From assembly GCA_020440645.1 (NCBI GenBank), contig JAGRNR010000009.1, positions 5,092 through 69,091 of the forward strand: a stretch of DNA of 64,000 bases, read 5' to 3'. The translations under genes were made by a program, and so were the position numbers. How positions within the stretch are numbered: the first letter of the stretch is position 1; each line of letters begins with the position of its first letter. The notes under the pieces were generated by a model. It was given only the letters and a program-made list of their open reading frames with translations, was not told the origin of the DNA and made no database searches. The stretch is from a bacterium (GTDB taxonomy: Bacteria; 4484-113; JAFGCY01). Of this stretch, positions 1-64,000 are shown in pieces.

Positions 1-1580
1 ACATAGACGAACTGGTGGTACATCGAGGCCGGGGCCACGCCGATGAACTGGCCCTTCAGGCCCTGCGGATGGTGCGGGGCTGAGTAGAGCTGGGTCATGC
101 CTAGCATGCTGCCGCCGGTGCTGCCGATGCTGCCATTGCACCATTCCTGCGTGTTGAGCCAGTCAAATGTGTCAACGCCGTCGCGCGGCTCAAGCATGTC
201 CTCCCCTTCCAGCGGGATGGACAGGTTGCCCTCGCTTTCATAGCGGCCACGCATGTCCTGTGTCACCAGTGCGTAGCCGGCATTGTTCATCTCCTCCGCC
301 AGCGGCAGGTAGACCGAGGGGTCCTTGCCATAGGGTGTGCGGACCAGCATCACCGGCCAGGGCCCGCTGCCGGACTGCGGCAGGTAGACATGCGTTGACA
401 GGCGGACTCCATCCGACATCCGCACCTTGTAGGCCGCAGGGCGCATCTGCTGCACCGGTTCCACATAGACCACGCGGCTCGCCACATTGGCAAGCCCATT
501 GCCGTCAGTCACGCGCACGCTGACCCGCCAGGCCCCACTGCCGCCGAAACTGTGGTCCACCGTCGGCGTTGCTCCGGTGGCAGTCTCAAAACTGCCGTTG
601 CCATCCAGGTCCCAGTCGTAGGCCGCGATCCCGGCCTCCGCACTGCTGCCGGATGCATCGAAGCGCCACTCACCGGGTGCCGCGAGGCTCAGTTCAGACG
701 GCAGCTCGCTCCCGTCCAGCATCACACCCGGCCCACCGGCGGAGACACTGGCAGGATTGCCAGCATCCCCCGCTGTCCCGCTCAGTTCGTCAAAGGGCCG
801 GACGCGGAAGCTGTACTGCCCGGCCTGTGGCACCTGCAGCTCGAAGTAATAGCGCACCGGCCGGTAGGGGTCCGCCACCTGGCTGCCCTCGGGGAAGGCG
901 GCGCTGCGCCAGACCGTGAACGGCATGCTGTCGTCAACCGGGTTTGGCAACTGGCTGAAGCCGGACTCGCCGGGCTGCTGCCATTCAATGACATATGCGC
1001 TGATGCGGGAATGCCAGTTCTCCGCAATCACCTGCACGTCAGCTTCGGAGATGGTCCCGTCCCGGTTGGCATCAACCCGCGCCATCCGCCAGTTGGCAGC
1101 TCCACTGTCCGCCGGCGGGATGTCACGGCCCTGGTCATCCCACCAGTAGCCCTGCGGCCAGCCCTGCTCGCCGTGGTATACCCGCGGGTCACGGTAGTCG
1201 ACGGACTTCGAGTGGTGCGCCTCGAGCGCGTCCAGGTCCGCCTTGTCAACGGTGCCGCTCAGGTCGGCGTCACCGGCCAGCACCTCCGTCCAGGACAGCA
1301 GCAGCGTATAGCCCGAACCGTCAGCGCGGGTCTGCTCCGCCACCATGTCAAACACACTCGCATGCGGGGCCGTCGGCGCGGCATGCTCCACGGACAAGGG
1401 CTCCAGCCCCAGCCTCGAGAACTCCGCATCCAGCCGCGACTCAAGCTCGCGGCGGACATCGGGGGGTGTCGGGTCAGGCGTGTTGCCAACGGGGGCAGCG
1501 CTGCCGCCACCGCAGGAGGCAGTTGCCAGGCACAGCAGTCCCGTGGCCAGCAGGCCAAGTCTGTATTTGTTTGCTTCCAT
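1..1580 (-). CDS. Lipoprotein with dockerin-like Ca-binding repeats, a PKD domain and a CocE/NonD (S15-type) alpha/beta hydrolase domain; the C-terminus runs off the window
   Basis: Absent from the ORF track because no stop lies inside the window. My reverse-strand translation from the ATG at 1580 stays open to base 1. Motifs: MEANKYRLGLLATGLLCLATASCGGG (signal plus Cys), DANRDGTISEADVQVI (dockerin/EF-hand-like loop), YDWDLDGNGSFE...VSVRVTDGNG (PKD), and PWPVMLVRTPYGK, GYALVTQDMRGRYESEG, WCNGSIGSTGGSMLG (CocE/NonD-type). The + strand ORFs 167..523 and 552..1631 look like antisense shadows. Confidence 0.8.
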   Translation of the reverse strand, partial: MEANKYRLGLLATGLLCLATASCGGGSAAPVGNTPDPTPPDVRRELESRLDAEFSRLGLEPLSVEHAAPTAPHASVFDMVAEQTRADGSGYTLLLSWTEVLAGDADLSGTVDKADLDALEAHHSKSVDYRDPRVYHGEQGWPQGYWWDDQGRDIPPADSGAANWRMARVDANRDGTISEADVQVIAENWHSRISAYVIEWQQPGESGFSQLPNPVDDSMPFTVWRSAAFPEGSQVADPYRPVRYYFELQVPQAGQYSFRVRPFDELSGTAGDAGNPASVSAGGPGVMLDGSELPSELSLAAPGEWRFDASGSSAEAGIAAYDWDLDGNGSFETATGATPTVDHSFGGSGAWRVSVRVTDGNGLANVASRVVYVEPVQQMRPAAYKVRMSDGVRLSTHVYLPQSGSGPWPVMLVRTPYGKDPSVYLPLAEEMNNAGYALVTQDMRGRYESEGNLSIPLEGEDMLEPRDGVDTFDWLNTQEWCNGSIGSTGGSMLGMTQLYSAPHHPQGLKGQFIGVAPASMYHQFVY

Positions 1581-1627
1581 TCCGCTCGTCCAGCCTTCCG
1601 ATCTATTCCGCCTGCCGGCGGGCCATC

Positions 1628-3922
1628 CTAGTCATCCATGCCCAGCAGCTTCACGGTCTCCCGCGGGCCGGGCACATTGAGCCCTGTTTCCAGCAGCACG
1701 GCGATGCAGTCAACACTGCCCCCGCGCAACGCCCGGGCCAGCAGCTCCTGCTGCCGCTCCGGCGAAAGCTCCGTTCCTTCCTGCCCGGCCAGTGCGGCCA
1801 GCAGGTCACTGCGGTCAAGGTCGATGCAGCAGGCCATCGCGCCCAGCAGCGCATCCGGCGTTGACAATTCAGCCACCTGCGCGACCAGCTCGCGCTCAAC
1901 CCCGGGCCAGCACACGATCGTGCCCAGCAGGTCCGGCAGCATGTCGTCCCGGCCGGTCCAGGCGTCCGACAGCCCCGGATGCTCCGGGTTGTAGATCGCC
2001 AGCAGCACCTTCAGCACCGCCTGGTTCTGGCGGGAGCGCTCGGCATCCGGCATGAGCTCCGTGCCGGCAGCCCGTCCCTGGGTGGCGAAGTAGTCCAGCC
2101 CGCGGCCGGGGTCGGCCCCGAGCTGCAGCAGGTAGCGTACGTTGTCAATCCGGCCGGCACTGCAGGCGCTCACAAGCGCCGTCATCCCGGCGGAGCTGCG
2201 GCGCTCGACCGGCGTGCCGTAATCCAGCAGGGCCTGCAGGAAGCGGCGGTCCTCCAGCTTGGCGGCTTCCATCAGCGCCTGGTCCTGGGCCTCCTCCAGC
2301 CAGTGCTGGTCATGGGGCAGCACGCTGAACAGGAATTCCAGCAGGTCGAGGTTCTGGCGCTTGACGGCCACCGTCAGCGAACTGTCAACGGTCAGGTTCT
2401 CACTGATCAGCAGTTCCTGGTCAAAGAATGCCTTGCCTAGCTCGCTGTCCATTCCAAGCATTACAAGTGCCTGCATCAGCGGGGCCCGCCCGCTGGCAAT
2501 CACCGCCTTGAGCGCAGCCTTGTTGCCAGCCTGCCCGGCCAGCAGCATGCCCTTCTCCAGTTCGCGGTTGGCCTGCTCTTCAGTCAGTCCGAGCTTCGCC
2601 ACCGCATCATTGAATTCGGCGACTCGGCCGAGGGCCACGAGTGCCACCGGCTGCGGGGACTGCGCCTTCGCCAGCCAGGCCGTTGCCAGTTCATCACGGC
2701 CGTTGAGGATCGCGATGTGCAGCGCACTGCGGGACAGGAAGTTCTCATGCAGCGGGTCAATCCCGAGCTGGCTGAGCTCCTGCAGTTCCTTGTCACTGAG
2801 CAGGCCGTTGAGCAGCAGCAGGTTCAGTGCATTGTTGCCATCGCCGTCAGTGGCATTCAGGTCGAGACCCATGCGCCTCAGCATCTGGAAGTAGCGCAGG
2901 TCGTCAATTGCGGTGCAGACCGCGTATTCCTCGCCGGTCAGCTGGTCCAGTTCCTTCAGGCGCTCATCCAGCAGGCCCTTCAGCGCGCCTTCGCGTTGCA
3001 GCTTCTCCAGCAATTCAGTTGTGGTCATCGCAAGTGCACGGCGCGACAGTTCCAGCCGGGCGGCCCCGAGCAGCGGGGCTCGCATCTCCAGGCTGCGGCG
3101 CTGGCCACGGTAGGCCCGGCAGATGGAGACCAGTGGCTGGCGCGATCCGGCCGCGGCATAACGTGCCACATCGAAGCCATTGCTGCTGAGCAGCTTGAGC
3201 TTCGCCGCGTCCGACAGGCAGGCCCCGAGCAGTTCATCTCCGGCGGAGCTGTAGTCCCAGTGTGTGCCCGCTTCCAGCAGGCGACTGAGCTGCTCCGTAC
3301 TGGCGACCGGCACGATCCGGCTTATGAATGCAGTCCATTCCGCCGGGTCCGTGCTGGGCTTGCCCACTTCGAGCAGGCGGCCGAGCAGCTCAGGGTCAAT
3401 TCCTCCCGGCCGCTGCAGCATTTCGCCGGCCACGCCACTGCCGAGTAGCGCTCCACGCCCGGCCAGCAGTGCAGCCATGCCGTCGTTCCCGCTGTGCAGA
3501 GCACTGACCAGCAAGCGGTCCAGCCGCAGCTGTTCGAGGGTGCGGGGATAGGAATCAAGCAGCGTCTCCACCGCGTCCGCATTGTCCAGGACGACGGCGA
3601 GGCTAAGCAGGTCGGCCCCGAGCAGTTCAGTATCCGCAGTTACCGTTCCATTCAGGCAGTCCTCACGGAATGCCGGCGACCAGGCAAGGAAACCATCGAG
3701 CATGCTGCGCTCAGATGCGTCCAGATCCAGGCTTCCGGCACTGCCTATTTGCGCCTGCAGTACGTATGAGAGTCCATTGCCCCTGTCCGCGAGGTCGAGC
3801 TGGCCGATATGGGCCACTTCGGACTGGGACTCGCTGTACTGCGCTGCCAGGGAATTGCCGGCAGCAATAATTACCATGACGCAGGAAAGCAGTAACATGC
3901 GCAAAATCGCATGTCTTTGCAT
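1628..3922 (-). CDS. Secreted ankyrin-repeat protein (about 764 aa)
   Basis: ORF track gives 1628..4021. I prefer the ATG at 3922 (MQRHAILRMLLLSCVMVIIAAGNSLAAQ, a Sec signal) because a TAGAAT hexamer at 3950..3945 lies inside the longer ORF. ANK repeats include SRSALHIAILNGRDELATAWL and GMTALVSACSAGRIDNVRYLLQLGADP. Confidence 0.8.
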   Translation of the reverse strand: MQRHAILRMLLLSCVMVIIAAGNSLAAQYSESQSEVAHIGQLDLADRGNGLSYVLQAQIGSAGSLDLDASERSMLDGFLAWSPAFREDCLNGTVTADTELLGADLLSLAVVLDNADAVETLLDSYPRTLEQLRLDRLLVSALHSGNDGMAALLAGRGALLGSGVAGEMLQRPGGIDPELLGRLLEVGKPSTDPAEWTAFISRIVPVASTEQLSRLLEAGTHWDYSSAGDELLGACLSDAAKLKLLSSNGFDVARYAAAGSRQPLVSICRAYRGQRRSLEMRAPLLGAARLELSRRALAMTTTELLEKLQREGALKGLLDERLKELDQLTGEEYAVCTAIDDLRYFQMLRRMGLDLNATDGDGNNALNLLLLNGLLSDKELQELSQLGIDPLHENFLSRSALHIAILNGRDELATAWLAKAQSPQPVALVALGRVAEFNDAVAKLGLTEEQANRELEKGMLLAGQAGNKAALKAVIASGRAPLMQALVMLGMDSELGKAFFDQELLISENLTVDSSLTVAVKRQNLDLLEFLFSVLPHDQHWLEEAQDQALMEAAKLEDRRFLQALLDYGTPVERRSSAGMTALVSACSAGRIDNVRYLLQLGADPGRGLDYFATQGRAAGTELMPDAERSRQNQAVLKVLLAIYNPEHPGLSDAWTGRDDMLPDLLGTIVCWPGVERELVAQVAELSTPDALLGAMACCIDLDRSDLLAALAGQEGTELSPERQQELLARALRGGSVDCIAVLLETGLNVPGPRETVKLLGMDD

Positions 3923-3944
3923 CACATCAGCATTATTACCGGAA

Positions 3945-3950
3945 ATTCTA
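3945..3950 (-). promoter_or_regulatory. Putative -10 box (TAGAAT on the minus strand), 22 nt upstream of the ATG at 3922
   Basis: The + strand reads attcta. The same hexamer recurs upstream of many genes in this window. Confidence 0.4.
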
Positions 3951-4170
3951 GGGATGAAACCTAATGCGCATTTACACCCGCCATGGATGTTGATTTTCCC
4001 AACATTTAACTTCTGCCCCATCGCAAACCCGGAATTAACCGGTCTGATGAGAATGTAATGTGTCGAGCGCTGGTATGGTCTATTGGACCGTGTAACTCCC
4101 TTCCGGAGCTTTATCGCTAACAGGCATGCAATATGCCGTGGTGCTGATGCAACCTGCTCGTCAGGCTTGA

Positions 4171-4911
4171 ATGAAAATGCTTAGCTATTCCAGGGCCCAA
4201 TGGTACGTGGATCTGATGGATCCAATGGCGGAAGCCCTCAACCAGCTTGATGTGGATCGATTCAATGAATTGCGCGCCCGTGCACTTGCAATCATCTCCA
4301 CTGAGGAAATGGACCGTGACATGGCCGATGCCATCGACATTGTCGTTTCCTACCTGGGTTTCCTGCGCCATGTGGCGTTCCGTGAGAATGGTGAGGCTGA
4401 ACGGGATTACCCGCAGGCTCGTGAAAGGCTGCTGCGCCGGACCCACGGCCCGGAAAGCGACCTGACCCGCCGGCGCTATTACCTGCAGTTGCGCATCATC
4501 GCGGACAACATGAAGCTCGAGCCGCTGCAGATCAATGAGTTCCGCAGCCTGTTCTCAGACCTGGACTTCCATGAGATGCATACCGAGCAATGGTATTTCG
4601 CATCGAATTTCGCCTTCCGGCACAAGGACCTCGAAACCATCTCGCGGGCCTACGAACAGTTCCTGCTGTATCGCGACGAGCACGACAATGAGCTGTTCCA
4701 GTGGGTGCGCCTGAGCGTGATGTACCGCCTGCTCAGGCAGGAGGTCCAGCCGCGGCACATTGAAAAGCTGCTGCTGAGCATCCGCACCTCGGCGAATGCG
4801 CGCGAGGTGCGCTCGCTGCTGCTGCCTGAGATCGAGCGCCAGCAGTTGATGACCCCCGAGCTAGAAGCGCTGCTGGAGCGGACCCAGGACCAGCTGGACA
4901 TGTCCCGCTGA
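4171..4911 (+). CDS. Hypothetical cytoplasmic protein (246 aa), helical-repeat-like
   Basis: Clean ORF from ATG 4171 to TGA 4909..4911 with no competing ORF. No motif I recognise. Third codon positions are less GC-biased than in the neighbouring genes. Confidence 0.6.
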   Translation: MKMLSYSRAQWYVDLMDPMAEALNQLDVDRFNELRARALAIISTEEMDRDMADAIDIVVSYLGFLRHVAFRENGEAERDYPQARERLLRRTHGPESDLTRRRYYLQLRIIADNMKLEPLQINEFRSLFSDLDFHEMHTEQWYFASNFAFRHKDLETISRAYEQFLLYRDEHDNELFQWVRLSVMYRLLRQEVQPRHIEKLLLSIRTSANAREVRSLLLPEIERQQLMTPELEALLERTQDQLDMSR

Positions 4912-4971
4912 TTTCCCACAGCCCAGCGTGCTTTGAAACAATCATGCCTGACTGGGATATGATTAATGAGA

Positions 4972-4999
4972 GGCAGGGACGGACCGCAGATCCCCTGCC
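4972..4999 (+). terminator. Stem-loop downstream of the 4171..4911 gene (ggcaggg, 14 nt, ccctgcc); no U-tract
   Basis: A 7-bp inverted repeat read directly from the sequence, 61 nt after the stop. Confidence 0.25.
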
Positions 5000-5020
5000 G
5001 GCGGGCCGGTCTGGGTAGGC

Positions 5021-6244
5021 ATGATCATCTTCGAAGTCATTCGCATGGCACTGCGCGGTGTGCGCGCCAATCTGCTGCGTTCAATGCTCACCACACTCGG
5101 CATCGCCGTCGGCGTGGGCTGCGTCGTGACGCTGATCGCCTACAGCGCTGGCAACACCAAGCAGCTGCTTGACCAGTTCAGCGGCTTCGGCACCAAGTCG
5201 ATGACCGTCTCGCTGGACAACTTCAACGGCAGCACCGCCATGCGGCTTGACCTCGAAGATGCCGCGGCCCTGCGCCGGGAGATCCCGGTGCTCGAAGTGG
5301 CGGCTGCGGTGATGTTCTTCAGCAATGTCGACCTCGACCTCAACGGCGCGGTCAAGACCGGCGTCACCCTCACCGCCGTCGAACCGCAGTATTTCAAGGC
5401 CCGCACCTTCGAGCTCTCCAGCGGGCACTACTTCAACCAGAATGACAACCTCTCACTGGCTCCGCTGGCGGTGATCGGTGCCAACGTGAAGGACGAGCTG
5501 TTCATGAACCTCGACCCGGTCGGACAGCAGCTGCTGATCCAGGGCAAGCCCTTCACCGTGATCGGCGTGATGGCACGGCGTGACGAGGGCCGCCACGGCG
5601 GCAGCAATGACGAGGTGCTGATCCCGCCCCATACCGCAATCGTCGAGTTCCCGACGATGGACCCGATGGTCAACATTGACATCGAGGTCAAGGACGAGAA
5701 GTACCTTGAGTTCGCGAAGACCCGCGTGACCGAAGTGCTCGAGGGCCGCCACCCGGAAATCGTGCTCGCCAAGAACGAGCGCTGGAGCCCGCTCAACGTC
5801 TGGATGTTCAACGACTGGCTGAAGCGCCGCACAGCCGCTGCCAACTCGATGTCGCGCTTCCTGCTGGTGATCGGCCTGCTGTGCCTGACCATCGGCGCCG
5901 TCGGTGTGATGAACATCATGCTCGTGGCGGTCGAGGAGCGCACGCTGGAGATCGGCCTGCGCAAGGCGCTCGGTGCCACCCGGGCGGGGATCATCGGCCA
6001 GTTCCTGAGTGAGGCGCTGATCGTCTGCCTCAGCGGCGGGGCGATCGGGCTCGGCGTTGCCATCGTGGCCTGCGCCAAGATGGCGGCGATGCCCGAGGAT
6101 GCCAACGTACCCGATCCGCTGCTCACGCAGAACCTGATGATCGGCTCGATCCTCGTTTCACTGGTGATCGCACTGGCGGCCGGCACCTGGCCCGCCGTGC
6201 TCGCATCCTCCACGGACCCGATCGAGTCCCTGTCCTACGAGTAA
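5021..6244 (+). CDS. ABC transporter permease, MacB/FtsX type (MacB periplasmic core domain plus FtsX domain)
   Basis: N-terminal ALRGVRANLLRSMLTTLGIAVGVGCVV, a large extracytoplasmic loop, and C-terminal VMNIMLVAVEERTLEIGLRKALGATRAGIIGQFLSEA, the typical FtsX-family signature. TAA stop at 6242..6244. Confidence 0.9.
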   Translation: MIIFEVIRMALRGVRANLLRSMLTTLGIAVGVGCVVTLIAYSAGNTKQLLDQFSGFGTKSMTVSLDNFNGSTAMRLDLEDAAALRREIPVLEVAAAVMFFSNVDLDLNGAVKTGVTLTAVEPQYFKARTFELSSGHYFNQNDNLSLAPLAVIGANVKDELFMNLDPVGQQLLIQGKPFTVIGVMARRDEGRHGGSNDEVLIPPHTAIVEFPTMDPMVNIDIEVKDEKYLEFAKTRVTEVLEGRHPEIVLAKNERWSPLNVWMFNDWLKRRTAAANSMSRFLLVIGLLCLTIGAVGVMNIMLVAVEERTLEIGLRKALGATRAGIIGQFLSEALIVCLSGGAIGLGVAIVACAKMAAMPEDANVPDPLLTQNLMIGSILVSLVIALAAGTWPAVLASSTDPIESLSYE

Positions 6245-6247
6245 GCC

Positions 6248-7495
6248 ATGTCCACCATCGAGATCATGCTGGCCTGCGTCAAGTCCATCTCCGCGAGGTG
6301 GAACCGCAGCCTGCTGACCGTGCTCGGCGTGGTGGTCGGGGTCGGCACCGTGGTGCTGCTGCTGGCATACGGTGCCGGGCAGAAGGCCGAGCTGCTGGCA
6401 CGCTATGAGGACTGGGGCGCCAATGAGATCCGCGTCAACATCCGCGGGCGCTGGGGCCGTGGCAACTGGATGTCCGAGCGCGAACGCCTGACACCCGGCG
6501 ACCTGGACGCCATCCTGAAGGACTGCGGTGCGGTCTCGCGCGCCGAGCCCTCCGTTGACACCGAAACCACCGTCCGCCTTGGCTCATATGAGCTGGAGGA
6601 GGTCGAGGTGCTCGGTGTCGGCCCTGACTACTTCGACATCCTTGGCGAGGAACTGGTCACCGGCGAAGCCTTCGGCGCCGAGGAGAACGTGCTGCGCGAG
6701 AGGGTCTGCATCATCAACACCACGATGCAGAAGGAGCTGTTCTTCGGCGCCCCGGCGCTCGGGCAGTTCATTGACATTGCCGGCCGGCGCTTCCGCATCG
6801 TCGGCACGATTGACTACGAGGAGGGCCGCCGCGCTGAGCCGACGGCCTTCATGCCCTACCTGACCTTCACGGACCGCACCTTCATCAACCAGCGCGGGCT
6901 CGGTGAGATCGTTGCCAGCGCCGTCAGCAGCAAGCATGTGAAGCTGGCGGCCCAGCAGATCGAGGAGCTGATGTACCTGCGCCACCCGCGCATCGAGAAG
7001 CCGGATGAAAGCGAGATCCGTGGCTGGTGGGACAAGCCGATCCGCGTGATGTACTCCGAGGAGCTGCGCAGCCAGCGAGAGGCCACCGCCGACAGTTTCG
7101 GCCAGTTCCTCGCGGTGATCGGCTTCCTCTCGCTGCTGATCGGCGGCGTCGGTGTGATGAACATCATGCTCGTGACGGTGCACCAGCGCACCGCGGAGAT
7201 CGGCCTGCGCAAGGCGCTCGGGGCCAAGCGCGAGGACATCCTGCGCCAGTTCCTCGCTGAAGCGGTGCTGATCAGCTTCAGCGGCGGGCTGATCGGGCTC
7301 GGGGCCGCCTGGATGGGCGCGAAGATCCTTGCCAACATGCCGGAGGATGCCCAGGTGCCGGACCCGGTGATCTCACCGCTGATCATCTTCATCGCCTTTG
7401 CGGTGACAGTCGGCACCGGCGTGTTCTTCGGCTACTACCCGGCCTGGCAGGCCTCACGCCTCGACCCGATCGAGGCCCTGCGCAGCAGCCGCTGA
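6248..7495 (+). CDS. ABC transporter permease, MacB/FtsX type (second, paralogous copy)
   Basis: VMNIMLVTVHQRTAEIGLRKALGAKREDILRQFLAEA. Same architecture as the upstream gene, with only a 3-nt gap between them. Confidence 0.9.
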   Translation: MSTIEIMLACVKSISARWNRSLLTVLGVVVGVGTVVLLLAYGAGQKAELLARYEDWGANEIRVNIRGRWGRGNWMSERERLTPGDLDAILKDCGAVSRAEPSVDTETTVRLGSYELEEVEVLGVGPDYFDILGEELVTGEAFGAEENVLRERVCIINTTMQKELFFGAPALGQFIDIAGRRFRIVGTIDYEEGRRAEPTAFMPYLTFTDRTFINQRGLGEIVASAVSSKHVKLAAQQIEELMYLRHPRIEKPDESEIRGWWDKPIRVMYSEELRSQREATADSFGQFLAVIGFLSLLIGGVGVMNIMLVTVHQRTAEIGLRKALGAKREDILRQFLAEAVLISFSGGLIGLGAAWMGAKILANMPEDAQVPDPVISPLIIFIAFAVTVGTGVFFGYYPAWQASRLDPIEALRSSR

Positions 7496-7511
7496 ATACC
7501 ACCCTGCTTGC

Positions 7512-8879
7512 CTAGCCGTCCCCGCTGTCCATTCCCGCCTCATTCTCTCCGCGGCTGGCCTGCTCCGGCGCACTGGGCCGCCTGAGCGGCTGGGGCAGGT
7601 CGGAGGATCCACCACGGCGTAGCTCCTGCGGGATGTCGGACGGTCCGTCCATCTTGTGCAGGTACAGCGACTGGCTCGGGAAGGCGAAGTCAACGCCGAT
7701 CTCGGCAAACAGGTCCATGATGCGCAGCATCAGGTCCTCGCGGATGATCAGGTAGTCCGCCCAGACAGCCGTATTGGCAAAGCAGTACACGAGGATATCC
7801 AGCGAGCTGGCACCGAAGTCGGTGAAGTGCACCAGATGGAAGCGCTGGTCGATGCCGCTGTGCTTTTCGATGATGTCGCGAATGCCATCCACGGCCTTGC
7901 GCAGCCTGGTGGCATCCGCGTCATAGGTGATGCCGATCGTCAGGTTGATGCGGCGCATGTCGCGCACGCTGAAGTTCTGGATGTTCTCGTTGGTGACGAT
8001 CTTGTTCGGCACGCTGACAACGGTCTTGTCAAAGCAGCGGATGCGCGTGGAGCGGATGCCGATCTCCTCCACGTCGCCCTCCACGCCGGCCATCTTGATC
8101 CAGTCCCCGCGCTTGAACGGGCGGTCCATGAAGATCATGAAGCTGCCGAAGATGTTGGCAACGGTGTCCTGCGCGGCGAAGGCCAGCGCCAGGCCGCCGA
8201 TGCCGACACCGGCCAGCACTGCGGTGATGTCCCCGCCCCAGCTCTGCACGCAGGTCAGGATCACCAGCAGGATGATCAGCACCTTGGCGGTGTCGCGGAT
8301 CATCGGGATGAACTGCCCGTCCAGTACGCTCGTGCTGTCCGGCCGCTCCTTCTGGCTCAGCCAGCTCAGCGCGACCTCGACGACGCGGAACAGGATCATG
8401 CCGACGTTGACGATCAGCCAGGTTGTCAGCAGCGACCACACGATCGCATTCGCGCGGCCGGGCAGGTCGATGAAGGCGAAGGCCAGGAACAGGCCCCAGA
8501 TCATCACGAAGGTGCCGATCTGCTTGCGCAGTGCGGCCAGGACCCGGTCGTCATACTTCGTCTCGGTACGTTCAACGATCGGCTTCAGGTAGCGGTCCAT
8601 CACCTTCTTCGCGATCTGGCTGATGAACAGTGCCAGCAGCAGGAAGAATGCCGCGGCCAGCAGCCCGAAGGCGTTGAGGCCGAAGACGGTGGTGTTGTTG
8701 AGCTGCCTGTAGGTGCTGGTCACGTTGGCGCCCAGCACGCGTTCTATCAGTTCGTTGGTCTTCTGGCGGGTTTCCTGGCGAGCGCTGTCCGAATCCGGCA
8801 CCAGCAGCGGTATCTGTGCCTGGCCCTCCTGCGAGTCCGCCTGTGCGTTGTCAGTGCTCTGCTGGAGAAGTAGGAGCAT
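7512..8879 (-). CDS. Mechanosensitive ion channel, MscS family
   Basis: IFGSFMIFMDRPFKRGDWIKMAGVEGDVEEIGIRSTRIRCFDKTVVSVPNKIV (MscS beta-domain). The track ORF extends to 9119 but overlaps deoC. The ATG at 8879 is preceded by a perfect TATAAT and a 6-nt spacer. Confidence 0.85.
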   Translation of the reverse strand: MLLLLQQSTDNAQADSQEGQAQIPLLVPDSDSARQETRQKTNELIERVLGANVTSTYRQLNNTTVFGLNAFGLLAAAFFLLLALFISQIAKKVMDRYLKPIVERTETKYDDRVLAALRKQIGTFVMIWGLFLAFAFIDLPGRANAIVWSLLTTWLIVNVGMILFRVVEVALSWLSQKERPDSTSVLDGQFIPMIRDTAKVLIILLVILTCVQSWGGDITAVLAGVGIGGLALAFAAQDTVANIFGSFMIFMDRPFKRGDWIKMAGVEGDVEEIGIRSTRIRCFDKTVVSVPNKIVTNENIQNFSVRDMRRINLTIGITYDADATRLRKAVDGIRDIIEKHSGIDQRFHLVHFTDFGASSLDILVYCFANTAVWADYLIIREDLMLRIMDLFAEIGVDFAFPSQSLYLHKMDGPSDIPQELRRGGSSDLPQPLRRPSAPEQASRGENEAGMDSGDG

Positions 8880-8885
8880 GCGGCC

Positions 8886-8891
8886 ATTATA
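8886..8891 (-). promoter_or_regulatory. -10 box TATAAT, 6 nt upstream of the mscS-family ATG at 8879 (leaderless configuration)
   Basis: The minus strand reads TATAAT ggccgc ATG. Confidence 0.55.
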
Positions 8892-8928
8892 CAGTCGGTA
8901 TTTCTGGCAGCGCTGCTGCGGCAGGCCA

Positions 8929-8934
8929 TACAAT
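8929..8934 (+). promoter_or_regulatory. -10 box TACAAT, 6 nt upstream of the deoC ATG at 8941 (leaderless configuration)
   Basis: The + strand reads TACAAT gtcaac ATG. It is divergent from the mscS promoter within a 61-bp intergenic region. Confidence 0.55.
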
Positions 8935-8940
8935 GTCAAC

Positions 8941-9612
8941 ATGTTCATGCGACCGCCCGCTGATGCTGCATTGCACACGAGGCTTGACCAGGCATTCCTC
9001 AAGGCCGACCCGGCTGCCACGGTGGAGGCCCTGCGTGCCCAGGTGGAATTGGCAACACGCCTGCAGCTGCGCAGCCTGTGCGTGCCGCCGCTGCTGGCCG
9101 GCACGGTGAAGAAGCACAACCCGCAGCTCAGGGTATCGACCGTGGTGGCCTATCCGCTCGGGCTGGAAAGCGCCAGCTGCAAGTACTTCTCGATCGAGGA
9201 ACTGATGGAGCAGGGCATTGACGAGTTCGACGTCGTGCTGGACCTGTTCGCGCTCGTGAATGGCAACATGGCGAAGCTGGCGGCCGAGGCCGGCAAGCTC
9301 GGCACGCTCTGCCGCCGCCAGCAGCGGATGCTGAAGGTGATCATCGAAACCCCGATCCTCAATGAGGCTCGCATCACTGAAGTGGTACACGTGCTGCGCG
9401 ATGCCCCGGTGGACTGCGTCAAGACCAGCACCGGCTACGGCCGCGATGCCACGAAAGTCGAACATGTGGAGCTGATCCGCCGGGAACTGGGCGACGACAG
9501 GCTCGTGAAATGCAGCGGCGGAGTGCGCAGCAGGGAGGATGCCCTGCGGATGGTGGATGCCGGTGCGGACATCATCGGCACCAGCAGCGCCGAGGCGATC
9601 CTCGCTTCCTAG
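8941..9612 (+). CDS. deoC: Deoxyribose-phosphate aldolase
   Basis: KVIIETPIL, VDCVKTSTGYG (Schiff-base Lys context), VKCSGGVRS and AGADIIGTSS. The track ORF starts at 8713, but homology begins at MFMRPP (8941). Confidence 0.9.
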   Translation: MFMRPPADAALHTRLDQAFLKADPAATVEALRAQVELATRLQLRSLCVPPLLAGTVKKHNPQLRVSTVVAYPLGLESASCKYFSIEELMEQGIDEFDVVLDLFALVNGNMAKLAAEAGKLGTLCRRQQRMLKVIIETPILNEARITEVVHVLRDAPVDCVKTSTGYGRDATKVEHVELIRRELGDDRLVKCSGGVRSREDALRMVDAGADIIGTSSAEAILAS

Positions 9613-10070
9613 ACCCCGATCTCCTCGCGGTCCATGCCGACCTGCTCCATCAGCGGGAATGCCATCCAGTACAGCAGGCAGGTGAATACGGCAGCGACGC
9701 TGCTCATCACCCCGGCCGGCCAGCGGTGGAAGTCATTGCTGAAGGTGAAGTACAGCCACATCCCGCCCAGGATCAGGCAGACAACGCCGGCGATTGCGAG
9801 GAAGCGGCTCGTGCCGCTGCTTTCCAGCGTGAACTGCCAGCGTTCATGGTCGCTCGTATCCATGTCCCAGTAGACCACGCCCAGCAGCAGCTGGTAGATT
9901 CCGCCGAGCACCAGCGCCCAGCTGCACATGTAGCTGAAGCCGATGATGCCGTGGTTGAAGCCCTTGAAGATCACCACCGTGTCGGCGGCGTCAATCCAGG
10001 GCAGGCGCGGCCCATTGACCAGCACGAATGCCGTGCAGACTATCGCAGCTATCAGGTAGAGGCTTCGCAT
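9609..10070 (-). CDS. Hypothetical integral membrane protein (153 aa, about 4 TM)
   Basis: Hydrophobic segments, for example LYLIAAIVCTAFVLV and FLAIAGVVCLILGGMWLYF. TAGAAT lies 8 nt upstream of the ATG at 10070. The gene overlaps the deoC stop by 4 nt, convergently. Confidence 0.65.
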   Translation of the reverse strand: MRSLYLIAAIVCTAFVLVNGPRLPWIDAADTVVIFKGFNHGIIGFSYMCSWALVLGGIYQLLLGVVYWDMDTSDHERWQFTLESSGTSRFLAIAGVVCLILGGMWLYFTFSNDFHRWPAGVMSSVAAVFTCLLYWMAFPLMEQVGMDREEIGV

Positions 10071-10078
10071 CCCGTTTG

Positions 10079-10084
10079 ATTCTA
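10079..10084 (-). promoter_or_regulatory. -10 box TAGAAT, 8 nt upstream of the ATG at 10070
   Basis: The minus strand reads TAGAAT caaacggg ATG. Confidence 0.45.
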
Positions 10085-10116
10085 TCCCGGAATCCGCTTG
10101 AATTCCGTGACACTAT

Positions 10117-11271
10117 TCAGACATTGTCCATGCCCACGGTGTTCCCGCCGCCCGGTCCAAGCGCATCCAGCCAGTCACAGAAAGCCTCCAGCTCCTGCAC
10201 GCTGATCTCATGGCCCCCATCAAAGCTGAAGCGGGTCACGGGGCAGCCCTGTTCCTCGAGGAAGTCCGCCAGCATCTCGCTTTCAGCCGGCTTCACGGCG
10301 CTGTCGCGCAGGCCATGCCCCGAGAACACCGGAAAATCGAGTTCGCGGCGCGGCAGTTCGTCATTCACCGCGAGCGTGGTGCTGAAGCAGGCCAGCGCGT
10401 CATACTGCCCGCTGCGGGTCAGGGCGCAGTAGCTCGCCAGCATCCCGCCCTGGCTGAAGCCGGCCAGCACCACAGGGCCGATGCGGAAATGCTCTCGCAT
10501 CCTGGCAACCACATTGCCGACGTACTCCGCATTCTGTTCGAGGTACTGCAGGCGCAGCTCATCGCTGAGGCTGCCCGGCCACCAGATGCGCGAGTCCTGG
10601 TGGTCGCTGAACACCGGGTAGGCCGCCGCCGGGGCCGCCATGATGTAGTCCCTGTGCGGCATCTGCTGGCGCCAGGCAGCGATGTTCTCCGGCGTACCGG
10701 TTGCCCCGTGCAGCATCACCACGAGCGTGTATTCGCGCTCGCTGTCAAAGTCTTCCGGCAGGAAGTAGCGCACGCTGCCCATGCTGCCCATCGGCACTAG
10801 CAGCGTCTCACCCATCTGCTCGCGGTAGCGCAGCTCACGGCTGCGCAGCACCTCGGCCGCCATCCGGAAGCTGTAGTCCTCGCGCACGTTGTCAAAGCGC
10901 GGGTCGTCAATCCGGGCACTGATGTTGCGCAGCCCGGCCTCCTGTGCGAGGCGCAGTGCATCCGATGCCAGGCTGGCCCGCCCGAGCTGGCCATAGCAGC
11001 CAGCCAGGCGCAGCAGCACCTCGAAATTCGAGGCATCGGACTGCAGGGCCGCGATGTAGCAGGCCGCAGCCTGTTCCAGTTCGCCCTGGTTCTCATGCTG
11101 CAGGCCCATCAGCACATAACTGGCCCGGTCGTTGTCCAGTACGGTGAGCGCATCCCCGGCCAGCGGGTCAATCTCATCCGGGCTCAGGTATTCCCACTGC
11201 GCGTGTGCCACCGACAGTGACAGCAGTGCGGCAAGCAGGGCCAGCATGGCAATCCGGTGGATCATCTTCAT
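10117..11271 (-). CDS. Secreted TPR plus alpha/beta hydrolase (phospholipase/carboxylesterase-like esterase)
   Basis: Signal MKMIHRIAMLALLAALLSLSVAHAQ, preceded by GGAGGAA directly before the ATG at 11271. TPR-like N-terminal half. Nucleophile elbow VLAGFSQGG and C-terminal GGHE. Confidence 0.8.
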   Translation of the reverse strand: MKMIHRIAMLALLAALLSLSVAHAQWEYLSPDEIDPLAGDALTVLDNDRASYVLMGLQHENQGELEQAAACYIAALQSDASNFEVLLRLAGCYGQLGRASLASDALRLAQEAGLRNISARIDDPRFDNVREDYSFRMAAEVLRSRELRYREQMGETLLVPMGSMGSVRYFLPEDFDSEREYTLVVMLHGATGTPENIAAWRQQMPHRDYIMAAPAAAYPVFSDHQDSRIWWPGSLSDELRLQYLEQNAEYVGNVVARMREHFRIGPVVLAGFSQGGMLASYCALTRSGQYDALACFSTTLAVNDELPRRELDFPVFSGHGLRDSAVKPAESEMLADFLEEQGCPVTRFSFDGGHEISVQELEAFCDWLDALGPGGGNTVGMDNV

Positions 11272-11311
11272 TTCCTCCACTCCCCCCTGGAGCATTATGA
11301 CAGCCGCAGCT

Positions 11312-12352
11312 TCAGTGGCGTGACCCGAGCTCTGACAGGATCTGCTTCAGGTCCGCCAGGCAACGCTGCTGCCCCGCCGGGCTGCGTCCGTCCACCTTGC
11401 GCACCAGGTCAAACCACGAGTAGGCCAGCACGTTGTCAGCCCCGGCATTGAAGCCGGCCTGCACCATCGCGCGCATCTGCTCGAGCGTCGGGAAGCTGGC
11501 GGAATTGCTGCCCTTGCCGTACATCCGCCAGTCGAAGCTCTGGAACACGAGGATCAGCGGCTGCGATGGCTTGCGCAGCTCATTGGCGCGGCGCACCAGT
11601 GCGTCCACCTCGTAGCTGATCGCCTCGATGCTGTGGCCATCATCCAGCCAATGCGCACCGACGGGGTAGCAGTCCACCATCACCCAGTCGCAGCAGTCGC
11701 GGATCATGCTGCGCATGCTCTGCTCGAACTGCTCATCATGCTGGAGGTAGTCCGGGGTGCCGTGCGGATAGTTGCGGCTATCAAAGCGCCGGTTCATCTC
11801 ATGGCGGTCCGGCAGCTGGTTCCAGACGCAGATCTGCGGCCGGTCGGGGTCGATGCGGCGGATGCTCTGGTACAGGTCGCGCATCTGCCCAAGCGACAGG
11901 CTGTATTTCTCCGTGCCGTCCACCCCGCTGAGCATCGGCAGGATCTCATCATGCACATACCAGGCCCCGATCTGCTCCTCGTTGCGCAGGGCCTCGACCT
12001 CAGCCAGCGCCCTGGCAACCTGTACGGAGGATGTGCGCGGGGTAGCACCTTCGAGGGCATTGAACAGGCTGTAGCCGATGCTGATCCCCTCGCGCCTGGC
12101 AATCGCCATGTAGGCATCGAAGTTGTCACGGTCGGCCGGGCCTTCCGGCCACTGCAGCGCGTAGTCAATCACGAAATTGACACCGCTGTCGGACAGCTCG
12201 CTGAACTGCTCGTTCACCTGAAGCAGGTTCCAGCAGCCCATCGAGATGTAACAGCCCACGAGCCGGTTGGGGTCTGGTGTGCTGTTGGCAGCCAGCGCCC
12301 TGCCACCGTTCAGGCAGGCGATCAGGATCAGGCTGGCCATCAGGGTCCTCAT
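11312..12352 (-). CDS. Secreted TIM-barrel glycoside-hydrolase-like protein
   Basis: Signal MRTLMASLILIACLNGGRALA. An alternating beta/alpha pattern with AWYVHDEI and LILVFQSFDW, resembling acid/base and nucleophile strands. The family is not assignable by eye. Confidence 0.55.
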   Translation of the reverse strand: MRTLMASLILIACLNGGRALAANSTPDPNRLVGCYISMGCWNLLQVNEQFSELSDSGVNFVIDYALQWPEGPADRDNFDAYMAIARREGISIGYSLFNALEGATPRTSSVQVARALAEVEALRNEEQIGAWYVHDEILPMLSGVDGTEKYSLSLGQMRDLYQSIRRIDPDRPQICVWNQLPDRHEMNRRFDSRNYPHGTPDYLQHDEQFEQSMRSMIRDCCDWVMVDCYPVGAHWLDDGHSIEAISYEVDALVRRANELRKPSQPLILVFQSFDWRMYGKGSNSASFPTLEQMRAMVQAGFNAGADNVLAYSWFDLVRKVDGRSPAGQQRCLADLKQILSELGSRH

Positions 12353-13452
12353 TGCTTTTGGTTGAGCTTGCGCATCACGACTTCAGTGGTGCCGGTCGGG
12401 ATGTTGGCAATCAGCATGTCGCCGCTGCGGCGCACAGAGCTGACCGGCTTGCCGTCGGCCAGCACCTCGGCCTGCTCCCAGTCAGCCGGGACGGCGCACT
12501 GCACGGAGATCACGTCCCAGTAGTTCTGGTAGTCCGGCAGCTGGCTGATCTTCGCAATCATGTAGTCCTTATCGAAATCAAGCAGTTCCAAGGTGAACTG
12601 CCGGCTCTCCAGCATGTAGCGGGCCACATTCCTGATCGGGGCCACCCAGACACGGTCCCCGAAAGATGCGAGGTACTCGTAATGTTCGACGAAGTCGTTG
12701 TAGGGGCGCGGACTCCAGCCCACACCGGGCTCGCCCGCCTCACCGATGCCGTGGCACTGCTCGATCATCCAGCCCTGCTTGCTGATGGCAAGGTCCGTCG
12801 TGCTGTTCCACATCCACATTGGCAGGATGTCCTGGTTGGCCCAGCTGTAGAGGTGCATCAGCGGCGGGTTGGCGGAGCAGTTGCGCTGGGCGATGTCCTC
12901 CCTCTCCTGCGGGCCACTGCGGGCGAACATGTATCCGAACTCAGCAGCGGTGTGGAAATTGCCGTAGTGGTACTGCTCATAGGGGTAGATCAGGGTATCC
13001 ACCTGGTCCAGGCCCTCGATGTTATCGAGCAGGAACCGGTGGCAGGTGCCGATCTCATCGCGCACCACTTCCTCGCTGCTTTCCGCCATGTTGAGGTGCG
13101 TCTTCGAATGGTTGGCGATCTCATGCCCATCGTCGAAGGCTTGCTGCAGCTGTTCCTTCCAGCCCTTGCGCTTGACGATGGTGGTGGAGACGATGCCGAG
13201 CGTGACCTTCCAGCCGTACTTGTCCCACAGCGGCATGCCCCGCTCCCAGTGGTCCAGCGAGCCGTCGTCGAAGGTCAGGCTGACCGCACCCTCCGCGCCG
13301 TTGTACCAGCGGCAGATTTCCGGCTTCGGGCGCCATCGCTCATCAGTCTGGGGCACCTGGTCCTTCTGCGGGATCACGATGATGTCTCCCTGGGCCAGCG
13401 CAGTGCCGCCCAGCAGCAGCATCAGCAGTAAAAGGGATAGTGTCTGTCTCAT
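12349..13452 (-). CDS. Polysaccharide deacetylase (CE4 / NodB domain), secreted
   Basis: VSLTFDDGSLDHW (TFDDG motif) and ANHSKTHLNM (His motif). Signal MRQTLSLLLLMLLLGGTALAQ. ATGA overlap with the downstream gene. Confidence 0.85.
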   Translation of the reverse strand: MRQTLSLLLLMLLLGGTALAQGDIIVIPQKDQVPQTDERWRPKPEICRWYNGAEGAVSLTFDDGSLDHWERGMPLWDKYGWKVTLGIVSTTIVKRKGWKEQLQQAFDDGHEIANHSKTHLNMAESSEEVVRDEIGTCHRFLLDNIEGLDQVDTLIYPYEQYHYGNFHTAAEFGYMFARSGPQEREDIAQRNCSANPPLMHLYSWANQDILPMWMWNSTTDLAISKQGWMIEQCHGIGEAGEPGVGWSPRPYNDFVEHYEYLASFGDRVWVAPIRNVARYMLESRQFTLELLDFDKDYMIAKISQLPDYQNYWDVISVQCAVPADWEQAEVLADGKPVSSVRRSGDMLIANIPTGTTEVVMRKLNQKQ

Positions 13453-13470
13453 AGGCGTTGTCGGCTGGAG

Positions 13471-13476
13471 ATTCTA
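13471..13476 (-). promoter_or_regulatory. Putative internal -10 box TAGAAT, 18 nt upstream of the deacetylase ATG at 13452
   Basis: The minus strand reads TAGAAT ctccagccgacaacgcct ATG. It sits immediately after the hairpin at 13480..13495. Confidence 0.35.
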
Positions 13477-13479
13477 CCC

Positions 13480-13495
13480 GCGGACAGCCGTCCGC
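13480..13495 (-). terminator. Short GC hairpin (gcggac agcc gtccgc) after the 13531..15027 gene; no U-tract
   Basis: A 6-bp stem with a 4-nt loop, read directly, 36 nt after the stop. Confidence 0.25.
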
Positions 13496-13530
13496 GCTTC
13501 AAATATGGATGGACTCGAAGCTAATTCCGT

Positions 13531-15027
13531 TCAGCGGAAGGGGTAAACAGGCACCTTGATCGGTGAGATCAGGTCGGCTTCCTTGCGCAGGATATTCGTC
13601 ACCACCGGGTAGGAACTGTGCCAGAACGGGAAACCGGTCGAACCCTGCACCTCTCGGCCGTAGAAGCTGCGGTTGATCTGCAGCGTAAGCTTGGTGTCCG
13701 CCGGGCCCATTGCCTTGCCGAACTCGGTCATCTCGCCTGCCATGTAGTAACTGTTGTAGTGGGTTTCCTTGCGCACGATGGCCGGGATTACCAGCGGCAG
13801 GTCGTGTCGGCGCATCTTGTCCTTGCCACTGTCGGTCAGCTTGAATTCGAAGTCCGCGAGGATCTGGACGGAAGGATCCGGACGAACGGTCACCACATCA
13901 AACCAGTAGGTGAAGGTGCTCGGGCGGCTGCCCTGCATCACGTCCATTTCCATGTAGTCGGTACGGGGCACGAACAACATGCCGCCCGGTGCCACGTCAT
14001 CCGCGTCCGTCAGCACGAAGAATTCGTCCTCGCCATCCTTGCACAGCAGGTAACCGGAGCCGGTCAGGTCCCAGTCCTTTCCATGCTTTTGCTTGTACAG
14101 CTCAAACAGCCACCAGGGCACATCAGTGACATCGCCGAAGTCCACGAAGTAACGACCGATCCAGTGGGTCCAGTCCACCCCGAAGATCTCTTCAAGCCGG
14201 TCCCGCAGTTCCTCATCCGTCGGGGATGCCAGGGTATTGAATTCAGCACAGATCGTGCGCCCACCCTGGTCGAGGAAGCCCTCGATTGCGGTGATCTCCT
14301 CAGGTTTCATGCCTCCGTAGATCTTCGGTGAGTAGATCGTATGTGCGATGTTATCGCCCCAATAGTCGCTGCGGAACTGCCAGTAGTCAGCGCTGTAGAC
14401 GCCATAGCTGTCACAGATGTAAAGCAGGTCACGGTCCGCAAGATCGGCGGAGTCGATGTAATCAAATCGCCAATGTACATCATTCTTGAGGCGGGCATCC
14501 TCCGCGGGATTGCTGCTGCTTGGCACCGGCCCGACGAAGTTCGGGTTGAATTCCTGCGAGAACATCGCGTTTTCCTGCTCAGGGGGCGCAAGGATCCTGT
14601 CATCCGGCGGCGGGTAGAAGCCGGTGTAGTCCAGGTCCTCCGCATAGAAGCGGTTGTCGGTCTGCTTGGTCGGGTCGACGAACTTGTTATTGGTCAGCAG
14701 CCAGAACAGGCCGCGGTGTTCGCGGTAGTCCTGGAACGGCACCGTCTTGTCCACGATCATCATCTTGAGCGGGATGTCCGGCGTACGCTCCCAGAACAGG
14801 TGCGGAATCAGCACGCAAAGGTAGATGATCAGCGCCAGGATCAGGATCGTGTGCAGGCGCCGGCTCGTGATGAAGGCCACAAGAAAGGGCTTCTTGCGCG
14901 GCTTGCCGATGCCTTCAGCTTCGCGCCGGTGGCGGGCCTTGCGGTCCGGCGGCGGCACGAGCGTGGCAGTGGCCGTTCCACCCGGCTGCTGCTCCTCCTG
15001 GTTGTCTCCCTTAATCAGGTCACTCAT
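13531..15027 (-). CDS. Single-pass membrane-anchored protein of unknown function (498 aa), partner of the GT2 synthase
   Basis: Basic N-terminus, one TM (LHTILILALIIYLCVLIPHLF), then a large Trp/Tyr/Asp-rich extracytoplasmic domain. No motif I recognise. A 23-nt gap separates it from the GT2 gene. Confidence 0.7.
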   Translation of the reverse strand: MSDLIKGDNQEEQQPGGTATATLVPPPDRKARHRREAEGIGKPRKKPFLVAFITSRRLHTILILALIIYLCVLIPHLFWERTPDIPLKMMIVDKTVPFQDYREHRGLFWLLTNNKFVDPTKQTDNRFYAEDLDYTGFYPPPDDRILAPPEQENAMFSQEFNPNFVGPVPSSSNPAEDARLKNDVHWRFDYIDSADLADRDLLYICDSYGVYSADYWQFRSDYWGDNIAHTIYSPKIYGGMKPEEITAIEGFLDQGGRTICAEFNTLASPTDEELRDRLEEIFGVDWTHWIGRYFVDFGDVTDVPWWLFELYKQKHGKDWDLTGSGYLLCKDGEDEFFVLTDADDVAPGGMLFVPRTDYMEMDVMQGSRPSTFTYWFDVVTVRPDPSVQILADFEFKLTDSGKDKMRRHDLPLVIPAIVRKETHYNSYYMAGEMTEFGKAMGPADTKLTLQINRSFYGREVQGSTGFPFWHSSYPVVTNILRKEADLISPIKVPVYPFR

Positions 15028-15050
15028 ATCCAGTCACTTGCTCCCGTGGA

Positions 15051-16490
15051 TCAGGATCCTGCGGTACGGAATCCACCGCGCCGGATCGCACCCCACAGCT
15101 TGCGGAAGCCGCCGAGGTACTCAAGCATGGCCTGCAGGCGCCAGATCGCATTGATCTGGCGGAAGCCGAAGTTGTACAGGAAGCCGCCCCAGAGCAGCTT
15201 GAACAGGTCGGATGTCCGCTGGTAGCGGTGGAAGCTGAGCTCCTCCACGAGCACCGTGATCACGGTGAACATGAAGCCCAGTGACATGCTCAGCAGGATG
15301 AACATCAGCATCCATTCCAGCGAGAGCACACCGGCCCACCAGAAGATCACGATCAGCACGTAGCCGAACAGCTCGACGATGCAGCCCAGCATCTCGAATA
15401 TAAGGTAATAGGGCATGCCGAACATGCCCAGTGCGCCGAAGCGCGGGTTGAACATCATTTCGCCGTTGTAGCGCAGGCTGTCCACCAGGCCCTTCTGCCA
15501 GCGGCGGCGCTGGCCGGCGAGGCTCTTCATGTCCTCCGGCACCTCGGTCCAGCAGACCGGGTCCGGGTTGAAGAACATCTTGAATTCCTGCCGCTTCTTC
15601 TTGAAGATGCGGTTGAGGCGCACCACCAGCTCCATGTCCTCGCCGATGGTGTCCTCGCGATAGCCGCCGACCTCGATCACGGACTCCTTGTGGAACATCC
15701 CGAAGGCACCGGAGATCAGCAGCACCACACCCATCTGGGCGAAGGCGATGCGGCTGGAGAGGAATGTCATCAGGTACTCGACCGTCTGGGCCAGTGCCAG
15801 CCAGTTGGTGGCGATGTTCACTTCCTTGACGCGGCCGTAGTCCACCACGCAGTTGTTCGCCACGCGGATCACACCGCCGACGGCGATCATCGTGTCCGGA
15901 TGCTCAATGAAGGGACGCATCGTCTTCAGCAGGGCGTCGGAGTCGAGGATCGAATCCGCGTCCAGCGTACAGAAGTAGGGGTACTGGCTGACGTTGATGC
16001 CCACGTTGAGCGCACTGCTCTTGCCGCCGTTGGGCTTGTCCACCACCACGAGGTTAGGGTGCATGCGGCTTTCGTAGATCGCCTTGACCGGCTCGGTCTC
16101 GATCTTGCGCTGGTAGATCTTGCTCACCGGCACGAGGTCGAAGGCCTCAATCAGCACCTGCATGGTGTTGTCCTTCGAGCCGTCGTTGACCACGATCACC
16201 TCGAACTGCGGGTAATGCAGGGTCAGGAGCGAGCGCACCGACTCCATGATCACCTTCTCCTCGTTGTAGGCGGGACAGAGGATGCTCACGGGCTTGGTCA
16301 GCGATGTCTTGAACAGGGCGTGCAGGTCCACCACATTCACATAGTGGCGGTAGCGGCCGAGGTTCATGATGCCGATCAGGAAGAATGCAATATACGAAAT
16401 GATCAGGCCGAGGGTGTACAGGATGAAGAACCCCGAGAGCCAGAGGATAACGATGATCGCATAGCTGTTATCAAGGTCATAGCCAAACAT
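15051..16490 (-). CDS. Processive family-2 glycosyltransferase (PgaC/IcaA/cellulose-synthase-like polysaccharide synthase)
   Basis: ILCPAYNEE, VVNDGSKD, CTLDADS, GAFGMF, GEDMEL and QRRRWQKG (the QxxRW processivity motif), with TM helices at both ends. Confidence 0.9.
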   Translation of the reverse strand: MFGYDLDNSYAIIVILWLSGFFILYTLGLIISYIAFFLIGIMNLGRYRHYVNVVDLHALFKTSLTKPVSILCPAYNEEKVIMESVRSLLTLHYPQFEVIVVNDGSKDNTMQVLIEAFDLVPVSKIYQRKIETEPVKAIYESRMHPNLVVVDKPNGGKSSALNVGINVSQYPYFCTLDADSILDSDALLKTMRPFIEHPDTMIAVGGVIRVANNCVVDYGRVKEVNIATNWLALAQTVEYLMTFLSSRIAFAQMGVVLLISGAFGMFHKESVIEVGGYREDTIGEDMELVVRLNRIFKKKRQEFKMFFNPDPVCWTEVPEDMKSLAGQRRRWQKGLVDSLRYNGEMMFNPRFGALGMFGMPYYLIFEMLGCIVELFGYVLIVIFWWAGVLSLEWMLMFILLSMSLGFMFTVITVLVEELSFHRYQRTSDLFKLLWGGFLYNFGFRQINAIWRLQAMLEYLGGFRKLWGAIRRGGFRTAGS

Positions 16491-17629
16491 CAGTTATCAC
16501 CCTCCGTGTCACGGCTTCCCGGCAGCTCCCGCTCCCGGCTCGGGGTGGCGGCGGATTCAAGCTGCTCTTCCCCGAAGAAGCGGCTGAGGTTACCGTTGGA
16601 CCGCTCGAGCTGGTAATTGGCCACATCCCTGGCGAAGTCATCATCATCACGCCGGGCCTGGTGCAGGATCTCACCACCTCTGCGTCCATAGGCCGCCAGT
16701 GACTGGGCTGCGTTGCGGCGTACCCAGTAGCTCGGGTCGGACAGCGCATCCCGCAGGATCGGCAGGCCGTCCTTGACCTGCATGGTGCCCAGTGCCTTGA
16801 CGGCCTGGGCCCGGATCTCCCAGGAACGGTCCTTGGAAAGCCGCAGGAACTCGGGGATGCTGCGCGGGGAGGCGATCTTGCCCATCGACTTGATGGTGCG
16901 GATCACCTTTTCCTTATGGGAAGAGCGCAGCACCTCATGCAGCTGGTCCACCAGCCGGTATTCCTGCAGGTCGCCGACAAGGTCAATCGCCATCAGCTTG
17001 GACTCAAGGGCGAAATCCTGGTGCTCCAGCATCTGCTTGAGGGGGACAATGGCCTGGCCGCGCATCTTCTGCACAATTTCCACCAGGCGGGTGGTTTCCA
17101 TCAGTTCGGGCCGGTTGAGGATGCTCAATAGAGCGGTGCCGGCCTCGGGCGTACCAATCATTCCCATGCTGCGCGCGGCGGTGAAGCGTACTTCCATCCG
17201 CTTGTCGCGCAGGTTGTTTGACAGGATCGGCACCGTTTCCTTGAGTCCGTAGATGCCAAGCTGCATCGCGGCGATGTCACGGATGCGCCAGTCCCAGTTA
17301 TTGAGACGGCGGGCGGTGCGGTTGAGCAGTTTCAGGCGGTCAGCGAGGGTCAGGAGCTTCTTGCGCTCCGAGCCTGTCAGCTGGCGCAGCATCCCGAGGA
17401 TCATCTCCTCAGCGAGGTCGACGTGGTTGCCGATGCTGGAGATCATTTCCTCAATGGAGCTGTCACCGCTGAGGTAACGGGCGAACACGGGCAGGAGCTC
17501 GGCGCGGCGGTTGCTGGCCCATGTGTTGTGGCTGGCCGACATCATCCGCTGAACGACGATGATCAGGAACAGCAGCGCTGAGTTGAGGAAAATTCCCGCA
17601 ACCAGATATTGCACGCTGTCAGCAAACAT
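16490..17629 (-). CDS. N-terminally TM-anchored HEAT-repeat protein
   Basis: N-terminal TM VAGIFLNSALLFLIIVV. Repeated pattern D..WR.R..AA..LG (IRDIAAMQLG, EVRFTAARSMG, EIRAQAVKALG, WVRRNAAQSLAA). A 1-nt overlap with the GT2 start. Confidence 0.8.
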   Translation of the reverse strand: MFADSVQYLVAGIFLNSALLFLIIVVQRMMSASHNTWASNRRAELLPVFARYLSGDSSIEEMISSIGNHVDLAEEMILGMLRQLTGSERKKLLTLADRLKLLNRTARRLNNWDWRIRDIAAMQLGIYGLKETVPILSNNLRDKRMEVRFTAARSMGMIGTPEAGTALLSILNRPELMETTRLVEIVQKMRGQAIVPLKQMLEHQDFALESKLMAIDLVGDLQEYRLVDQLHEVLRSSHKEKVIRTIKSMGKIASPRSIPEFLRLSKDRSWEIRAQAVKALGTMQVKDGLPILRDALSDPSYWVRRNAAQSLAAYGRRGGEILHQARRDDDDFARDVANYQLERSNGNLSRFFGEEQLESAATPSRERELPGSRDTEGDN

Positions 17630-17697
17630 TGGTTAACCCCGCTCCGATCCTTTCTTTTTCCGGGCGATGCCCCGCCCGTCACTCCAACATTAGTACG

Positions 17698-18111
17698 TCA
17701 GCCTGCCTGTGCAGTACCTCTGACATGCTTCAGGGCGTTGTACAGTCTCGCAATCAGCACGTTGATGCTGAACGGGATGGTGACGTAGTCGACGCATCCC
17801 AGCCGGAACGCATTGAGAATGTCATCCTCATCCTCCCGGGCGCTGATCACGATCATCGCCCCGGGTTCGTTGACCTTCTCACGCTGCTGGATCTCCCTCA
17901 TCACCTGAAATCCATCCAATTTCTGGATGAGGATATCTATCAACAACAGGTCAAAGGTTTCCCGCTCCATCTGGTCGAGCGCTTCAATGCCGTCAACGGC
18001 CCGACTGACCCTGAAGCCCTGCCGTTCCAGCTTGTATGACAGAATGCCAAACAGACTGTCATCCTCGAGTACGACAAGGATCTTCGGGTTGGAGACTGGG
18101 GTAGAATCCAT
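17698..18111 (-). CDS. Stand-alone response-regulator receiver domain, atypical (conserved Lys replaced by Ile)
   Basis: KILVVLEDD, DLLLIDILIQKLDG (phospho-acceptor Asp context), IVISA, then DYVTIPF where canonical receivers have KPF. The start is set at ATG 18111 because TAGAAT (18163..18158) lies inside the longer track ORF. Confidence 0.8.
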   Translation of the reverse strand: MDSTPVSNPKILVVLEDDSLFGILSYKLERQGFRVSRAVDGIEALDQMERETFDLLLIDILIQKLDGFQVMREIQQREKVNEPGAMIVISAREDEDDILNAFRLGCVDYVTIPFSINVLIARLYNALKHVRGTAQAG

Positions 18112-18157
18112 TCCCAAAATCACCTTTCGATAGTATGTGCCCTGATTTGAGCGACTG

Positions 18158-18163
18158 ATTCTA
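18158..18163 (-). promoter_or_regulatory. Putative -10 box TAGAAT, 46 nt upstream of the receiver gene
   Basis: The + strand reads attcta. It is followed by AAAGGTGA (SD-like) about 10 nt before the ATG at 18111. Confidence 0.4.
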
Positions 18164-18342
18164 CCACACACATATTTATATGTGAAACGATTTGATTGTA
18201 CATAATGTAATCTTAGTTTAACTAAAGTTTAATAATAGACAATATGAACAGTCAGTTTTCCCTGACTGTCAACACTAAGTGCAAGCACCTTGTTAATACA
18301 TGGTTTATCATTCTGGCAATACTCTGCTGCGCGGAGGAGCAC

Positions 18343-20775
18343 GTGTCTCACACAACCCGGAACTTGAAACTTGTCGCAATTGCGTTGACAATTTGCATGC
18401 TTGCTGCGACTGAATCTCAGGCAGCACCTGATGTGCCAACACGTGCCGGCGAGAACTTCCTCGAGATCCGCCAGCCGGATGGAAGCTACAAACCGATCTT
18501 CGTGAAGGGTATGAGCCTGTCTGCGGCACTTCCCGGCAAGCACCCCAGTGAATTCCCACACGACGAGCAACTCTTCCGGGACTGGCTGAAGAAACTGGCG
18601 GACATGAACTGCAATGTGATCCGCCTTTATACAATTCTGCCGCCCGAAGTCTATCGCGCCCTGCGCTACCACAACACCACCTATCCGGACCAGACCATCT
18701 GGCTGATCCAGGGCTGCTGGGTCACTCCGCCGACGGACCCCGACTACGATTTCTGGGGCCAGAAGTTCAACGATGAAGTTGAGCTGAACTCGCGCCATGC
18801 AGTAGACCTGGTCTATGGAAATGCGAACTTTGATGACAGGCCGGGCTGGACGGGCGGCCGCTATGACGCGGATGTGTCCCCCTGGCTGCTGGCCTGGCTG
18901 TGGGGCCGCGAGTGGGAACCCGATGACATCGAGCGCTTCCACGAGCTGACCAACCGCCGCGAGTACAAGGGCCGCTACATCAGCGCGATCGATAAGCAGC
19001 CGATTGACTGCTGGCTGGCCAAGATGTGCGATTACGCCGTTTCCTACGAAATGGACCAGTACAACAAGCAGCACCCGATCACCTACAGCTCATGGCCGGT
19101 GACTGACCCGATGGAGCATGTCAGCGAGAGCAAGCTGTCCGTCAACTCGGCCGAGAATGAGGGCCGCGTGGACATCTTCAGCAGTGACACGATCCAGATG
19201 ACCGTGAAGGACTTCACCGTCTCGCCGGACTTCAAGGCCGGTGTGTATGCCTCATACCATATTTATCCTTACTGGCCCGACTTCTTCGACAATGAGGTCG
19301 AGTACAGCCTGTGCAAGGACCGCTTCGGGGTCAGCAACTACTACGGTTACCTGACCCACCTGAAGGAGCATTACGGCACGATGCCGCTGCTGGTTGCCGA
19401 GTATGGCCTGCCCAATGGTCCGATGCCGGCGCACAAGCAGAAGCAGGGCCTGCACCACGGCGGCCACTCCGAGGAGGAAGTGATTGACGGCATGGAACGG
19501 CTGACCTATGACATCTGGGACAGCGGCTGCGCCGGTGCGATCGTGTTCGCCTGGATCGATGAGTGGTTCAAGAAGACCTGGATCTGGGCTGATTTCTATG
19601 ACCCCTGGGATGACCGCCGGCTTTGGTACAACCAGTATGACCCGGAGGAGAACTACGGCATGATCGCCCTGCTGCCCGGCGAGGGTGGCCCGAACAACAC
19701 GCTCAGCGGCAATGACGCTGAGTGGGAGGATGTCAGCGTCCTGCCCGGCGATTCGGTGGCCGTCGCTGACAACGCCCCGGTGATCACGAGCGTCAAGGCG
19801 ATGCATGATGAAGGCTGGTTCCACCTGCGCATCCGGCTGGACAACTTTGATGACTGGGACTTCGACAAGACGGAGCTGAGCATCGGTTACGACATCCTCG
19901 ACAGGCTGGGTGGCAACTTCGCCTGGCCCGGCCCGCTGAAGTTCCTCAGTGACAGCGGCCTGGAGACCGTAGTGCAGATCAAGAGCGGCCAGGCCTACAT
20001 GTACCAGACCGAGACCTGGCGCTTCTGGCGACCCTTCAATGATGAGGTGTCCAAGTCCATCTCGCTCGGTGAGGCCAAGCCGCACTACCTGCAGATGGAG
20101 GAGAACCGCTGGAGCTGGTTCGAGCCCTGGGTGGAAACCAACATCTACCGGCTCGGGCGTGACGGGACCTTCTTCCCGTCCCAGTCCTTCAAGCTCAACC
20201 CGCTGCCGCGCGGCACCCTGATCGAGGGCCAGCCGCGATACACCCAGCAGGCAATCTGGAACTCCGACCCCGATAGCAAGGTAGTGGAGATCCGCATGCC
20301 CTGGATCCTGCTCGGTTTCGTCGGCCCGCACCAGCGTCGCGTGTTGCAAAGCGATATCGACGAGCCCTCGAAGAATTCAAGTGTGGTGACTGATGGCATC
20401 GGCGTGGGACTGGCGATGTCCAGCGCGCGCGGTGATGCGCTTGCGGTCTGGCCCGGCATGGATGTCTATGACGCGGACGACCCAAACAGCATCCTCAGCT
20501 CACAGTTCGACGGCTGGAACCGCATCCTGACCAGCAAGAGCGGGATCTACACCTGGGACGAGTGGGGCGTGGAGGATATCCGGTACCACGGACGCATCAA
20601 GCCGATCTATTACGCGATGCGTGACCTGTTCGGAAGCATTGAACAGGTGCGACCACTTTGGAAGGATGGGCCGCAGCGCCAGCCGGTTCCGGATGGCACG
20701 GAGATGCCGGAGACGCCTCCGCTGGCTGAGCCCCTCAAGATCGACCACGCGGCGATCCTGCGCCAGCAGAACTGA
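18343..20775 (+). CDS. Secreted TIM-barrel glycoside-hydrolase-like protein (about 810 aa)
   Basis: GGAGGA at 18333..18338, then 4 nt, then the GTG at 18343, giving VSHTTRNLKLVAIALTICMLAATESQA (signal). The track start at 18244 adds 33 AT-rich, atypical codons. Motifs CNVIRLYTILPPEVY, LLVAEYGLPNG and FAWIDEWFKKTW resemble GH clan-A strands. Confidence 0.7.
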   Translation: MSHTTRNLKLVAIALTICMLAATESQAAPDVPTRAGENFLEIRQPDGSYKPIFVKGMSLSAALPGKHPSEFPHDEQLFRDWLKKLADMNCNVIRLYTILPPEVYRALRYHNTTYPDQTIWLIQGCWVTPPTDPDYDFWGQKFNDEVELNSRHAVDLVYGNANFDDRPGWTGGRYDADVSPWLLAWLWGREWEPDDIERFHELTNRREYKGRYISAIDKQPIDCWLAKMCDYAVSYEMDQYNKQHPITYSSWPVTDPMEHVSESKLSVNSAENEGRVDIFSSDTIQMTVKDFTVSPDFKAGVYASYHIYPYWPDFFDNEVEYSLCKDRFGVSNYYGYLTHLKEHYGTMPLLVAEYGLPNGPMPAHKQKQGLHHGGHSEEEVIDGMERLTYDIWDSGCAGAIVFAWIDEWFKKTWIWADFYDPWDDRRLWYNQYDPEENYGMIALLPGEGGPNNTLSGNDAEWEDVSVLPGDSVAVADNAPVITSVKAMHDEGWFHLRIRLDNFDDWDFDKTELSIGYDILDRLGGNFAWPGPLKFLSDSGLETVVQIKSGQAYMYQTETWRFWRPFNDEVSKSISLGEAKPHYLQMEENRWSWFEPWVETNIYRLGRDGTFFPSQSFKLNPLPRGTLIEGQPRYTQQAIWNSDPDSKVVEIRMPWILLGFVGPHQRRVLQSDIDEPSKNSSVVTDGIGVGLAMSSARGDALAVWPGMDVYDADDPNSILSSQFDGWNRILTSKSGIYTWDEWGVEDIRYHGRIKPIYYAMRDLFGSIEQVRPLWKDGPQRQPVPDGTEMPETPPLAEPLKIDHAAILRQQN

Positions 20776-20801
20776 CCGTTGTCAATTCCAGGTTAAGCAA
20801 T

Positions 20802-20821
20802 GTGCCGGAGCAATCCGGCAC
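20802..20821 (+). terminator. Hairpin gtgccgga gcaa tccggcac (8-bp stem, GNRA-type loop), 27 nt after the stop at 20775
   Basis: Perfect inverted repeat read directly. No U-tract follows. Confidence 0.35.
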
Positions 20822-20863
20822 GGGAATGCGCGCACGGCCGGCGCCGGTCAAATCCGCATCTAA

Positions 20864-20974
20864 TCAGAGCAAGTGGCGCCAGTTGCTGAAGAACACGTAC
20901 CAGCAGCCGTTAAATATCCCAGCAACCACGACCGCGATCAGGATGTAGAGCAGGGTATCCCTGGCTATCCGCAT
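20864..20974 (-). CDS. Small hydrophobic peptide (36 aa), not in the ORF track
   Basis: My translation is MRIARDTLLYILIAVVVAGIFNGCWYVFFSNWRHLL, with one TM. TATACT (20986..20981) sits exactly 6 nt upstream of the ATG, the same leaderless geometry seen at about 9 other genes. Confidence 0.45.
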   Translation of the reverse strand: MRIARDTLLYILIAVVVAGIFNGCWYVFFSNWRHLL

Positions 20975-20980
20975 CCGATC

Positions 20981-20986
20981 AGTATA
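20981..20986 (-). promoter_or_regulatory. -10 box TATACT, 6 nt upstream of the small-ORF ATG at 20974
   Basis: The minus strand reads TATACT gatcgg ATG. Confidence 0.45.
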
Positions 20987-20988
20987 GT
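20983..20988 (+). promoter_or_regulatory. Putative -10 box TATAGT for motA, overlapping the divergent minus-strand -10
   Basis: The + strand reads TATAGT, 36 nt before the GTG at 21025, which is preceded by GGAAGG (21015..21020). Confidence 0.35.
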
Positions 20989-21024
20989 CCATCGGGCAGC
21001 TCGAGCCGGCTGCCGGAAGGTGTC

Positions 21025-21825
21025 GTGGAATCCACGGGATGGCTCACGGCAATGGATATTGCAAGCCTTGTAGGAGTGCTGATCTGCTTCGGCGGAGTGT
21101 TTGCAGGCTTCTCGATCGAGGGCGGGTCACCGACGCAGCTGATGGCTATCAGCGCTGCATGCATCGTGTTCGGCGGAGCCGGCGGGGCCACGATGGTGGC
21201 CTTCCCGCTGTCTACCTCGATCAACCTCTGGAAGGTGATCATGCAGTGCTTCATGCGCCCCAAGGTCGACCCGATCCCGGTGATCAAGAAGTTTGTCGAG
21301 TTCTCCGAGAAGGTGCGCCGCGAGGGCCTGCTTGTGCTGGAAGAGGATGCCAACAACGAAAGCGACCCCTTCCTGCGCAACGGCCTGCAGCTGGTGATCG
21401 ATGGCAATGACACCGAACTCGTGAAGGACATCCTGCATACGGACATCAAGTTCGTGGAGGAGCGCCACCACGTCGGCCAGGCCTACCTGCAGACGATGGC
21501 GGGCTTCACGCCGACCTTCGGGATCGTGGGCACCGTGATGGGCCTCGTGCTGGTGCTGTCAAACCTCTCCGACCCCGGCAGCCTCGGCCCGATGGTGGCG
21601 GCGGCATTCATCGCCACGCTCTATGGGGTGGGCAGTGCCAACGCCCTTTTCCTGCCATGGGCCTCCAAGCTGAAGATTGCCAGCAAGGAGGAGGTGCTCG
21701 TGCGCGAGATCATGGTGGAGGGCATCCTCTCGATCCAGGCCGGTGACAACCCGCGCATCGTGCAGGAGAAGCTCGCGGCATTCCTGCCGCCCAAGGAGCG
21801 TTCCCACGTCAAGCAGGAAGGCTGA
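21025..21825 (+). CDS. motA: Flagellar-type stator protein MotA (MotA/TolQ/ExbB channel family)
   Basis: TPTFGIVGTVMGLV and ATLYGVGSANALFLPWASKL (the two conserved Pro contexts). The cytoplasmic loop VRREGLLVLEED has an Arg and a Glu 8 residues apart, as in the FliG-contacting pair. An alternative start is the ATG at 21052 (MDIASLVG). Confidence 0.85.
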   Translation: MESTGWLTAMDIASLVGVLICFGGVFAGFSIEGGSPTQLMAISAACIVFGGAGGATMVAFPLSTSINLWKVIMQCFMRPKVDPIPVIKKFVEFSEKVRREGLLVLEEDANNESDPFLRNGLQLVIDGNDTELVKDILHTDIKFVEERHHVGQAYLQTMAGFTPTFGIVGTVMGLVLVLSNLSDPGSLGPMVAAAFIATLYGVGSANALFLPWASKLKIASKEEVLVREIMVEGILSIQAGDNPRIVQEKLAAFLPPKERSHVKQEG

Positions 21826-21851
21826 CGGGGAAGCCCCGCGAGGAGTGATAC

Positions 21852-22784
21852 GTGTACATACCACAGGCACCACAAGGCAATGAAGGCGGCGATGAGCGCT
21901 GGCTGATCAGCTATGCTGACATGATCACGCTGCTCACCGTCGTGTTCATCATCCTGTTCTCGATGTCCAACATCGAGATGGAGAAGTTCAAGGCCCTCGC
22001 CGAGAGCATGACGGACGGCATGGGTGCCAACCGCAAGAGCACCACACTTGACCCCGAGCAGAGCATCGGGGAGGACGCCAGCACGACACCGATTGACATC
22101 GGCACGATCAGTGGCGGCGAGTCGCCCTCGATCCTGTTCCCCGAGCACCAGACCCCGATCCAGATCTTCCGCTTCCGCCGCATCATGGAGGGCGAGAACG
22201 GGGATGAGGGACTGCTGGAGAAGCTGCGCGACATCCTTGACAACGAAGCCCGCCGGGAAGGCGAGCAGATCATGCAGGAATTCGGGCACGACGAACGCGT
22301 CAGCATGCGCTTCACGGAACGCGGCATCGTGCTGACCTTCCTTGACGACCAGCTGATGTTCGACAGCGGCAGCGCCGACATGAAGCCGGGATTCCGTAAT
22401 GTGCTGGCAGCCCTCGGCTCGGAGCTGAACCGCCTGCCGAACTCGGTCGAGGTGCTGGGCCACACGGATGACCGGCCGATTGCCAGTGCCCGCTACCCCA
22501 GCAACTGGGAACTGTCAGCCGCACGCGCGGCAAGCGTTGCCAGGCTACTGATCGCCAATGGATTCCCGCGGGACAAGGTCAGCGTGGCCGGCTATGCCGA
22601 CACCCATCCGCTGGCGGGCAACGACAGCGTGCATGGGCGGGCCGCCAACCGCCGGGTGGAAATCGTGATCCTGCGGGGCTATAACGAACCGGCCGCGGAT
22701 GACACGGAGGAACCGGCCCAGCCGCTAGTCGGGCCACAGCCCAGCCCGGGCATGCCGGTGCACAGCCTGGGGGCGGGACACTGA
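21852..22784 (+). CDS. motB: Stator protein MotB with an OmpA-like peptidoglycan-binding domain
   Basis: AGGAG at 21841, then 6 nt, then the GTG at 21852. WLISYADMITLL (conserved channel Asp). GHTDDRPI...NWELSAARAASVARLL...NRRVEIVIL (OmpA-like). Confidence 0.9.
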   Translation: MYIPQAPQGNEGGDERWLISYADMITLLTVVFIILFSMSNIEMEKFKALAESMTDGMGANRKSTTLDPEQSIGEDASTTPIDIGTISGGESPSILFPEHQTPIQIFRFRRIMEGENGDEGLLEKLRDILDNEARREGEQIMQEFGHDERVSMRFTERGIVLTFLDDQLMFDSGSADMKPGFRNVLAALGSELNRLPNSVEVLGHTDDRPIASARYPSNWELSAARAASVARLLIANGFPRDKVSVAGYADTHPLAGNDSVHGRAANRRVEIVILRGYNEPAADDTEEPAQPLVGPQPSPGMPVHSLGAGH

Positions 22785-22785
22785 G

Positions 22786-23097
22786 ATGGAGGATGCATGG
22801 TACAGCAGGAACTGGTTCAGGCTGGTAGTCCTGCTGCTGCCGGTCTGCCTGGTCGTGCTGCTGGCCTGGGGCTGCCCAGGCGGGGAAGGCACCGGGTTTG
22901 GCCAGAATTTCATGGACGTTGCCAGTACCGGGCACAGCACGATTGACGACTACCGCTACGTGGCGGACAGCAGCCGGCACCTGTACTGGCCTAACACGCC
23001 GAAGTACCGCAACCGGATCAGGAGAGAGGACCGCGTGTACATCCTTGACTATGACACGCTCAAGGAGTTCCACGGCTACAAGCCGGGAGAGAAATAG
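22786..23097 (+). CDS. Small lipoprotein of unknown function (103 aa)
   Basis: FRLVVLLLPVCLVVLLAWGC (signal plus Cys). It starts 1 nt after the motB stop. Confidence 0.6.
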   Translation: MEDAWYSRNWFRLVVLLLPVCLVVLLAWGCPGGEGTGFGQNFMDVASTGHSTIDDYRYVADSSRHLYWPNTPKYRNRIRREDRVYILDYDTLKEFHGYKPGEK

Positions 23098-23165
23098 GAC
23101 ACAAGTTCGAAAACTGCAGGTTATAGATACTGTTGAGTTGAACCCCCGAAGAGAGGGATTTTTAT

Positions 23166-24071
23166 ATGGCTGACAATCAGGCAATTGACGTTGATGAGGT
23201 GCAGGAAAGCAAGCCTGCCAAGAAGGTCCGCAAGGCTGCGGGCGGAGGCGCAAAGCCGCCGCTGATGATGATCGTCTCACTGGCGGTCGCGGTGGCAGCC
23301 ATCGCCTTCAGCGCACTGCTGTTCATGCAGCTAAACGGGCTGAAGGCAAAGCTGGAGGACAGCGGCACACTGGCAGTGCCCGGCGAGGAGGATGCGATGC
23401 ACGCCGACGACGGGCATGGAGAGCACGGGGATTCCCCCGACAACTTCGTGATCCCGGCGGAGGGCGTGCTGTACGAGCTCGGCGAGTTCAAGACCAACAC
23501 CGCTGACAACGAGTTCGTGCAGATGAACGTGATCCTCGAGATTGACAGCCTCTACGACCGCCATGAATGGGAGGTCTACGAGGCGATGATGGAGAAGTAC
23601 GACAGCGGCGTGCAGCTCTACCGCAACTACCAACTCGGCCTTGACGAGGAGGGCAACCCGAAGGACGGGGGCAAGGGCGGACATGCCGCCCTGCCACCGG
23701 AGGATGTCCAGCAGTTGGACCCGGCGCCGGCCGATGGCCCGGTGGAGGTTGTCACTGCAGCGGCGGGCAGCACGGACGGGGTGGAGGTGGTGCCGGCGAT
23801 GCACGGCGCCCCGAAGGAGGCCCCGCCGCCGGAGATGCCGGAGCTGCCGGAGAAGCCGCGCTCGATCATGGAGATCCGCCTGATGGAGAATGAATCGCGC
23901 ATCCGTGACATGATCATCGACGAGATCGCGCGCACGGTGTCCGACGACTTCATCCGCCCGAGCGGCAAGGACCTGTTCAAGGACAACATCCGCATCAAGA
24001 TCAATGACATCATCGGCGAGCAGTACGGCCGGGTGACCGAGGTGCTGCTGCCCAACATCGTCAGTTCATAG
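23166..24071 (+). CDS. fliL: FliL-like stator-associated protein with a long acidic/Pro-rich insertion
   Basis: One TM (LMMIVSLAVAVAAIAFSALLF). FliL-like blocks YELGEFKTNTADNEFVQMNVILEI and ESRIRDMIIDEIARTVSDDFIRPSGKDLFKDNIRIKINDII...VTEVLLPNIV are split by roughly 100 extra residues. Confidence 0.65.
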   Translation: MADNQAIDVDEVQESKPAKKVRKAAGGGAKPPLMMIVSLAVAVAAIAFSALLFMQLNGLKAKLEDSGTLAVPGEEDAMHADDGHGEHGDSPDNFVIPAEGVLYELGEFKTNTADNEFVQMNVILEIDSLYDRHEWEVYEAMMEKYDSGVQLYRNYQLGLDEEGNPKDGGKGGHAALPPEDVQQLDPAPADGPVEVVTAAAGSTDGVEVVPAMHGAPKEAPPPEMPELPEKPRSIMEIRLMENESRIRDMIIDEIARTVSDDFIRPSGKDLFKDNIRIKINDIIGEQYGRVTEVLLPNIVSS

Positions 24072-24082
24072 GAGGGCCTGCG

Positions 24083-25750
24083 ATGAGGGGAAGGAGCCTG
24101 TGGGCTGCACTGGCGGCCCTCGCGCTTGCGCTGGCCGGTTGCGGCGGCGGTGCACGCTACATACAGTTCAGTCCGCAGGAGCAGACCGTCACCAGGCTGC
24201 AGAGTGACGGTGGGCGGATCACGGCGATCATCCAGCCGGGCACCCTGGCTGACGACGTGGAGATCGCGCTGCGTGACCGCAGCGAGGGCGACCGCGGACT
24301 GCCCGGAGTGGAGGGCCGCAGCCTGGCAATCTCCTTCGAGATCAGCGGCAGCATGCCGGCCCCGCCGGTAGAGACAGCTGATGATGGCAGTGCAGCGGTT
24401 TCCGCGGTACAGGGACGCTTCATCCCGGTCGAGCTGAGTGGCAGCATTGAGATCGAACTGGCGCTGGCCAGCGCCTGGCCGCTGGCAACGCCGCTCGATG
24501 TGCAGTCGTGGAATGAGTCCAGCCAGCGCTACGAGGAGGCCGGCCTGTCCGCCAGCCTGGCGGAAGGCGGCCTGAGCCTGAGCTTCAGCATCACGAACTT
24601 CGGGCGCTATGCACTGTACGGCCCGCTGCCGGTGGAGTATCCGCTGGCGGCACCACCGGCACCACGGTTATCTGCCGCATCCACGCAGCTGCGCGGCCTC
24701 GAATGGGACAGCGTGCCTGGTGCGGCGGGCTTCAACCTGTACCGCAGTGCGGCCGGAGAGGAATCCTTCAGCAAGCTCAATGAGGAACTGCTGCAGGCCG
24801 GCAGCCATACGGACATCCTGCCTACAGCCGGTGGATATGAGTACGCACTCAGCGTGCTGCGTGACAACGGCATCGAAAGTGAGTTGTCAGCCGTGCTGGC
24901 CAGTCCGGCGGTGGACTTCGACCTGCTGCGCGAGTTCATGAGCCCGCAACTTGATGCACCGGGCAGCCTGCTGTTTGATGCTGCCAACCGGCGCCTGCTG
25001 GTCTGCGACGAAGCGGATCCGGCCCTGTTGGCCTTCGATGAGGAGGGCCACCTGCTGCGCCGCATAGACAAACTGGGCAGTGCCGCAATGCGTGAGCCGG
25101 CAGCGCTGGCAATCGACCCCGGCACCGGCGAGGTGTACCTCTGTGACAATGGCTACAGCCAGGTGTTCCGGCTCAACAGCCAGCTTGACTTCCGCTCCAA
25201 GTTCGGCGCGGGTGGCAATAGCCCGGCCGAGTTCGATGTACTGAGTGGCATCTGCTGCGATGGCGAACGGATCGTGACTCTGGACAGCGGACGCAACCTG
25301 CTTTCGACTTTCACCCCGCTTGGCGTCTACCTGGACGCGCCATTGGATCCGCTGGATGCACAGCTTGCGTTGGCCGGGGCATCCGGCATCCTGCTCATGC
25401 CCGATGGCGGCATGGTGCTGGCCGATACTGGCAATGACCGTGTGCTGCTGCTCGACAGTGAGTTCGCCGCTTCCGCCGAACTGGCCCGCCCTGCCGGCAA
25501 CGGAACACTCACTGCGCCACGCGCTGTGGTGGCTGATGTATTCGGCCGCCTGTTCGTCAGCGAACCTTCGATGGGACGGGTGAGCGTGTTTGACAGCAGC
25601 GGGGAGTACAGCTTCCAGTTCGGCAGCGATGGCCTGCTCAATGTGGAGTTCGGTGCCGCAGGTCCGACGGGGCTGGCCTATGACCCGGCGACGGGCTACC
25701 TGTATGTCAGCGACCCCTCGGCTGGGCGGATCGCGGTGTTCGCCAGCTAG
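24083..25750 (+). CDS. Lipoprotein with an FN3-like domain and an NHL-repeat beta-propeller
   Basis: MRGRSLWAALAALALALAGCGGG. NHL-like repeats PAALAIDPGTGEVYLCDNGYSQVFRL, LADTGNDRVLLLD, LFVSEPSMGRVSVFD and PTGLAYDPATGYLYVSDPSAGRIAVF. GGAGGG lies 7 nt before the ATG. Confidence 0.85.
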   Translation: MRGRSLWAALAALALALAGCGGGARYIQFSPQEQTVTRLQSDGGRITAIIQPGTLADDVEIALRDRSEGDRGLPGVEGRSLAISFEISGSMPAPPVETADDGSAAVSAVQGRFIPVELSGSIEIELALASAWPLATPLDVQSWNESSQRYEEAGLSASLAEGGLSLSFSITNFGRYALYGPLPVEYPLAAPPAPRLSAASTQLRGLEWDSVPGAAGFNLYRSAAGEESFSKLNEELLQAGSHTDILPTAGGYEYALSVLRDNGIESELSAVLASPAVDFDLLREFMSPQLDAPGSLLFDAANRRLLVCDEADPALLAFDEEGHLLRRIDKLGSAAMREPAALAIDPGTGEVYLCDNGYSQVFRLNSQLDFRSKFGAGGNSPAEFDVLSGICCDGERIVTLDSGRNLLSTFTPLGVYLDAPLDPLDAQLALAGASGILLMPDGGMVLADTGNDRVLLLDSEFAASAELARPAGNGTLTAPRAVVADVFGRLFVSEPSMGRVSVFDSSGEYSFQFGSDGLLNVEFGAAGPTGLAYDPATGYLYVSDPSAGRIAVFAS

Positions 25751-27348
25751 AGCCGGCAGTCCAGCAGCAGCACGGTGATGTTGTCTGGCCCGCCGGCTGC
25801 ATTGGCGGCGTCCACCAGCGCCTGGGCCGTGACAGCCAGGCTGGCCTGCGCATTGGCGGCCAGCACGGCGGCGATCTCAGAGTCGCGCAGCGCATCACTC
25901 AGCCCGTCACTGCAGATGAGCAGGCGTTCGCAGGGGCCGGGGCGGAAGCTGTAGACATCGGCCTGGATCTCCAGCCCGTCGCCACCGAGGCAGCGAGTGA
26001 TCACGTTCTTGCGCGGATGGTCGAAGGCCTCATCCTCGCTCACGCTGCCGTTGTCAACCAGCTCCTGCACGAAGCTGTGGTCACGGGTGATGCGCTTCAG
26101 CGACTGCGCCGTGACCAGGTAGCAGCGGCTGTCCCCGACATTGAACACCGCCGAGCTGGCGGTCGTGTCACTGCTGAGCGTGCTGCCGGAGCCGAGCATC
26201 ACGAAGCCGCACAAGGTGGTGCCCATCCCGGCCAGCGCGGCATCGATCGCCGAGCGCTCGATCAGGGCACGGTTGATGCCGGGGATGATCGTGGCCAGCT
26301 GCATTGGCAGCACGCCGGTGTCCTGCGTCCTGGTGCTGGGTGCCGTCAGCGCGGCCTGCAGCTGCTGGCGCAGCATGGCCAGCGCAAGCGAACTGGCGAT
26401 CTCCCCGCTTTCATGACCCCCCATCCCGTCGGCCACGGCGGCGATGCTCAGCGAACTGCCGATTGCACTGTGCTGGCGCATGTCCAGCATCAGCCAGGCG
26501 TCTTCATTGTGCTGGCGCCGCATGCCGTTGTCAGTGGTGGCATGGCCCTCGAGCCTGATCCGGTGCAGGCAGCGCTGGATCTCGCTTGCCAGCATGCCGA
26601 GGCTCAGGCCAGCATTATTCTGCAGGCCGTCCAGCAGCCTGTCCAGTTCAGTCGCGATGTTTGCGGCGGGCAGCAGTTTCGGTGCCGCCAGCAGGCTGTC
26701 AACGAGCGGCCTGAGCAGGGTGACGATCTCCGAGGCGTCCGTCGGCTCTCCGGGCTGCAGTTCGCCAAAGCCCGTGAAGCGCAGTTGCCAGCCTGCCGGA
26801 GCGGTGTCCAGCCTGCGGCAGAAGCCCAGCGCATCCGCATTCAGCCGCCAGCCAAGTCCGCCGGCCTCGCAGCGCGCGAAACCTGTCGCCAGGTCATGCA
26901 TTGCATTCAGGATGTCAAGTACGCGCACGCGCAGCTGGCCGGACTCGATGCCCGCGGAGAATTCGCGGAAGCCCAGGTCCACCGGCTCGAGCGCGGCACT
27001 GAGTACAGCCGTGTCGTCAGCCAGCAGGTCACGCAGGCCGAACATTGCACCGCCCTCCAGCAGGATGCCGGGCAGTGCGTCAGCGACTGCACCGCCCTGC
27101 TCCAGCACCAGCTTGAGGAATCCGTCGGCAGCGTCCCCGGTTCCGATGCTGACGCGCTCCAGGCGCATGCCGTCCCAGCGCTGGATGGTCTCGCTCTCCT
27201 CGCGGTAGCTTGCGACATTGATCAGCGGGTCCGTCGGGTCGTCATCGGCAGGCATGGACGGAGCGGCAGCCGCGGCATCATGTGCAGCGGCCTGCTGGGC
27301 CGGCTCCTCATCTTCCCTGCGCCTGAACGGGTTCCACGACATCTGCAT
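25747..27348 (-). CDS. PP2C-family Ser/Thr phosphatase with an unknown N-terminal domain of about 280 aa
   Basis: NEDAWLM, AVADGMGGHESGEIAS, NVGDSRCYL, LTRDHS, LLICSDGLSD and GGPDNITVLLLD. Confidence 0.9.
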   Translation of the reverse strand: MQMSWNPFRRREDEEPAQQAAAHDAAAAAPSMPADDDPTDPLINVASYREESETIQRWDGMRLERVSIGTGDAADGFLKLVLEQGGAVADALPGILLEGGAMFGLRDLLADDTAVLSAALEPVDLGFREFSAGIESGQLRVRVLDILNAMHDLATGFARCEAGGLGWRLNADALGFCRRLDTAPAGWQLRFTGFGELQPGEPTDASEIVTLLRPLVDSLLAAPKLLPAANIATELDRLLDGLQNNAGLSLGMLASEIQRCLHRIRLEGHATTDNGMRRQHNEDAWLMLDMRQHSAIGSSLSIAAVADGMGGHESGEIASSLALAMLRQQLQAALTAPSTRTQDTGVLPMQLATIIPGINRALIERSAIDAALAGMGTTLCGFVMLGSGSTLSSDTTASSAVFNVGDSRCYLVTAQSLKRITRDHSFVQELVDNGSVSEDEAFDHPRKNVITRCLGGDGLEIQADVYSFRPGPCERLLICSDGLSDALRDSEIAAVLAANAQASLAVTAQALVDAANAAGGPDNITVLLLDCRL

Positions 27349-27383
27349 TCTGCTCCGGGCCGCTAGCGGCCAGCCACACGGAG

Positions 27384-27389
27384 TATACT
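27384..27389 (+). promoter_or_regulatory. -10 box TATACT, 6 nt upstream of the plsY GTG at 27396 (leaderless configuration)
   Basis: The + strand reads TATACT tcccgc GTG. Confidence 0.5.
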
Positions 27390-27395
27390 TCCCGC

Positions 27396-28061
27396 GTGCC
27401 CCTATATTACTTGACAGTGCTGGCGCTCGCCGGGTTCCTGAGTGGATCCCTGCCCTTCGGCTGGCTTGTGGCGCGGCTCGGGGGCATGGACATCCGCAAG
27501 CATGGCAGCGGCAACATCGGCATGACCAATGTCTGGCGCGTGATGGGCTGGAAAGCGGGCCTGACTGTGCTGCTGCTGGACGTGGCCAAGGGCCTGCTGC
27601 CCGTGCTGCTGGCCGGGCGCCTGATGGACACCGTCAACCCACCGGGGCTGACGATCAGTGGCCGCGCCTGGCTGCTGCTGATCACCGGGCTGGCCGCGAT
27701 CCTCGGGCATACATTCACGCCCTGGCTGAAGTTCAGGGGCGGCAAGGGTGTCGCCACCAGCCTCGGTGTGCTGATCGCGCTCTACCAGTTATGGGTGTTG
27801 GCGCCGCTTGGCGTATTCCTGCTGGCGCTGGCAATCACGCGCATGGTGAGTGTCGGCAGCATCCTCGCCGCACTGAGTGTGGGCATCCTTGCGGTGGCCG
27901 TGCCGGCACTCAGGCCCTACATGGCGTTTGGCATCCCAGTGGCTCTGCTCGTGATCTGGACGCACCGCAGCAACATCCGCCGCATCCTCGACGGCACGGA
28001 AAGCCGCGTCGGCAGCGGGAAGAAAAAGCCCGCAGCGGAGTCAACCCAGGCGGATCAGTAG
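27396..28061 (+). CDS. plsY: Glycerol-3-phosphate acyltransferase PlsY
   Basis: GSLPFGWLVARL, HGSGNIGMTNVWRVMG and GHTFTPWLKFRGGKGVATSLG. Confidence 0.95.
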   Translation: MPLYYLTVLALAGFLSGSLPFGWLVARLGGMDIRKHGSGNIGMTNVWRVMGWKAGLTVLLLDVAKGLLPVLLAGRLMDTVNPPGLTISGRAWLLLITGLAAILGHTFTPWLKFRGGKGVATSLGVLIALYQLWVLAPLGVFLLALAITRMVSVGSILAALSVGILAVAVPALRPYMAFGIPVALLVIWTHRSNIRRILDGTESRVGSGKKKPAAESTQADQ

Positions 28062-29755
28062 ATCCCGGCGGAGTGGATCGAATCCAGCATTGCCGAATAG
28101 CCCGCTGACATATGCATCAGCCAGTTCGGATAGATGCCGAGGAAGATGATCGCAGCGCCGAGTGGCAACAGCACGATGGCCTCACGCAGCGGCACACGGC
28201 CCTTCGCCGACTCCGGTGCATCCCCCGGCAGCGTGCGCTGCAGCAGGCTGATCATGTACACCGCGCTCGTCAGCACGCCGATCACCGCCAGGGCCGAGAG
28301 GATCTGCAAAAGCAGGCTGCCGTCGATGCTGCCAACCAGCACCGTCTGCCAGCCCGGCCCGTTCTCGAACGCGCCCATTAAGCTGTACAGCTCGCCCCAG
28401 AAGCCGGCCAGCGCCGGGAAGCCCATGCCGGCGAAGGCCGCCAGCGAAAGCATGCCCGCCAGGAGCGGGGCCGCGCTGCCCAGCCCAGCGATCTCATGCA
28501 CGTTGCGTGTGCCGTAGCGCCGCTCGATGCTGTCCGCCAGCAGGAACAGCGTGGTGATGATCACGCCGTGGCCCACCATGTGGTAGATCGCGCCGGTCGT
28601 TGCCAGCGGGTTCATTGCGCTGCAGCCGAGGATGATGAAGCCCATGTGGCTGATCGAGCTGTAGGCGATCATGCGCTTGATGTCGGTCTGTACCAGCGTG
28701 ACAGCCGCGCCCCAGACGATGCCGATCACCGCCAGCGTGGCAACCACCGGGCCGATCGCGTAACCCTGGTCCGGCAGCGCCCAGTACAGCACGCGCAGGA
28801 ATGCGTATGTCCCGCTCTTGAGCATCACCGCCGCGAGGATCACCGACATTTCCGCCGGGGCCTGGGTATGGGCCGGCGGCAGCCAGGTGTGCAGCGGGAA
28901 CAGCGGTGCCTTGACGGCGAAGGCCACGAGGAAGCCGAGGAAGATCCACATCCTCAGCCAGGGCACGACATCCGTATAGCCCTCGTTCAGCAGGAAGGTT
29001 GCCAGGTTCGGGATCTGGAAGCTGTAAACGCCGGCGCTGATCACCTTGCAGATGATGAGCGACATCAGCATGAACACCGAGCCGGCCATGGTGTACACGA
29101 AGAAGCGGATCGCGGCGCGCGCCGCCTTCTCGCGGTCCTTGCCCCAGCCGCCGATCAGCACGTACATCGGGATCAGCATCCATTCCCAGAACAGGTAGAG
29201 CAGCACGAAGTCCAGCGCCACGAAGGAGCCGATCAGGCCGACCTGCATGAACAGGGTCAGCGCGAGGAATTCCTTCACCCGCTCCGTGCGGTACCAGCCC
29301 CAGATGATGATCAGTGGCAACAGCGCACAGGTCATCAGCACCAGTGGCAATGACAGGCCGTCGATGCCGACGTCGTAGTGCACGCTGAAGCTGCGGCTCT
29401 CGCCGATCTTGATCGCCATCCATTCGATGTCCTGGCGGTACTGGAAGCCCGGGAACTCCGCCTGGAAGGGCGTGTACTGCCCGAGCGGCTTCAGGTCCTG
29501 CACGTTCTGCGAAGTGTCCGTGTATCCGGCGTAGGGCCGCCAGCTGGTTGCACTTTCGGGCAGCCCGGTCAGCAGCAGCACCGCAAACAGCAGGCTGAGC
29601 AGCGAGAACACCAGGGCCACGATCTTGATTGGCAGGATCTTCTTCTTCGGGATCAGGCAGACCAGCAGGCAGCCGACCAGCGGGGCCAGCATCATCTGGG
29701 TGATGGGGTTGCTGATCCACGAGATGAAGCCTATGAAACTCTGCGTCTGGTCCAA
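28055..29755 (-). CDS. nuoM: Complex I antiporter-like subunit, NuoM/ND4 homologue
   Basis: LYLFWEWMLIPMYVLIGGWG, FAVKAPLFPLHTWLPPAH, VMLKSGTYAFLR, AYSSISHMGF and GFWGEL. TTG start at 29755, preceded by GGGAGGT 8 nt upstream, directly after the nuoL TAG. Confidence 0.9.
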   Translation of the reverse strand: MDQTQSFIGFISWISNPITQMMLAPLVGCLLVCLIPKKKILPIKIVALVFSLLSLLFAVLLLTGLPESATSWRPYAGYTDTSQNVQDLKPLGQYTPFQAEFPGFQYRQDIEWMAIKIGESRSFSVHYDVGIDGLSLPLVLMTCALLPLIIIWGWYRTERVKEFLALTLFMQVGLIGSFVALDFVLLYLFWEWMLIPMYVLIGGWGKDREKAARAAIRFFVYTMAGSVFMLMSLIICKVISAGVYSFQIPNLATFLLNEGYTDVVPWLRMWIFLGFLVAFAVKAPLFPLHTWLPPAHTQAPAEMSVILAAVMLKSGTYAFLRVLYWALPDQGYAIGPVVATLAVIGIVWGAAVTLVQTDIKRMIAYSSISHMGFIILGCSAMNPLATTGAIYHMVGHGVIITTLFLLADSIERRYGTRNVHEIAGLGSAAPLLAGMLSLAAFAGMGFPALAGFWGELYSLMGAFENGPGWQTVLVGSIDGSLLLQILSALAVIGVLTSAVYMISLLQRTLPGDAPESAKGRVPLREAIVLLPLGAAIIFLGIYPNWLMHMSAGYSAMLDSIHSAGIY

Positions 29756-31918
29756 CTACTCGTACCTCCCGAGGAAGCTCTGAATGATGCGCCGCAGTGT
29801 CTCGTTGAGCGGGAAGGAGACGACAATGCACATCAGCACGGCACCCAACAGCAGCACGAACATGTAGTTCTGGATCTGCCCGTTCTGCCAGTAGCGGCCG
29901 TGCAGCCGCTTGATGATCCACCAGATCTCGCAGCACCACCAGCGGATGCCGTCGACGAAGTGCAGGTCAAGCCAGGCACTGGCATTGGCCAGCCCACGGC
30001 CGCCGCGCCCGATGCGCGTTGACAGCCAGTCGATCAGGCGGATGTCTGAAATGCCTGCAAGAATTGCGAGGAACTCGCCGAAGCCGCCCACCAGTCCCGT
30101 GAAGAAGGGCTTCAAGTACAGCCCCTCGCGGAAGAATCCGGTCACGCCTGTCAAGAGCGGGGTCGGGCTGGCCAGCCCGCGCTCCGAGGCGGAGACGAAT
30201 CCAAGCACTGCGCCGGCCAGCACCAGCACGACCGAGAGGCCGGCGGCCAGTGGTTCGAAGTTGCCTGCCCATTGCAGGTCGTGCAGCCGGCCCTCGAAAT
30301 AGGCGCGGTAGGATGGCCAGAAGGCGGCGATGCCGATGCTGCCGATGAGCGCCAGCAGGATGGAAATCACAGTCGGTCCGGCCCAGCCATTGCCTGCGGA
30401 CGCTTGCTCCGCCAGGCCATTGGCAGCCTCCTTGCCGGGGGAAGGCATCAGCCCGCTCAGCAGGCGCGCACAGTAGGCTGCGGTAAAGGGAATCGATGCG
30501 ATCAGCAGCAGCGCTCCGGCCTGCCAGTAACCCGGCATGGCGGGCATTGTGCTTGCCAGTGCGTTGCCACCGTAGTCCTGTCCGGCGCGGGACAGCAGCG
30601 CGGAGAGGATCTGGTCCTTGCCGAAGTAGCCCGCCAGCCCGATCACACCGGCCAGGCTCAGGCCGGCCGGCAGCAGGGCCAGCCAGAACAGCTGTCCGCT
30701 GGCGGGGGACTGCCTAAGGTCGTCAAAACTCGGTTCGTCGTCATTATGTGTTGCCTGGGCCTCATGCCAGCGCGCCACCACAATGCCGACCGCAAGGAAC
30801 AGCGCGGCCTTGAACCAGGCATGTGCCAGCAGCTGGAATCGCGCGGCCTCCATCGCCAGCGCCCCGCTGCCCATCACGCACAGCCCAAGCTGGCTGACCG
30901 TGCTCCAGGCCAGCAGCTTCTTCGGCTGCTGCTGGCAACAGGCCACGATCGAGCCCATGAGCATCGTCAGGCCGCCGAGCATCACCGCCCAGGCCAGCGG
31001 GGCCACGTACCAGCCGGGGTTGCCACTGTCCGCCTGCACCGGCACGACAGTTCGCCCGAACAGCAGGTCACTGGCCAACAGCGGCCCGGCCGCCACCAGA
31101 GTTGCACTGTGCAGCAGGGCACTGACCGGGGCCGGGGCCACCATCGCATCCGGCAGCCAGAATGACAGCGGCAGGAGTGCTGCCTTGCCGAGCACGGCCA
31201 GCAGGACTAATAGTCCGGCCACGATCATCCAGTTCACGGCGGACAGCTGGTCCGGTACATGCTGTGCCACCCAGCCGATGCTGACCTGGCTGAGCTGCAC
31301 CATGTGCACACCGAAGCGGCCGAAGCCGAACATGAAGATGAAGATCGCGAACAGCAGCCCGAAGTCCGTGGCGCGCGTCGTCCAGAAGGCCTGGCGCGCT
31401 GCCCGGTTGGCCTCCGGCGTGCCCTTGTGGCGGATCAGCAGGTAGCCGGCGAGGCCCATCATTTCCCAGGCGATGTACAGCAGGATCAAAGTGTCACTGA
31501 CGAGGAACAGCAGCATTGAGCCGCAGAAGAATGTCAGCAGCGCATGGAATTGCGCGGCCTTCGGGTCAGCGCGCCGCTCGCGGATTGCATACAGCAACAC
31601 CGCCACGCCGATCAGGCAGGTTGTCAGGATGAACAGCACCTGCGTGTAGTCCGCGCGCAGGGCCAGCGGGATCGGCGGGAAGGCGCGGATCTCCGTGGTG
31701 TAGCCGCTGATCCAGTTGACCATCCATACCGCGCGGCCGGTCTCGGCATCCAGTCCCGCATTGACGGCGAGCGCCATCCCGGCACTGGCCACAAGCGACA
31801 GCACGCCGAGCAGGGCCGTGACGACGGCCGGCACACGGCGCATGAGCAGGCCCGCCCCCGCCGCCAGCAGCGGCAGAAGCGCGATCAGCGGCAGCAGTCC
31901 CTGCATCTCAGGCACCAC
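29756..31918 (-). CDS. nuoL: Complex I antiporter-like subunit, NuoL/ND5 homologue with a C-terminal lateral-helix region
   Basis: AWEMMGLAGYLLI, GKAALLPLSFWLPDAMVAPAPVSALLHSATLVAAG, HAWFKAALFLAVG and C-terminal FVDGIRWW...LHGRYWQNGQIQNYMFVLLLG. AGGAGG at 31927..31922 precedes in-frame GTG codons at 31918 and 31915. Confidence 0.9.
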   Translation of the reverse strand: MVPEMQGLLPLIALLPLLAAGAGLLMRRVPAVVTALLGVLSLVASAGMALAVNAGLDAETGRAVWMVNWISGYTTEIRAFPPIPLALRADYTQVLFILTTCLIGVAVLLYAIRERRADPKAAQFHALLTFFCGSMLLFLVSDTLILLYIAWEMMGLAGYLLIRHKGTPEANRAARQAFWTTRATDFGLLFAIFIFMFGFGRFGVHMVQLSQVSIGWVAQHVPDQLSAVNWMIVAGLLVLLAVLGKAALLPLSFWLPDAMVAPAPVSALLHSATLVAAGPLLASDLLFGRTVVPVQADSGNPGWYVAPLAWAVMLGGLTMLMGSIVACCQQQPKKLLAWSTVSQLGLCVMGSGALAMEAARFQLLAHAWFKAALFLAVGIVVARWHEAQATHNDDEPSFDDLRQSPASGQLFWLALLPAGLSLAGVIGLAGYFGKDQILSALLSRAGQDYGGNALASTMPAMPGYWQAGALLLIASIPFTAAYCARLLSGLMPSPGKEAANGLAEQASAGNGWAGPTVISILLALIGSIGIAAFWPSYRAYFEGRLHDLQWAGNFEPLAAGLSVVLVLAGAVLGFVSASERGLASPTPLLTGVTGFFREGLYLKPFFTGLVGGFGEFLAILAGISDIRLIDWLSTRIGRGGRGLANASAWLDLHFVDGIRWWCCEIWWIIKRLHGRYWQNGQIQNYMFVLLLGAVLMCIVVSFPLNETLRRIIQSFLGRYE

Positions 31919-31953
31919 CCACCTCCTGCTGTGTCGTCGTCATCTGCAAGTCG

Positions 31954-32439
31954 TCAATCCTTCATCAGGTTGGCATCATCAAGCATGATGCTCTTCTTCA
32001 TGCGGTAGAAGGCGATGATGATCGCCAGCCCGACCGCAGCCTCAGCCGCAGCAACGATGATCACGAATATCGAGAACACCTGGCCCATGTTCGTCATCAC
32101 GGATTCCTCCGCGGTGAACGAGGCCAGGGTGGATTTCGGTCCGTAGTAGAAGTTGAACGCGCTCATGTTGATGTTGACGGCGTTGAGCATCAGCTCCAGC
32201 GCCAGCAGCATCCCGATCGCATTGCGCCGCGCGATCACGCCGTACAGCCCGAGGCAGAAGATGAACGCGCTGAGCACGAAGTACTGGTGGTAGTCCACGT
32301 TGGTGAACCACACCATCGGCGTGTCGCCACTTGAGGCGAACCACTGGCGCGAGGCGAACTCGATCGCCTGGATGATCGGCGCCAGGCCCTCGCTCGCCAG
32401 CGAGCCACCCTCGGACTGTTGCAGCAGCAGCAGTAACAT
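31954..32439 (-). CDS. nuoK: NuoK/ND4L homologue, extended (161 aa versus about 100)
   Basis: RRNAIGMLLALELMLNAVN and VAAAEAAVGLAIIIAFYR. The ATG at 32439 overlaps the nuoJ stop (TGATG). The track ORF (to 32652) is over-extended. Confidence 0.85.
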   Translation of the reverse strand: MLLLLLQQSEGGSLASEGLAPIIQAIEFASRQWFASSGDTPMVWFTNVDYHQYFVLSAFIFCLGLYGVIARRNAIGMLLALELMLNAVNINMSAFNFYYGPKSTLASFTAEESVMTNMGQVFSIFVIIVAAAEAAVGLAIIIAFYRMKKSIMLDDANLMKD

Positions 32440-33485
32440 CAGTCCTTCCTCACCAGGATGATCGCGCCGAGCATCGCCATGAGCAGGAGCACGCTGGCCA
32501 CTTCGAAGGGAAGTGTGTACGTTGCCATCAGCGACCAGCCGATGGCCTGGGTATTGCTTGTCAGTACTGCCGCACTGGGCGGGAACTCGGTGTTCTGCGG
32601 GAACTGCATGAACATCCCGACGAGCGCCATGAAGCCGAACAGCATCGTGCACAAAAGCGCGGCCCAGGGGCTCAGGTCAGTGTTCTGCCTGAGCTCGGTG
32701 CCGATGATGTTCTGGCTGACCATGATGCCGAACAGGAACAGCACCATGATGCCGCCGATGTAGATGATCACCTGCACCATCGCGAGGAACTCAGCGTTGA
32801 GCAGGATGAAGTAGCCGGCCACGCCGAACAGCGAAAGGATCAGCATCAGCGCGGAGTGGAACACGTTGCGCATCGTTACGCAACCGATGCCGCCGCCGAC
32901 CACGCCCGCCGTGAACAGCCAGAAGAAGAAGTTCAGCAGCCTGAGCGCGGGCACGCTGAGTGCCAGCATGCCCCAGAAGAAGGCGATGAAGCCAACGACT
33001 GTGAGGATTGCCAGCAGGCGCCGGTGGTCATGGAAGCGGTGCAGCGAAAGCTGCACGCAGGCGATCGTGCCGCCGACCAGCCCGAGGATCAGCATATTTG
33101 AAAGGTTGACAACCAGCGGCTGGAACAGCAGGGAGCTGATCACGAACACCGCCAGGCCAGCGCTGGCTGCCACCCGCAGCAGTCCGGCCTCCGCCGGCAG
33201 GCGGTTGAACAGCATCAGGTTCAGCAGGTAGAAGCCGGCGAGCATGCTGGCGCCCACCAGGATGCGTGCGTCCAGCTGCAAGGCCGCGGACCAGTCCAGT
33301 TTTCCACCCAGCGCTGCCAGCGGGGCGGCCAGCAGCGCCACAAGCACCGCGATCCCGGCCGTTGCCAGCAGCTGGCGGAAGATGCCGTCCAGCCGGTTGA
33401 CGAGCAGTCCGGCGGCCGCCAGCAACGCGGCCAGCAGGGCCACATTGCGCAGCAGCATAAGGGCGGCGGGCAGGCTGGTTTCCAT
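32439..33485 (-). CDS. nuoJ: NuoJ/ND6 homologue with an N-terminal multi-TM extension of about 170 aa
   Basis: The C-terminal half carries RNVFHSALMLILSLFGVAGYFILLNAEFLAMVQVIIYIGGIMVLFLF and PFEVASVLLLMAMLGAI. The N-terminal half is extra hydrophobic helices. Confidence 0.85.
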   Translation of the reverse strand: METSLPAALMLLRNVALLAALLAAAGLLVNRLDGIFRQLLATAGIAVLVALLAAPLAALGGKLDWSAALQLDARILVGASMLAGFYLLNLMLFNRLPAEAGLLRVAASAGLAVFVISSLLFQPLVVNLSNMLILGLVGGTIACVQLSLHRFHDHRRLLAILTVVGFIAFFWGMLALSVPALRLLNFFFWLFTAGVVGGGIGCVTMRNVFHSALMLILSLFGVAGYFILLNAEFLAMVQVIIYIGGIMVLFLFGIMVSQNIIGTELRQNTDLSPWAALLCTMLFGFMALVGMFMQFPQNTEFPPSAAVLTSNTQAIGWSLMATYTLPFEVASVLLLMAMLGAIILVRKD

Positions 33486-34480
33486 CAGGAACTCACCTCC
33501 CCGCGTGGCCGCCTGAGCGGCAGCACCAGCGCCTCGCGATTGGCAACCGGCATCGCCCAGCGCTCCTCGAACACGACGAGCGGGGTGCCGTCCGCGCGCT
33601 TCAGTTCGCCCAGCGCGGGATCATGGTCATAGCGTCCGAGGTCAACGAACAGCACCGTCGGCTGCCCGGGGGCCTGCGCGATTGCACCGCTGCCATCGGC
33701 GGCGATGATGCGCAGCGCTTCCTCCTCAGTCAGTGAGTCGACATTCAAGAGCGGCACGCCGCGGTAGGCCGCCGGCAGCTTCGGCCGGCTGCGCGGATAG
33801 TCCTCGGTGAAGGGCTCGCTCGAAGCCATCCGGGCGGTCTCGCGGAAGCCGGTCAGCACGGAGGTGCCGTAGCGGTGCACGCGGTTGCTGAAGAACCAGA
33901 ATTGGCTGAAGCCGGTTGCAAGGTAGCTCAGGTTGAGCACGAACACCAGGAACCAGAACAGCGCCCAGAGCATGAAGTAGCCGAGCTGGAACTTGAACAC
34001 GGGGAGGCTGCCGGTCTCGCGCCAGATGGCGAAGCCCTCGCCGCTGAGCAGAAGCGTCAGGTTCGGCGTGTCGGCAATGCCCTTCACGCTCATCTTCGGG
34101 TGGATGCGGTCCAGCGGGTCGAATTCCACGATGAAGAAGAACAGGATGATCACGAACAGCAGCAGACGCCAGAGCGTGAAGTCGCGCACCATCCAGCGGC
34201 TGTACTTCACAAGCGCGCCGGATGCCCACCAGAAGAAGCCGAGAATCGCCGGCAGGGCCAGCAGCAGGCCGCTAGCAGTGAACCACATCAGAGAGTACTG
34301 CTCGGAGGGCTGCTTGGAGGCATAGTCGTCAAACAGCGCGCCGTATTTCGTGTAGACGAACACCAACGTGAACCAGGACACGGCGATGAAGCCATAGAAC
34401 TTGAACCAGTCCATCGCGGTGTAGCCGAACCAGCGCTTCGGCAGCGGATGGTGGATTGTCAGGTCATGCCCGTCAGGCAT
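33485..34480 (-). CDS. Unknown polytopic membrane protein with a soluble C-terminal domain (331 aa), embedded in the complex I-like operon
   Basis: The ATG at 34480 (MPDGHDL) overlaps the upstream stop by 8 nt, and its own stop overlaps the nuoJ ATG (TGATG). Trp/Phe-rich TM segments. No cysteine at all, so it is not a NuoI ferredoxin. Confidence 0.75.
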   Translation of the reverse strand: MPDGHDLTIHHPLPKRWFGYTAMDWFKFYGFIAVSWFTLVFVYTKYGALFDDYASKQPSEQYSLMWFTASGLLLALPAILGFFWWASGALVKYSRWMVRDFTLWRLLLFVIILFFFIVEFDPLDRIHPKMSVKGIADTPNLTLLLSGEGFAIWRETGSLPVFKFQLGYFMLWALFWFLVFVLNLSYLATGFSQFWFFSNRVHRYGTSVLTGFRETARMASSEPFTEDYPRSRPKLPAAYRGVPLLNVDSLTEEEALRIIAADGSGAIAQAPGQPTVLFVDLGRYDHDPALGELKRADGTPLVVFEERWAMPVANREALVLPLRRPRGEVSS

Positions 34481-34943
34481 GCTGCACCTCCTCCACCGTT
34501 TCCGGCTCGTTGGCAGCACTGCCGCCCGCTCCTGCTGCGGCGATGTTGCGCAGCTGGGCATGGTGCCCGGGCGCCGTCACCACGAACCAGTAGAGGAAGC
34601 CGGGCAGCAACAGCAGCACCGGCCGCAGTGTGAACTGCAGTTCGTACTGCAGCCACAGCGAATACAGGCAGCCGCAGGCCGCGAAGCTCCACAGCAGGGA
34701 AGCGATGCCGGGCCGCCGCCTGAACCAGGGGTTGATCCAGGCCGCATTGCGCGCCGGCGTCAGCGGCAGCACCGCCAGCAGCAGGCCGATTGCCAGCAGG
34801 GCCAGCGGGCCGAACCACTGCGTTGTCAGCACGGGTGCCACTCCAAGCACGATGCGCAGGTACAGGCCCCAGGCCCCGGCGGCCACGAGCAGCAGCTCTC
34901 CGAGGAGATGCAGCAGGTTCTGGCTGGTTGACAGCATCCTCAT
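34473..34943 (-). CDS. Unknown small membrane protein (156 aa, about 4 TM), embedded in the complex I-like operon
   Basis: The ATG at 34943 overlaps the nuoH stop (ATGA). Sequence MRMLSTSQNLLHLLGELLLVAAGAWGLYLRIVLGV... The track ORF (to 35042) is over-extended into nuoH. Confidence 0.7.
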   Translation of the reverse strand: MRMLSTSQNLLHLLGELLLVAAGAWGLYLRIVLGVAPVLTTQWFGPLALLAIGLLLAVLPLTPARNAAWINPWFRRRPGIASLLWSFAACGCLYSLWLQYELQFTLRPVLLLLPGFLYWFVVTAPGHHAQLRNIAAAGAGGSAANEPETVEEVQHA

Positions 34944-36715
34944 CCGGTCCAGCTCACCTCCCGGCGGGGCTGCGGATGTCGGCGCTGCACGAACAGGATG
35001 CGCCAGGCCATCAGGAGGATGAACAGGCCGAAGAACAGGCACAGCACGTTGTAGCCCCAGAAGAAGGCCTTCTCGGGGACTGTCATCACCGCCAGTGCTT
35101 CAGCTGTTGTCAGCGTCTGGTACTGGGTGACGCGCTGCAGGGCGGTCACGTCGACATCGGAGACGGCCAGCTGGTTCGCGCTGAACCAGGGATGGCGGTT
35201 GACGACGCCGAGCGCGGTGGCCGCCATCACGACCACGCTGGCCGGCAGCAGGAACTTCCAGGAGAAGAACATGATCTGGTCCACGCGGATGCGCGGCATC
35301 GTGGAGCGCGCCCATATGAAGAAGAAGCACACGGCGTAGGTCTTCAGCAGGAACCAGAACAGGCTCGTCAGCCACAATCCGTCGGGGCCGAGGAACATCG
35401 GGCCCTTCCAGCCGCCGAAGAAGCAGACGGTCATGATCGCGCTGACGATGAACACGTTGGAGTACTCGGCGACATAGAACAGCGCGAAGCGCATCCCGCT
35501 GTACTCCACCAGGTAGCCGCCCAAGAGCTCGTTCTGCGCTTCCGGCAGGTCAAAGGGCGGGCGGTTGGTCTCGGCAAGGCTGACAACGAGGTAGATGATG
35601 AAGGCCGGGAACAGCGGCAGGATGCCCCAGGTCATCGTCTGGCGCTGCACGATCTCCGTCAGGTTCAGCGAACCGGCAAAGATGGCAACGCACAGCAGGC
35701 TCATCAGCATCGGGATTTCGTAGGTCAGCAGCATCGCGGCCTCGCGCATCGCGCCGACCAGTGCATATTTGTTGTTGGAGGCGTAGCCGGACATGATCAC
35801 GGCCACGAGGAACATCGCAAAGTCGGCGATGATCAGGAGCAGGCCGACATTCAGGTCCTGGATCATGTAGTAGATGATCTGCCCGTCGACAGCCGCCACG
35901 CCGAACGGGATCACCACCCAGCTCAGGAGCGCCGGCAGGTAGACGAGGATCGGCGCGATCAGGTACAGCAGCTTGTCAGCGCTGAGCGGAACGGTGTCTT
36001 CCTTGAAGAAGATCTTGATCGTGTCGTAGAAGCCCTGGCGCCAGTAGTAGCGCAGCATGTAGCTCATGTAGAGCACGAAGGCGACCACGGTGCACAGCAC
36101 GGTGAGCTGCGGCAAAAACGGGATGTGCGCCTTCGGGATGAAGCCCAGCAGGAGAGCGACGAGCATGCCACCGCAGGACGCGAGGGATGGCCAGGCCAGC
36201 AGTGACAGCAGCGTTGCCAGGAAGCGCCAGACGGAGGTCTGCGCGGCCTGCATCCGGCCGAGCGCTGGCAGGATCATCAAGCGGTTGATCAGCCCCATCA
36301 TGCCCACGGCGAAGAACAGGATGATCCAGCCGCCGAACTGTTGCCAGCCGGCGGTGCCGCCGGTCCAGTAGTTGATGCCGTACAGCAGCGCGGGCAGGCC
36401 GATCAGCACGCCGATCTGCAGGAAGATCCGCCGGAAGCGCTGCGGGGTGACCTCGCCGTACTCCTGCGGGCCGCGGCGGCCCTGCATGCGCGCCATCAGG
36501 CGGCGTTCCCAGACCTGCAGGCCGATGGTGATCATCAGCTCCAGGAGGAAGATCAGCAGGAGCGCCGTCACCAACATGATGCCGTTGGCAACCTCCGGGC
36601 TGAAGCGCAGGCCGGGCAGCGGCTCGGTGTTGAGCCAGGCGCGCATCGCCTCCCAGACGGTGCGGGCCTCGTCCATGTCGTAGCGCTGCTGCAGGATTGC
36701 CAGCATCGGGAGCAT
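34940..36715 (-). CDS. nuoH: NuoH/ND1 homologue, enlarged (591 aa) by a multi-TM insertion after TM1
   Basis: WERRLMARMQGRRGPQ, then about 170 inserted residues, then IKIFFKED, SLAETNRPPFDLPEAQNELLGGYLVEYSG and ARSTMPRIRVDQ. The ATG at 36715 overlaps the nuoD stop (TGATG). Confidence 0.85.
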   Translation of the reverse strand: MLPMLAILQQRYDMDEARTVWEAMRAWLNTEPLPGLRFSPEVANGIMLVTALLLIFLLELMITIGLQVWERRLMARMQGRRGPQEYGEVTPQRFRRIFLQIGVLIGLPALLYGINYWTGGTAGWQQFGGWIILFFAVGMMGLINRLMILPALGRMQAAQTSVWRFLATLLSLLAWPSLASCGGMLVALLLGFIPKAHIPFLPQLTVLCTVVAFVLYMSYMLRYYWRQGFYDTIKIFFKEDTVPLSADKLLYLIAPILVYLPALLSWVVIPFGVAAVDGQIIYYMIQDLNVGLLLIIADFAMFLVAVIMSGYASNNKYALVGAMREAAMLLTYEIPMLMSLLCVAIFAGSLNLTEIVQRQTMTWGILPLFPAFIIYLVVSLAETNRPPFDLPEAQNELLGGYLVEYSGMRFALFYVAEYSNVFIVSAIMTVCFFGGWKGPMFLGPDGLWLTSLFWFLLKTYAVCFFFIWARSTMPRIRVDQIMFFSWKFLLPASVVVMAATALGVVNRHPWFSANQLAVSDVDVTALQRVTQYQTLTTAEALAVMTVPEKAFFWGYNVLCLFFGLFILLMAWRILFVQRRHPQPRREVSWTG

Positions 36716-37866
36716 CACTTGTCGACCTCCCCGATCATGATGTCGAGGCTGCCGTAGATCACGAACAGGTCCGCCAGCAGGTAGCCGCGGCACAGCTCGT
36801 CCAGCAGGAACAGGTGGTACAGGCTCGGCGCACGCAGGTGCATGCGGCTCGGGCGGTTGCTGCCGTCGCTGACGAGTGTCAGGCCGAGCTCGCCGCGCGG
36901 GCTCTCGACCGCCGTGTAGACCTCGCCGCGTGAGACCTGCATCGCAGCGAAGTCTGGGCTGACATCCGCCGCCCGCAGCTCGCCGTTGTCAATGTAAGCC
37001 AGGCAGTGCTCAATGATGCGCAGGCTCTCGCGCATCTCGACGAAGCGCACGCGGTAGCGGTCCAGCACATCGCCATACTCGCCGGTCGGCACATGCAGCT
37101 CCAGCTCGCCGTACATCGCATAGGGCTGGTCGCGGCGCAGGTCATGCGCGATCCCGCTGCCGCGCAGCACGGGCCCGGTGGCACCGTGCTCGAAGGCGAA
37201 CTCGGGCTCGAGCGTGCCGATCAGCTCGCTGCGGTTGACCCAGATCGCGTTGTCAGAGAAGAAGTCCTCGTATTCATCCAGCCGGCCCTGGAACCACAGG
37301 CAGAATGCCCGCACATGGCCGCTGAAGTCCTCCGGCGGGGCAGTGCGCACGCCGCCGGGCACGATCCAGCCGTGGTGGTGGCGGTGCCCGCTGAGCATCT
37401 CCAGCAGGTCGAGCAGCATCTCGCGCTCGCGCAGCGAGATGAAGATCGGGGTGTAGGCGCCGGCCTCCAGGCCGAGGTTGCCAAACCAGAACAGGTGGTT
37501 GCCGATCCGGCTCAGCTCCAGCACAAGGGTGCGCAGCCACTGCGCACGGGCCGGAACCGTGATCCCCTCGATGCGCTCGATGGCGTCCGCCACCAGCCAG
37601 TCCGCATTGCTGCCGGCCAGCCACTCGCAGCGGGACAACAGCCCCGCCGCCTGGGCGTAGTTGCGCTGGGTCACCAGCTGCTCCACGCCGCGGTGCATGA
37701 AGCCGACCTCCGGCGTGATGCGCTCGATCAGCTCGCCGTCCGCCTGTACCCGCAGTTCCAGCGGGCTCGGCAGGCTCGGATGCTGCGGGCCGACGGAGTA
37801 GACCAGCTTCTCGGTCAGCAGCGGGTCGCGGCGGATCTCGACACGGCGATCAGAGCTGCGCGTCAT
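36715..37866 (-). CDS. nuoD: NuoD / 49-kDa / NiFe-hydrogenase-large-subunit-like protein lacking quinone-ligand and NiFe-ligand residues
   Basis: GPQHPSLPSPLEL (canonical GPQHPxxHGVLRL), GFMHRGVE, SRCEWL (canonical RxDY), REREMLLDLLE, SPRGELG, RAPS and C-terminal DIMIGEVDK. GGGAGGTG lies 6 nt before the ATG at 37866. Confidence 0.85.
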   Translation of the reverse strand: MTRSSDRRVEIRRDPLLTEKLVYSVGPQHPSLPSPLELRVQADGELIERITPEVGFMHRGVEQLVTQRNYAQAAGLLSRCEWLAGSNADWLVADAIERIEGITVPARAQWLRTLVLELSRIGNHLFWFGNLGLEAGAYTPIFISLREREMLLDLLEMLSGHRHHHGWIVPGGVRTAPPEDFSGHVRAFCLWFQGRLDEYEDFFSDNAIWVNRSELIGTLEPEFAFEHGATGPVLRGSGIAHDLRRDQPYAMYGELELHVPTGEYGDVLDRYRVRFVEMRESLRIIEHCLAYIDNGELRAADVSPDFAAMQVSRGEVYTAVESPRGELGLTLVSDGSNRPSRMHLRAPSLYHLFLLDELCRGYLLADLFVIYGSLDIMIGEVDK

Positions 37867-38431
37867 CAAGCACCTCCCGCATCGCCGCGTCCGCGCGCTG
37901 TTTCAGCACGTTTTCAGCGTAGTTCTCATGTGAGGCAGCCCTGAACTCCCGCCTGAGCGGGAAGCCCTGCAGCTGCGGGTCGAGGATCAGGCCAATGAGG
38001 TTAGGGTTGCCGGCGAAGGGGATGCCGAAGAACTCGAAGATCTCGCGCTCCATCAGCTCCGTGGCCCGCCAGATCAGGCTCAGGCTGGGGTGCACGCTCT
38101 GCCCGGCATAGGCCGGCGCGGCCTCGCTGTCCTCCCCGCCCGGATCCGTTGCCGGGGGATTGCCCTCCAGCAGGGTGAATTTCCATTTCAGTGTGAGGCT
38201 GACGTCATGCCGCCTGCCGTGCCTGAGCGTCAGGTAGAGGTGGAAGTCCGGCCCGCCGAGGTGGTTGGCGGTCATGTTCAGCGCACGGATGAAGCCGATG
38301 TTCTTCAGCTGGCGGCAGACCAGCGGCAGCTGGCCGCTGTCCGTCAGGATCGCCCAGCCGCGGGCGGGGTCCAGCAGCAGCACATCACCGCAGTCCTCAC
38401 GGATCTGACCGGCAAGCTCATCAGGGAGCAC
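37850..38431 (-). CDS. nuoC: NuoC / 30-kDa subunit homologue
   Basis: SLSLIWRATELMEREIFEFFGIPFAGNPNL and GFPLRREF. GGAGG lies 5 nt before the GTG at 38431. The track uses the TTG at 38434. Confidence 0.8.
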   Translation of the reverse strand: MLPDELAGQIREDCGDVLLLDPARGWAILTDSGQLPLVCRQLKNIGFIRALNMTANHLGGPDFHLYLTLRHGRRHDVSLTLKWKFTLLEGNPPATDPGGEDSEAAPAYAGQSVHPSLSLIWRATELMEREIFEFFGIPFAGNPNLIGLILDPQLQGFPLRREFRAASHENYAENVLKQRADAAMREVLDDAQL

Positions 38432-38537
38432 CAAGTCCTCCCCATCCTGGCTGGATTACGGCAATCGGCATACAGGTATAAACGATCAAAAGCCCCACAG
38501 CGTTACCTTATACATACAAAATGCAAAGGCTTTTGTA

Positions 38538-38543
38538 ATTCTA
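38538..38543 (-). promoter_or_regulatory. Putative -10 box TAGAAT in the AT-rich region upstream of nuoC
   Basis: The + strand reads attcta, about 106 nt upstream of the nuoC start. It implies that nuoC..M is transcribed separately from nuoAB. Confidence 0.35.
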
Positions 38544-38689
38544 GCCGATGGGGCAGCGCTGATCACCGCCTGCAGGCAATTGGTTGAAGGGCGTGTGGGT
38601 CTGCCAGCCCAATTGTTAACAGCGGGAAAATCAAAGTAAAGTCCCGATTCAATTAGTTGATTCATTATCTTGCGAGCCTGGATAATTTC

Positions 38690-38695
38690 TATAAT
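38690..38695 (+). promoter_or_regulatory. Putative -10 box TATAAT for the membrane-protein/histidine-kinase pair
   Basis: The + strand reads TATAAT, 54 nt before the ATG at 38750. Confidence 0.35.
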
Positions 38696-38749
38696 TCAAA
38701 TCGTCAGACCCAGTCTGTACCGGTTGAATTCAAGATTCCAGGTCAAGGC

Positions 38750-39025
38750 ATGCCACAGCAGCATGAATTAATTACTGCAATCCTCGGACTTGGCGTGTTG
38801 TTGCTGATGATCGTGCAACGCCGCCAGCTGCGGCTCATCCCTGACTACCGCTGGCTGTTCCTCTCCTACTGCCTGATCCTGCTGGCCTGGCTGCTGACCA
38901 TTGCGGAAGATTACTGGCTGCCGGTCTACATGAACCTGCTGGAGCATATCTGTTACCTGGCCAGCGCAGCGCTGGTCGCCTGGTGGACACAGAAGTTCCT
39001 CAGAAGGGAAGCGCCACAGCAATGA
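38750..39025 (+). CDS. Small 3-TM membrane protein resembling the kinase sensor membrane domain
   Basis: MPQQHELITAILGLGVLLLMIV... The segment IPDYRWLFLSYCLILLAWLL parallels RRDYLWCLIILLVVLGL in the kinase. ATGA overlap with the kinase start. Confidence 0.6.
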   Translation: MPQQHELITAILGLGVLLLMIVQRRQLRLIPDYRWLFLSYCLILLAWLLTIAEDYWLPVYMNLLEHICYLASAALVAWWTQKFLRREAPQQ

Positions 39026-40836
39026 GCATGCTGCTGACGGTGTTTGACCTGCTGAGCCTGCTGGCCGTGCTGTCTGCACTGTGGCTGGCGGCAGCCAGGC
39101 GGATTGCCGGCCTGCGGCGTGACTACCTGTGGTGCCTGATCATCCTGCTGGTGGTGCTGGGTCTCAACTTCCTCAGCAACCTGCTGGACAACAGCGGGCT
39201 GAGCCCCTGGCTGGAGCGCTTCGAGGACTACCCCGGACTGCTGCAGCCGGTGTTCTGGGGCATCCTCCTGATGAGCCTGGTGCAGGACCGCGCCCTGCGC
39301 CGCACCGAGCTCTCTGAACAGCGGCTGCGCGGCCTGCTGGACGCGATGCGTGACGGGGTTGCCACTATTGACCCGGGTGGCGTGTTCCGCTTTGCCAACC
39401 CGGCGGCCGCGGAAATCCTCGGGGTTGCCCACGGCAGCCTTAGCGGCCGCAGTCTGGACGAGTTCTGGCTGGCTACCGAATCGCATACTTGCCGGATGCT
39501 GCCACATTCCCCGGGCCAGGATTACAGCGCCTACGAATGCGGCATCCGCCATGGCAGCGGCGACAGCCTCGTGCTGCTGCTGCAGGTCTCGCCGATCCCG
39601 GGCCAGCCCCGCCAGCGCCTGCTGTTCATGCATGATGTGACCCCGCTGCGCCGGGCCGAGCACAGCCTGCAGCAGGCCCAGGCCCAGCTCGGACAGGCCC
39701 AGCGGCTGGAGGCGATCGGCACGCTGGCCAGCGGCATCGCCCATGACTTCAACAACATCCTGTTCGCGATTTCCGGCAACAGCCAGATCGCGCTGGATAC
39801 TGAGGGACTGACCGTCGATGCGCGGGAGAGCCTGCGCGAGATCGACACCGCCAGCCGCCGCGCCTCCGACCTGGTGGCGCAGATCCTCAACTTCAGCCGC
39901 AGCGAGAAGAGCCGGACACGGGACCTGTTGCCACTTCCGGTTGTCAAGGAAGTGCTGCGCCTGCTGCGCTCCACCGTGCCGCCGCAGGTCAGCATCCAGC
40001 TCAGCCATGACGAATCGACGTGCCGGATCCATGCCGACCCGACCGACCTGCACCAGCTGCTGATGAACCTCTGCACCAATGCGATCCAGGAGATGGCGGT
40101 GGAGGGCGGGACGCTGCGGGTCCGGTTGGAGTGCAGCAATCCACCGCCGACACTGGCCGAGCGGGGAATGCTGCAGCCTAAACCACACCTGATGCTCAAG
40201 GTCAGTGACACGGGGGGCGGTATTCCACCGGATGCGCTGCCGCACATCTTCGAGCCCTTCTTCACGACCAAGCCAAGCGGTGAGGGCACCGGTCTAGGGC
40301 TGTTCGTTGTCAGCGGGATCGTCAAGCGCCTGCAGGGACAGATCGAGATTGACAGCGAACCGGGCCATGGCAGCAGCTTCACGGTCTGGCTGCCGCTGTC
40401 CAGCGGGGCCGCTGATGCCGACGATGCCGGGCCGGGGCAGGCCACCGGCCGCGGCCGGGGCCGGCTGCTGGTGGTTGACGACGAGCCGGCGGTCAACCGG
40501 GTGCTGGCGCTGATGCTCGGCCAGCTCGGCTACAAGGTGACAACCTATAGCGACAGCTACCGCGCGCTCAGTGAGTTCCAGACCAACCCGGAGCAGTACG
40601 ACCTGCTGCTGTGCGACATCTCGATGCCGGGCCTGCGCGGCGATGAACTGGTGAAGCGGATACGCTCCGTTCGCCCAGGCCTGCCGGTGGTGCTGTGCTC
40701 CGGCAATCCGGATGTTCTGCCTCCGGGCAGTGCAACTGAACTGGGTGTGCATGCAGTGCTTAAGAAACCGGTTGACAAGCCACAGCTGGCGGATTGCATC
40801 GCCGAGGCACTTGGCAGTAACCGTGCACAGGCCTGA
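39022..40836 (+). CDS. Hybrid sensor histidine kinase (TM sensor, PAS, HisKA, HATPase_c, receiver)
   Basis: LASGIAHDFNNIL (H box), LMNLCTNAIQE (N), DTGGGIP (G1), GTGLGL (G2). Receiver RLLVVDDEP...LLLCDISMPG...VLKKPV. Confidence 0.9.
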   Translation: MSMLLTVFDLLSLLAVLSALWLAAARRIAGLRRDYLWCLIILLVVLGLNFLSNLLDNSGLSPWLERFEDYPGLLQPVFWGILLMSLVQDRALRRTELSEQRLRGLLDAMRDGVATIDPGGVFRFANPAAAEILGVAHGSLSGRSLDEFWLATESHTCRMLPHSPGQDYSAYECGIRHGSGDSLVLLLQVSPIPGQPRQRLLFMHDVTPLRRAEHSLQQAQAQLGQAQRLEAIGTLASGIAHDFNNILFAISGNSQIALDTEGLTVDARESLREIDTASRRASDLVAQILNFSRSEKSRTRDLLPLPVVKEVLRLLRSTVPPQVSIQLSHDESTCRIHADPTDLHQLLMNLCTNAIQEMAVEGGTLRVRLECSNPPPTLAERGMLQPKPHLMLKVSDTGGGIPPDALPHIFEPFFTTKPSGEGTGLGLFVVSGIVKRLQGQIEIDSEPGHGSSFTVWLPLSSGAADADDAGPGQATGRGRGRLLVVDDEPAVNRVLALMLGQLGYKVTTYSDSYRALSEFQTNPEQYDLLLCDISMPGLRGDELVKRIRSVRPGLPVVLCSGNPDVLPPGSATELGVHAVLKKPVDKPQLADCIAEALGSNRAQA

Positions 40837-40884
40837 CGGGCGGGCGCGTCAGTGCTTTGTGATATACATGGGGAGGAGGCAGGC

Positions 40885-41250
40885 ATGGCGAAGAAGAAGT
40901 TCGAGGATGTGGACCCGCAGGTGCTGGCGGCCTACATGAAGATGATCGGGGGCGTTGAAGGGGTCGAGGCCAAGGGGGCCGCCGCGCCGTACACCTCCCT
41001 GAATGGCAATATGTACTCCAGTATCTCGAAGTTCAACGAGATCGGCCTGCGGCTGGCGAAGGATGAGCGCGAGGCCTTCCTCGAGAAGTACGACACCCGG
41101 CTCTACCACTCCATCCCCGGATATGTGCAGCGGGAGTATGTCACCGTGCCGCCTGCACTGTTTGGCAACACACGCACTCTGCGCAGCTGGTTCCGGAAGT
41201 CCTACGACTACGTCTCATCACTGCCGGCGAAGCCCACGAAGAAGAAGTAG
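40885..41250 (+). CDS. Small cytoplasmic protein (121 aa), possibly TfoX-N/YjbR-like fold (tentative)
   Basis: GGAGGAGG at 40872..40879, 5 nt before the ATG at 40885. Sequence MAKKKFEDVD...PYTSLNGNMYSSISKFNEIGLRLAKDEREAFLEKY...REYVTVPPALF...LRSWFRKSYDYV. Confidence 0.55.
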   Translation: MAKKKFEDVDPQVLAAYMKMIGGVEGVEAKGAAAPYTSLNGNMYSSISKFNEIGLRLAKDEREAFLEKYDTRLYHSIPGYVQREYVTVPPALFGNTRTLRSWFRKSYDYVSSLPAKPTKKK

Positions 41251-41313
41251 CGGGAAGGATTTCGGCGCTCGCTTGTCGGCAGTAGCGGGCGCGCTTGGCG
41301 ACGCCATGGAGTG

Positions 41314-41471
41314 ATTGCCGCGAAGCAATGAGTGATGGTGTGTTGGTCTGCAGACCAACAGGGCCCTGTGGCTCTCAAGAGCCACACTCCGCCGCGTGCG
41401 CGCAGCCACGCGGAAAGCCCCTCTGCAATGAGCAATGCGGAGCAAGCAATGAGCCCGACGACACTCATTGC
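41314..41471. repeat. Cluster of five hairpins/palindromes with recurring GCAATGAG motifs in a 490-bp non-coding gap between convergent genes
   Basis: Hairpins: attgc..gcaat (41314..41329); a perfect 20-bp palindrome tgttggtctgcagaccaaca (41341..41360); tgtggctct ca agagccaca (41367..41386); ccgcgtg..cacgcgg (41392..41413); gcaatgag..ctcattgc (41446..41471). The motif gcaatgag occurs at 41325, 41425 and 41446. Confidence 0.6.
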
Positions 41472-41741
41472 CAGACTCTGCGGCTCTGCGTTCACCAATA
41501 TCGCTCCACCCCAGCCGCATTGCCAACCAAGTGCAGGCTAGCCTCAGCCCAGTCAAACTGGAGAATTGTCAACACAGAGCCACCGAGCGCACAGAGTTTT
41601 CTGATCAGCTCCAGTCCCCGCATTTCCCTGACTTCGCTGCATCCCCTCCCAATCGCGGCTGGGCCGCGCCGGTTCTTCCGGTAACCCTGACCCTTGTTCT
41701 TCAGGTTGACTGATTCACTGGGAAATCCGAGACGAGCCAGT

Positions 41742-42539
41742 CTATGAATACAGAAGATCCTCAAAATCCTCCGTCAGCTCTCCATGGAAAGTAGGGTAGT
41801 CAACCCTCCGGACATTGCGCCGCCATGGTCGCGGCCCCAGCTCGCTGCTTGTAAGCAGCTTGAGGTGAAGCGGATCGACATCTGTTGCCAGGCTGCATTC
41901 CGATCCGATGATCCCGTCTTTGTCCATGAAGTCCGTGTTTGGCCAGATATTGAAACTGCGACCGGATGACGTCCGGATCGAAGTCGGATTGAAGCCCATG
42001 GCAATCTCCATGGCATTGTAGCTTTCCCTGCGGATATCCAGCGGCAGGGCAAACCTTGACTGCTCAACATGCGCTGCATCCGACAATGCAGACTCTCCCT
42101 TTTGCCATTCGGGAAGGGGCATCGAGGCACTCAGGATGACAAAGGCCTTCTCTTGCCAGACGCCCGCATGATCCCTGACACAGCATGGGAACATCAGCCA
42201 CTTCATCCGCCGTTGAAACGCCGCGAATCCCACGCTGCCAATGTTCAGCAGCAGTTCCGCAAGCACTTTCGCCGGTTTCTCCATACCGGCATCCCAGGAC
42301 CTGGCCTTATCCAGGCAGCCTGCCGGAATTCTGAGCAGAAATCCCGATGCATGATCGAGATACCAGTCGGCATTGCATCTGGTGCAGATGTGCAGGATTC
42401 CGCGTTGCCAGCTTTCCCTGCGGATGATGAGCTTGTGCAGTTTGAAGTATGGGGTTTCCTCCCGGACACTTGCAGGAGGATCAGGATCCCAGGGGAGTGA
42501 TTCCCTGACCTGACAAGGGCAGCTGGCCTTGATACTCAT
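41742..42539 (-). CDS. Hypothetical Cys-rich protein (265 aa), lower GC, 19 nt downstream of nuoB
   Basis: Clean ORF MSIKASCPCQVRES...HICTRCNADWY..., with possible Zn-ribbon-like CPC/CxxC pairs. Codon third positions are visibly less GC-rich than in the neighbours. Confidence 0.6.
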   Translation of the reverse strand: MSIKASCPCQVRESLPWDPDPPASVREETPYFKLHKLIIRRESWQRGILHICTRCNADWYLDHASGFLLRIPAGCLDKARSWDAGMEKPAKVLAELLLNIGSVGFAAFQRRMKWLMFPCCVRDHAGVWQEKAFVILSASMPLPEWQKGESALSDAAHVEQSRFALPLDIRRESYNAMEIAMGFNPTSIRTSSGRSFNIWPNTDFMDKDGIIGSECSLATDVDPLHLKLLTSSELGPRPWRRNVRRVDYPTFHGELTEDFEDLLYS

Positions 42540-42558
42540 GGTTCATGGTAATGCGATC

Positions 42559-43011
42559 CTACCGCCACGCAAACCGCTCATCCAGCGCACCCGAGAGGAT
42601 GCGCTCCCGGAGCGCGATGATGCCGTCGATCAGCTGCTCGGGCCGCGGCGGGTCGCCCGGCACATAGATGTCCACTGGTACGATGCGGTCCACTCCCCCG
42701 TCCACCGCATAGCTGCCGTCGAAGGGCGCGCCGCTGATCGCCCCCGCGCCAAACGCCATCACGAAGGCCGGGTCGGCCATCGAGGCATGCAGCCGGCGGA
42801 TCACCGGGGCCATCTTGTTGTTGACGACGCCGGCCACGATCAAAAGGTCCACCTGGCGCGGGCTGGGGCGCATCACCTCAGAGCCGAAGCGCGCGATGTC
42901 ATAGCGCGGCGAGATCGCGCTGAACAGTTCCAGCGTGGCGTAGTCCAGTCCGAGCATCAGCGGCCACAGGGAATGGGCACTGGCCTCGCGGATGAGGTCC
43001 TTCAGACCCAT
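42559..43011 (-). CDS. nuoB: NuoB / PSST / hydrogenase-small-subunit-like protein with no cysteine (N2 cluster ligands all replaced)
   Basis: SLWPLMLGLDYATLELFS (canonical SLWPxxFGLACCAIEMM), SPRQVDLLIVAG, NKMAPVIRRL, FGAGAISGAPF (canonical MGACASSGG) and VDIYVPGDPPRPE (canonical VPGCPPRPE). There are zero Cys in 150 aa. Confidence 0.85.
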   Translation of the reverse strand: MGLKDLIREASAHSLWPLMLGLDYATLELFSAISPRYDIARFGSEVMRPSPRQVDLLIVAGVVNNKMAPVIRRLHASMADPAFVMAFGAGAISGAPFDGSYAVDGGVDRIVPVDIYVPGDPPRPEQLIDGIIALRERILSGALDERFAWR

Positions 43012-43400
43012 TCCAGCGCTCCCTTGCGGTAGGCATAGGCCCAGCCGACGAGCAGGATGCCGAGGAACACGAACATCTCGCCCAGTGAGGCGGCCCCGAT
43101 CGGCGTGAAGGTGATGTCGTCATTGCCGAACACCAGCAGCCGGAAAGCGGTGGCCCAGGGGAAGATGAACATGATGTCCACGTCGAACATGAGGAACACG
43201 ATCGCGAGGATGTAGAAGCGGATGTTGAAGCGCACCAGCGCATCGCCGGTGGCCTGCGCGCCGGATTCATAGCTCAGGCGCTTGAGGAAGTTCGGCCGCC
43301 GCGGACGCCACAGGTTCAGGAAAGCGAATGCCAGCCCGATCAGCACCGCCCCGCCCAGCAGGAAGAGTGCCACCCAGTTGTACTGTCCAACGGTGTTCAT
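43002..43400 (-). CDS. nuoA: NuoA/ND3 homologue
   Basis: LSYESGAQATGDALVRFNIRFYILAIVFLMFDVDIMFIFPWA. A 10-nt overlap with nuoB. Confidence 0.85.
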   Translation of the reverse strand: MNTVGQYNWVALFLLGGAVLIGLAFAFLNLWRPRRPNFLKRLSYESGAQATGDALVRFNIRFYILAIVFLMFDVDIMFIFPWATAFRLLVFGNDDITFTPIGAASLGEMFVFLGILLVGWAYAYRKGALEWV

Positions 43401-43430
43401 GTCTCACTTGCGGCAGCAGGCCGCTCCCTG

Positions 43431-43436
43431 ATTATA
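43431..43436 (-). promoter_or_regulatory. Putative -10 box TATAAT, 30 nt upstream of the nuoA ATG
   Basis: The + strand reads attata, in the 53-bp gap after the upstream lipoprotein gene. Confidence 0.4.
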
Positions 43437-43453
43437 GGCCAGAGCGGGCAGGC

Positions 43454-45553
43454 CTAGTTCACGGTGATGAACTTGTAGGCGATGCCCGTTTCCCCGAGCG
43501 AATCCGTCACCCGCACGGCAAGTGTGTAGAATCCGGGTGAGTTGAGGGTAGTGTTGATCGTGCTGTTCTCGAAGGTGGCTTCGAAGAAGCCGTCACCGTC
43601 CAGGTCATAGTCATAGATAACCGACAGCCCGTCCTCATCGTCCGAGCTCAGGCTGGCATCCAGCATTACCAGCACCGGTGCAAACCCAGTGTCCGGTGAT
43701 CCAGTCAGCACGGCGTTGGGCGGATGGTTCTCCAGACAGGTCAGCTTGTAGGCGCCCGGGCCGGTCTCGATGGCGGAACCGGGCACGAACACCTTCAGGT
43801 AGTAGCGCCCGGCGGCCGGCAGGCTGAAGTTGATGTATTCACGGTCCACGTTGTCAATCGATTCAATCAACGGAACGACCAGGTCTGACTCATGGTACAG
43901 AGCCAGTGAAAGGTCGACCGTCGCCGAACTGAAGTCCACCCAGAAGCTGGCGGTGGTGGCCCGGTCGGCATCGATCGCGTACCAGTCCTCGGTGTCGCTG
44001 CCGCCGACGCTAGCACTCCAGTCGCGGATATGCTTCGCGTAGTTGAGGAAACCGCCGAGGCTGTCCGCCTCCGTCTCGGCATTGTTGGGCTCAGTCTCCT
44101 GCGGGTCCACCCCGTTTGACACGATCACCTTCAGGCTGGCGGTGGCCTCCCGCTCACCACTGTCGGTGATGCGCACCGTTGGCGTGAATTCGCCGGGCAG
44201 CGTGTAGGTGATGTCACCACCGGGGTTCAGGCCGAGGTCATAGTCAAACGTGCCGTCACCCTCGAAGTCCCATTCGTACTTGACGATGTCATTGTCGGGG
44301 TCCACGAGGCCGCTGGTGTCGATGTAACGGATGATTCCGTTCTGCAGGCAGTAGTAGTCGATGCTCAGTTCAGCAGTGGGCGGGTTCTCACCGCTGATCG
44401 GCGTGATCGTGACATCCGTCGTGGCCGTGGCACTTTCCCCGAAGAAATCGATCACCATCACCCCGACGGTGAAGGTGCCGGCCTCGATGAATTCGCGGTA
44501 GGCGAAGGGGACCGGGGTCTGCAGCTCATGGAACCCGTCGTCGTCAAGGTCCCAGCGGTAATTGACGATGCCGCCATCCGGGTCCATGCTGTTGAAGGCG
44601 TCAAAGTTGATGGCCTGGGGCAGCGGACCGCCGTTCGGCAAGGCCACGATGTCCGCGATCGGTGGCAGGTTGCCCGGTTCACCGGTCACATTGATCGTGG
44701 CGGTGGCTTCGCCGGTGCCACCTTCGTTATCAACCACGCGCAGGGTGCAGGTGAAGGTGCCGACATGGTCGTAGTCGTGGCTGGGGGTCGGCCCGAGGTC
44801 ACCGGGTGTGAAGTAGATTGGGTCCTCGAATGACCAGTGGTACTCGGCGATCGTGCCATCCAGGTCGGAGCTGGCGGAGCCGTCAAACCCTGTGGTGAAG
44901 AAGTACTGGCCGCTGTCCTGGGCCACGGTGAAGCTGGCGGTCGGGGCGAAGTTGCCACCGAGCCGCACACGGGTCAGCTCGAAGCTGCCGCTGCCGGTCA
45001 GCAACACGCAGCAGTAGATCGCGTCGAAGTTCGAGAAATAGCCGTCCAGCGAGCCGAAGTCGAAGTGGTCATCGTCATTGCCAAGCTGCCATTTCCAGCG
45101 GCCGCTGCCGTAATCCGTGATGCCGACGTAGTACTCGCCGGAGTCCGGGCGCACGCCCCACTGCAGGTCGACCTGAGCCTCCCTTGCGAATCCCGGCAGG
45201 TGGTAACCGTAGATGCCCCAGCTCACATCCAGCTTCGGCGGGTTGGCGGCGGGGTCCCAGTCCGGGGCCATCAGCAGGCTGTCCCCGAACACGATCGCAT
45301 TCTCGCGGCTGCCGGGCGTGATGATCTCCGCACCCTTGCGGATGTAGTCCGCCGGTGTATCACTGAAGCTGCGCCCAACGGCGGGCAGCTCGGCCGGGGC
45401 TGGAAGCTGGGCAAGCAGGTCCTGCGGCAGTTCAACCGGACCGGACTGGCGCTCAGGCGTGGCAGCCTTTTCCTGCAGGTTGGCAGCGCCGGATGAACAG
45501 GCTGCCAGGCAGAATAGGCAGCCTGCCAGCAGAAGGGCAAATGAAGCACGCAT
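43454..45553 (-). CDS. Paralog 1: lipoprotein with a conserved unknown N-domain, PKD repeats, a PPC (pre-peptidase C-terminal) domain and a terminal PKD
   Basis: MRASFALLLAGCLFCLAACSSG. N-domain motifs VSWGIYGY and RWKWQLG...LRLGGNFAP. PKD examples YHWSFEDP..., YRWDLDDDGFHE and YEWDFEGDGTFD. PPC motif ETEPNNAETEADSLG...DWYAI...GRYYLKV. Confidence 0.85.
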   Translation of the reverse strand: MRASFALLLAGCLFCLAACSSGAANLQEKAATPERQSGPVELPQDLLAQLPAPAELPAVGRSFSDTPADYIRKGAEIITPGSRENAIVFGDSLLMAPDWDPAANPPKLDVSWGIYGYHLPGFAREAQVDLQWGVRPDSGEYYVGITDYGSGRWKWQLGNDDDHFDFGSLDGYFSNFDAIYCCVLLTGSGSFELTRVRLGGNFAPTASFTVAQDSGQYFFTTGFDGSASSDLDGTIAEYHWSFEDPIYFTPGDLGPTPSHDYDHVGTFTCTLRVVDNEGGTGEATATINVTGEPGNLPPIADIVALPNGGPLPQAINFDAFNSMDPDGGIVNYRWDLDDDGFHELQTPVPFAYREFIEAGTFTVGVMVIDFFGESATATTDVTITPISGENPPTAELSIDYYCLQNGIIRYIDTSGLVDPDNDIVKYEWDFEGDGTFDYDLGLNPGGDITYTLPGEFTPTVRITDSGEREATASLKVIVSNGVDPQETEPNNAETEADSLGGFLNYAKHIRDWSASVGGSDTEDWYAIDADRATTASFWVDFSSATVDLSLALYHESDLVVPLIESIDNVDREYINFSLPAAGRYYLKVFVPGSAIETGPGAYKLTCLENHPPNAVLTGSPDTGFAPVLVMLDASLSSDDEDGLSVIYDYDLDGDGFFEATFENSTINTTLNSPGFYTLAVRVTDSLGETGIAYKFITVN

Positions 45554-45608
45554 CTTTATTCCTCACTGCGCCCGGATACTCTCCAGCAAGCTGGAGGGGC
45601 AGCACAGA

Positions 45609-45614
45609 ATTCTA
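45609..45614 (-). promoter_or_regulatory. Putative -10 box (gTTAGAATTCTGTGC) for paralog 1
   Basis: It lies 55 nt upstream of the ATG at 45553. GAGGAATAAAG ATG supplies the SD. Confidence 0.4.
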
Positions 45615-45675
45615 ACTGAAAGAATCACCAAACTGAGCTTCGCGGCAAGCAGGTCCCAGCTACCCCTGGCACGGT

Positions 45676-47790
45676 TCAAATGGGTAAGGCAGTTACTATG
45701 ACGAAGTCTGTATCCGCGAGGCCCCACTCATCGATTACGCGCACGCTGACGACGATTGCACCGGGTACTGTGATCTGCGTGTCATAGGTGGGCTGGAACT
45801 GGCCGGTCACTTCAAAGATCCCGTCACCGTCGACATCAAACTGGTATTCAGTGATGTAGCCCATCTCAACTGTGCTGGCAGATGCATCCAGCGAAATGTC
45901 AAATGGAACCGACCCAACGAGCGGATCAGCGGACAAAGCGGCGTGCGGGCCGTCATAGTTGCGGCAGCGGAATGTGTAGTCACCGGGGCCCTTCGCCAGT
46001 GCTGAGGGATCTATGCTCACACGGATCAGGTACTGGCCGGCGGAGGGCAGCACGAACTTGAGGATTTCACTATCCAAGATGCCGTGTGCGCTGGCCAATG
46101 GGTTGTCGGTGTCGCCGGCGGAATACAGGTCCAGGCGCATGTCTATCTCGCTGCGGAGGAAATCCGCGACGAACGCCACTGGACCGCTGCGGTCGGATTC
46201 GAAGGAGTACCAGTCCGCGCTGTCGCCGCCGCCCTCATCCAGTGAGCCCTTCCAGTTGCAGATCCCCTTGGAGTAGTTCATGAAGCCGGTGAACTCCTCG
46301 GCCTCGCCCGGGGTACCGTTGGGTTCAGTTTCAGCCAAGCCGGAATTCGGCCCGATCCGCAGCGGTATGCTGGCAACGTCTGTCCGGCCGCCGCTGTCCG
46401 TCACGCGGAATGTCGCGTTGAAAGTCTGCCCTGTCTGGGCATAGGTCGCAACGAATTCCTCACCGGGGGCGAAAGAATAATCGAATATGCCATCACCCTC
46501 CAGGTCCGTCTCGAACGAGACGATGTCATTGTCGGGGTCGCTGCTCTCGCTCCAGTCTATCCTGAAGGCACCCGGTGAGTTGAAGCTGTAGTCGGACTTG
46601 ACGACGATGGTCGGCGGCTCAGTACCATCAACCGGGTCAATCACCACCGTGGTTGAGGCGGTGCTAAAGCTGCCCTGGTTGTCAATCGCCATCACGGACA
46701 CCTCATAGCTGCCGGGTACGGCGAAGAACCACTTCTGCACGGCACTGCCAAAAACCTCGAAATGCCCGTCTCCGTCGAAGTCGAAACGGTAGCCGGCTAT
46801 CGAGCCGTCCGTGTCGCTGCTGCCGCTGCAGTCGAAGTTGATCCACTGCGGGACCGGTCCACCGCTGGTGTCAGGCACGATCGAGGCAAGCGGTGCAGCG
46901 TTGCCATCCACCAGGGCGACCGAAATCGGGATGCTGAGCTCGGCGGTGGCTCCCTCATTGTCCGTCAGGCGCAGTGTGCAGGTGTACTCGCCCGCGTGGT
47001 CGTAAGTCCAGAAAACCACCGGGGCCGGGTACCGGAAATCCGTGTAGACCGGATCCTCCATTGACCATTCGTAGCCTGCAATGCTGCCGTCCGGATCGTG
47101 GCAACCCGAGGCGTCGAACTGGACCTCCAGAGAGCCTGTTCCACTGGTCTGGTTCGGGATCAGGCTGGCCACGGGCGGCAGGTTCTCCCCCAGACGCAGC
47201 CGGCTGAGATTGAAGTTGCCCTTGTCCGCGACCAGGATGGTGAAATAGATGTCGCCATTCCCGGAGAAGTAGCCGTCAAGGCTACCGAAATCAATGATGT
47301 CCTGATCCGTGCCCTGGAACCATTGCCAGCGATTGCTGCTGAAGTCGCTGACACCGATGTAGTGGCGCGCTCCGTCCGGCCTGGGGCCTTCCCACAGTAC
47401 CTGCAGTTCCGGCTGGCGCTGGAAATCAGTGATGTTGAAACCTTAAATCGCCCAGCTCAGCTCACGTGTCGGCGGCTCGGCCACGGGCTCGTAATCAGCA
47501 ACCATCACAAGCATGTTCCCGACAATGCTCGCATTGGCGAATGCATCAGGCTGATAAGTCTGATATCCATCCCGCAGGAAGTCCTCCGGGACATTGCTGG
47601 CGCTGCGCTGCTGCTGAGGCAGGCTGTCCAGTCCCGGCAGCCCGTCAGCCAGCGAGGGACTGAGCTGTACAGCCTCAGCCTGCGCGGAAACGGGCAGGTC
47701 AGCCGCCTGCTCCGGATGGGCCGGCTGGCTGCTGCATGAAGCCGCGAGCAGCAGGCAGCCTGCGCACGCGATGGCGAGAAGAGCTTTCAT
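45676..47790 (-). pseudogene. Paralog 2 of the PKD/PPC lipoprotein family, interrupted by a single in-frame TAA (47445..47443)
   Basis: Track ORFs 47443..47790 and 45676..47172 are in the same frame (2115 nt, 705 codons). My translation across the gap reads LSWAI*GFNITDFQ...YIGVSDFSSNRWQWFQG...LRLGENLPP, aligning with LSWGIYGFNIADYQ...YIGVSDYSSGHWQWRQG...LRLGGNFPP of paralog 3. The stop replaces a Tyr conserved in all three other paralogs. Confidence 0.8.
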
Positions 47791-47843
47791 CTTTATTCCT
47801 TGAACCTGCCTGGTTCCTTATGGCAGTGCAGGAGGCTGGGAAA

Positions 47844-47849
47844 ATTCTA
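47844..47849 (-). promoter_or_regulatory. Putative -10 box TAGAAT for paralog 2
   Basis: It lies 53 nt upstream of the ATG at 47790. AAGGAATAAAG ATG is nearly identical to the paralog 1 leader end. Confidence 0.4.
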
Positions 47850-47903
47850 CTCGATCAGTCTCAATCATTGACTTTCCCAGTAAAGCAATCCGCCAGCGAT
47901 CAT

Positions 47904-49997
47904 TCAGGGGGCGATGCCCGTCACTGTCACCGTGGCGATTGACTCCATTCCCAGCATGTCCTGTACCTTGACGCCGAGCTCCTGCGGTCCTTCCCAGCTG
48001 ACGGTGCCAGTACCGAGCCATCCGCCGGGCTCGCTCTCGAAGATCCCGTCGCCATCCATGTCAAAGAAGTAGATCAGGCCCTCCAGGTAACGGTCATAGC
48101 TGCGGCCCGCGTTGAGCACAACCTCGGTCCCCGTCTCCACTACCGTTGCGGAGGCCGTGACAAAAGCCACCGGCTTGGAGGGGTCCCAGAAGTCCAGCTT
48201 GTAGCCGCTGTCCTGCCCGGCCTCGCCTGCCTGCTTCGTGAACACGCGCAGGAAGTAGTCCCCCGGCGCCGTAATGAGAACGGACATAAACTCGTTGTCG
48301 GTATCCGAGTAGCTGAAGAACAGCGGGTTCACCAGGTCAAGAGGGCTGTACATCTCAATGTCCATGTCCATGAAACTGTGCGTGAAGATCAGGTTGAACC
48401 ACAGCTGGCCGTTGTGCGCGGCATGGATCACATACCAGTCCTCGGTATCCTCAGCGAACTTGAGCTGGCCGGGAAAGTCGCGCACCCGCACACACTCGTT
48501 GCCAAAACTGCCCAGGCTGATCGCCGTCTCCGGGCTGTCATTCGGTTCTACCTCCGGCTGGCCGGAGAATGGCGTGACCATCACTGGACAGGTTGCCGTG
48601 TCACTGCGTCCGCCGCTGTCAGTGACCCTCACGGCGACGTTGAACACGCCGCCATCCTGGGAATAGGTCACGTTATTCACGGGATCGAGCCCTGAATCAA
48701 CGTCGAACGTGCCGTCACCCTCGAAGTCCCATTCGTACTTCACGATGTCATTGTCAGGGTCATAGGATCCCTGTGCGGTGAAGTACCGTGCACCCGCAGT
48801 GTTGTCATACCAGTAGACGGCCTCCAGCTTTGCCACCGGAGGCTCCGTGCCCTCCACGGGCAGCACCTCGATCTGCATCGTGGCCGTGTCGACGGCACCG
48901 AACTCATCAATCACCATCACGCTGGGGTTGTAGGTGCCGGCTGCGATGTACAGAGCCTTGAACACCGGGCTGCCAAAAGTGAACTGCTCGAAGTACCCGT
49001 CCTCGTCAATGTCCCAGCGGAATGTCATGAAACCGTTCTCCGGATCCGTGCTGTCCTGTGCATTGAGCGTGACGGAAAGCGGAACCAGGCCGGATACCAC
49101 ATCAGATTCAGAGTAGATATCGGCCACAGGCGGGTCATTGCCAGGCACGGCGGTGACGCTGATCGGAATGACAAATTCCGTCATTCCGCCTTCGAGGTCA
49201 TGCGCCCTGCCTATGCAGTCGTACTCGCCGACATGGTCATACTCCCAGTACAGGAACGGACCGGCGGGCTCGAAGATCGGCCCACCCTCGGCGGACCATT
49301 CAAAGAAGGTCAGAGTGCCATCCGGATCGTAGCTGGCTGAGGCATCGATGTTGACCGTCAGCTTGCCCTGGCCGCTGTCGTTGTCAATCGTGTAGTCGAT
49401 CACGGGCGGGAAGTTGCCGCCGAGGCGCAGCCTGCTGAAGGTGAACTGGCCCTCCGTTGCCAGCAGCACCACCACATACAGGTCGCCGTTGGCAGAGAAA
49501 TAGTCAGCCAGCCCCGGGAAGTCCACGGTCCCGTCCGCCGTACCCTGGCGCCACTGCCAGTGTCCGCTGGAGTAATCACTGACCCCGATGTAGATGCCGG
49601 AGCTGGCGGGCGCAGTGCCATTCCACTTTGCCTGGATCTCCGTGCCGCGCTGGTAGTCTGCGATGTTGAAACCGTAGATCCCCCAGCTCAGTCCATGCAT
49701 CGGCGGGTCGCCCTGCGGATCATAGGTCGGGCTCATCGAGAGCTTGTCACCGGTCACCTCGGCATTCATCTTCGCCGATACCTTGTAGATGTCGGCTCCC
49801 GTGCGGATGCAGGCTTCCGGCGTATTGCTGGTACTGCGCTGCATGGCAGGCAGGGCAGAAATGGCCGGCAGCTGCGATTCAAGCTGCGGCAGGACAGCGT
49901 CGCCTGCCGGTTGGTTTACCTGGCCGCCACTTCCGCTGGAGCAGGCTGCCAGCAGCAGCATCGCTCCGGCCAGCAGGCCACTGAGCTGTCTGAACAT
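47904..49997 (-). CDS. Paralog 3: lipoprotein with the unknown N-domain, PKD repeats, PPC and a terminal PKD
   Basis: MFRQLSGLLAGAMLLLAACSSGSGG, LSWGIYGFNIADYQ, FRWDIDEDGYFE, YEWDFEGDGTFD, and EVEPNDSPETAISLG...DWYVIHA...GDYFLRV. Confidence 0.85.
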   Translation of the reverse strand: MFRQLSGLLAGAMLLLAACSSGSGGQVNQPAGDAVLPQLESQLPAISALPAMQRSTSNTPEACIRTGADIYKVSAKMNAEVTGDKLSMSPTYDPQGDPPMHGLSWGIYGFNIADYQRGTEIQAKWNGTAPASSGIYIGVSDYSSGHWQWRQGTADGTVDFPGLADYFSANGDLYVVVLLATEGQFTFSRLRLGGNFPPVIDYTIDNDSGQGKLTVNIDASASYDPDGTLTFFEWSAEGGPIFEPAGPFLYWEYDHVGEYDCIGRAHDLEGGMTEFVIPISVTAVPGNDPPVADIYSESDVVSGLVPLSVTLNAQDSTDPENGFMTFRWDIDEDGYFEQFTFGSPVFKALYIAAGTYNPSVMVIDEFGAVDTATMQIEVLPVEGTEPPVAKLEAVYWYDNTAGARYFTAQGSYDPDNDIVKYEWDFEGDGTFDVDSGLDPVNNVTYSQDGGVFNVAVRVTDSGGRSDTATCPVMVTPFSGQPEVEPNDSPETAISLGSFGNECVRVRDFPGQLKFAEDTEDWYVIHAAHNGQLWFNLIFTHSFMDMDIEMYSPLDLVNPLFFSYSDTDNEFMSVLITAPGDYFLRVFTKQAGEAGQDSGYKLDFWDPSKPVAFVTASATVVETGTEVVLNAGRSYDRYLEGLIYFFDMDGDGIFESEPGGWLGTGTVSWEGPQELGVKVQDMLGMESIATVTVTGIAP

Positions 49998-50036
49998 GCG
50001 CTTGTCCTCGCACTTTACCGGGTTCCGTCCGCACAG

Positions 50037-50042
50037 ATTCTA
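50037..50042 (-). promoter_or_regulatory. Putative -10 box (gTTAGAATCTGTGC) for paralog 3
   Basis: It lies 39 nt upstream of the ATG at 49997. The extended motif is shared with the paralog 1 promoter. Confidence 0.4.
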
Positions 50043-50091
50043 ACCCAGGACAAACCAGGACAAGCAGTTGCATCGCAGTCCGGCCTGCAGC

Positions 50092-52914
50092 CTAGGCTTC
50101 CGGCAGGACCTCCATCATGTAGTCCTGCTCGAGCTTCGGGTTCGAGCTGGCCCACACGTAGGCATTGATGTAGTAGGTACCGGGCGCGGTGAAGTTGTAC
50201 GTGATCGACTCGTTGTCAGTGGTGCTTGTCGATGAGCCGATCTGGGACGTGCCGTCGGTGTCATACAGCTTCAGGTCGAGGTCGGACAGCGCATCGGTGA
50301 AGTACATGTTGATCACATAGCTGCCCGGTGTCACGATCTGGATCTTCATCCAGTCCGACTCGTCGCCATCCAGCGGCCCGTCCGGCCCGAGGTTGCCGAA
50401 CCAGCCGGTGAAGTCCGTGCCGGGGAACATGTTGCCGGTCAGGTAGTCGTCATTGTCCTCAACCTCGTCGTAGGTCAGGCTGACCGAGATATCCACCGAG
50501 TCGGTGCCACTGGCACCGTACTGGTCCGTCACGCGCACCATCGCGCTGACTGTGCCGGCCGAGTAGTAGGTATGGGTCACGAAGGGGTCGGTGGTGGTCT
50601 CGTCCCAGGTGCCGTCTCCGTTGTAGTCCCACTCGAACTTCGTCAGGTCATGCCCGTCCGGGTCGGTGCTGCCGCTGGCATCGAAGTCCACCACAAGCGG
50701 GGCCTCGCCACTCAGCGGGCTGGCGGTCAGGACCACATTCGGGTTGCCGTTGATCGAGTTGACGTTTACGGTCTTCGTCACCTTGCCACCCTGGTCGTCG
50801 GTCACGCGCACCTTGACCGCCACCGTGCCGGAAACCGTCATGTCGCCCATGAAGACTGAGGTCGTGCCGGTGTCCTGCTCGAAGCTGCCGTTGCCATCGA
50901 CGTCCCACTCGTACTTGGTGATCGTGCCGTCCGGGTCGTAGCTGCCCGTCGCATCCAGCGTGACCGGGAAGGGCACGTTGCCACTGAGCGGGCTGACGTT
51001 GAAGGTGACCACCGGCAGGCGGTTCACGCTGGCATCGAAGGTGTAGTCCGCCGGACCGCGGTCAGTCGCGCTGGCGTAGATGTAGATCCGGATGAAGTAG
51101 GTGCCGGTCTTGTCAGCCGGGATCGAGTAGCTGATCGACTCCGTGTTGCCCGTGCCGGTGGAGGATGCCACCGAGGTGCTCAGGTCGGATTCATGGAACA
51201 GGCGGATGTCAATGTCAGCCTCGGCATCGATGAAGGCCAGGTTCAGCTGCACCTCCAGTGGCTCGGGTGCCGCGAACACAAGCCAGTCCTCCTCGCTGCC
51301 GTCATAGCCGCCCACTCCGAGGTTGCCACGCCAGCCCTGGATGCCCTTCGCATAGCCGCCATAGCCCGGCAGCTGGTCAGCGGAAGCGCTGTCGTCATTC
51401 GCCTCGGTCTCGTGGTAGTTGCCGGCGCTGTCAACGATGAGCGTGGCCTGGAAGGTGTCATTCAGGCCGCCGCTGTCGGTCACGCGCAGGACCGGGGTGT
51501 AGGTGCCGATGCCGGGGTAGGTATGCTGGGCAGTGGCCGTGCCGCCGTTGTCAAGCTCGTAGGTTCCGTCACCGTCCCAGTCGAACTCGTACTTGACGAT
51601 GTCGTCGTCCGGGTCAGTAGAGACGGAGGCGTCGAAGTTGAACACGCCGTCATCGGTGCGGAAGCCGTAGTCCACCAGCATCAGTGCGTCCGGCGGGCTC
51701 TGCACCCCGACCTCCATCACCTCGATCAGCAGGTTGTCAGTCGCCGTGCTGCCGAGGTCGTCAGTCACGCGAAGCTTGATGTCGTAGCTGCCTGGATCGT
51801 TGAACGTTGTCGATGTGCTGTCGACCACGCCGGTGTCCTTCTCGAAGCTGCCGTTGCCGTCGAGGTCCCATTCGTACTTGACGATCGTGCCGTCCGGGTC
51901 GGAGCTGCCTGTGCCGTTGAACAGCACGGTGAGCGGTGCGGAACCGGTGGTCTTGTTGGCGCCGAGCACCGCCGTCGGCGGGTCGTTGTCAATGACAGGG
52001 GTGACGCTGACAACGGTCTCCGCGATGCGCTGGGCGCCCTCATTGTCAGTCAGCTGCACGCGCACGAGGAAGTTGCCTGTCTGGTTGTAGACATGCTGCG
52101 TGGTCTGGTCGGTACCGGGGGCACCGAAGCCGTCACCGGTGAAGTCCCATTCGAAGCTTGTGATGTCGCCGTCGATGTCATAGCTCGCACTGGCGTCGAA
52201 GTTGACGGTCAGCGGCACGGTGCCGCTGGTCGTGTCAGCCTGCAGGTCCGCCACCGGTGCGATGTTGTCACCGAGGCGCAGCTGGCCGAGGCTGTAGCTG
52301 CCCTGCCCGGTCAGCACCACGGCGATGTACAGGGTGTCCGTCGGGGAGAAGAAGTCCGCCAGGTTGCCGAAGTCCATCGCCGTGCCGGCGGCCGGTCCCT
52401 GGAACCACTGCCAGCGGCCGGCATCGAAGTTGCTGATGCCGATGAAGTAGTTGCCGGCGGGCGGCGTGGTGCCATCCCACCACAGCTGCAGGGTGCCGGG
52501 GCTGACATAGCCGGTCAGGCCGAAGCCGTAGACCGCCCAGGCCAGGTCGCTGGTGGGCGGGTTGGCGGTGCGCACCCAGTCCGGCGTCATCACGAGGAAA
52601 TCCCCGTCCACACTGGAGAAGGACTTCATTTCCGGCGTGATCAGCTGCGAACCAAAGCGGATGAAGTCCTCCGGCGCATTGCTCGAGCTGCGCTCGACGG
52701 CCGGCAGGTCTGAAAGGTCCGGCACCCCGTCCATGGCCACGGTGATCTCCGGCGCGGGCTTGGCATGTTCGATGCTGTATTCGAGGACCGGCTGTTCCTC
52801 ATTGAACTCGAACTTCTCGCGCTTGAAGAGTACCTGGTCTCCGCCCGACCCGCCTCCGCAGGAGGTGAGCAGGATTGAGACGGCGATGGCCCAGACATAT
52901 AGTGCATTTCTCAT
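50092..52914 (-). CDS. Paralog 4 (940 aa): lipoprotein with the unknown N-domain, PKD repeats, PPC, two further PKD and a second PPC
   Basis: MRNALYVWAIAVSILLTSCGGGSGG, LAWAVYGFGLTGY, FEWDFTGDGF, YEWDLDGNGSFE, YEFDWDGDGTYE, and two PPC blocks (ETEANDDSASADQL... and EVEDNDDYLTGN...). Confidence 0.85.
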   Translation of the reverse strand: MRNALYVWAIAVSILLTSCGGGSGGDQVLFKREKFEFNEEQPVLEYSIEHAKPAPEITVAMDGVPDLSDLPAVERSSSNAPEDFIRFGSQLITPEMKSFSSVDGDFLVMTPDWVRTANPPTSDLAWAVYGFGLTGYVSPGTLQLWWDGTTPPAGNYFIGISNFDAGRWQWFQGPAAGTAMDFGNLADFFSPTDTLYIAVVLTGQGSYSLGQLRLGDNIAPVADLQADTTSGTVPLTVNFDASASYDIDGDITSFEWDFTGDGFGAPGTDQTTQHVYNQTGNFLVRVQLTDNEGAQRIAETVVSVTPVIDNDPPTAVLGANKTTGSAPLTVLFNGTGSSDPDGTIVKYEWDLDGNGSFEKDTGVVDSTSTTFNDPGSYDIKLRVTDDLGSTATDNLLIEVMEVGVQSPPDALMLVDYGFRTDDGVFNFDASVSTDPDDDIVKYEFDWDGDGTYELDNGGTATAQHTYPGIGTYTPVLRVTDSGGLNDTFQATLIVDSAGNYHETEANDDSASADQLPGYGGYAKGIQGWRGNLGVGGYDGSEEDWLVFAAPEPLEVQLNLAFIDAEADIDIRLFHESDLSTSVASSTGTGNTESISYSIPADKTGTYFIRIYIYASATDRGPADYTFDASVNRLPVVTFNVSPLSGNVPFPVTLDATGSYDPDGTITKYEWDVDGNGSFEQDTGTTSVFMGDMTVSGTVAVKVRVTDDQGGKVTKTVNVNSINGNPNVVLTASPLSGEAPLVVDFDASGSTDPDGHDLTKFEWDYNGDGTWDETTTDPFVTHTYYSAGTVSAMVRVTDQYGASGTDSVDISVSLTYDEVEDNDDYLTGNMFPGTDFTGWFGNLGPDGPLDGDESDWMKIQIVTPGSYVINMYFTDALSDLDLKLYDTDGTSQIGSSTSTTDNESITYNFTAPGTYYINAYVWASSNPKLEQDYMMEVLPEA

Positions 52915-52959
52915 GAGGAATTCCTCTGGTTTCAGCGTGGAATACGGGTAAACATGCTG

Positions 52960-52965
52960 ATTTTA
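52960..52965 (-). promoter_or_regulatory. Putative -10 box TAAAAT for paralog 4
   Basis: It lies 45 nt upstream of the ATG at 52914, in the AT-rich divergent region shared with the S8 protease gene. AGAGGAA SD lies 6 nt before the ATG. Confidence 0.3.
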
Positions 52966-53103
52966 CCGGATTTTATGGTGACACATGTGAAAGATTAATT
53001 GTGTACCGCCGGTCGGTTTCATCTCAATTTGAAGTACCCTTGAAATTGTGGAAGAATTGTAAGAGGGCAGGCAAGCATGCCTGTCCGGCTGGCTGGACAA
53101 GCA

Positions 53104-56100
53104 ATGAAACGAAGCATCTTCACTCCTATGATCCTGTTTGTGCTGCTGATTGGCGCATGCGCCTCACAGCAGCAGCTCAGTGCTGAACCGGGTGCAGGCG
53201 GCACTACGGTGTTCGATAACGACGCAGGCAGCCCGGGCCTCGTGGATGACCCCGGCATGCTGGCCCTGCCCGGTGAGCCGGGCAACCTGGCCGGACTGCG
53301 CAATGTCGCGGACCCGGAGGCTGAGCTGGAACTGCCGCGGCGCACGGCGCGGGCCGGGCAGGACTTTGCCGCCAACCGCCTGGTGGTGGTCTGGGAGAAC
53401 CAGCCGGACCCGGCGGTGCAGCAGCAGTACATGGGCGGCGGCCCGCAGGCGGACCTCAGGCGGGCGACGGACAACCATCCGCTGGTGGACCACCCCTTCT
53501 ACCGCCGTGTCAGCCACAACTTCGCCCAGCACTACGGCCTCAGTGAGTTCGGCCGGGTGTTCTACAAGGATGTCAACTTCACTGCATATGAAGTGCCCGG
53601 CCTGACGGATGTCAGCCAGCTGGACGCGCTGATGCAGAAGCTGCTCAGCGAGAACCGGGGCCTCGTGCGCGAGGTGAACTACGACTTCTACGTGGACATC
53701 AGCCAGACGGTGGAAACTGAGCCGGTGCCGCTTGATCAGGAGCGCATCCAGCAGGTCATCCAGTCCTCTCCGGCTGCACCACAGCGCATGCGTGAGCAGA
53801 ACCGCAGCACGAGCGCTGCCCCGAATGACCCGATGCACCTGAACCTGAGCGGCAGCGACGGCGGCACCTGGGCAAACTGGCGCATCGGTGCGGTCGACGG
53901 CCAGGCCTGGGACAGCGGGGTGGGCAGCCATGACGTGGTGGTGGCGGTGGTGGACACCGGTGTGCGCTACACGCATGAGGACCTCGCTGACAACGCGATC
54001 GAGCCCGCCGCGGAATTCCCGTACAACGAACCGGGCATCCTGACGGACGTGATCAACAAGGACAACGACCCGTTTGACGACCACGGCCACGGCACCTACT
54101 GCTCCGGCATCGTCGGCGCCGTTGGCAACAACGGGCTCGGGCTGGCCGGTGCCAACCAGCAGGTCAGCATCCTGCCGGTCAAGGTGCTCAGCGGCGGCGG
54201 CAGCGGCAGCGAGACCCAGGTGGCGGAAGGCATGCTGCTGGCGGACTACCTCGGGGCGGACATCATCAGCATGTCGCTCGGCGGGGATTTCCCGGACCGC
54301 ATCATGCAGCTGGCCGCCAAGCAGTGCGACAGTGACGGAGTGCTGGTGGTGGTGGCCGCCGGCAACAACAACTGGGGCGGGCTGTTCTACCCGGCCTACT
54401 ACCCGGAATGCCTCGGGGTCGGTGCGACCACACTTGTCAACGACTCCAATGACCAGGACTTCAGCCAGGTGGACGGCGAGATCCCGACGGCTGACCGGTA
54501 CGACGCGCGCGCCAACTTCTCCAACTACGGCAGCTGGGTGGACATCGCTGCCCCCGGCGTGCAGGTGCGCTCGACATCAAACGGCTCGGACACTTCATAC
54601 GGCGCAAGTGGTGCCGGCACCAGCTTCGCCTGTCCCTACGTGGCCGGCTGCGCAGCGCTGCTGTGGGCGCATATGGGGCCGGACAAAAGCAACCATGAGG
54701 TGCGCGGCATGCTGCAGGGCAGTGCCACCGTGATGGACCACCTCAACAACGGTGCCAACCCGCGCGGCTTCATTGACAACGACACCAACGGCACGGTGCG
54801 CTTCGTGAACGTCTGGGAGGCGATCAAGCTGTACGATGCCGGGCCCTATGAAGCGCCGGCTGTCAGCTGGACCAGCCCGCTGGAGGGAGCGAGCGTCAGC
54901 GGCCTGACCGACCTGCAGCTGGAGATCACGGGCGGCAGCGGCAACATCCTAAAGGTGTCCTTTGAGACCCCGACGCGGCACCTCGGCACGGTGACCGAGG
55001 AGACTGGCGGCTTCTGGCAACTGAGCTGGGACAGCGCGTTTGAGTTCAACGGCGGGCAGACCATCACGGCGACGGTGACGGACGACGTCGGGCACATCAT
55101 CAGCCTGCCGCTGCATGTCAACTGTGACAATGCGCACATCGTGCCGGAGTGGCAGGAGGGCTTCGACGGCCTGGCGGATGACACGCTGCCGGCGGGCTGG
55201 TCCGTGCTGGATGGCAACGCCGGTACCAACAACACCATCTGGGGCGCTGACAACTCAGATGGTGGCGATGCCTCCCCTTCGATGCACTCCAGCGGCAGCA
55301 CGGGGAACTACGCCCCCAACAGCAATGACTGGCTGTATGCGCCGGTGATCGACCTGACAGGCGTTGCCAGCGCCTCGCTCGAGTTCAACTACCTGCACCG
55401 GATGGCCAATGACGGCGGTTTCCTGTTCATCACGGCGGATGACGAGACCTACGCCGGCGACGGATTCTTCGGCGGTGGCAACCCGGACTGGGACAGCTAC
55501 AGCTTTGACCTGACGCCGTTTTGCGGCGCGGAAGTGCGCATCTTCTGGGTGATCGACTGCAATGGCGGCAACCAGGCCGGCGGGATGTGGATTGACGACG
55601 TGCACATCACCGTGCCGGAGGGCACGCCGCCGACCGTCAGCATAGACAGCCCGCTGGCCAATGCCAGCGTGGACGGCATCGTGGACGTGCAGCTGACCCT
55701 GAGCGATGATACGGTGGCGGTCGAACTGATCGGCCTGCCGGTCAGTGCCCCGCCGCTGCTGTTTGACAGCATCCCGGACAACGACCCCGAGAACCCGACG
55801 AAGACATTCACGGCCACATGGGACAGCCGCCAGACCGGCACCGGAAATGTGCTGCTGCGCGCGCGGGCCTATGATGATGAAAGTGACAACGGCGGGCTGG
55901 ATGACCTGGCGGCCGAGGACAGCGTGGTGCTGGACGTGACAAACCCCGTGGCCGGCCCCGGCTGGCTGGAGGACTTCGAGGATGTGGTGGACCTCGGCGG
56001 GACTGACAACGGCCAGCCGGATGGTGCGTGGTTCCGTATCGGCGCTGACCCGGTGCGCTGGCGTACGGGCCTGCAGGCCCCCTGGCGCGGCCTGGGCCAC

Positions 56101-56775
56101 GCCTACTTCGGCCCTGATGGCGGCGGAGACTATGGCAACGATGAACTGGGCTGGCTGTACAGTCCGCTGATTGATCTGGCTGCTGCGGCCCGCCCGCGGA
56201 TCCGCCTGCAGCACAGCCTCGACGTGGACGCTGCCAATGCCGACCGTGCAGTGGTCTACATGGTGCGTTATAACGGCAGTGAGGTGCTGGAAGCCAACCT
56301 GTTTGAACAGCGCAATGACACTGCTGGTTACCAGCCGCTGCTGTTCAACCTTGACGGGATGTCCCAGCAGCCCTTCCGCCTGCTGTTCCTGTTCGACTCC
56401 GATGGCAACAGCCAGGCCGGCAGCGGCTGGAGCCTGGATGACATAGAGGTAATGGATGCTGATCCCTTCCTGCTAGGCCTGACTCAGCCGCGCGGCTATC
56501 CCGGCCAGACGGTGGTGCTCAATGGCAGCAACTTTGGGGTGCTGCAGGAGGACAGCTTCGTCAGCTTCCGCAGTGAGGGTGGCGGCAGCACGCTTGCAAC
56601 AGTCAGCTCATGGAGCAATACGGAAATCAGCGTGGTCGTGCCGCCGGATGCTGATAGTGGCGATGTGTTCGTGACCGTGCTGGGCTTTGAAAGCAATGCG
56701 CGCCACTTCAGCCGGCTGCTGGACCCGACTGAGCTGACCGGCATCGGACAGTTCAGCCTGTCTGACGGCATCTGA
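53104..56775 (+). CDS. Subtilisin-family (S8) serine protease lipoprotein with Ig-like, two choice-of-anchor-J/MAM-like domains and an IPT/TIG domain (1223 aa)
   Basis: MKRSIFTPMILFVLLIGACAS. Catalytic triad contexts VAVVDTGV (Asp), HGHGTYCSGIVGA (His) and GTSFACPYVAGCAALL (Ser). C-terminal DWLYAPVIDL and GWLYSPLIDL blocks, then the TIG-like GQTVVLNGSNFG...GDVFVTV. Confidence 0.9.
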   Translation: MKRSIFTPMILFVLLIGACASQQQLSAEPGAGGTTVFDNDAGSPGLVDDPGMLALPGEPGNLAGLRNVADPEAELELPRRTARAGQDFAANRLVVVWENQPDPAVQQQYMGGGPQADLRRATDNHPLVDHPFYRRVSHNFAQHYGLSEFGRVFYKDVNFTAYEVPGLTDVSQLDALMQKLLSENRGLVREVNYDFYVDISQTVETEPVPLDQERIQQVIQSSPAAPQRMREQNRSTSAAPNDPMHLNLSGSDGGTWANWRIGAVDGQAWDSGVGSHDVVVAVVDTGVRYTHEDLADNAIEPAAEFPYNEPGILTDVINKDNDPFDDHGHGTYCSGIVGAVGNNGLGLAGANQQVSILPVKVLSGGGSGSETQVAEGMLLADYLGADIISMSLGGDFPDRIMQLAAKQCDSDGVLVVVAAGNNNWGGLFYPAYYPECLGVGATTLVNDSNDQDFSQVDGEIPTADRYDARANFSNYGSWVDIAAPGVQVRSTSNGSDTSYGASGAGTSFACPYVAGCAALLWAHMGPDKSNHEVRGMLQGSATVMDHLNNGANPRGFIDNDTNGTVRFVNVWEAIKLYDAGPYEAPAVSWTSPLEGASVSGLTDLQLEITGGSGNILKVSFETPTRHLGTVTEETGGFWQLSWDSAFEFNGGQTITATVTDDVGHIISLPLHVNCDNAHIVPEWQEGFDGLADDTLPAGWSVLDGNAGTNNTIWGADNSDGGDASPSMHSSGSTGNYAPNSNDWLYAPVIDLTGVASASLEFNYLHRMANDGGFLFITADDETYAGDGFFGGGNPDWDSYSFDLTPFCGAEVRIFWVIDCNGGNQAGGMWIDDVHITVPEGTPPTVSIDSPLANASVDGIVDVQLTLSDDTVAVELIGLPVSAPPLLFDSIPDNDPENPTKTFTATWDSRQTGTGNVLLRARAYDDESDNGGLDDLAAEDSVVLDVTNPVAGPGWLEDFEDVVDLGGTDNGQPDGAWFRIGADPVRWRTGLQAPWRGLGHAYFGPDGGGDYGNDELGWLYSPLIDLAAAARPRIRLQHSLDVDAANADRAVVYMVRYNGSEVLEANLFEQRNDTAGYQPLLFNLDGMSQQPFRLLFLFDSDGNSQAGSGWSLDDIEVMDADPFLLGLTQPRGYPGQTVVLNGSNFGVLQEDSFVSFRSEGGGSTLATVSSWSNTEISVVVPPDADSGDVFVTVLGFESNARHFSRLLDPTELTGIGQFSLSDGI

Positions 56776-57900
56776 TCACAGGCTGTCCGGGCCGAATGGG
56801 ACTACAGCATCGCCGTCAATCCAGTGCAGGCCATGCTCGCCGGTGCCCACCCAGGTCCGGCCCGCCTTGTCACGCTGGACCGTCATGGTGAATGCGCCAT
56901 TGCAGATCGGATACTTGTGCACCTTGCCGGCGGCGTACTGCCAGACTCCATCAGTGCCGCAGGCCAGCCACATCGTTCCGTCCGGATCCTGTGTGACTGA
57001 GGCAAAGTAACTGAAGTTGTCAGCATTGTCAGTGCCTGCATCCGGCAGGCCCGGCAGCTTGCTGTAGGCAAGCTGGCTGAATCCAGCTTCCAGCCTGGCT
57101 TCAGCGGAGAACTCAAAGCGCTGCCGCGTGTTACAGATCCAGAAGGCGCCATCCCGGTCCTCGAAGATGGAGCGCAGGCCGAAGTTTCCGCCAGCCGGGG
57201 TGTTCACCAGTTCGTCCTCGTACAGCCAGCTGAACTCCCGGCCATCCCAGCGGCAGGCTCCAAGCGAAGCCGTCCCGAACCAGACATTGCCAGCTCGGTC
57301 CCTGTAAATGGTGTAGACACCGGCCGGGTCATAGCCGAGGTTCGGGTTGCGCCTGCGGTAATCCTCCAGTCCGGGAGCCGGCGGCAGATGCAGGCTTATC
57401 AAGCTGTCGCCATCAAACAGGCAGGGATTGTTCCTCGCAGGGTCCAGGATCAGCCAGACCTGCTTGGGCCCTGGTTTGAGGGTGCCCCAGTCCTGGCCGT
57501 AGTCAACAGGTTCAAGCAGCGAGAAGTTCTGTCCATCGAAGCGTGAAAGGCCCCTAGTGGTGGTGATCAGCAGGCCGCCGGAGCCGTCGCCAGTGATGCC
57601 CCGCACATTGTTGCCAGCCAGGCCGTCGGCTTCCGTGTAGTTCGTGATTTCCTGCCCGGCGATCCGGAACAGGCCGCTTTCCGTGCAGCCCAGCCAGTAA
57701 ACGCCATCCGGGTCCTGGTGGATGCACCAGGCGCCCGATCCCACTTCATTGACAATCCGGCCCGGCTGGGAAACGCCTTCGCTGGCAACAGCCGGACTGG
57801 CCAGCGGGCGCTGAGCCCGGGCCAGCAGGTAAACGGATAAGACCAGCAGCAGTGGCAGGACGAGGCCAGCAATGCGCCAGGCTTGGGGTTTATTGGACAT
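56776..57900 (-). CDS. Membrane-anchored beta-propeller protein (two-component-regulator-propeller-like repeats)
   Basis: MSNKPQAWRIAGLVLPLLLVLSVYLLARA, with repeats such as GVYWLGCTESGLFRI, GLLITTTRGLSRFDG, NVWFGTASLGACRWDG and TMWLACGTDGVWQY. The track ORF (to 58209) is over-extended. TACAAT lies 8 nt before the ATG at 57900. Confidence 0.75.
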   Translation of the reverse strand: MSNKPQAWRIAGLVLPLLLVLSVYLLARAQRPLASPAVASEGVSQPGRIVNEVGSGAWCIHQDPDGVYWLGCTESGLFRIAGQEITNYTEADGLAGNNVRGITGDGSGGLLITTTRGLSRFDGQNFSLLEPVDYGQDWGTLKPGPKQVWLILDPARNNPCLFDGDSLISLHLPPAPGLEDYRRRNPNLGYDPAGVYTIYRDRAGNVWFGTASLGACRWDGREFSWLYEDELVNTPAGGNFGLRSIFEDRDGAFWICNTRQRFEFSAEARLEAGFSQLAYSKLPGLPDAGTDNADNFSYFASVTQDPDGTMWLACGTDGVWQYAAGKVHKYPICNGAFTMTVQRDKAGRTWVGTGEHGLHWIDGDAVVPFGPDSL

Positions 57901-57908
57901 CACAGCGG

Positions 57909-57914
57909 ATTGTA
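57909..57914 (-). promoter_or_regulatory. -10 box TACAAT, 8 nt upstream of the ATG at 57900
   Basis: The minus strand reads TACAAT ccgctgtg ATG. Confidence 0.45.
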
Positions 57915-57965
57915 TGCGCTGCTGGGTGATCAAGGTCTGGATTGGCATCCCAGTCTGGGCTGAAG

Positions 57966-57971
57966 TAGAAT
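57966..57971 (+). promoter_or_regulatory. -10 box TAGAAT, 6 nt upstream of the ATG at 57978 (leaderless configuration)
   Basis: The + strand reads TAGAAT ctatgc ATG. Confidence 0.5.
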
Positions 57972-57977
57972 CTATGC

Positions 57978-60308
57978 ATGGGACAGAAACTTCTGAGCTG
58001 GCTTGCGCGGTGCAGCGCGCTAGCCCTTCTGCTCGCTGGCTGCAGCAATGACAGCGGCAATGCATGGAAACAGAGCGCACAGAATACTGCGAATGCCAGG
58101 CCACCCGTGGCGGGAGAGATCCGTTACCAGCCGCGCAGCATGGTTGAGATCGCCAGTCTGCTGGATGAGCTGCCTGTCCAGGACATGACTGAGGAGCAGC
58201 AGGATGCACTGGCCTTCATCCGCGCCACCGATGCAGATGACGTTGATGGGATCAGGCAGCTGCTTGCGGATGGCCGGGATGCCGCCGCGCAGGTTGGCGA
58301 TGTGACGGCGCTGCACTTCGCCGTACGCAATGGCAATAGCCGGATCATCAAACTGCTGCTGGATGCGGATGACAACCGCGACTACGGACTGCCCGGCGGT
58401 GACGAGCTGACGATGGAACTGGCCTGCCGGGGCATGGATGACAAGGTGCTGGCGGTACTTGTCGAGAATGGCCTGCAGATCAGTTATACGAATTCAGATG
58501 ACTGGAGAATCCAGGACCTGGATTATTCGTCCAACCCGCAGATGCTGGATTATCTGCTTGCAGACAGGCCTGAGGACTACGTCTTTGCCGAGATGATCAG
58601 GAAGGCCTGCTTCAGCTCCAACCCTGATTATCTGCGTCACATGCTGGTCCGCTTTGGCGACATCCGGAAGGAGCCGTTCATGTTTGACGATGCATTGCAC
58701 AACACAGAAATGATGCAGGTGATGATTGACAAGGGCCTTACGATTGAACTTCGGGAATCCAGCATGAAGTATGAGGACGATAAGAATCCACGAAACGTAG
58801 TGGGTAGCTTAGCGCTCAGTGAAGCATTGACGTCAATCATTTCTCCAGGGAAGTACCCCCGCGCCATCCCGGAGATTCCTGCACGCTCCTCAAGTGTTGC
58901 TGAGATACTGCAATTCCTGCATGCTAACGGTGCTCAGTTCGATGCAGCCGGTGAGAAGCATCAGCCCTGGGTCAACCAGATTCTAATGACACCAGACTTG
59001 GAAATCATGCTGTCAATGAAAGACCTTGGCTACGACATCATCGCCTGGGCGAAGCAGGATGACGGCTTTAGTGAATCTCTGGCCTACTTCTGCGGTGCCG
59101 TTGAATATGGGGAGCGGCATCCGGAACTGAGTGCTGCGGAAGTACTTGACCAGCTGCAGTCCCTGGGCATCGACATCAGGCAGGAAAGCATCGCCCTACA
59201 TCTGATGTTGACTTCCATGGAAGCCGGCAATGAGGAAATCATGGCTGAGCTGTTGAGCCGCGGTGTGCCTGTCAGTCTGGCCATGGCTGCTGCGATGGGC
59301 GACGTGGATTCTGTTGGCAAACTGTATGCAGCGGCCGGGGATACCGAGAGAACGAATGCGGCTGGCTACGCTGCCCGGTTTGGGCATTCTGATGTGTTCG
59401 AGCTGCTTGTCAGCCTAGGCGCGGAGATTGAATTGGCTGACATGCTGAGGATGGACAGGGCGGACCTGCTGGAGTCCGAGCTGGAATCCGGCCGGGATCC
59501 TGACGACCTGCTGGATGAGAGTCTGGCCGGGATCCCTCCACTGATGATGATCACGGATGAACCAGTATATGCAACAGCATTGCAGCAAGCCTGCGCCTCA
59601 AATGATGCATCTGTTGTCAGACTGTTGATTGAACATGGTGCCGCAGTGCAGCGGGACACTGAAAGCGGCACACTGCTGCCATTGCTTATGCGGATATGCA
59701 TGAAAGAGGATTCCGCTGCCGCGCTGGAAGTTCTACTTGATGATGGCATTCTCTCTTCGGCGGAAAGTTACGGCAAGGCCATCGACCATGCCTTCCTGTC
59801 CGGCAGTTTCGCCTGTGCAGCGCTGCTGATGGATCTTGCCCCGGCGGACTGGCAGGACTGGTCATTGTCCGATCCCGCTCGCAGCTATGCTGACAACTTC
59901 CCGGTAGCGGATGCAGGGCAGATCGATATACTCAAGGGCCTTGCAGCGGATGGCGGGCAGATGGACACGGTCAACCTCGGATTGCTGACGGAACTCAGCC
60001 AGTTAGCTGCCAACCATGATGCGTACAATGTCTATGGAGAGGCCCAGCCTGTCGCCAACATTCAGAATGTGCGCCTGTGGCTGGAAGCAGGGGCGGATCC
60101 TAATGCAAATGATGGCCCATCCAGCCCGCTGAATGACAGCAGCAATGGCGTAATGGAGCTTGCCGTGCGCAGTGGCAATGCGGAGCTGCTAAGCCTGCTT
60201 GTCGAATATGGCGGCTCTATGCCTCCCGCCAGCGAACTGGCGCCTTTGCTGCTGAAGGATTACCTACTCGGTGAGATCAGGCTGAGCTACGGTTCCCTGC
60301 AGTACTGA
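57978..60308 (+). CDS. Ankyrin-repeat lipoprotein (776 aa)
   Basis: MGQKLLSWLARCSALALLLAGCSND (lipobox). ANK repeats VTALHFAVRNGNSRIIKLLLDA, AAGYAARFGHSDVFELLVSLGAEI and TALQQACASNDASVVRLLIEHGA. Confidence 0.85.
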   Translation: MGQKLLSWLARCSALALLLAGCSNDSGNAWKQSAQNTANARPPVAGEIRYQPRSMVEIASLLDELPVQDMTEEQQDALAFIRATDADDVDGIRQLLADGRDAAAQVGDVTALHFAVRNGNSRIIKLLLDADDNRDYGLPGGDELTMELACRGMDDKVLAVLVENGLQISYTNSDDWRIQDLDYSSNPQMLDYLLADRPEDYVFAEMIRKACFSSNPDYLRHMLVRFGDIRKEPFMFDDALHNTEMMQVMIDKGLTIELRESSMKYEDDKNPRNVVGSLALSEALTSIISPGKYPRAIPEIPARSSSVAEILQFLHANGAQFDAAGEKHQPWVNQILMTPDLEIMLSMKDLGYDIIAWAKQDDGFSESLAYFCGAVEYGERHPELSAAEVLDQLQSLGIDIRQESIALHLMLTSMEAGNEEIMAELLSRGVPVSLAMAAAMGDVDSVGKLYAAAGDTERTNAAGYAARFGHSDVFELLVSLGAEIELADMLRMDRADLLESELESGRDPDDLLDESLAGIPPLMMITDEPVYATALQQACASNDASVVRLLIEHGAAVQRDTESGTLLPLLMRICMKEDSAAALEVLLDDGILSSAESYGKAIDHAFLSGSFACAALLMDLAPADWQDWSLSDPARSYADNFPVADAGQIDILKGLAADGGQMDTVNLGLLTELSQLAANHDAYNVYGEAQPVANIQNVRLWLEAGADPNANDGPSSPLNDSSNGVMELAVRSGNAELLSLLVEYGGSMPPASELAPLLLKDYLLGEIRLSYGSLQY

Positions 60309-60317
60309 GCCTTTCGC

Positions 60318-60530
60318 CTAGTCTTCCTTCGCCGCTTCCAGCTTGCGCAGGCGGATGTCCATTTCCGCGATCTGCTCGCGCATCTGCAGCAGCAGGTCGG
60401 CGGCGTTCGAGATGCCCTCGCCGAGTTTCTGGCAGTAGTCCTTGATGCGTTCGATGTCGGCGCGCTGGCCCTCGAGGCTGTCCTCGCCGAGCTCGACGCC
60501 GTCCGGGTCCTTGTGGTCCTGTTCGCTCAT
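60318..60530 (-). CDS. Small acidic coiled-coil protein (70 aa), unknown function
   Basis: GGAG lies 5 nt before the ATG at 60530. Heptad-like C-terminus LLLQMREQIAEMDIRLRKLEAAKED. Confidence 0.55.
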   Translation of the reverse strand: MSEQDHKDPDGVELGEDSLEGQRADIERIKDYCQKLGEGISNAADLLLQMREQIAEMDIRLRKLEAAKED

Positions 60531-60544
60531 ATGTGCTCCAGTGG

Positions 60545-60573
60545 CCGCCCGCCGCAGCGCGCACGACGGGCGG
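60545..60573 (-). terminator. GC hairpin (ccgcccg, 15 nt, cgggcgg) after the M28 peptidase gene; no U-tract
   Basis: A 7-bp inverted repeat read directly, 31 nt after the stop at 60604. Confidence 0.25.
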
Positions 60574-60603
60574 AGGGATAGGTTAGCAGACGCCCCGCCG
60601 GAC

Positions 60604-62484
60604 CTAGCCGCGGCCCTTCAGCTCAGCGCTGAGCGTGAGCTCTGCCCCGTCGCGCACCACCACGAGCTCCACCACATCGCCGGGCTTGTGCTCCTCCAGC
60701 GCGTAGGTGAAGTCGTAGATGTTGCGGATCACGGCGTCGCCAAGCTTCACCAGCCGGTCACCGGCCTGCAGGCCGGCCTCGCTTGCCGGGCTGTTCTGGC
60801 GAACTCCGGCCAGCAGCACACCGTCGCCACCGAGGTAGCTGTAATCCGGGATCGTGCCGAGGCTGACCTTGTAGCCGCGCCCGGTGTCCACCTCGCCGGA
60901 GCCCTGGCGGTTGATCTGCGGTGAGAGGTCCTCGGTGAAGGTCAGCTTGCCGTCCAGCGCGTTGAGTTCGTCAATCACGCCGCTGACAATCCCGACCACC
61001 TGCAGCGCCCCCTCGTAGTTCAGCAGGTCAGCGGTGTCCGCCGGGGTGTGGTACTGCTCGTGCAGGCCGGAGAAGAAATTCAGCACCGGCAGCTGCTTGG
61101 TGTAGAAGGCGGTGTAGTCACTGCCGCCCACGCCGTCGTCAAAGCGCTTGACTTCAAGCCCGCTGGCAGCGGAGGCACTGTCGAGGATGCCGGCCCATTC
61201 CTCCGCACTGCCCAGCCCCTGCACGGTGATCACCTGGTCCTTCACGCGGCCGATCATGTCCATGTTGAGCATCGCCACGCAGTTGTCGAGCGGCACCGTG
61301 GCATTGCGCACGTAGTGCAGCGAGCCGAGGATGCCGAGCTCCTCACCACTGAAGCAGATGAACAGGATGCTGCGGCGGCTGCCATGCTCGGAGAAGTGCC
61401 GCGCCAGTTCGAGCACGCCGGCGGTGCCGCTGGCGTTGTCATCCGCGCCGTGGTGGATCCGGTCATGCCAGTCCAGCGCGTTGAGTTCCTCAGGTGTGAG
61501 AGAGGTACGGGCCTCGCCATGGCCGAGGTGGTCATAATGCGCGCCGACCACGATGTACTCATCGGGCAGCTCGCTGCCGCGCAACAGGCCGACCACGTTG
61601 TCAGTCTTGCTGAAGGTGCGCTCGAGGTCAGTGTTGAGTTCCACCGTCAGGTAGCTCATGTCCAGGGTCTGCGGCATTAGCTCCGTATCCATTGTGTCCT
61701 GCATCTTCCCCAGGTCACCTTCCCAGAATGTCATCAGCTCCTGCAGGCGCCCGGCCTTGAGCTGCACCACCGGGATCGGCGCCTCGCCGTACACATCGCC
61801 GCTGCCAAGTTCCATCAGCGGGTCGCCCGGCTCCGCCAACCTATCATTCGGGCCGCTGACGACCACCAGCGCCGCGACCCCGTGGCGGTAGGCATTCTGC
61901 GCCTTGTAGCGCAGGTCGCCGTAATGTGACATCCGCCTGCCGGCAAACATCGCCTCGTCATCGGTCTGTGGCTCATGGCGCAGCACGGCGACGATCTTGC
62001 CCTTCACATCGAGGCCTTCGTAGTCGTCATAGCCGAAGTCCTCGGCGGTGATGCCGTAGCCTACGAAGATGATGCCGCTCGCGACCTGGCCGTCCGGGCA
62101 GAAGTGCAGCGGGGTCCAGTCCTTGCCGAGCTCCCATGCGGTGTTCTGGCCATGCGCGCCCCACTGGGCGGAGTTGCCATCCCCGAGCACCACGCCGCTG
62201 GTGAAGTCGAAGGGCTGCATGAAGCTGCCGTCAACACCGGCCGGTTCCAGCCCGCAGTCGATGAAGATGTCGGCGATGTAATGCGCCGCCTTTTCACCCC
62301 CGGGCGTGCCGCTCATGCGCCCTTCCAGCTCGTCGCTGGAGAGGTATTCGACTGCCTCGCGGTAGCGCAGCTCGTCGAAGGCGGCGGATGCACGGATGCT
62401 CGCCGCAAGCAGCAGCATCGTACACAGCAGGGTCAGCGCATTGAATGAAACTCGCATAGCCATACCTCGGACCAGTTGGTCCAC
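60604..62484 (-). CDS. Secreted M28-family metallopeptidase with a PA domain and a C-terminal PDZ domain
   Basis: GAHYDHLGHG, DDNASGTAGVLELARHF and FSGEELGILGSLHYV (M28 metal ligands). PDZ motif GVLLAGVRQNSPASEAGLQAGDRLVKLGD. TATAAT lies 7 nt before the GTG at 62484. Confidence 0.9.
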   Translation of the reverse strand: MDQLVRGMAMRVSFNALTLLCTMLLLAASIRASAAFDELRYREAVEYLSSDELEGRMSGTPGGEKAAHYIADIFIDCGLEPAGVDGSFMQPFDFTSGVVLGDGNSAQWGAHGQNTAWELGKDWTPLHFCPDGQVASGIIFVGYGITAEDFGYDDYEGLDVKGKIVAVLRHEPQTDDEAMFAGRRMSHYGDLRYKAQNAYRHGVAALVVVSGPNDRLAEPGDPLMELGSGDVYGEAPIPVVQLKAGRLQELMTFWEGDLGKMQDTMDTELMPQTLDMSYLTVELNTDLERTFSKTDNVVGLLRGSELPDEYIVVGAHYDHLGHGEARTSLTPEELNALDWHDRIHHGADDNASGTAGVLELARHFSEHGSRRSILFICFSGEELGILGSLHYVRNATVPLDNCVAMLNMDMIGRVKDQVITVQGLGSAEEWAGILDSASAASGLEVKRFDDGVGGSDYTAFYTKQLPVLNFFSGLHEQYHTPADTADLLNYEGALQVVGIVSGVIDELNALDGKLTFTEDLSPQINRQGSGEVDTGRGYKVSLGTIPDYSYLGGDGVLLAGVRQNSPASEAGLQAGDRLVKLGDAVIRNIYDFTYALEEHKPGDVVELVVVRDGAELTLSAELKGRG

Positions 62485-62491
62485 GGCTGCG

Positions 62492-62497
62492 ATTATA
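62492..62497 (-). promoter_or_regulatory. -10 box TATAAT, 7 nt upstream of the GTG at 62484 (leaderless configuration)
   Basis: The minus strand reads TATAAT cgcagcc GTG. Confidence 0.45.
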
Positions 62498-62564
62498 CAA
62501 TGCGCGCAAAGGCGGAAGGCCGATTCTGACTGAATGAATCGCTTATTCGTGAATCAATGGACGA

Positions 62565-62861
62565 TCACGCGACGGCTTCGCGGCCATCCGGCTGGAAGGC
62601 CCGCACCCCGGCCACACGCTCCAGGATGTTGCGGCAGAAGCATTCCACGAGCCAGTCCTCGCCCAGCTCGACATCCGCCTGCGACACCGTGAGCTGCGTG
62701 GATACGCGCGTCCAGCCGAGGTCTATCATCCAGCCGATGCGAAACTCCCCGCGCCGGCCATTGAAGGCCGCCCCGAGGCATTCGATGCGCTGGACCTCGA
62801 CGATTTCCTCAGTCATTACGGCACTTGTCTTTTGTGCCAGTTCCTCGAAAATTCCCAGCAT
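62565..62861 (-). CDS. Hypothetical small cytoplasmic protein (98 aa)
   Basis: Clean ORF. TAGTCT lies 6 nt before the ATG at 62861. No recognisable motif. Confidence 0.5.
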   Translation of the reverse strand: MLGIFEELAQKTSAVMTEEIVEVQRIECLGAAFNGRRGEFRIGWMIDLGWTRVSTQLTVSQADVELGEDWLVECFCRNILERVAGVRAFQPDGREAVA

Positions 62862-62867
62862 GCCAGC

Positions 62868-62873
62868 AGACTA
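62868..62873 (-). promoter_or_regulatory. Weak -10-like TAGTCT, 6 nt upstream of the ATG at 62861
   Basis: The minus strand reads TAGTCT gctggc ATG. Confidence 0.3.
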
Positions 62874-62948
62874 GCACTGCCGGAGCTGACCGTTAATACT
62901 GTTCACCGGGGATTGGCCGGGATTTGGCAATAGTTCAACCCGGCGCGC

Positions 62949-63620
62949 TCAGGGACGCGGCTTGTCAACCGGCTGTCCACGGTCCGGGCCGGGATCGGCC
63001 TTCTGCTCGCGCGCTTCTGCTGCCGCAGTGGCCGCCATTTCCGCCTTGCCCAGCGGCTCAAGCGGCACTTTCGGGCTGTCAATCGTCAGACCGGTGCGCG
63101 CCTCGAAGGAAGCTTCATCCAGCCAGCGCAGCTGCCAGTCCACGGCGCCATTGAACTCCGGGGGCAGCGCCGGCGGGCCGCCGACGAACAGGATGCTCGT
63201 GATGCGGTCCTCGCTGCGCAGCGAGGCGTGGAAATCCTCCGGGCTTTCCTGCCCGGCGATATGCAGGCTGCCCTCCAGCTTGAGGCGCTCGCCGATATGC
63301 GTCATCTGCAGGAACAGGTTGCCATGCCCGGTCTGCTTCGCATTGGTGTGCACGATCCAGCCGCGGGACTCGAAGCCGTCCGTCGGGTCCATCGGCACGC
63401 TGACCAGGTGCCTGCCGTCCACATGCGGCAGGAGCAGGCCGAAGCCGGTGGTCATCTCACTGTCGTCGACGTATTCCTCGACGATGAACAGCTGGCTGCC
63501 GACCAGCTTGCCGTCCTCATCGAGGCCGGCCAGCTCGAAGTAGCCCTGCTCGGGGTACTCGCAGGAACACAGCCCGCACAGCAGCATCAGAATCGCAGTT
63601 GAAAGGATGAAAGCCCGCAC
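62949..63620 (-). CDS. Lipoprotein of unknown function (223 aa)
   Basis: MRAFILSTAILMLLCGLCSC. TACAAT lies 6 nt before the GTG at 63620. Confidence 0.65.
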   Translation of the reverse strand: MRAFILSTAILMLLCGLCSCEYPEQGYFELAGLDEDGKLVGSQLFIVEEYVDDSEMTTGFGLLLPHVDGRHLVSVPMDPTDGFESRGWIVHTNAKQTGHGNLFLQMTHIGERLKLEGSLHIAGQESPEDFHASLRSEDRITSILFVGGPPALPPEFNGAVDWQLRWLDEASFEARTGLTIDSPKVPLEPLGKAEMAATAAAEAREQKADPGPDRGQPVDKPRP

Positions 63621-63626
63621 AGCGCG

Positions 63627-63632
63627 ATTGTA
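63627..63632 (-). promoter_or_regulatory. -10 box TACAAT, 6 nt upstream of the GTG at 63620 (leaderless configuration)
   Basis: The minus strand reads TACAAT cgcgct GTG. Confidence 0.45.
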
Positions 63633-63673
63633 ACTCAGCGCCGACGGGCTTTCGGTTTTCGGTCAGTTTTTGC

Positions 63674-64000
63674 CTAGTTGTCGATCACCTTGCGTACATG
63701 CTCGACCCAGTACTTGGTGGGCAGGATGTCGCCGGTGTCCTCCAGGGCATACAGGTCAATCTTCAGCAGGTCGCCGGCGAGGATGTCATCCGGGTTGAGC
63801 TTGCCTTCGGTGTCATTGATCTTGTCCCGGAACTCAAAGGGCGTGAACTCGGTGAAGTAGACCACCACGTCATTGGGCAGCGGCTTCTCGGTCTCACCGA
63901 CTTCCACAATCGCATTCGTGAGGAAGATCAGGCCGTTTTGGCTGTCGAAACCGGTCACCGTACCCTCGATCTCGATCTCGGGGCGGCTTTCGTAGGCATC
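63674..64000 (-). CDS. Hypothetical protein; the 5' end probably lies beyond the window
   Basis: Track ORF 63674..63958. The same frame stays open to base 64000 (DAYESRPEIEIEGT before VTGFDSQ), so the true start is undetermined. Confidence 0.5.
   Translation of the reverse strand, partial: DAYESRPEIEIEGTVTGFDSQNGLIFLTNAIVEVGETEKPLPNDVVVYFTEFTPFEFRDKINDTEGKLNPDDILAGDLLKIDLYALEDTGDILPTKYWVEHVRKVIDN

Follow-up and report, generated by a model that had tools for sequence, protein, structure and literature searches.

Results

The window, i.e. the whole 64-kb stretch of DNA analysed here, derives from an uncultured bacterium of the UBP7 lineage from activated sludge. ORF calling places four minus-strand genes, p1 to p4, in direct succession at positions 43454-52914 (Table 1). 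The order, strand and coordinates of these genes are as described in the first-pass annotation of this DNA, but p2 is not the intact gene of about 704 aa that was listed there, as it contains an in-frame TAA codon. The p1 protein shares 98.1% of its amino acids with its ortholog in the related genome L001. The paralogs compared with each other are 51–53% identical in DNA and 34–41% identical in protein, and the longest exact nucleotide match between any of them is 35 nt. The closed genome CP060262.1 has the same order of four genes, and so does L003 (JAGRNT010000005.1). Repetitive domain content is the one feature that would favour an assembly duplication artefact, with the stop codon as a sequencing error. 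Such an artefact, against which the first-pass annotation had cautioned, is refuted by the divergence of the paralogs, by the recurring gene order and by the recovery of the TAA allele in at least five separate assemblies from independent samples or runs, and it can practically be dismissed.

Table 1. Position and content of the features found in and around the four-gene array (positions refer to the window).
Feature	Position	Strand	Description
p1	43454..45553	-	699 aa: lipobox, N-domain, three PKD, PPC, PKD (ORF and Pfam)
N-domain p1	44936..45430	-	residues 42-206; unannotated beta-jelly roll
TAGAAT, -10-like	45609..45614	-	55 nt upstream of p1 ATG; conserved island TTAGAATTCT.TGCTGCCC
p2	45676..47790	-	704 codons; pseudogene, architecture as p1
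p2 cassette tract	45700..47800	-	compared with L003 (see text)
N-domain p2	47167..47664	-	residues 43-208; TAA inside
TAA nonsense codon in p2	47443..47445	-	codon 116, in frame
TAGAAT, -10-like	47844..47849	-	53 nt upstream of p2 ATG
p3	47904..49997	-	697 aa: lipobox, N-domain, three PKD, PPC-like beta-sandwich (missed by Pfam), PKD
N-domain p3	49398..49892	-	residues 36-200; sequence used for modelling
TAGAAT, -10-like	50037..50042	-	39 nt upstream of p3 ATG; within island CCTGGGTTAGAATCTGTGCG
p4	50092..52914	-	940 aa: lipobox, N-domain, three PKD, PPC, two PKD, PPC
N-domain p4	52249..52746	-	residues 57-222
Two TAAAAT hexamers	52960..52975	-	upstream of p4; proximal one inside conserved island CCGGTAAAATCAG
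S8 protease	53077..56775	+	S8 (subtilase) lipoprotein, Big_7 and TIG domains; divergently transcribed; syntenic in L001-L004

The TAA codon of p2 replaces the Tyr of LSWAIYGF, the form taken in p2 by the block LSW[GA]IYGF, and close relatives read TAC (Tyr) at this position. It splits the gene into two ORFs of 115 aa (47443-47790) and 498 aa (45676-47172), which were deposited as MCB1186404.1 and MCB1186403.1, respectively. Intact 704-aa orthologs are P0001 and the p2 genes of L001 and L003. One of the four copies is thus a pseudogene, knocked out recently by a stop codon. The p2 cassette tract is 94–100% identical to L003, while the array flanking it is only about 66–85% identical, and the cassette is missing from L004. 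Copy turnover at this locus is evident from p2, which bears a nonsense codon in this genome, is missing from one relative and is almost the same in lineages that have otherwise diverged.

Each of the four genes starts with the lipoprotein signal that had been proposed for it. The signal peptides end in a lipobox (LAAC, AASC, LAAC and LTSC for p1 to p4) that conforms to the pattern [LVI][ASTVI][GAS]C of Lgt/LspA substrates, with the Cys as residue 19. Cys19 is invariant in an alignment of 20 sequences made of orthologs, paralogs and six more distant family members. Lipidation and localisation are predicted, and the lipobox is the feature that suggests surface exposure of the paralogs. Upstream of each gene, a Shine-Dalgarno sequence GAGGA or AAGGA lies 6–7 nt from the ATG, and a TAGAAT or TAAAAT element was located (Table 1). 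The leaders of p1 and p2 have GGAATAAAGATG in common, in agreement with the near-identical leader ends noticed earlier. Footprinting against diverged relatives indicated that the TAGAAT/TAAAAT islands and the Shine-Dalgarno sequences are invariant while the surrounding spacer drifts; for example, the p3 island is unchanged in L003 and L004 and its flanks have diverged. A generic sigma-70 scan did not call a promoter in any of the three spacers between paralogs, the TAGAAT of p1 included, so that it is the footprinting that argues for separate promoters. Each paralog appears on this basis to have its own promoter, as the first-pass annotation had supposed. The three promoter-like sites called by the scan lie in the divergent spacer between p4 and the S8 gene and where the S8 ORF begins; the same scan found no intergenic terminators.

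Between the signal peptide and the PKD domains, the four proteins share a colinear N-terminal domain in which all the blocks quoted in the first-pass annotation are present, but its length is about 165 aa rather than 180 aa. In a six-frame HMM search of the window this N-domain was found in the four array genes only (E 1e-31 to 1e-85), the next-best match having an E of about 1. As anticipated, it could not be assigned: searches of Pfam 2025, NCBIfam and PDB sequence profiles gave no annotation for it. Tla3_N, HTH_CHD1 and DUF7015 were weak single-sequence Pfam matches, below cut-off and inconsistent between paralogs. No description of the N-domain family was found in the literature on UBP7 and on this domain combination. 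An exhaustive HMMER search returned 842 representatives at E<=1e-3, i.e. at least 842 clusters at 50% identity, and 284 at the stricter E<=1e-10. A word-indexed homolog search gave no match with the p3 N-domain and one with a 56-sequence profile, which in view of the 842 representatives reflects the sensitivity limit of that tool and not absence. Among the top 150 matches, the N-domain begins at residues 20-60 in 116, and a strict lipobox regex upstream of it is passed by 110; most of the other 40 are fragments truncated at the N-terminus or have a Cys after a clearly hydrophobic stretch. The payloads of 62 distant members are PKD_4 (49), SBBP (10), PQQ_2 (5), PPC (4), CarboxypepD_reg (3) and Peptidase_C1 (2), and no Pfam family covers their N-domain. 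The N-domain is therefore no peculiarity of the locus but defines a large family of probable cell-surface proteins with several different C-terminal payloads.

The AF2 model of the p3 N-domain (pLDDT 93.8, pTM 0.89) is a beta-jelly roll, the fold of CBM6, CBM35 and CBM36. The modelled fold is CBM6/35/36-like and Cry-domain-III-like, a generic resemblance that does not establish glycan binding: the best Foldseek match had an E of 1.4e-3, none reached E<=1e-3, the TM-score was at most 0.47 and identities were 5–17%. Six N-domains searched against Pfam at E<=10 matched no CBM family, and PDB profile searches gave no significant match. A C-type lectin was considered on account of a WIGL..WxW-like block (E 0.12), but the E-value rose to about 1 with a deeper profile and the fold contradicts it; neither a significant sequence match nor the alpha/beta CTLD fold was found. 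The residues that are strictly conserved in the N-domain, namely Trp, Gly and Leu, appear to determine the core of the fold. Polar residues alternate in the HWQWRQ strand, so that its Trp side chains probably point into the core. No conserved ligand site is evident among the conserved residues.

The PKD and PPC modules reported for all four proteins were recovered in part. PKD_4/PKD was detected by Pfam in each paralog, with 128, 108.8, 80.7 and 185.4 bits for p1 to p4 against a cut-off of 27 (PF18911/PF00801), and p1 has four PKD_4 stretches. PPC (PF04151; gathering threshold 25.9 bits) was detected in p1 (28.3 bits, E 3.4e-6) and, as two stretches, in p4 (43.2 bits, E 7.4e-11), but p2 stays under the cut-off (18.6 bits, E 3.5e-3) and p3 gave no PPC match in Pfam. 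The corresponding regions of p2 and p3 are colinear in the alignment with the PPC of p1 and p4. In the full-length AF2 model of p3 (pLDDT 79), which looks like beads on a string with residues 1-38 disordered, a beta-sandwich is found at about residues 485-605. The ColG collagen-binding domain (CBD; 1nqd) appears weakly in the Foldseek list. No catalytic Pfam domain was detected in p1 to p4.

The neighbouring S8 protein, 1232 aa long if translated from the first ATG and 1223 aa if from Met10, carries a LIGAC lipobox and the catalytic motifs DTG, HGT and GTS; Pfam detects neither PKD nor PPC in it. The 1223-aa S8 lipoprotein of the first-pass annotation is therefore real, but its gene stands head-to-head with the array, divergently transcribed across a 162-bp spacer, and not back-to-back. 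This neighbour is kept only in four closely related UBP7-type genomes (L001-L004). No secreted protease lies beside the arrays in L005, L007, L008, L009 and the P0066 contig. Vicinity to a secreted peptidase is a property of L001-L004 and not of the family as a whole, which makes the earlier suggestion of a protease-associated array a weak one.

Other uncultured genomes carry arrays as well: L005 has four members, one of them broken, L007 has four in tandem, and L008 has three in tandem plus two weaker ones. In the tree, members cluster by genome and the four copies studied here form one clade relative to the arrays of other genomes, so that the expansion is lineage-specific, as had been expected. 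Tandem arrays of three to four members are recurrent and of independent origin. The earliest-branching and fastest-evolving of the four copies is p4. Compared with L003 and L004, dN/dS is 0.04–0.6 in all domains, and every domain is under purifying selection. Gene conversion, also raised in the first-pass annotation, was searched for among the paralogs, and no recent large event was found (the best 40-codon window has 72% DNA identity). A single stretch is suspicious: p1 and p3 share the 35-nt exact match within the PKD3 motif KYEWDFEGDGTF.

Discussion

The locus encodes proteins with a jelly roll next to the anchor, from a large family with variable distal payloads. Tentatively, we read it as a tandemly duplicated family of non-catalytic cell-envelope proteins with a predicted lipid anchor. 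From the N-terminus, a signal peptide with Cys19 is followed by a flexible tether of about 20–40 residues, the jelly roll of about 165 aa, three PKD, a PPC (a candidate one in p2 and p3) and a further PKD; the variant p4 ends in two PKD and a second PPC, the PPC being of the collagen-binding-domain type. The jelly roll could be a common base module adjoining the membrane and possibly touching envelope glycan or a partner protein, a role suggested by domain order and payload variability. It would present a PKD stalk and distal binding modules at the cell surface, i.e. PPC here and, elsewhere in the family, propellers or a papain-like peptidase. The four proteins may thus be polymer-binding, adhesion or substrate-capture proteins of diversified specificity, and they may act alongside the neighbouring S8 lipoprotein protease.

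The N-domain could instead be a genuine carbohydrate-binding module that recognises polysaccharides of the environment, and the paralogs surface glycan-binding lipoproteins for nutrient capture, which would work like SusE/F or the SGBPs of Bacteroidota with PKD and PPC as spacers or extra binding sites. This is rather unlikely. The fold is of the right class, but no CBM family is matched in sequence at thresholds up to E<=10, the invariant positions seem to belong to the core, and the domain adjoins the lipid anchor instead of being distal. It also precedes unrelated payloads, peptidases and propellers included, which fits a shared structural role better than a shared ligand, and there are no SusC/SusD-like or glycoside-hydrolase genes among the annotated neighbours. 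We regard as quite unlikely that the paralogs are dedicated accessory subunits of the S8 protease, supplying PKD/PPC substrate binding in trans. Together they would form a split system, collagenase-like or subtilase-like, in which the subunits that set specificity can be exchanged. Secreted peptidases typically carry PKD and PPC as C-terminal accessories (PF04151 description; ColG/ColH, PMC4356367) and the S8 protein itself has none; the head-to-head arrangement is kept in L001, L002, L003 and L004, and evolution is faster in both p4 and the S8 gene than in the flanks (73–76% versus 86–90% nucleotide identity to L003). However, synteny among close relatives carries little weight, five other family contexts have no secreted protease beside the array, and each paralog apparently has its own promoter.

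It appears distinctly improbable that a lineage-specific display system for surface lipoproteins uses the jelly roll as its recognition or docking module. Every exported payload (PKD/PPC binders, propellers, papain-like peptidases) would then have to carry the jelly roll, which would be needed for flipping to, or holding at, the cell surface. The logic would be that of the T9SS C-terminal domain, SLH domains or the Bacteroidota lipoprotein export signal, to all of which the jelly roll is unrelated. An orientation towards the periplasm, with a structural or envelope-maintenance role, is very improbable. Sequence does not distinguish the two orientations, and surface exposure does not follow from a lipobox by itself; placement at the surface is presumed. 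But it is extracellular proteins that typically combine long PKD arrays with PPC, propeller or peptidase payloads, and paralogs that diverge fast, vary in presence between genomes and turn into pseudogenes are more typical among environmentally exposed proteins.

As a cell-envelope protein family, the array represents a useful annotation gap and not a new kind of system. An unannotated domain family is now hidden under public labels such as 'PKD domain-containing protein', and a Pfam-style model of the N-domain would improve envelope-protein annotation in the candidate phylum UBP7 and in its uncultured relatives from wastewater and elsewhere. The array further illustrates how fast a set of surface proteins can turn over, with independent tandem expansions, a cassette present, absent or exchanged among co-occurring lineages, and a nonsense allele recovered from several samples. 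Such turnover suggests that the proteins face the environment, be it substrates, phages or predators; no new mechanism emerges from it.

Known systems resemble the array proteins in part. The likeness of the N-domain to domain III of the Bacillus thuringiensis Cry toxins is in fold only (8–12% identity); the array proteins lack the pore-forming domains I and II, and the context is entirely different. CBM6, CBM35 and CBM36 are galactose-binding-like beta-jelly rolls, which the N-domain resembles in fold at 5–17% identity. In contrast to them, the N-domain carries an additional conserved segment at its N-terminus (LPxPxxL...RxxSY...D....G), packed against the rest, and always directly follows the lipobox, not being joined to a glycoside hydrolase; ligand binding is putative. 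SusE, SusF and the SGBPs of Bacteroidota are lipid-anchored, non-catalytic multi-domain beta-sandwich proteins made of Ig-like and CBM-like modules, with the CBM-like domains distal to the anchor. The array proteins are likewise non-catalytic multi-domain beta-sandwich proteins with a predicted lipid anchor, but they belong to a different phylum, have no sequence relationship to these proteins or SusC/SusD-type partner genes near the array, and carry their jelly roll proximal to the anchor. In the clostridial collagenases ColG and ColH, as described in PMC4356367, PKD together with a PPC-type collagen-binding domain forms the substrate-targeting part. The likeness lies in this non-catalytic combination of PKD and PPC-superfamily domains (the PKD-like s2 and PPC-type s3 accessory segments, same source). 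Unlike ColG and ColH, the array proteins have no catalytic module in the same polypeptide and, rather than being secreted, have a predicted N-terminal lipid anchor; they add an N-terminal jelly roll and arrange their modules as three PKD, PPC and PKD.

Array architecture and conserved domains

The first-pass annotation described four consecutive minus-strand lipoprotein genes, and these are indeed present (p1 to p4, see table). Each signal peptide ends in a lipobox with its Cys at residue 19. The four proteins align colinearly with 34–41% identity, while their genes are 51–53% identical with 35 nt as the longest exact stretch in common. This excludes an assembly duplication as the origin of the array, and the chance that an artefact explains it is virtually nil. 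PKD_4/PKD domains were detected by Pfam in all four paralogs. The PPC modules also claimed for them were found above cut-off in p1 and p4, but below it in p2 and not at all in p3. In the full-length AlphaFold model of p3 (pLDDT 79), residues 1–38 form a disordered signal and tether, followed by an N-terminal module (N-domain), three PKD-like sandwiches, a PPC-like sandwich at about residues 485–605 and a terminal PKD. The paralog architecture is lipobox, N-domain, three PKD, PPC and PKD; p4 has a different C-terminal end, with two PKD and a second PPC.

Coordinates of the features discussed, in the window unless a related contig is named
Feature	Position	Strand	Remarks
Ankyrin-repeat protein	1628-4021	minus	797 aa
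MotA, MotB, FliL-like genes	21025-24071	plus	MotB with OmpA-like peptidoglycan-binding domain
Antiporter-like	28055-31918	minus	complex-I-like cluster
NuoJ-like	32439-33485	minus	complex-I-like cluster
NuoD-like	36715-37869	minus	complex-I-like cluster
ORF adjoining NuoB-like gene	41742-42539	minus	265 aa; no Pfam match
NuoB/Nqo6 homolog	42559-43011	minus	150 aa
p1	43454-45553	minus	699 aa; TAGAAT 55 nt upstream of start codon
p2	45676-47790	minus	ORF finder: two pieces, 115 + 498 aa; TAGAAT 53 nt upstream of start codon
In-frame TAA in p2	47443-47445		
p3	47904-49997	minus	697 aa; TAGAAT 39 nt upstream of start codon
p4	50092-52914	minus	940 aa; two TAAAAT copies upstream
Sigma-70 site	53027-52998	minus	upstream of p4; TAAAAT hexamers not used
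S8 protease	53077-56775	plus	
Ankyrin-repeat protein	57978-60308	plus	776 aa
Gene after p4 ortholog	L002:4125-4994	plus	
Broken family member	L005:3717-6287	plus	pieces 3717-4496, 4370-4687, 4554-6284

Relatives and turnover of the array

A genome-collection scan with p4 yielded four loci. L001 (CP060262.1, 'HK-STAS-UBP7_A-1', a closed 4.11-Mb MAG) is 95.4% identical to the window over 17.9 kb of DNA; L002, L003 and L004 are more distant UBP7-type MAGs. A study of a saline activated-sludge series reported UBP7 MAGs (PMC8495973). Four intact copies are present in both L001 and L003, and three in L004, where p2 is absent. On the short L002 contig, which ends at the gene after the p4 ortholog, the N-domain of that gene groups with the p1 clade, not p3, which suggests that this array is shorter or has another gene order.

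The p2 protein of 'about 704 aa' initially proposed glossed over a nonsense codon lying within a block listed as conserved: the DNA reads LSWAI(stop)GF in place of LSWAIYGF, with TAA where L001 and L003 have TAC. The two fragments carry the accessions MCB1186404.1 and MCB1186403.1. Sequencing error is ruled out, as at least five different samples or runs (SAMN08389165, SAMN08389166, SAMN08389167, ERZ27309058 and SRR6747763) yielded the truncated allele on assembly; it is a real nonsense allele, repeatedly recovered across this lineage's samples. Since the remainder of p2 is 97.4% identical to its L001 ortholog, the inactivation is recent. Apart from this missed stop codon, the original observation is real.

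Against L003 and L004, dN/dS (Nei-Gojobori) is 0.04–0.6 in every domain, indicating purifying selection on all of them; p4 is the fastest-evolving paralog. DNA identity to these two loci is 73–76% for p4 plus S8 (50092-56775), versus 87–90% for the ankyrin gene region (57898-60000) and 89–95% for the NuoB region, so the p4–S8 pair evolves faster than its surroundings. Between window and L003, dS is 0.03–0.07 for p2 and mostly about 0.45–1.0 for p1, p3 and p4, but the terminal PKD4 segment of p1 and that of p3 are lower, at 0.23–0.32. Sliding-window identity to L003 reaches 94–100% from about 47,800 to 45,700, where L004 is gapped, with flanks at about 66–85%, and the N-domain tree repeats this pattern. 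Homologous recombination may recently have swapped p2 between co-occurring lineages; the alternative is that the L003 contig is a chimera across this interval.

In the N-domain tree, p4 branches first, p2 and p3 are sisters, and all UBP7 copies form a single clade apart from the arrays of other genomes, in agreement with the lineage-specific expansion proposed at first. Distant genomes carry arrays too: four members within 11 kb in L005 (66.8% GC), four consecutive members in L007 (GCA_020849855.1), three consecutive plus two weaker ones in L008 and at least two in L009. One L005 member, flanked by two intact ones, is broken across three frames, reflecting either pseudogenisation by frameshift or a faulty assembly. 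Distant members group mostly by genome, thus tandem expansion has been recurrent and independent. The array is a clear example of turnover among genes for putative surface proteins.

Regulatory elements

Each gene had been credited with its own promoter-like element and SD. The hexamers are present (see table), GAGGA or AAGGA lies 6–7 nt from the ATG in all four genes, and GGAATAAAGATG is common to p1 and p2. The spacers have diverged in L003 and L004 except for islands around the hexamers and SD sequences. These islands give footprint-type support for one putative promoter per gene. In the three spacers between paralogs, which hold TAGAAT, a generic sigma-70 scan called no promoter; its three promoter-like sites, including the one upstream of p4, fall between the divergent p4 and S8 genes and at the beginning of the S8 ORF. 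The same scan found no intergenic terminators.

Other genes in the window

The NuoB/Nqo6 homolog (E 5.9e-38 to Thermus thermophilus Nqo6, 2fug_6) lies upstream of a complex-I-like cluster and is kept in L003 and L004 (89–95% nt identity). Substitutions remove every one of the four Cys ligands of Fe-S cluster N2 (GLACCAIE to GLDYATLE, GACASSG to GAGAISG, PGCPPRPE to PGDPPRPE). The adjoining ORF is 99–100% identical to L001 and at random level (38–51%) to L003 and L004, hence a strain-group-specific insertion or replacement. Of the two large ankyrin-repeat proteins, the plus-strand one resembles a lipoprotein at its N-terminus, with a lipobox-like LLLAGCS; bacterial lipoproteins with ankyrin repeats are uncommon. 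Given its MotA, MotB and FliL-like genes, the organism is probably flagellated.

A widespread domain family with a predicted jelly-roll fold

The N-domain had been left unassigned, and no known family emerged from our searches. Residues of about 40–205 of p1–p4 have no Pfam match (2025 copy; E≤0.01 for full proteins, E≤10 for six isolated N-domains), nor has the domain any match in NCBIfam or, with sequence profiles of 5 and of 56 members, in PDB. A weak C-type lectin hit covering YIGVSD..WQW (Mincle, E 0.12) lost strength once the profile was deeper (E about 1) and is contradicted by the fold. The domain is no orphan: exhaustive HMMER searching of 1.84 billion cluster representatives with a paralog profile retrieved 842 proteins at E≤1e-3, 284 of them at E≤1e-10. 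Source records name members 'PKD domain-containing protein', 'PKD repeat protein' or 'hypothetical', and one bears a mis-transferred 'BamB' label. Among the best 150 of the 842 matches, the domain starts at residues 20–60 in 116, and a hydrophobic stretch ending in Cys precedes it in essentially all that are not N-truncated. Pfam also left it uncovered in 62 distant members, and detected downstream PKD (49 members), SBBP propeller (10), PQQ-type propeller (5), PPC (4), CarboxypepD_reg (3) or papain-like Peptidase_C1 (2). The anchor-adjacent N-domain thus stays constant, while the payloads behind it are interchangeable.

An AlphaFold2 model from the 56-sequence alignment is confident (pLDDT 93.8, pTM 0.89), with about nine strands in a sandwich against which a short N-terminal helical segment packs. 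The predicted fold class is a galactose-binding-like jelly roll: the fold comparison list includes Cry11Aa domain III (9.3), a GH115 accessory domain (9.0), CBM6 (8.9 and 8.7), CBM35 and CBM36 (about 8), F5/8-type C and phage tail jelly rolls. Foldseek returned nothing at E≤1e-3, with TM-scores of at most 0.47.

Functional interpretation

What has been shown is consistent with envelope proteins that are lipid-anchored, non-catalytic and composed of several modules. Being always anchor-adjacent and preceding unrelated payloads, the jelly roll is likelier to serve as a shared base or for docking than as the binder that determines specificity. We tentatively infer such a base role, in which binding would fall to the distal PKD/PPC part. 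The N-domain could instead be a true CBM for exogenous glycans. This is unlikely: membership in any CBM family was undetectable (Pfam at E≤10, PDB profiles, Foldseek at E≤1e-3), and among the invariant or near-invariant residues (three Trp, one Leu, one Gly) the Trp seem to face the core, as alternating residues are polar in strands such as H-W-Q-W-R-Q.

The suggested protease association rested on the S8 neighbour, which is head-to-head with p4 rather than back-to-back. It is a subtilase lipoprotein, apparently active judging from its DTG/HGT/GTS motifs, with an LIGAC lipobox and no PKD or PPC by Pfam. The paralogs might then be its trans-acting accessory, a quite improbable role: the S8 neighbour is kept only in L001–L004, and no secreted protease lies beside the array in the contexts of L005, L007, L008, L009 and the P0066 contig, two of which include an M42 aminopeptidase among the housekeeping genes in the vicinity. 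Periplasmic structural lipoproteins are a very improbable reading. The first interpretation was partly right.

According to PMC4356367, secreted peptidases such as ColG and ColH use the PKD and PPC combination to target their substrates. The novelty lies in the turnover seen in this array and in a widespread domain family that had escaped annotation; its fold class and the kind of protein carrying it are already familiar.

Follow-up and report, generated by a model that had tools for sequence, protein, structure and literature searches.

The question that this locus raises is why one member of a family of four tandem genes should carry a single TAA in a reading frame that is otherwise continuous over 705 codons, and whether such a gene is still used, is switched on and off, or has been lost. 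The window, the whole stretch of DNA that was analysed, is 64,000 nucleotides of contig JAGRNR010000009.1, and its host is an uncultured bacterium of the UBP7 phylum from saline activated sludge at Sha Tin, Hong Kong, the phylum being taken from isolate names. The four paralogs and the parts of the disrupted one are arranged as follows.

43454..45553, minus strand: paralog 1, intact, 699 aa, with the motif WGIYGY
45676..47790, minus strand: paralog 2, disrupted, 705 codons, collinear with the intact 704-aa alleles and with its own SD-like AGGA before the ATG
45676..47172, minus strand: 498-aa ORF within paralog 2, MCB1186403.1 (PKD domain-containing), without a signal peptide and starting at an internal GTG that corresponds to Val207 in the intact protein
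47173..47619, minus strand: N-terminal jelly-roll domain of paralog 2 (codons 58-206), belonging to no Pfam family, with the stop within a core beta-strand
47443..47790, minus strand: 115-aa ORF, the sole ORF that retains the signal peptide; NCBI hypothetical protein MCB1186404.1 (KDL29_04475)
47443..47445, minus strand: premature TAA at codon 116 (TTA on the plus strand), where the intact alleles and the three other paralogs have TAC (Tyr)
47446, minus strand: synonymous change of Ile115 (ATC to ATT), 3 nt 5′ of the nonsense mutation and confined to the window haplotype
47734..47790, minus strand: signal peptide and lipobox of paralog 2 (LAAS-C19), the Cys invariant in the family and the lipobox assigned by pattern
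47904..49997, minus strand: paralog 3, intact, 697 aa, with the motif WGIYGF
50092..52914, minus strand: paralog 4, intact, 940 aa, with the motif WAVYGF

Translation of paralog 2 gives exactly one internal stop, in the local peptide LSWAI*GFNITDFQ, with 124 open codons before it and 588 after. This bears out the preliminary description of the DNA, which had been made from the letters alone and had noted both the single TAA and the motifs of the three other paralogs as they are listed above. The change is a C-to-A at window position 47443 that turns the Tyr116 codon from TAC to TAA, so that the stop falls, as had been proposed, exactly at a conserved Tyr codon and one substitution away from it. 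The Tyr116 column is invariant across a nine-member alignment of paralogs and orthologs, and among distant representatives of the N-terminal domain it holds Tyr in 133 of 149 and an aromatic residue in 148.

All four paralogs have a signal peptide and a lipobox Cys at the N-terminus, with C19 invariant in nine members and the Cys column at 90% or above in 60 distant members, for which lipidation is predicted. PKD_4 is found in all four (106-185 bits, against a Pfam cut-off of 27), and a PPC domain lies above the Pfam threshold in paralogs 1 and 4. A Pfam search with residues 1-206 gave no match. With a profile of the N-terminal domain, 826 cluster representatives are recovered at E<=1e-3, of which 252 pass E<=1e-10; the match is almost always N-terminal in a protein of 600-900 aa, and PKD domains are also present in 36 of the 60 representatives scanned. 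Structure prediction from a 38-sequence alignment yields a jelly-roll with a pLDDT of 92, in which the mutated Tyr is part of core strand E55-63 (an alignment of three paralogs gave a pLDDT of 49 and that model was discarded), and the predicted fold is similar to the beta-jelly-rolls of solved CBMs. Relative to the galactose-binding-like jelly-roll modules of the CBM6, CBM35 and CBM36 type, identity is just 5-17%, with no Pfam or CAZy-type sequence match; moreover, the domain here heads PKD lipoproteins, whereas those modules are attached to glycoside hydrolases, and sugar binding is putative. Together, the lipobox, the CBM-like jelly-roll and the PKD repeats suggest an exposed binding protein.

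A promoter-like site precedes paralog 4, and between the paralogs no terminator-like site was found; for these reasons the four paralogs, and perhaps nuoA and nuoB as well, may be co-transcribed. The genes nuoA and nuoB are located 53 nt downstream of the paralog array.

To what extent is the disruption shared by relatives? When Tyr is put in place of the stop, a protein search finds a 704-aa protein at 97% identity (P0001), whose cluster includes three further intact forms (P0119, P0120 and P0121), and all four contain LSWAIYGFNITDFQ, with the codon being TAC. The intact alleles are 97.6-97.8% identical to the window gene and are carried by CP060262.1 (a complete 4.11-Mb MAG, isolate HK-STAS-UBP7_A-1), by JAGRNT010000005.1 (isolate UBP7 HKST-UBA03), and by contigs from at least eight other samples or assemblies. 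Over 2115 nt the window gene differs from the intact 704-aa alleles by 46-50 substitutions, with no indels and no further stops, the exception to this indel-free alignment being one intact allele with an in-frame 9-nt (3-aa) deletion. The earlier observation that homology continues on both sides with no other lesion is thus upheld, and careful alignment over the full 2115 nt revealed no additional disabling mutations. Comparison with related genomes and MAGs, also proposed in the preliminary description, places intact TAC in sister strains, and no evidence for TAT or TAC was found in the window strain itself.

The sequence ATC or GTC followed by TAC is present in every other paralog of the window and in every ortholog, and ATT followed by TAA occurs in the window haplotype alone. 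Because all paralogs and orthologs carry TAC, the TAA is the derived state. Changes specific to the window haplotype relative to both groups of intact haplotypes amount to approximately 11 synonymous, 3 nonsynonymous and 1 nonsense. Against CP060262.1 the dN/dS (Nei-Gojobori) is practically the same in codons 1-115 (0.209) and in codons 117-704 (0.207), and between two intact alleles it is 0.24-0.27. Since there is no second lesion and constraint is not relaxed on either side of the stop, the mutation is recent relative to the ~2% divergence of the alleles, although an unchanged dN/dS is equally expected of a gene that is still functional. Gene conversion from a paralog was also considered as the source of the TAA and was rejected, all paralogs having TAC and none having the nearby haplotype-specific bases.

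The exact 115-aa product is encoded on seven contigs, with TAA at every locus fetched; the sources are the ENA assemblies of SAMN08389165, SAMN08389166 and SAMN08389167, the Logan assembly of SRR6747763, ENA ERZ27309058, and the NCBI MAG. From a time series of Sha Tin saline activated sludge (PRJNA432264), three UBP7 MAGs of class 4484-113 have been described (PMC8495973). According to Table S2 of PMC12021597, SRR6747763, which has TAA, opens the series on 2 June 2007, and SRR6747796, which has TAC, dates from 18 August 2008. A table of runs and dates is absent from the supplements of PMC12126587 and PMC11980602, and literature searches by accession number found no mention. BioSample numbers may follow the sampling order, as we infer for all samples but these two SRR runs, and it is consistent with that order that SRR6747763 matches SAMN08389165 and that SRR6747796 shares rare variants with SAMN08389176. 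If the two orders are the same, the TAA allele would have been assembled from samples of June-August 2007, and the intact alleles from samples of August 2008, July 2009, August 2010, December 2011 and May 2012, noting that an allele not assembled from a sample is not the same as an allele absent from it. This timing fits a strain-borne variant that departed with its strain.

We consider it highly likely that a recent C-to-A change of Tyr116 from TAC to TAA, present as a strain polymorphism, has abolished the function of paralog 2 and left the strain with three paralogs. A single transversion occurred in one strain lineage at the conserved codon and gave rise to a polymorphism within the species, the 704-aa gene staying intact in sister strains and the neighbouring species. 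From its native start, the mutant gene would be translated into 115 residues, which comprise the signal peptide, a linker and under half of the N-terminal jelly-roll, and the remainder of the jelly-roll, together with the PKD and PPC domains, would not be produced in exportable form. The function of paralog 2 would thereby be lost from the strain, with three tandem paralogs remaining. Of the several options listed in the preliminary description, very recent pseudogenisation and strain polymorphism are the two that gain support, from the intact sister alleles, the derived TAA, and the lack of a second lesion.

As judged from the predicted product, paralog 2 is most likely null in the TAA strain, because the chain breaks off within a core strand of the jelly-roll and everything beyond residue 115 is gone. 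The loss is plausibly buffered, through redundancy, by the three intact paralogs. Low-level read-through or a cytoplasmic C-terminal fragment is possible, and the premature stop could conceivably be polar. The 498-aa ORF is most likely an annotation artefact of a split gene. Its GTG start at 47172 has its nearest GGAG ~14 nt upstream, with no well-spaced Shine-Dalgarno sequence, and internal re-initiation at this GTG was rejected on account of the poor spacing and of a product that would have no signal peptide.

Recent nonsense (unitary) pseudogenes that segregate in bacterial populations provide the closest likeness, with a single derived stop at a conserved codon, intact conspecific alleles, no further decay, and a gene that is split by gene callers. 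There is no essential difference between these and the present case, which concerns a member of the uncultured candidate phylum UBP7 and to which a time series gives dates. We conclude that, of the four tandem PKD lipoprotein genes, one bears a strain-specific nonsense mutation that amounts to a loss-of-function polymorphism of the ordinary kind.

The same gene stands out in a second respect. Relative to CP060262.1 the genes of the window are 92-98% identical, and relative to JAGRNT010000005.1 the identities are 72-81% in paralogs 4, 3 and 1 and the S8 peptidase, 90-93% in nuoA and nuoB, and 97.6% in paralog 2. The corresponding dS values against JAGRNT010000005.1 are 0.064 for paralog 2, 0.61-0.85 for the other paralogs and 0.28-0.30 for nuoA and nuoB. 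The tract concerned has the following approximate limits.

45591..47900, minus strand: approximate exchanged tract (paralog 2 and spacers), ~97.6% identical to JAGRNT010000005.1, with a sharp downstream edge and a fuzzy upstream edge

Because the low dS of paralog 2 is not explicable by constraint at the protein level, these values point to a recent homologous exchange of paralog 2 alone between two species-level lineages. At the upstream junction the JAGRNT arrangement is reproduced, with 100% identity, by a separate contig from a single sample (SAMN08389199); at the downstream junction a chimeric assembly is a residual possibility.

Could the loss itself have been advantageous? An exposed paralog 2 lipoprotein might have been targeted by a phage, a predator or a competitor, and the nonsense allele selected in 2007 as an escape variant; the same selection would also explain the exchange of paralog 2 alone between species. 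The domain composition that suggests an exposed binding protein is consistent with this, as is the recent cross-lineage transfer indicated by a dS of 0.064 against 0.28-0.85 in neighbouring genes, and there is variation among the family copies, both in architecture (paralog 4 is 940 aa versus 845 aa) and in the form of the in-frame 3-aa deletion allele. However, the signature of selection would be recurrent independent knock-outs, and there is one knock-out allele; the phage or receptor role is putative; and the occurrence of TAA in June-August 2007 and of intact alleles in 2008-2012, in the order inferred above, fits a neutral or mildly harmful variant that was lost with its strain. We therefore regard an adaptive loss as unlikely. 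Its fuller version, in which paralog 2, as an exposed and receptor-like lipoprotein, is subject to strong fluctuating selection, has lately moved between species by homologous recombination, and in one strain of 2007 was knocked out as an escape from phage or predator, seems to us rather improbable; if it were true, the TAA would be a single observable step of an arms race among strains of candidate phylum UBP7.

The preferred reading, a simple loss of function, assumes that TAA terminates translation in this organism, for which the window provides a control.

6242..6244, plus strand: control TAA, the true end of a complete MacB-type permease gene

The preliminary description had pointed to this codon as evidence that TAA is a genuine stop, and rightly so: it closes a complete permease with MacB_PCD and FtsX domains, and a second complete permease begins at 6248. 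When all six frames of the 64-kb window are scanned for stops flanked on each side by 100 or more open codons, an in-frame TAA between long open frames appears at three sites, of which 47443..47445 alone splits a gene. That at 6242 is the real boundary between the two permeases, and that at 18229 closes an ORF, taken to be spurious, which has a longer ORF overlapping it on the opposite strand. An alternative code or recoding was rejected on these grounds, the other sites of the scan being gene boundaries or noise from overlapping frames and TAA terminating at 6242.

It could still be supposed that this particular stop is read through, by a near-cognate tRNA-Tyr, tRNA-Gln or tRNA-Lys or by a suppressor tRNA, so that some full-length lipoprotein is made and the gene is functional. 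TAA is the rarest stop in the window, which is 62.7% GC (3 of 43 long ORFs), insertion of Tyr would give back the wild-type protein, and dN/dS is not raised 3′ of the stop, an observation that recency explains just as well. On the other side, every ortholog has TAC and the stop is not conserved, the flanks are those of the intact alleles and so no dedicated signal has evolved, and the 106 nt from the stop are predicted to fold no more stably than shuffled sequences (z = +0.8). TAA closes the complete permease gene, no tRNA genes were found in the 64-kb window, and the base following the stop is G. The resulting UAAG is a context that Poole, Brown and Tate are said to have found in 1995 to be an efficient terminator in E. 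coli. Programmed read-through and stop reassignment likewise have an in-frame stop within an intact conserved frame, but here the stop is absent from the orthologs, there is no stimulatory element, TAA terminates elsewhere, and there is one such site in 64 kb. We judge read-through, which had been among the options first raised, to be very improbable.

Because the TAA allele is the same in three BioSamples and from several assemblers, a one-off assembly error is excluded and the TAA is real. The proposition that it is a sequencing or assembly artefact, and that the strain truly has TAC, draws on the construction of the MAG from short-read metagenomes and on contigs that break inside the gene; that of SAMN08389166 ends at gene nt 731 and that of SAMN08389167 is an 806-bp contig only. 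Breaks of this kind indicate mixed strains. The evidence consists of assemblies rather than read pile-ups and these are partly non-independent; for example, the same reads probably underlie both the Logan assembly of SRR6747763 and the ENA one of SAMN08389165. However, TAA recurs in three BioSamples and the one Logan run under different assemblers, it is always linked to haplotype-specific SNPs, with four more within 55 nt (gene nt 294T, 306C, 308T and 345T), and TAC haplotypes are cleanly assembled from other samples. An error, as the preliminary description had allowed, is accordingly barely credible. A scan of JGI metagenomes with an exact 45-nt pattern covering both alleles gave no matches.

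A further suggestion was that the site might be an on/off variant, and the notion of a reversible, phase-variable switch is helped by the finding of both the TAA and TAC states in one treatment plant over time. Phase-variable contingency loci also commend themselves as a comparison, in that they too involve a member of a tandem surface-protein family with ON and OFF alleles in one habitat. However, those that act by slipped-strand or invertible mechanisms differ from the point transversion seen here, and no tandem repeat, homopolymer tract, inverted repeat or invertible segment is present around the site; in the local sequence, GCGATTTAAGGTTTC, identical bases occur in runs of three at most and short tandem repeats are absent. 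Moreover, the two states are on haplotypes that are 46-50 substitutions apart, and they therefore represent different strains and not one clone. The odds that this is a switch are minute. As TAA terminates normally and the site shows neither a repeat nor an invertible segment nor any unusual RNA structure, read-through, a change of code, and phase variation are all unsupported.

That paralog 2 is an old, decaying pseudogene has nothing in its favour except the stop itself and, with no indels, no second stop, and a dN/dS of ~0.2 on both sides, its likelihood is close to nil.

For the annotation of this genome, the point of practical value is that MCB1186404.1 (115 aa) and MCB1186403.1 (498 aa) are the halves of one gene, which should be flagged as a pseudogene and not entered as two proteins. 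The case has no bearing on genetic-code variation or recoding. The public activated-sludge series of 2007-2015, with later samples to 2019 partly deposited, could be used to follow the frequency of the allele over time, with the TAA serving as a trackable marker. What the locus offers from an uncultured phylum is a clean, datable loss-of-function polymorphism, and the gene affected also bears signs of recent exchange across lineages.

Paralog 2 is far more similar than its neighbours to its counterpart in JAGRNT010000005.1 (isolate UBP7 HKST-UBA03), which represents a separate species-level lineage. Between the window and this contig the gene is 97.6% identical with a dS of 0.064, whereas in the same genome pair the flanking paralogs are 72-81% identical (dS 0.61-0.85) and nuoA and nuoB have dS values of 0.28-0.30. 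The segments of interest in and around paralog 2 are as follows.

Window about 45591..47900 and L016:9700-12200 (the JAGRNT locus): near-identical tract, paralog 2 plus spacers
Window 47443..47497 (gene nt 294-348 of paralog 2): substitution cluster
L018:9383-11497 and L002/L004 (comparison loci), gene nt 653, 654 and 687: micro-variants of the TAA haplotype
L019:250-2355 (comparison locus, SAMN08389219): 701-aa paralog 2 allele

Because dS in paralog 2 is so much lower than the 0.28-0.85 seen in neighbouring genes, the sequences suggest that this single gene recently recombined across a species-level boundary. Single nucleotide differences within it are mosaic, with nt 1693-1873 joining the window with JAGRNT and other blocks joining JAGRNT with the sister strain CP060262.1.

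Five of the approximately 15 substitutions specific to the TAA haplotype, including the nonsense change, are packed into the 55-nt cluster. Two origins could account for it: a multi-nucleotide mutation event, or a small recombination tract whose donor was a lineage that has not been sampled; none of the paralogs is that donor. There are also micro-variants inside the TAA haplotype, namely T218I through a CA-to-TT change and a T-to-A change at nt 687, whose states are those of the JAGRNT-type allele, and the SAMN08389166 contig stops 44 nt past gene nt 687. Either recombination occurred within the TAA lineage, or co-occurring strains were mixed in assembly. The 701-aa allele is of the CP060262 type apart from an in-frame 9-nt deletion that removes PVD after ...TTVVID.

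Other differences and gene arrangements involve the following features.

Window 5021..7495 (+): two MacB-type permease genes (MacB_PCD and FtsX)
Window about 38750..40836: hybrid histidine kinase/response regulator gene and 91-aa gene
Window 42559..43400 (-): nuoA and nuoB
Window 43454..52914 (-): four-gene lipoprotein array
Window 50092..52914 (-), compared with L016:5168-7705: paralog 4
Window 53077..56775 (+): subtilase (Peptidase_S8 and Big_7)

Paralog 4 has the same length, 940 aa, in the window and in CP060262.1. The JAGRNT copy, at 845 aa, is short by about one PKD repeat, and repeat number thus differs among lineages. The 1232-aa subtilase, transcribed divergently from the array, is 92.3% identical to its CP060262.1 counterpart, compared with 97-98% for the paralogs, and ranks among the genes most divergent between strains. 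Two genes that CP060262.1 lacks are found between TfoX and nuoC in both the window and JAGRNT: the 91-aa gene and the hybrid kinase gene, whose called product is 604 aa long with the domain order PAS-HisKA-HATPase-Response_reg.

The two permease genes are each complete and share one reading frame, with nothing but TAA plus one codon between them, and on a first-pass reading the pair could pass for an interrupted gene.

No terminator-like site is present between the four lipoprotein genes, and paralog 1 is followed after just 53 nt by nuoA and nuoB. The nuo cluster is split, with nuoC and nuoD several kb beyond and unrelated genes intervening, and its first two genes may share a transcript with the lipoprotein array.
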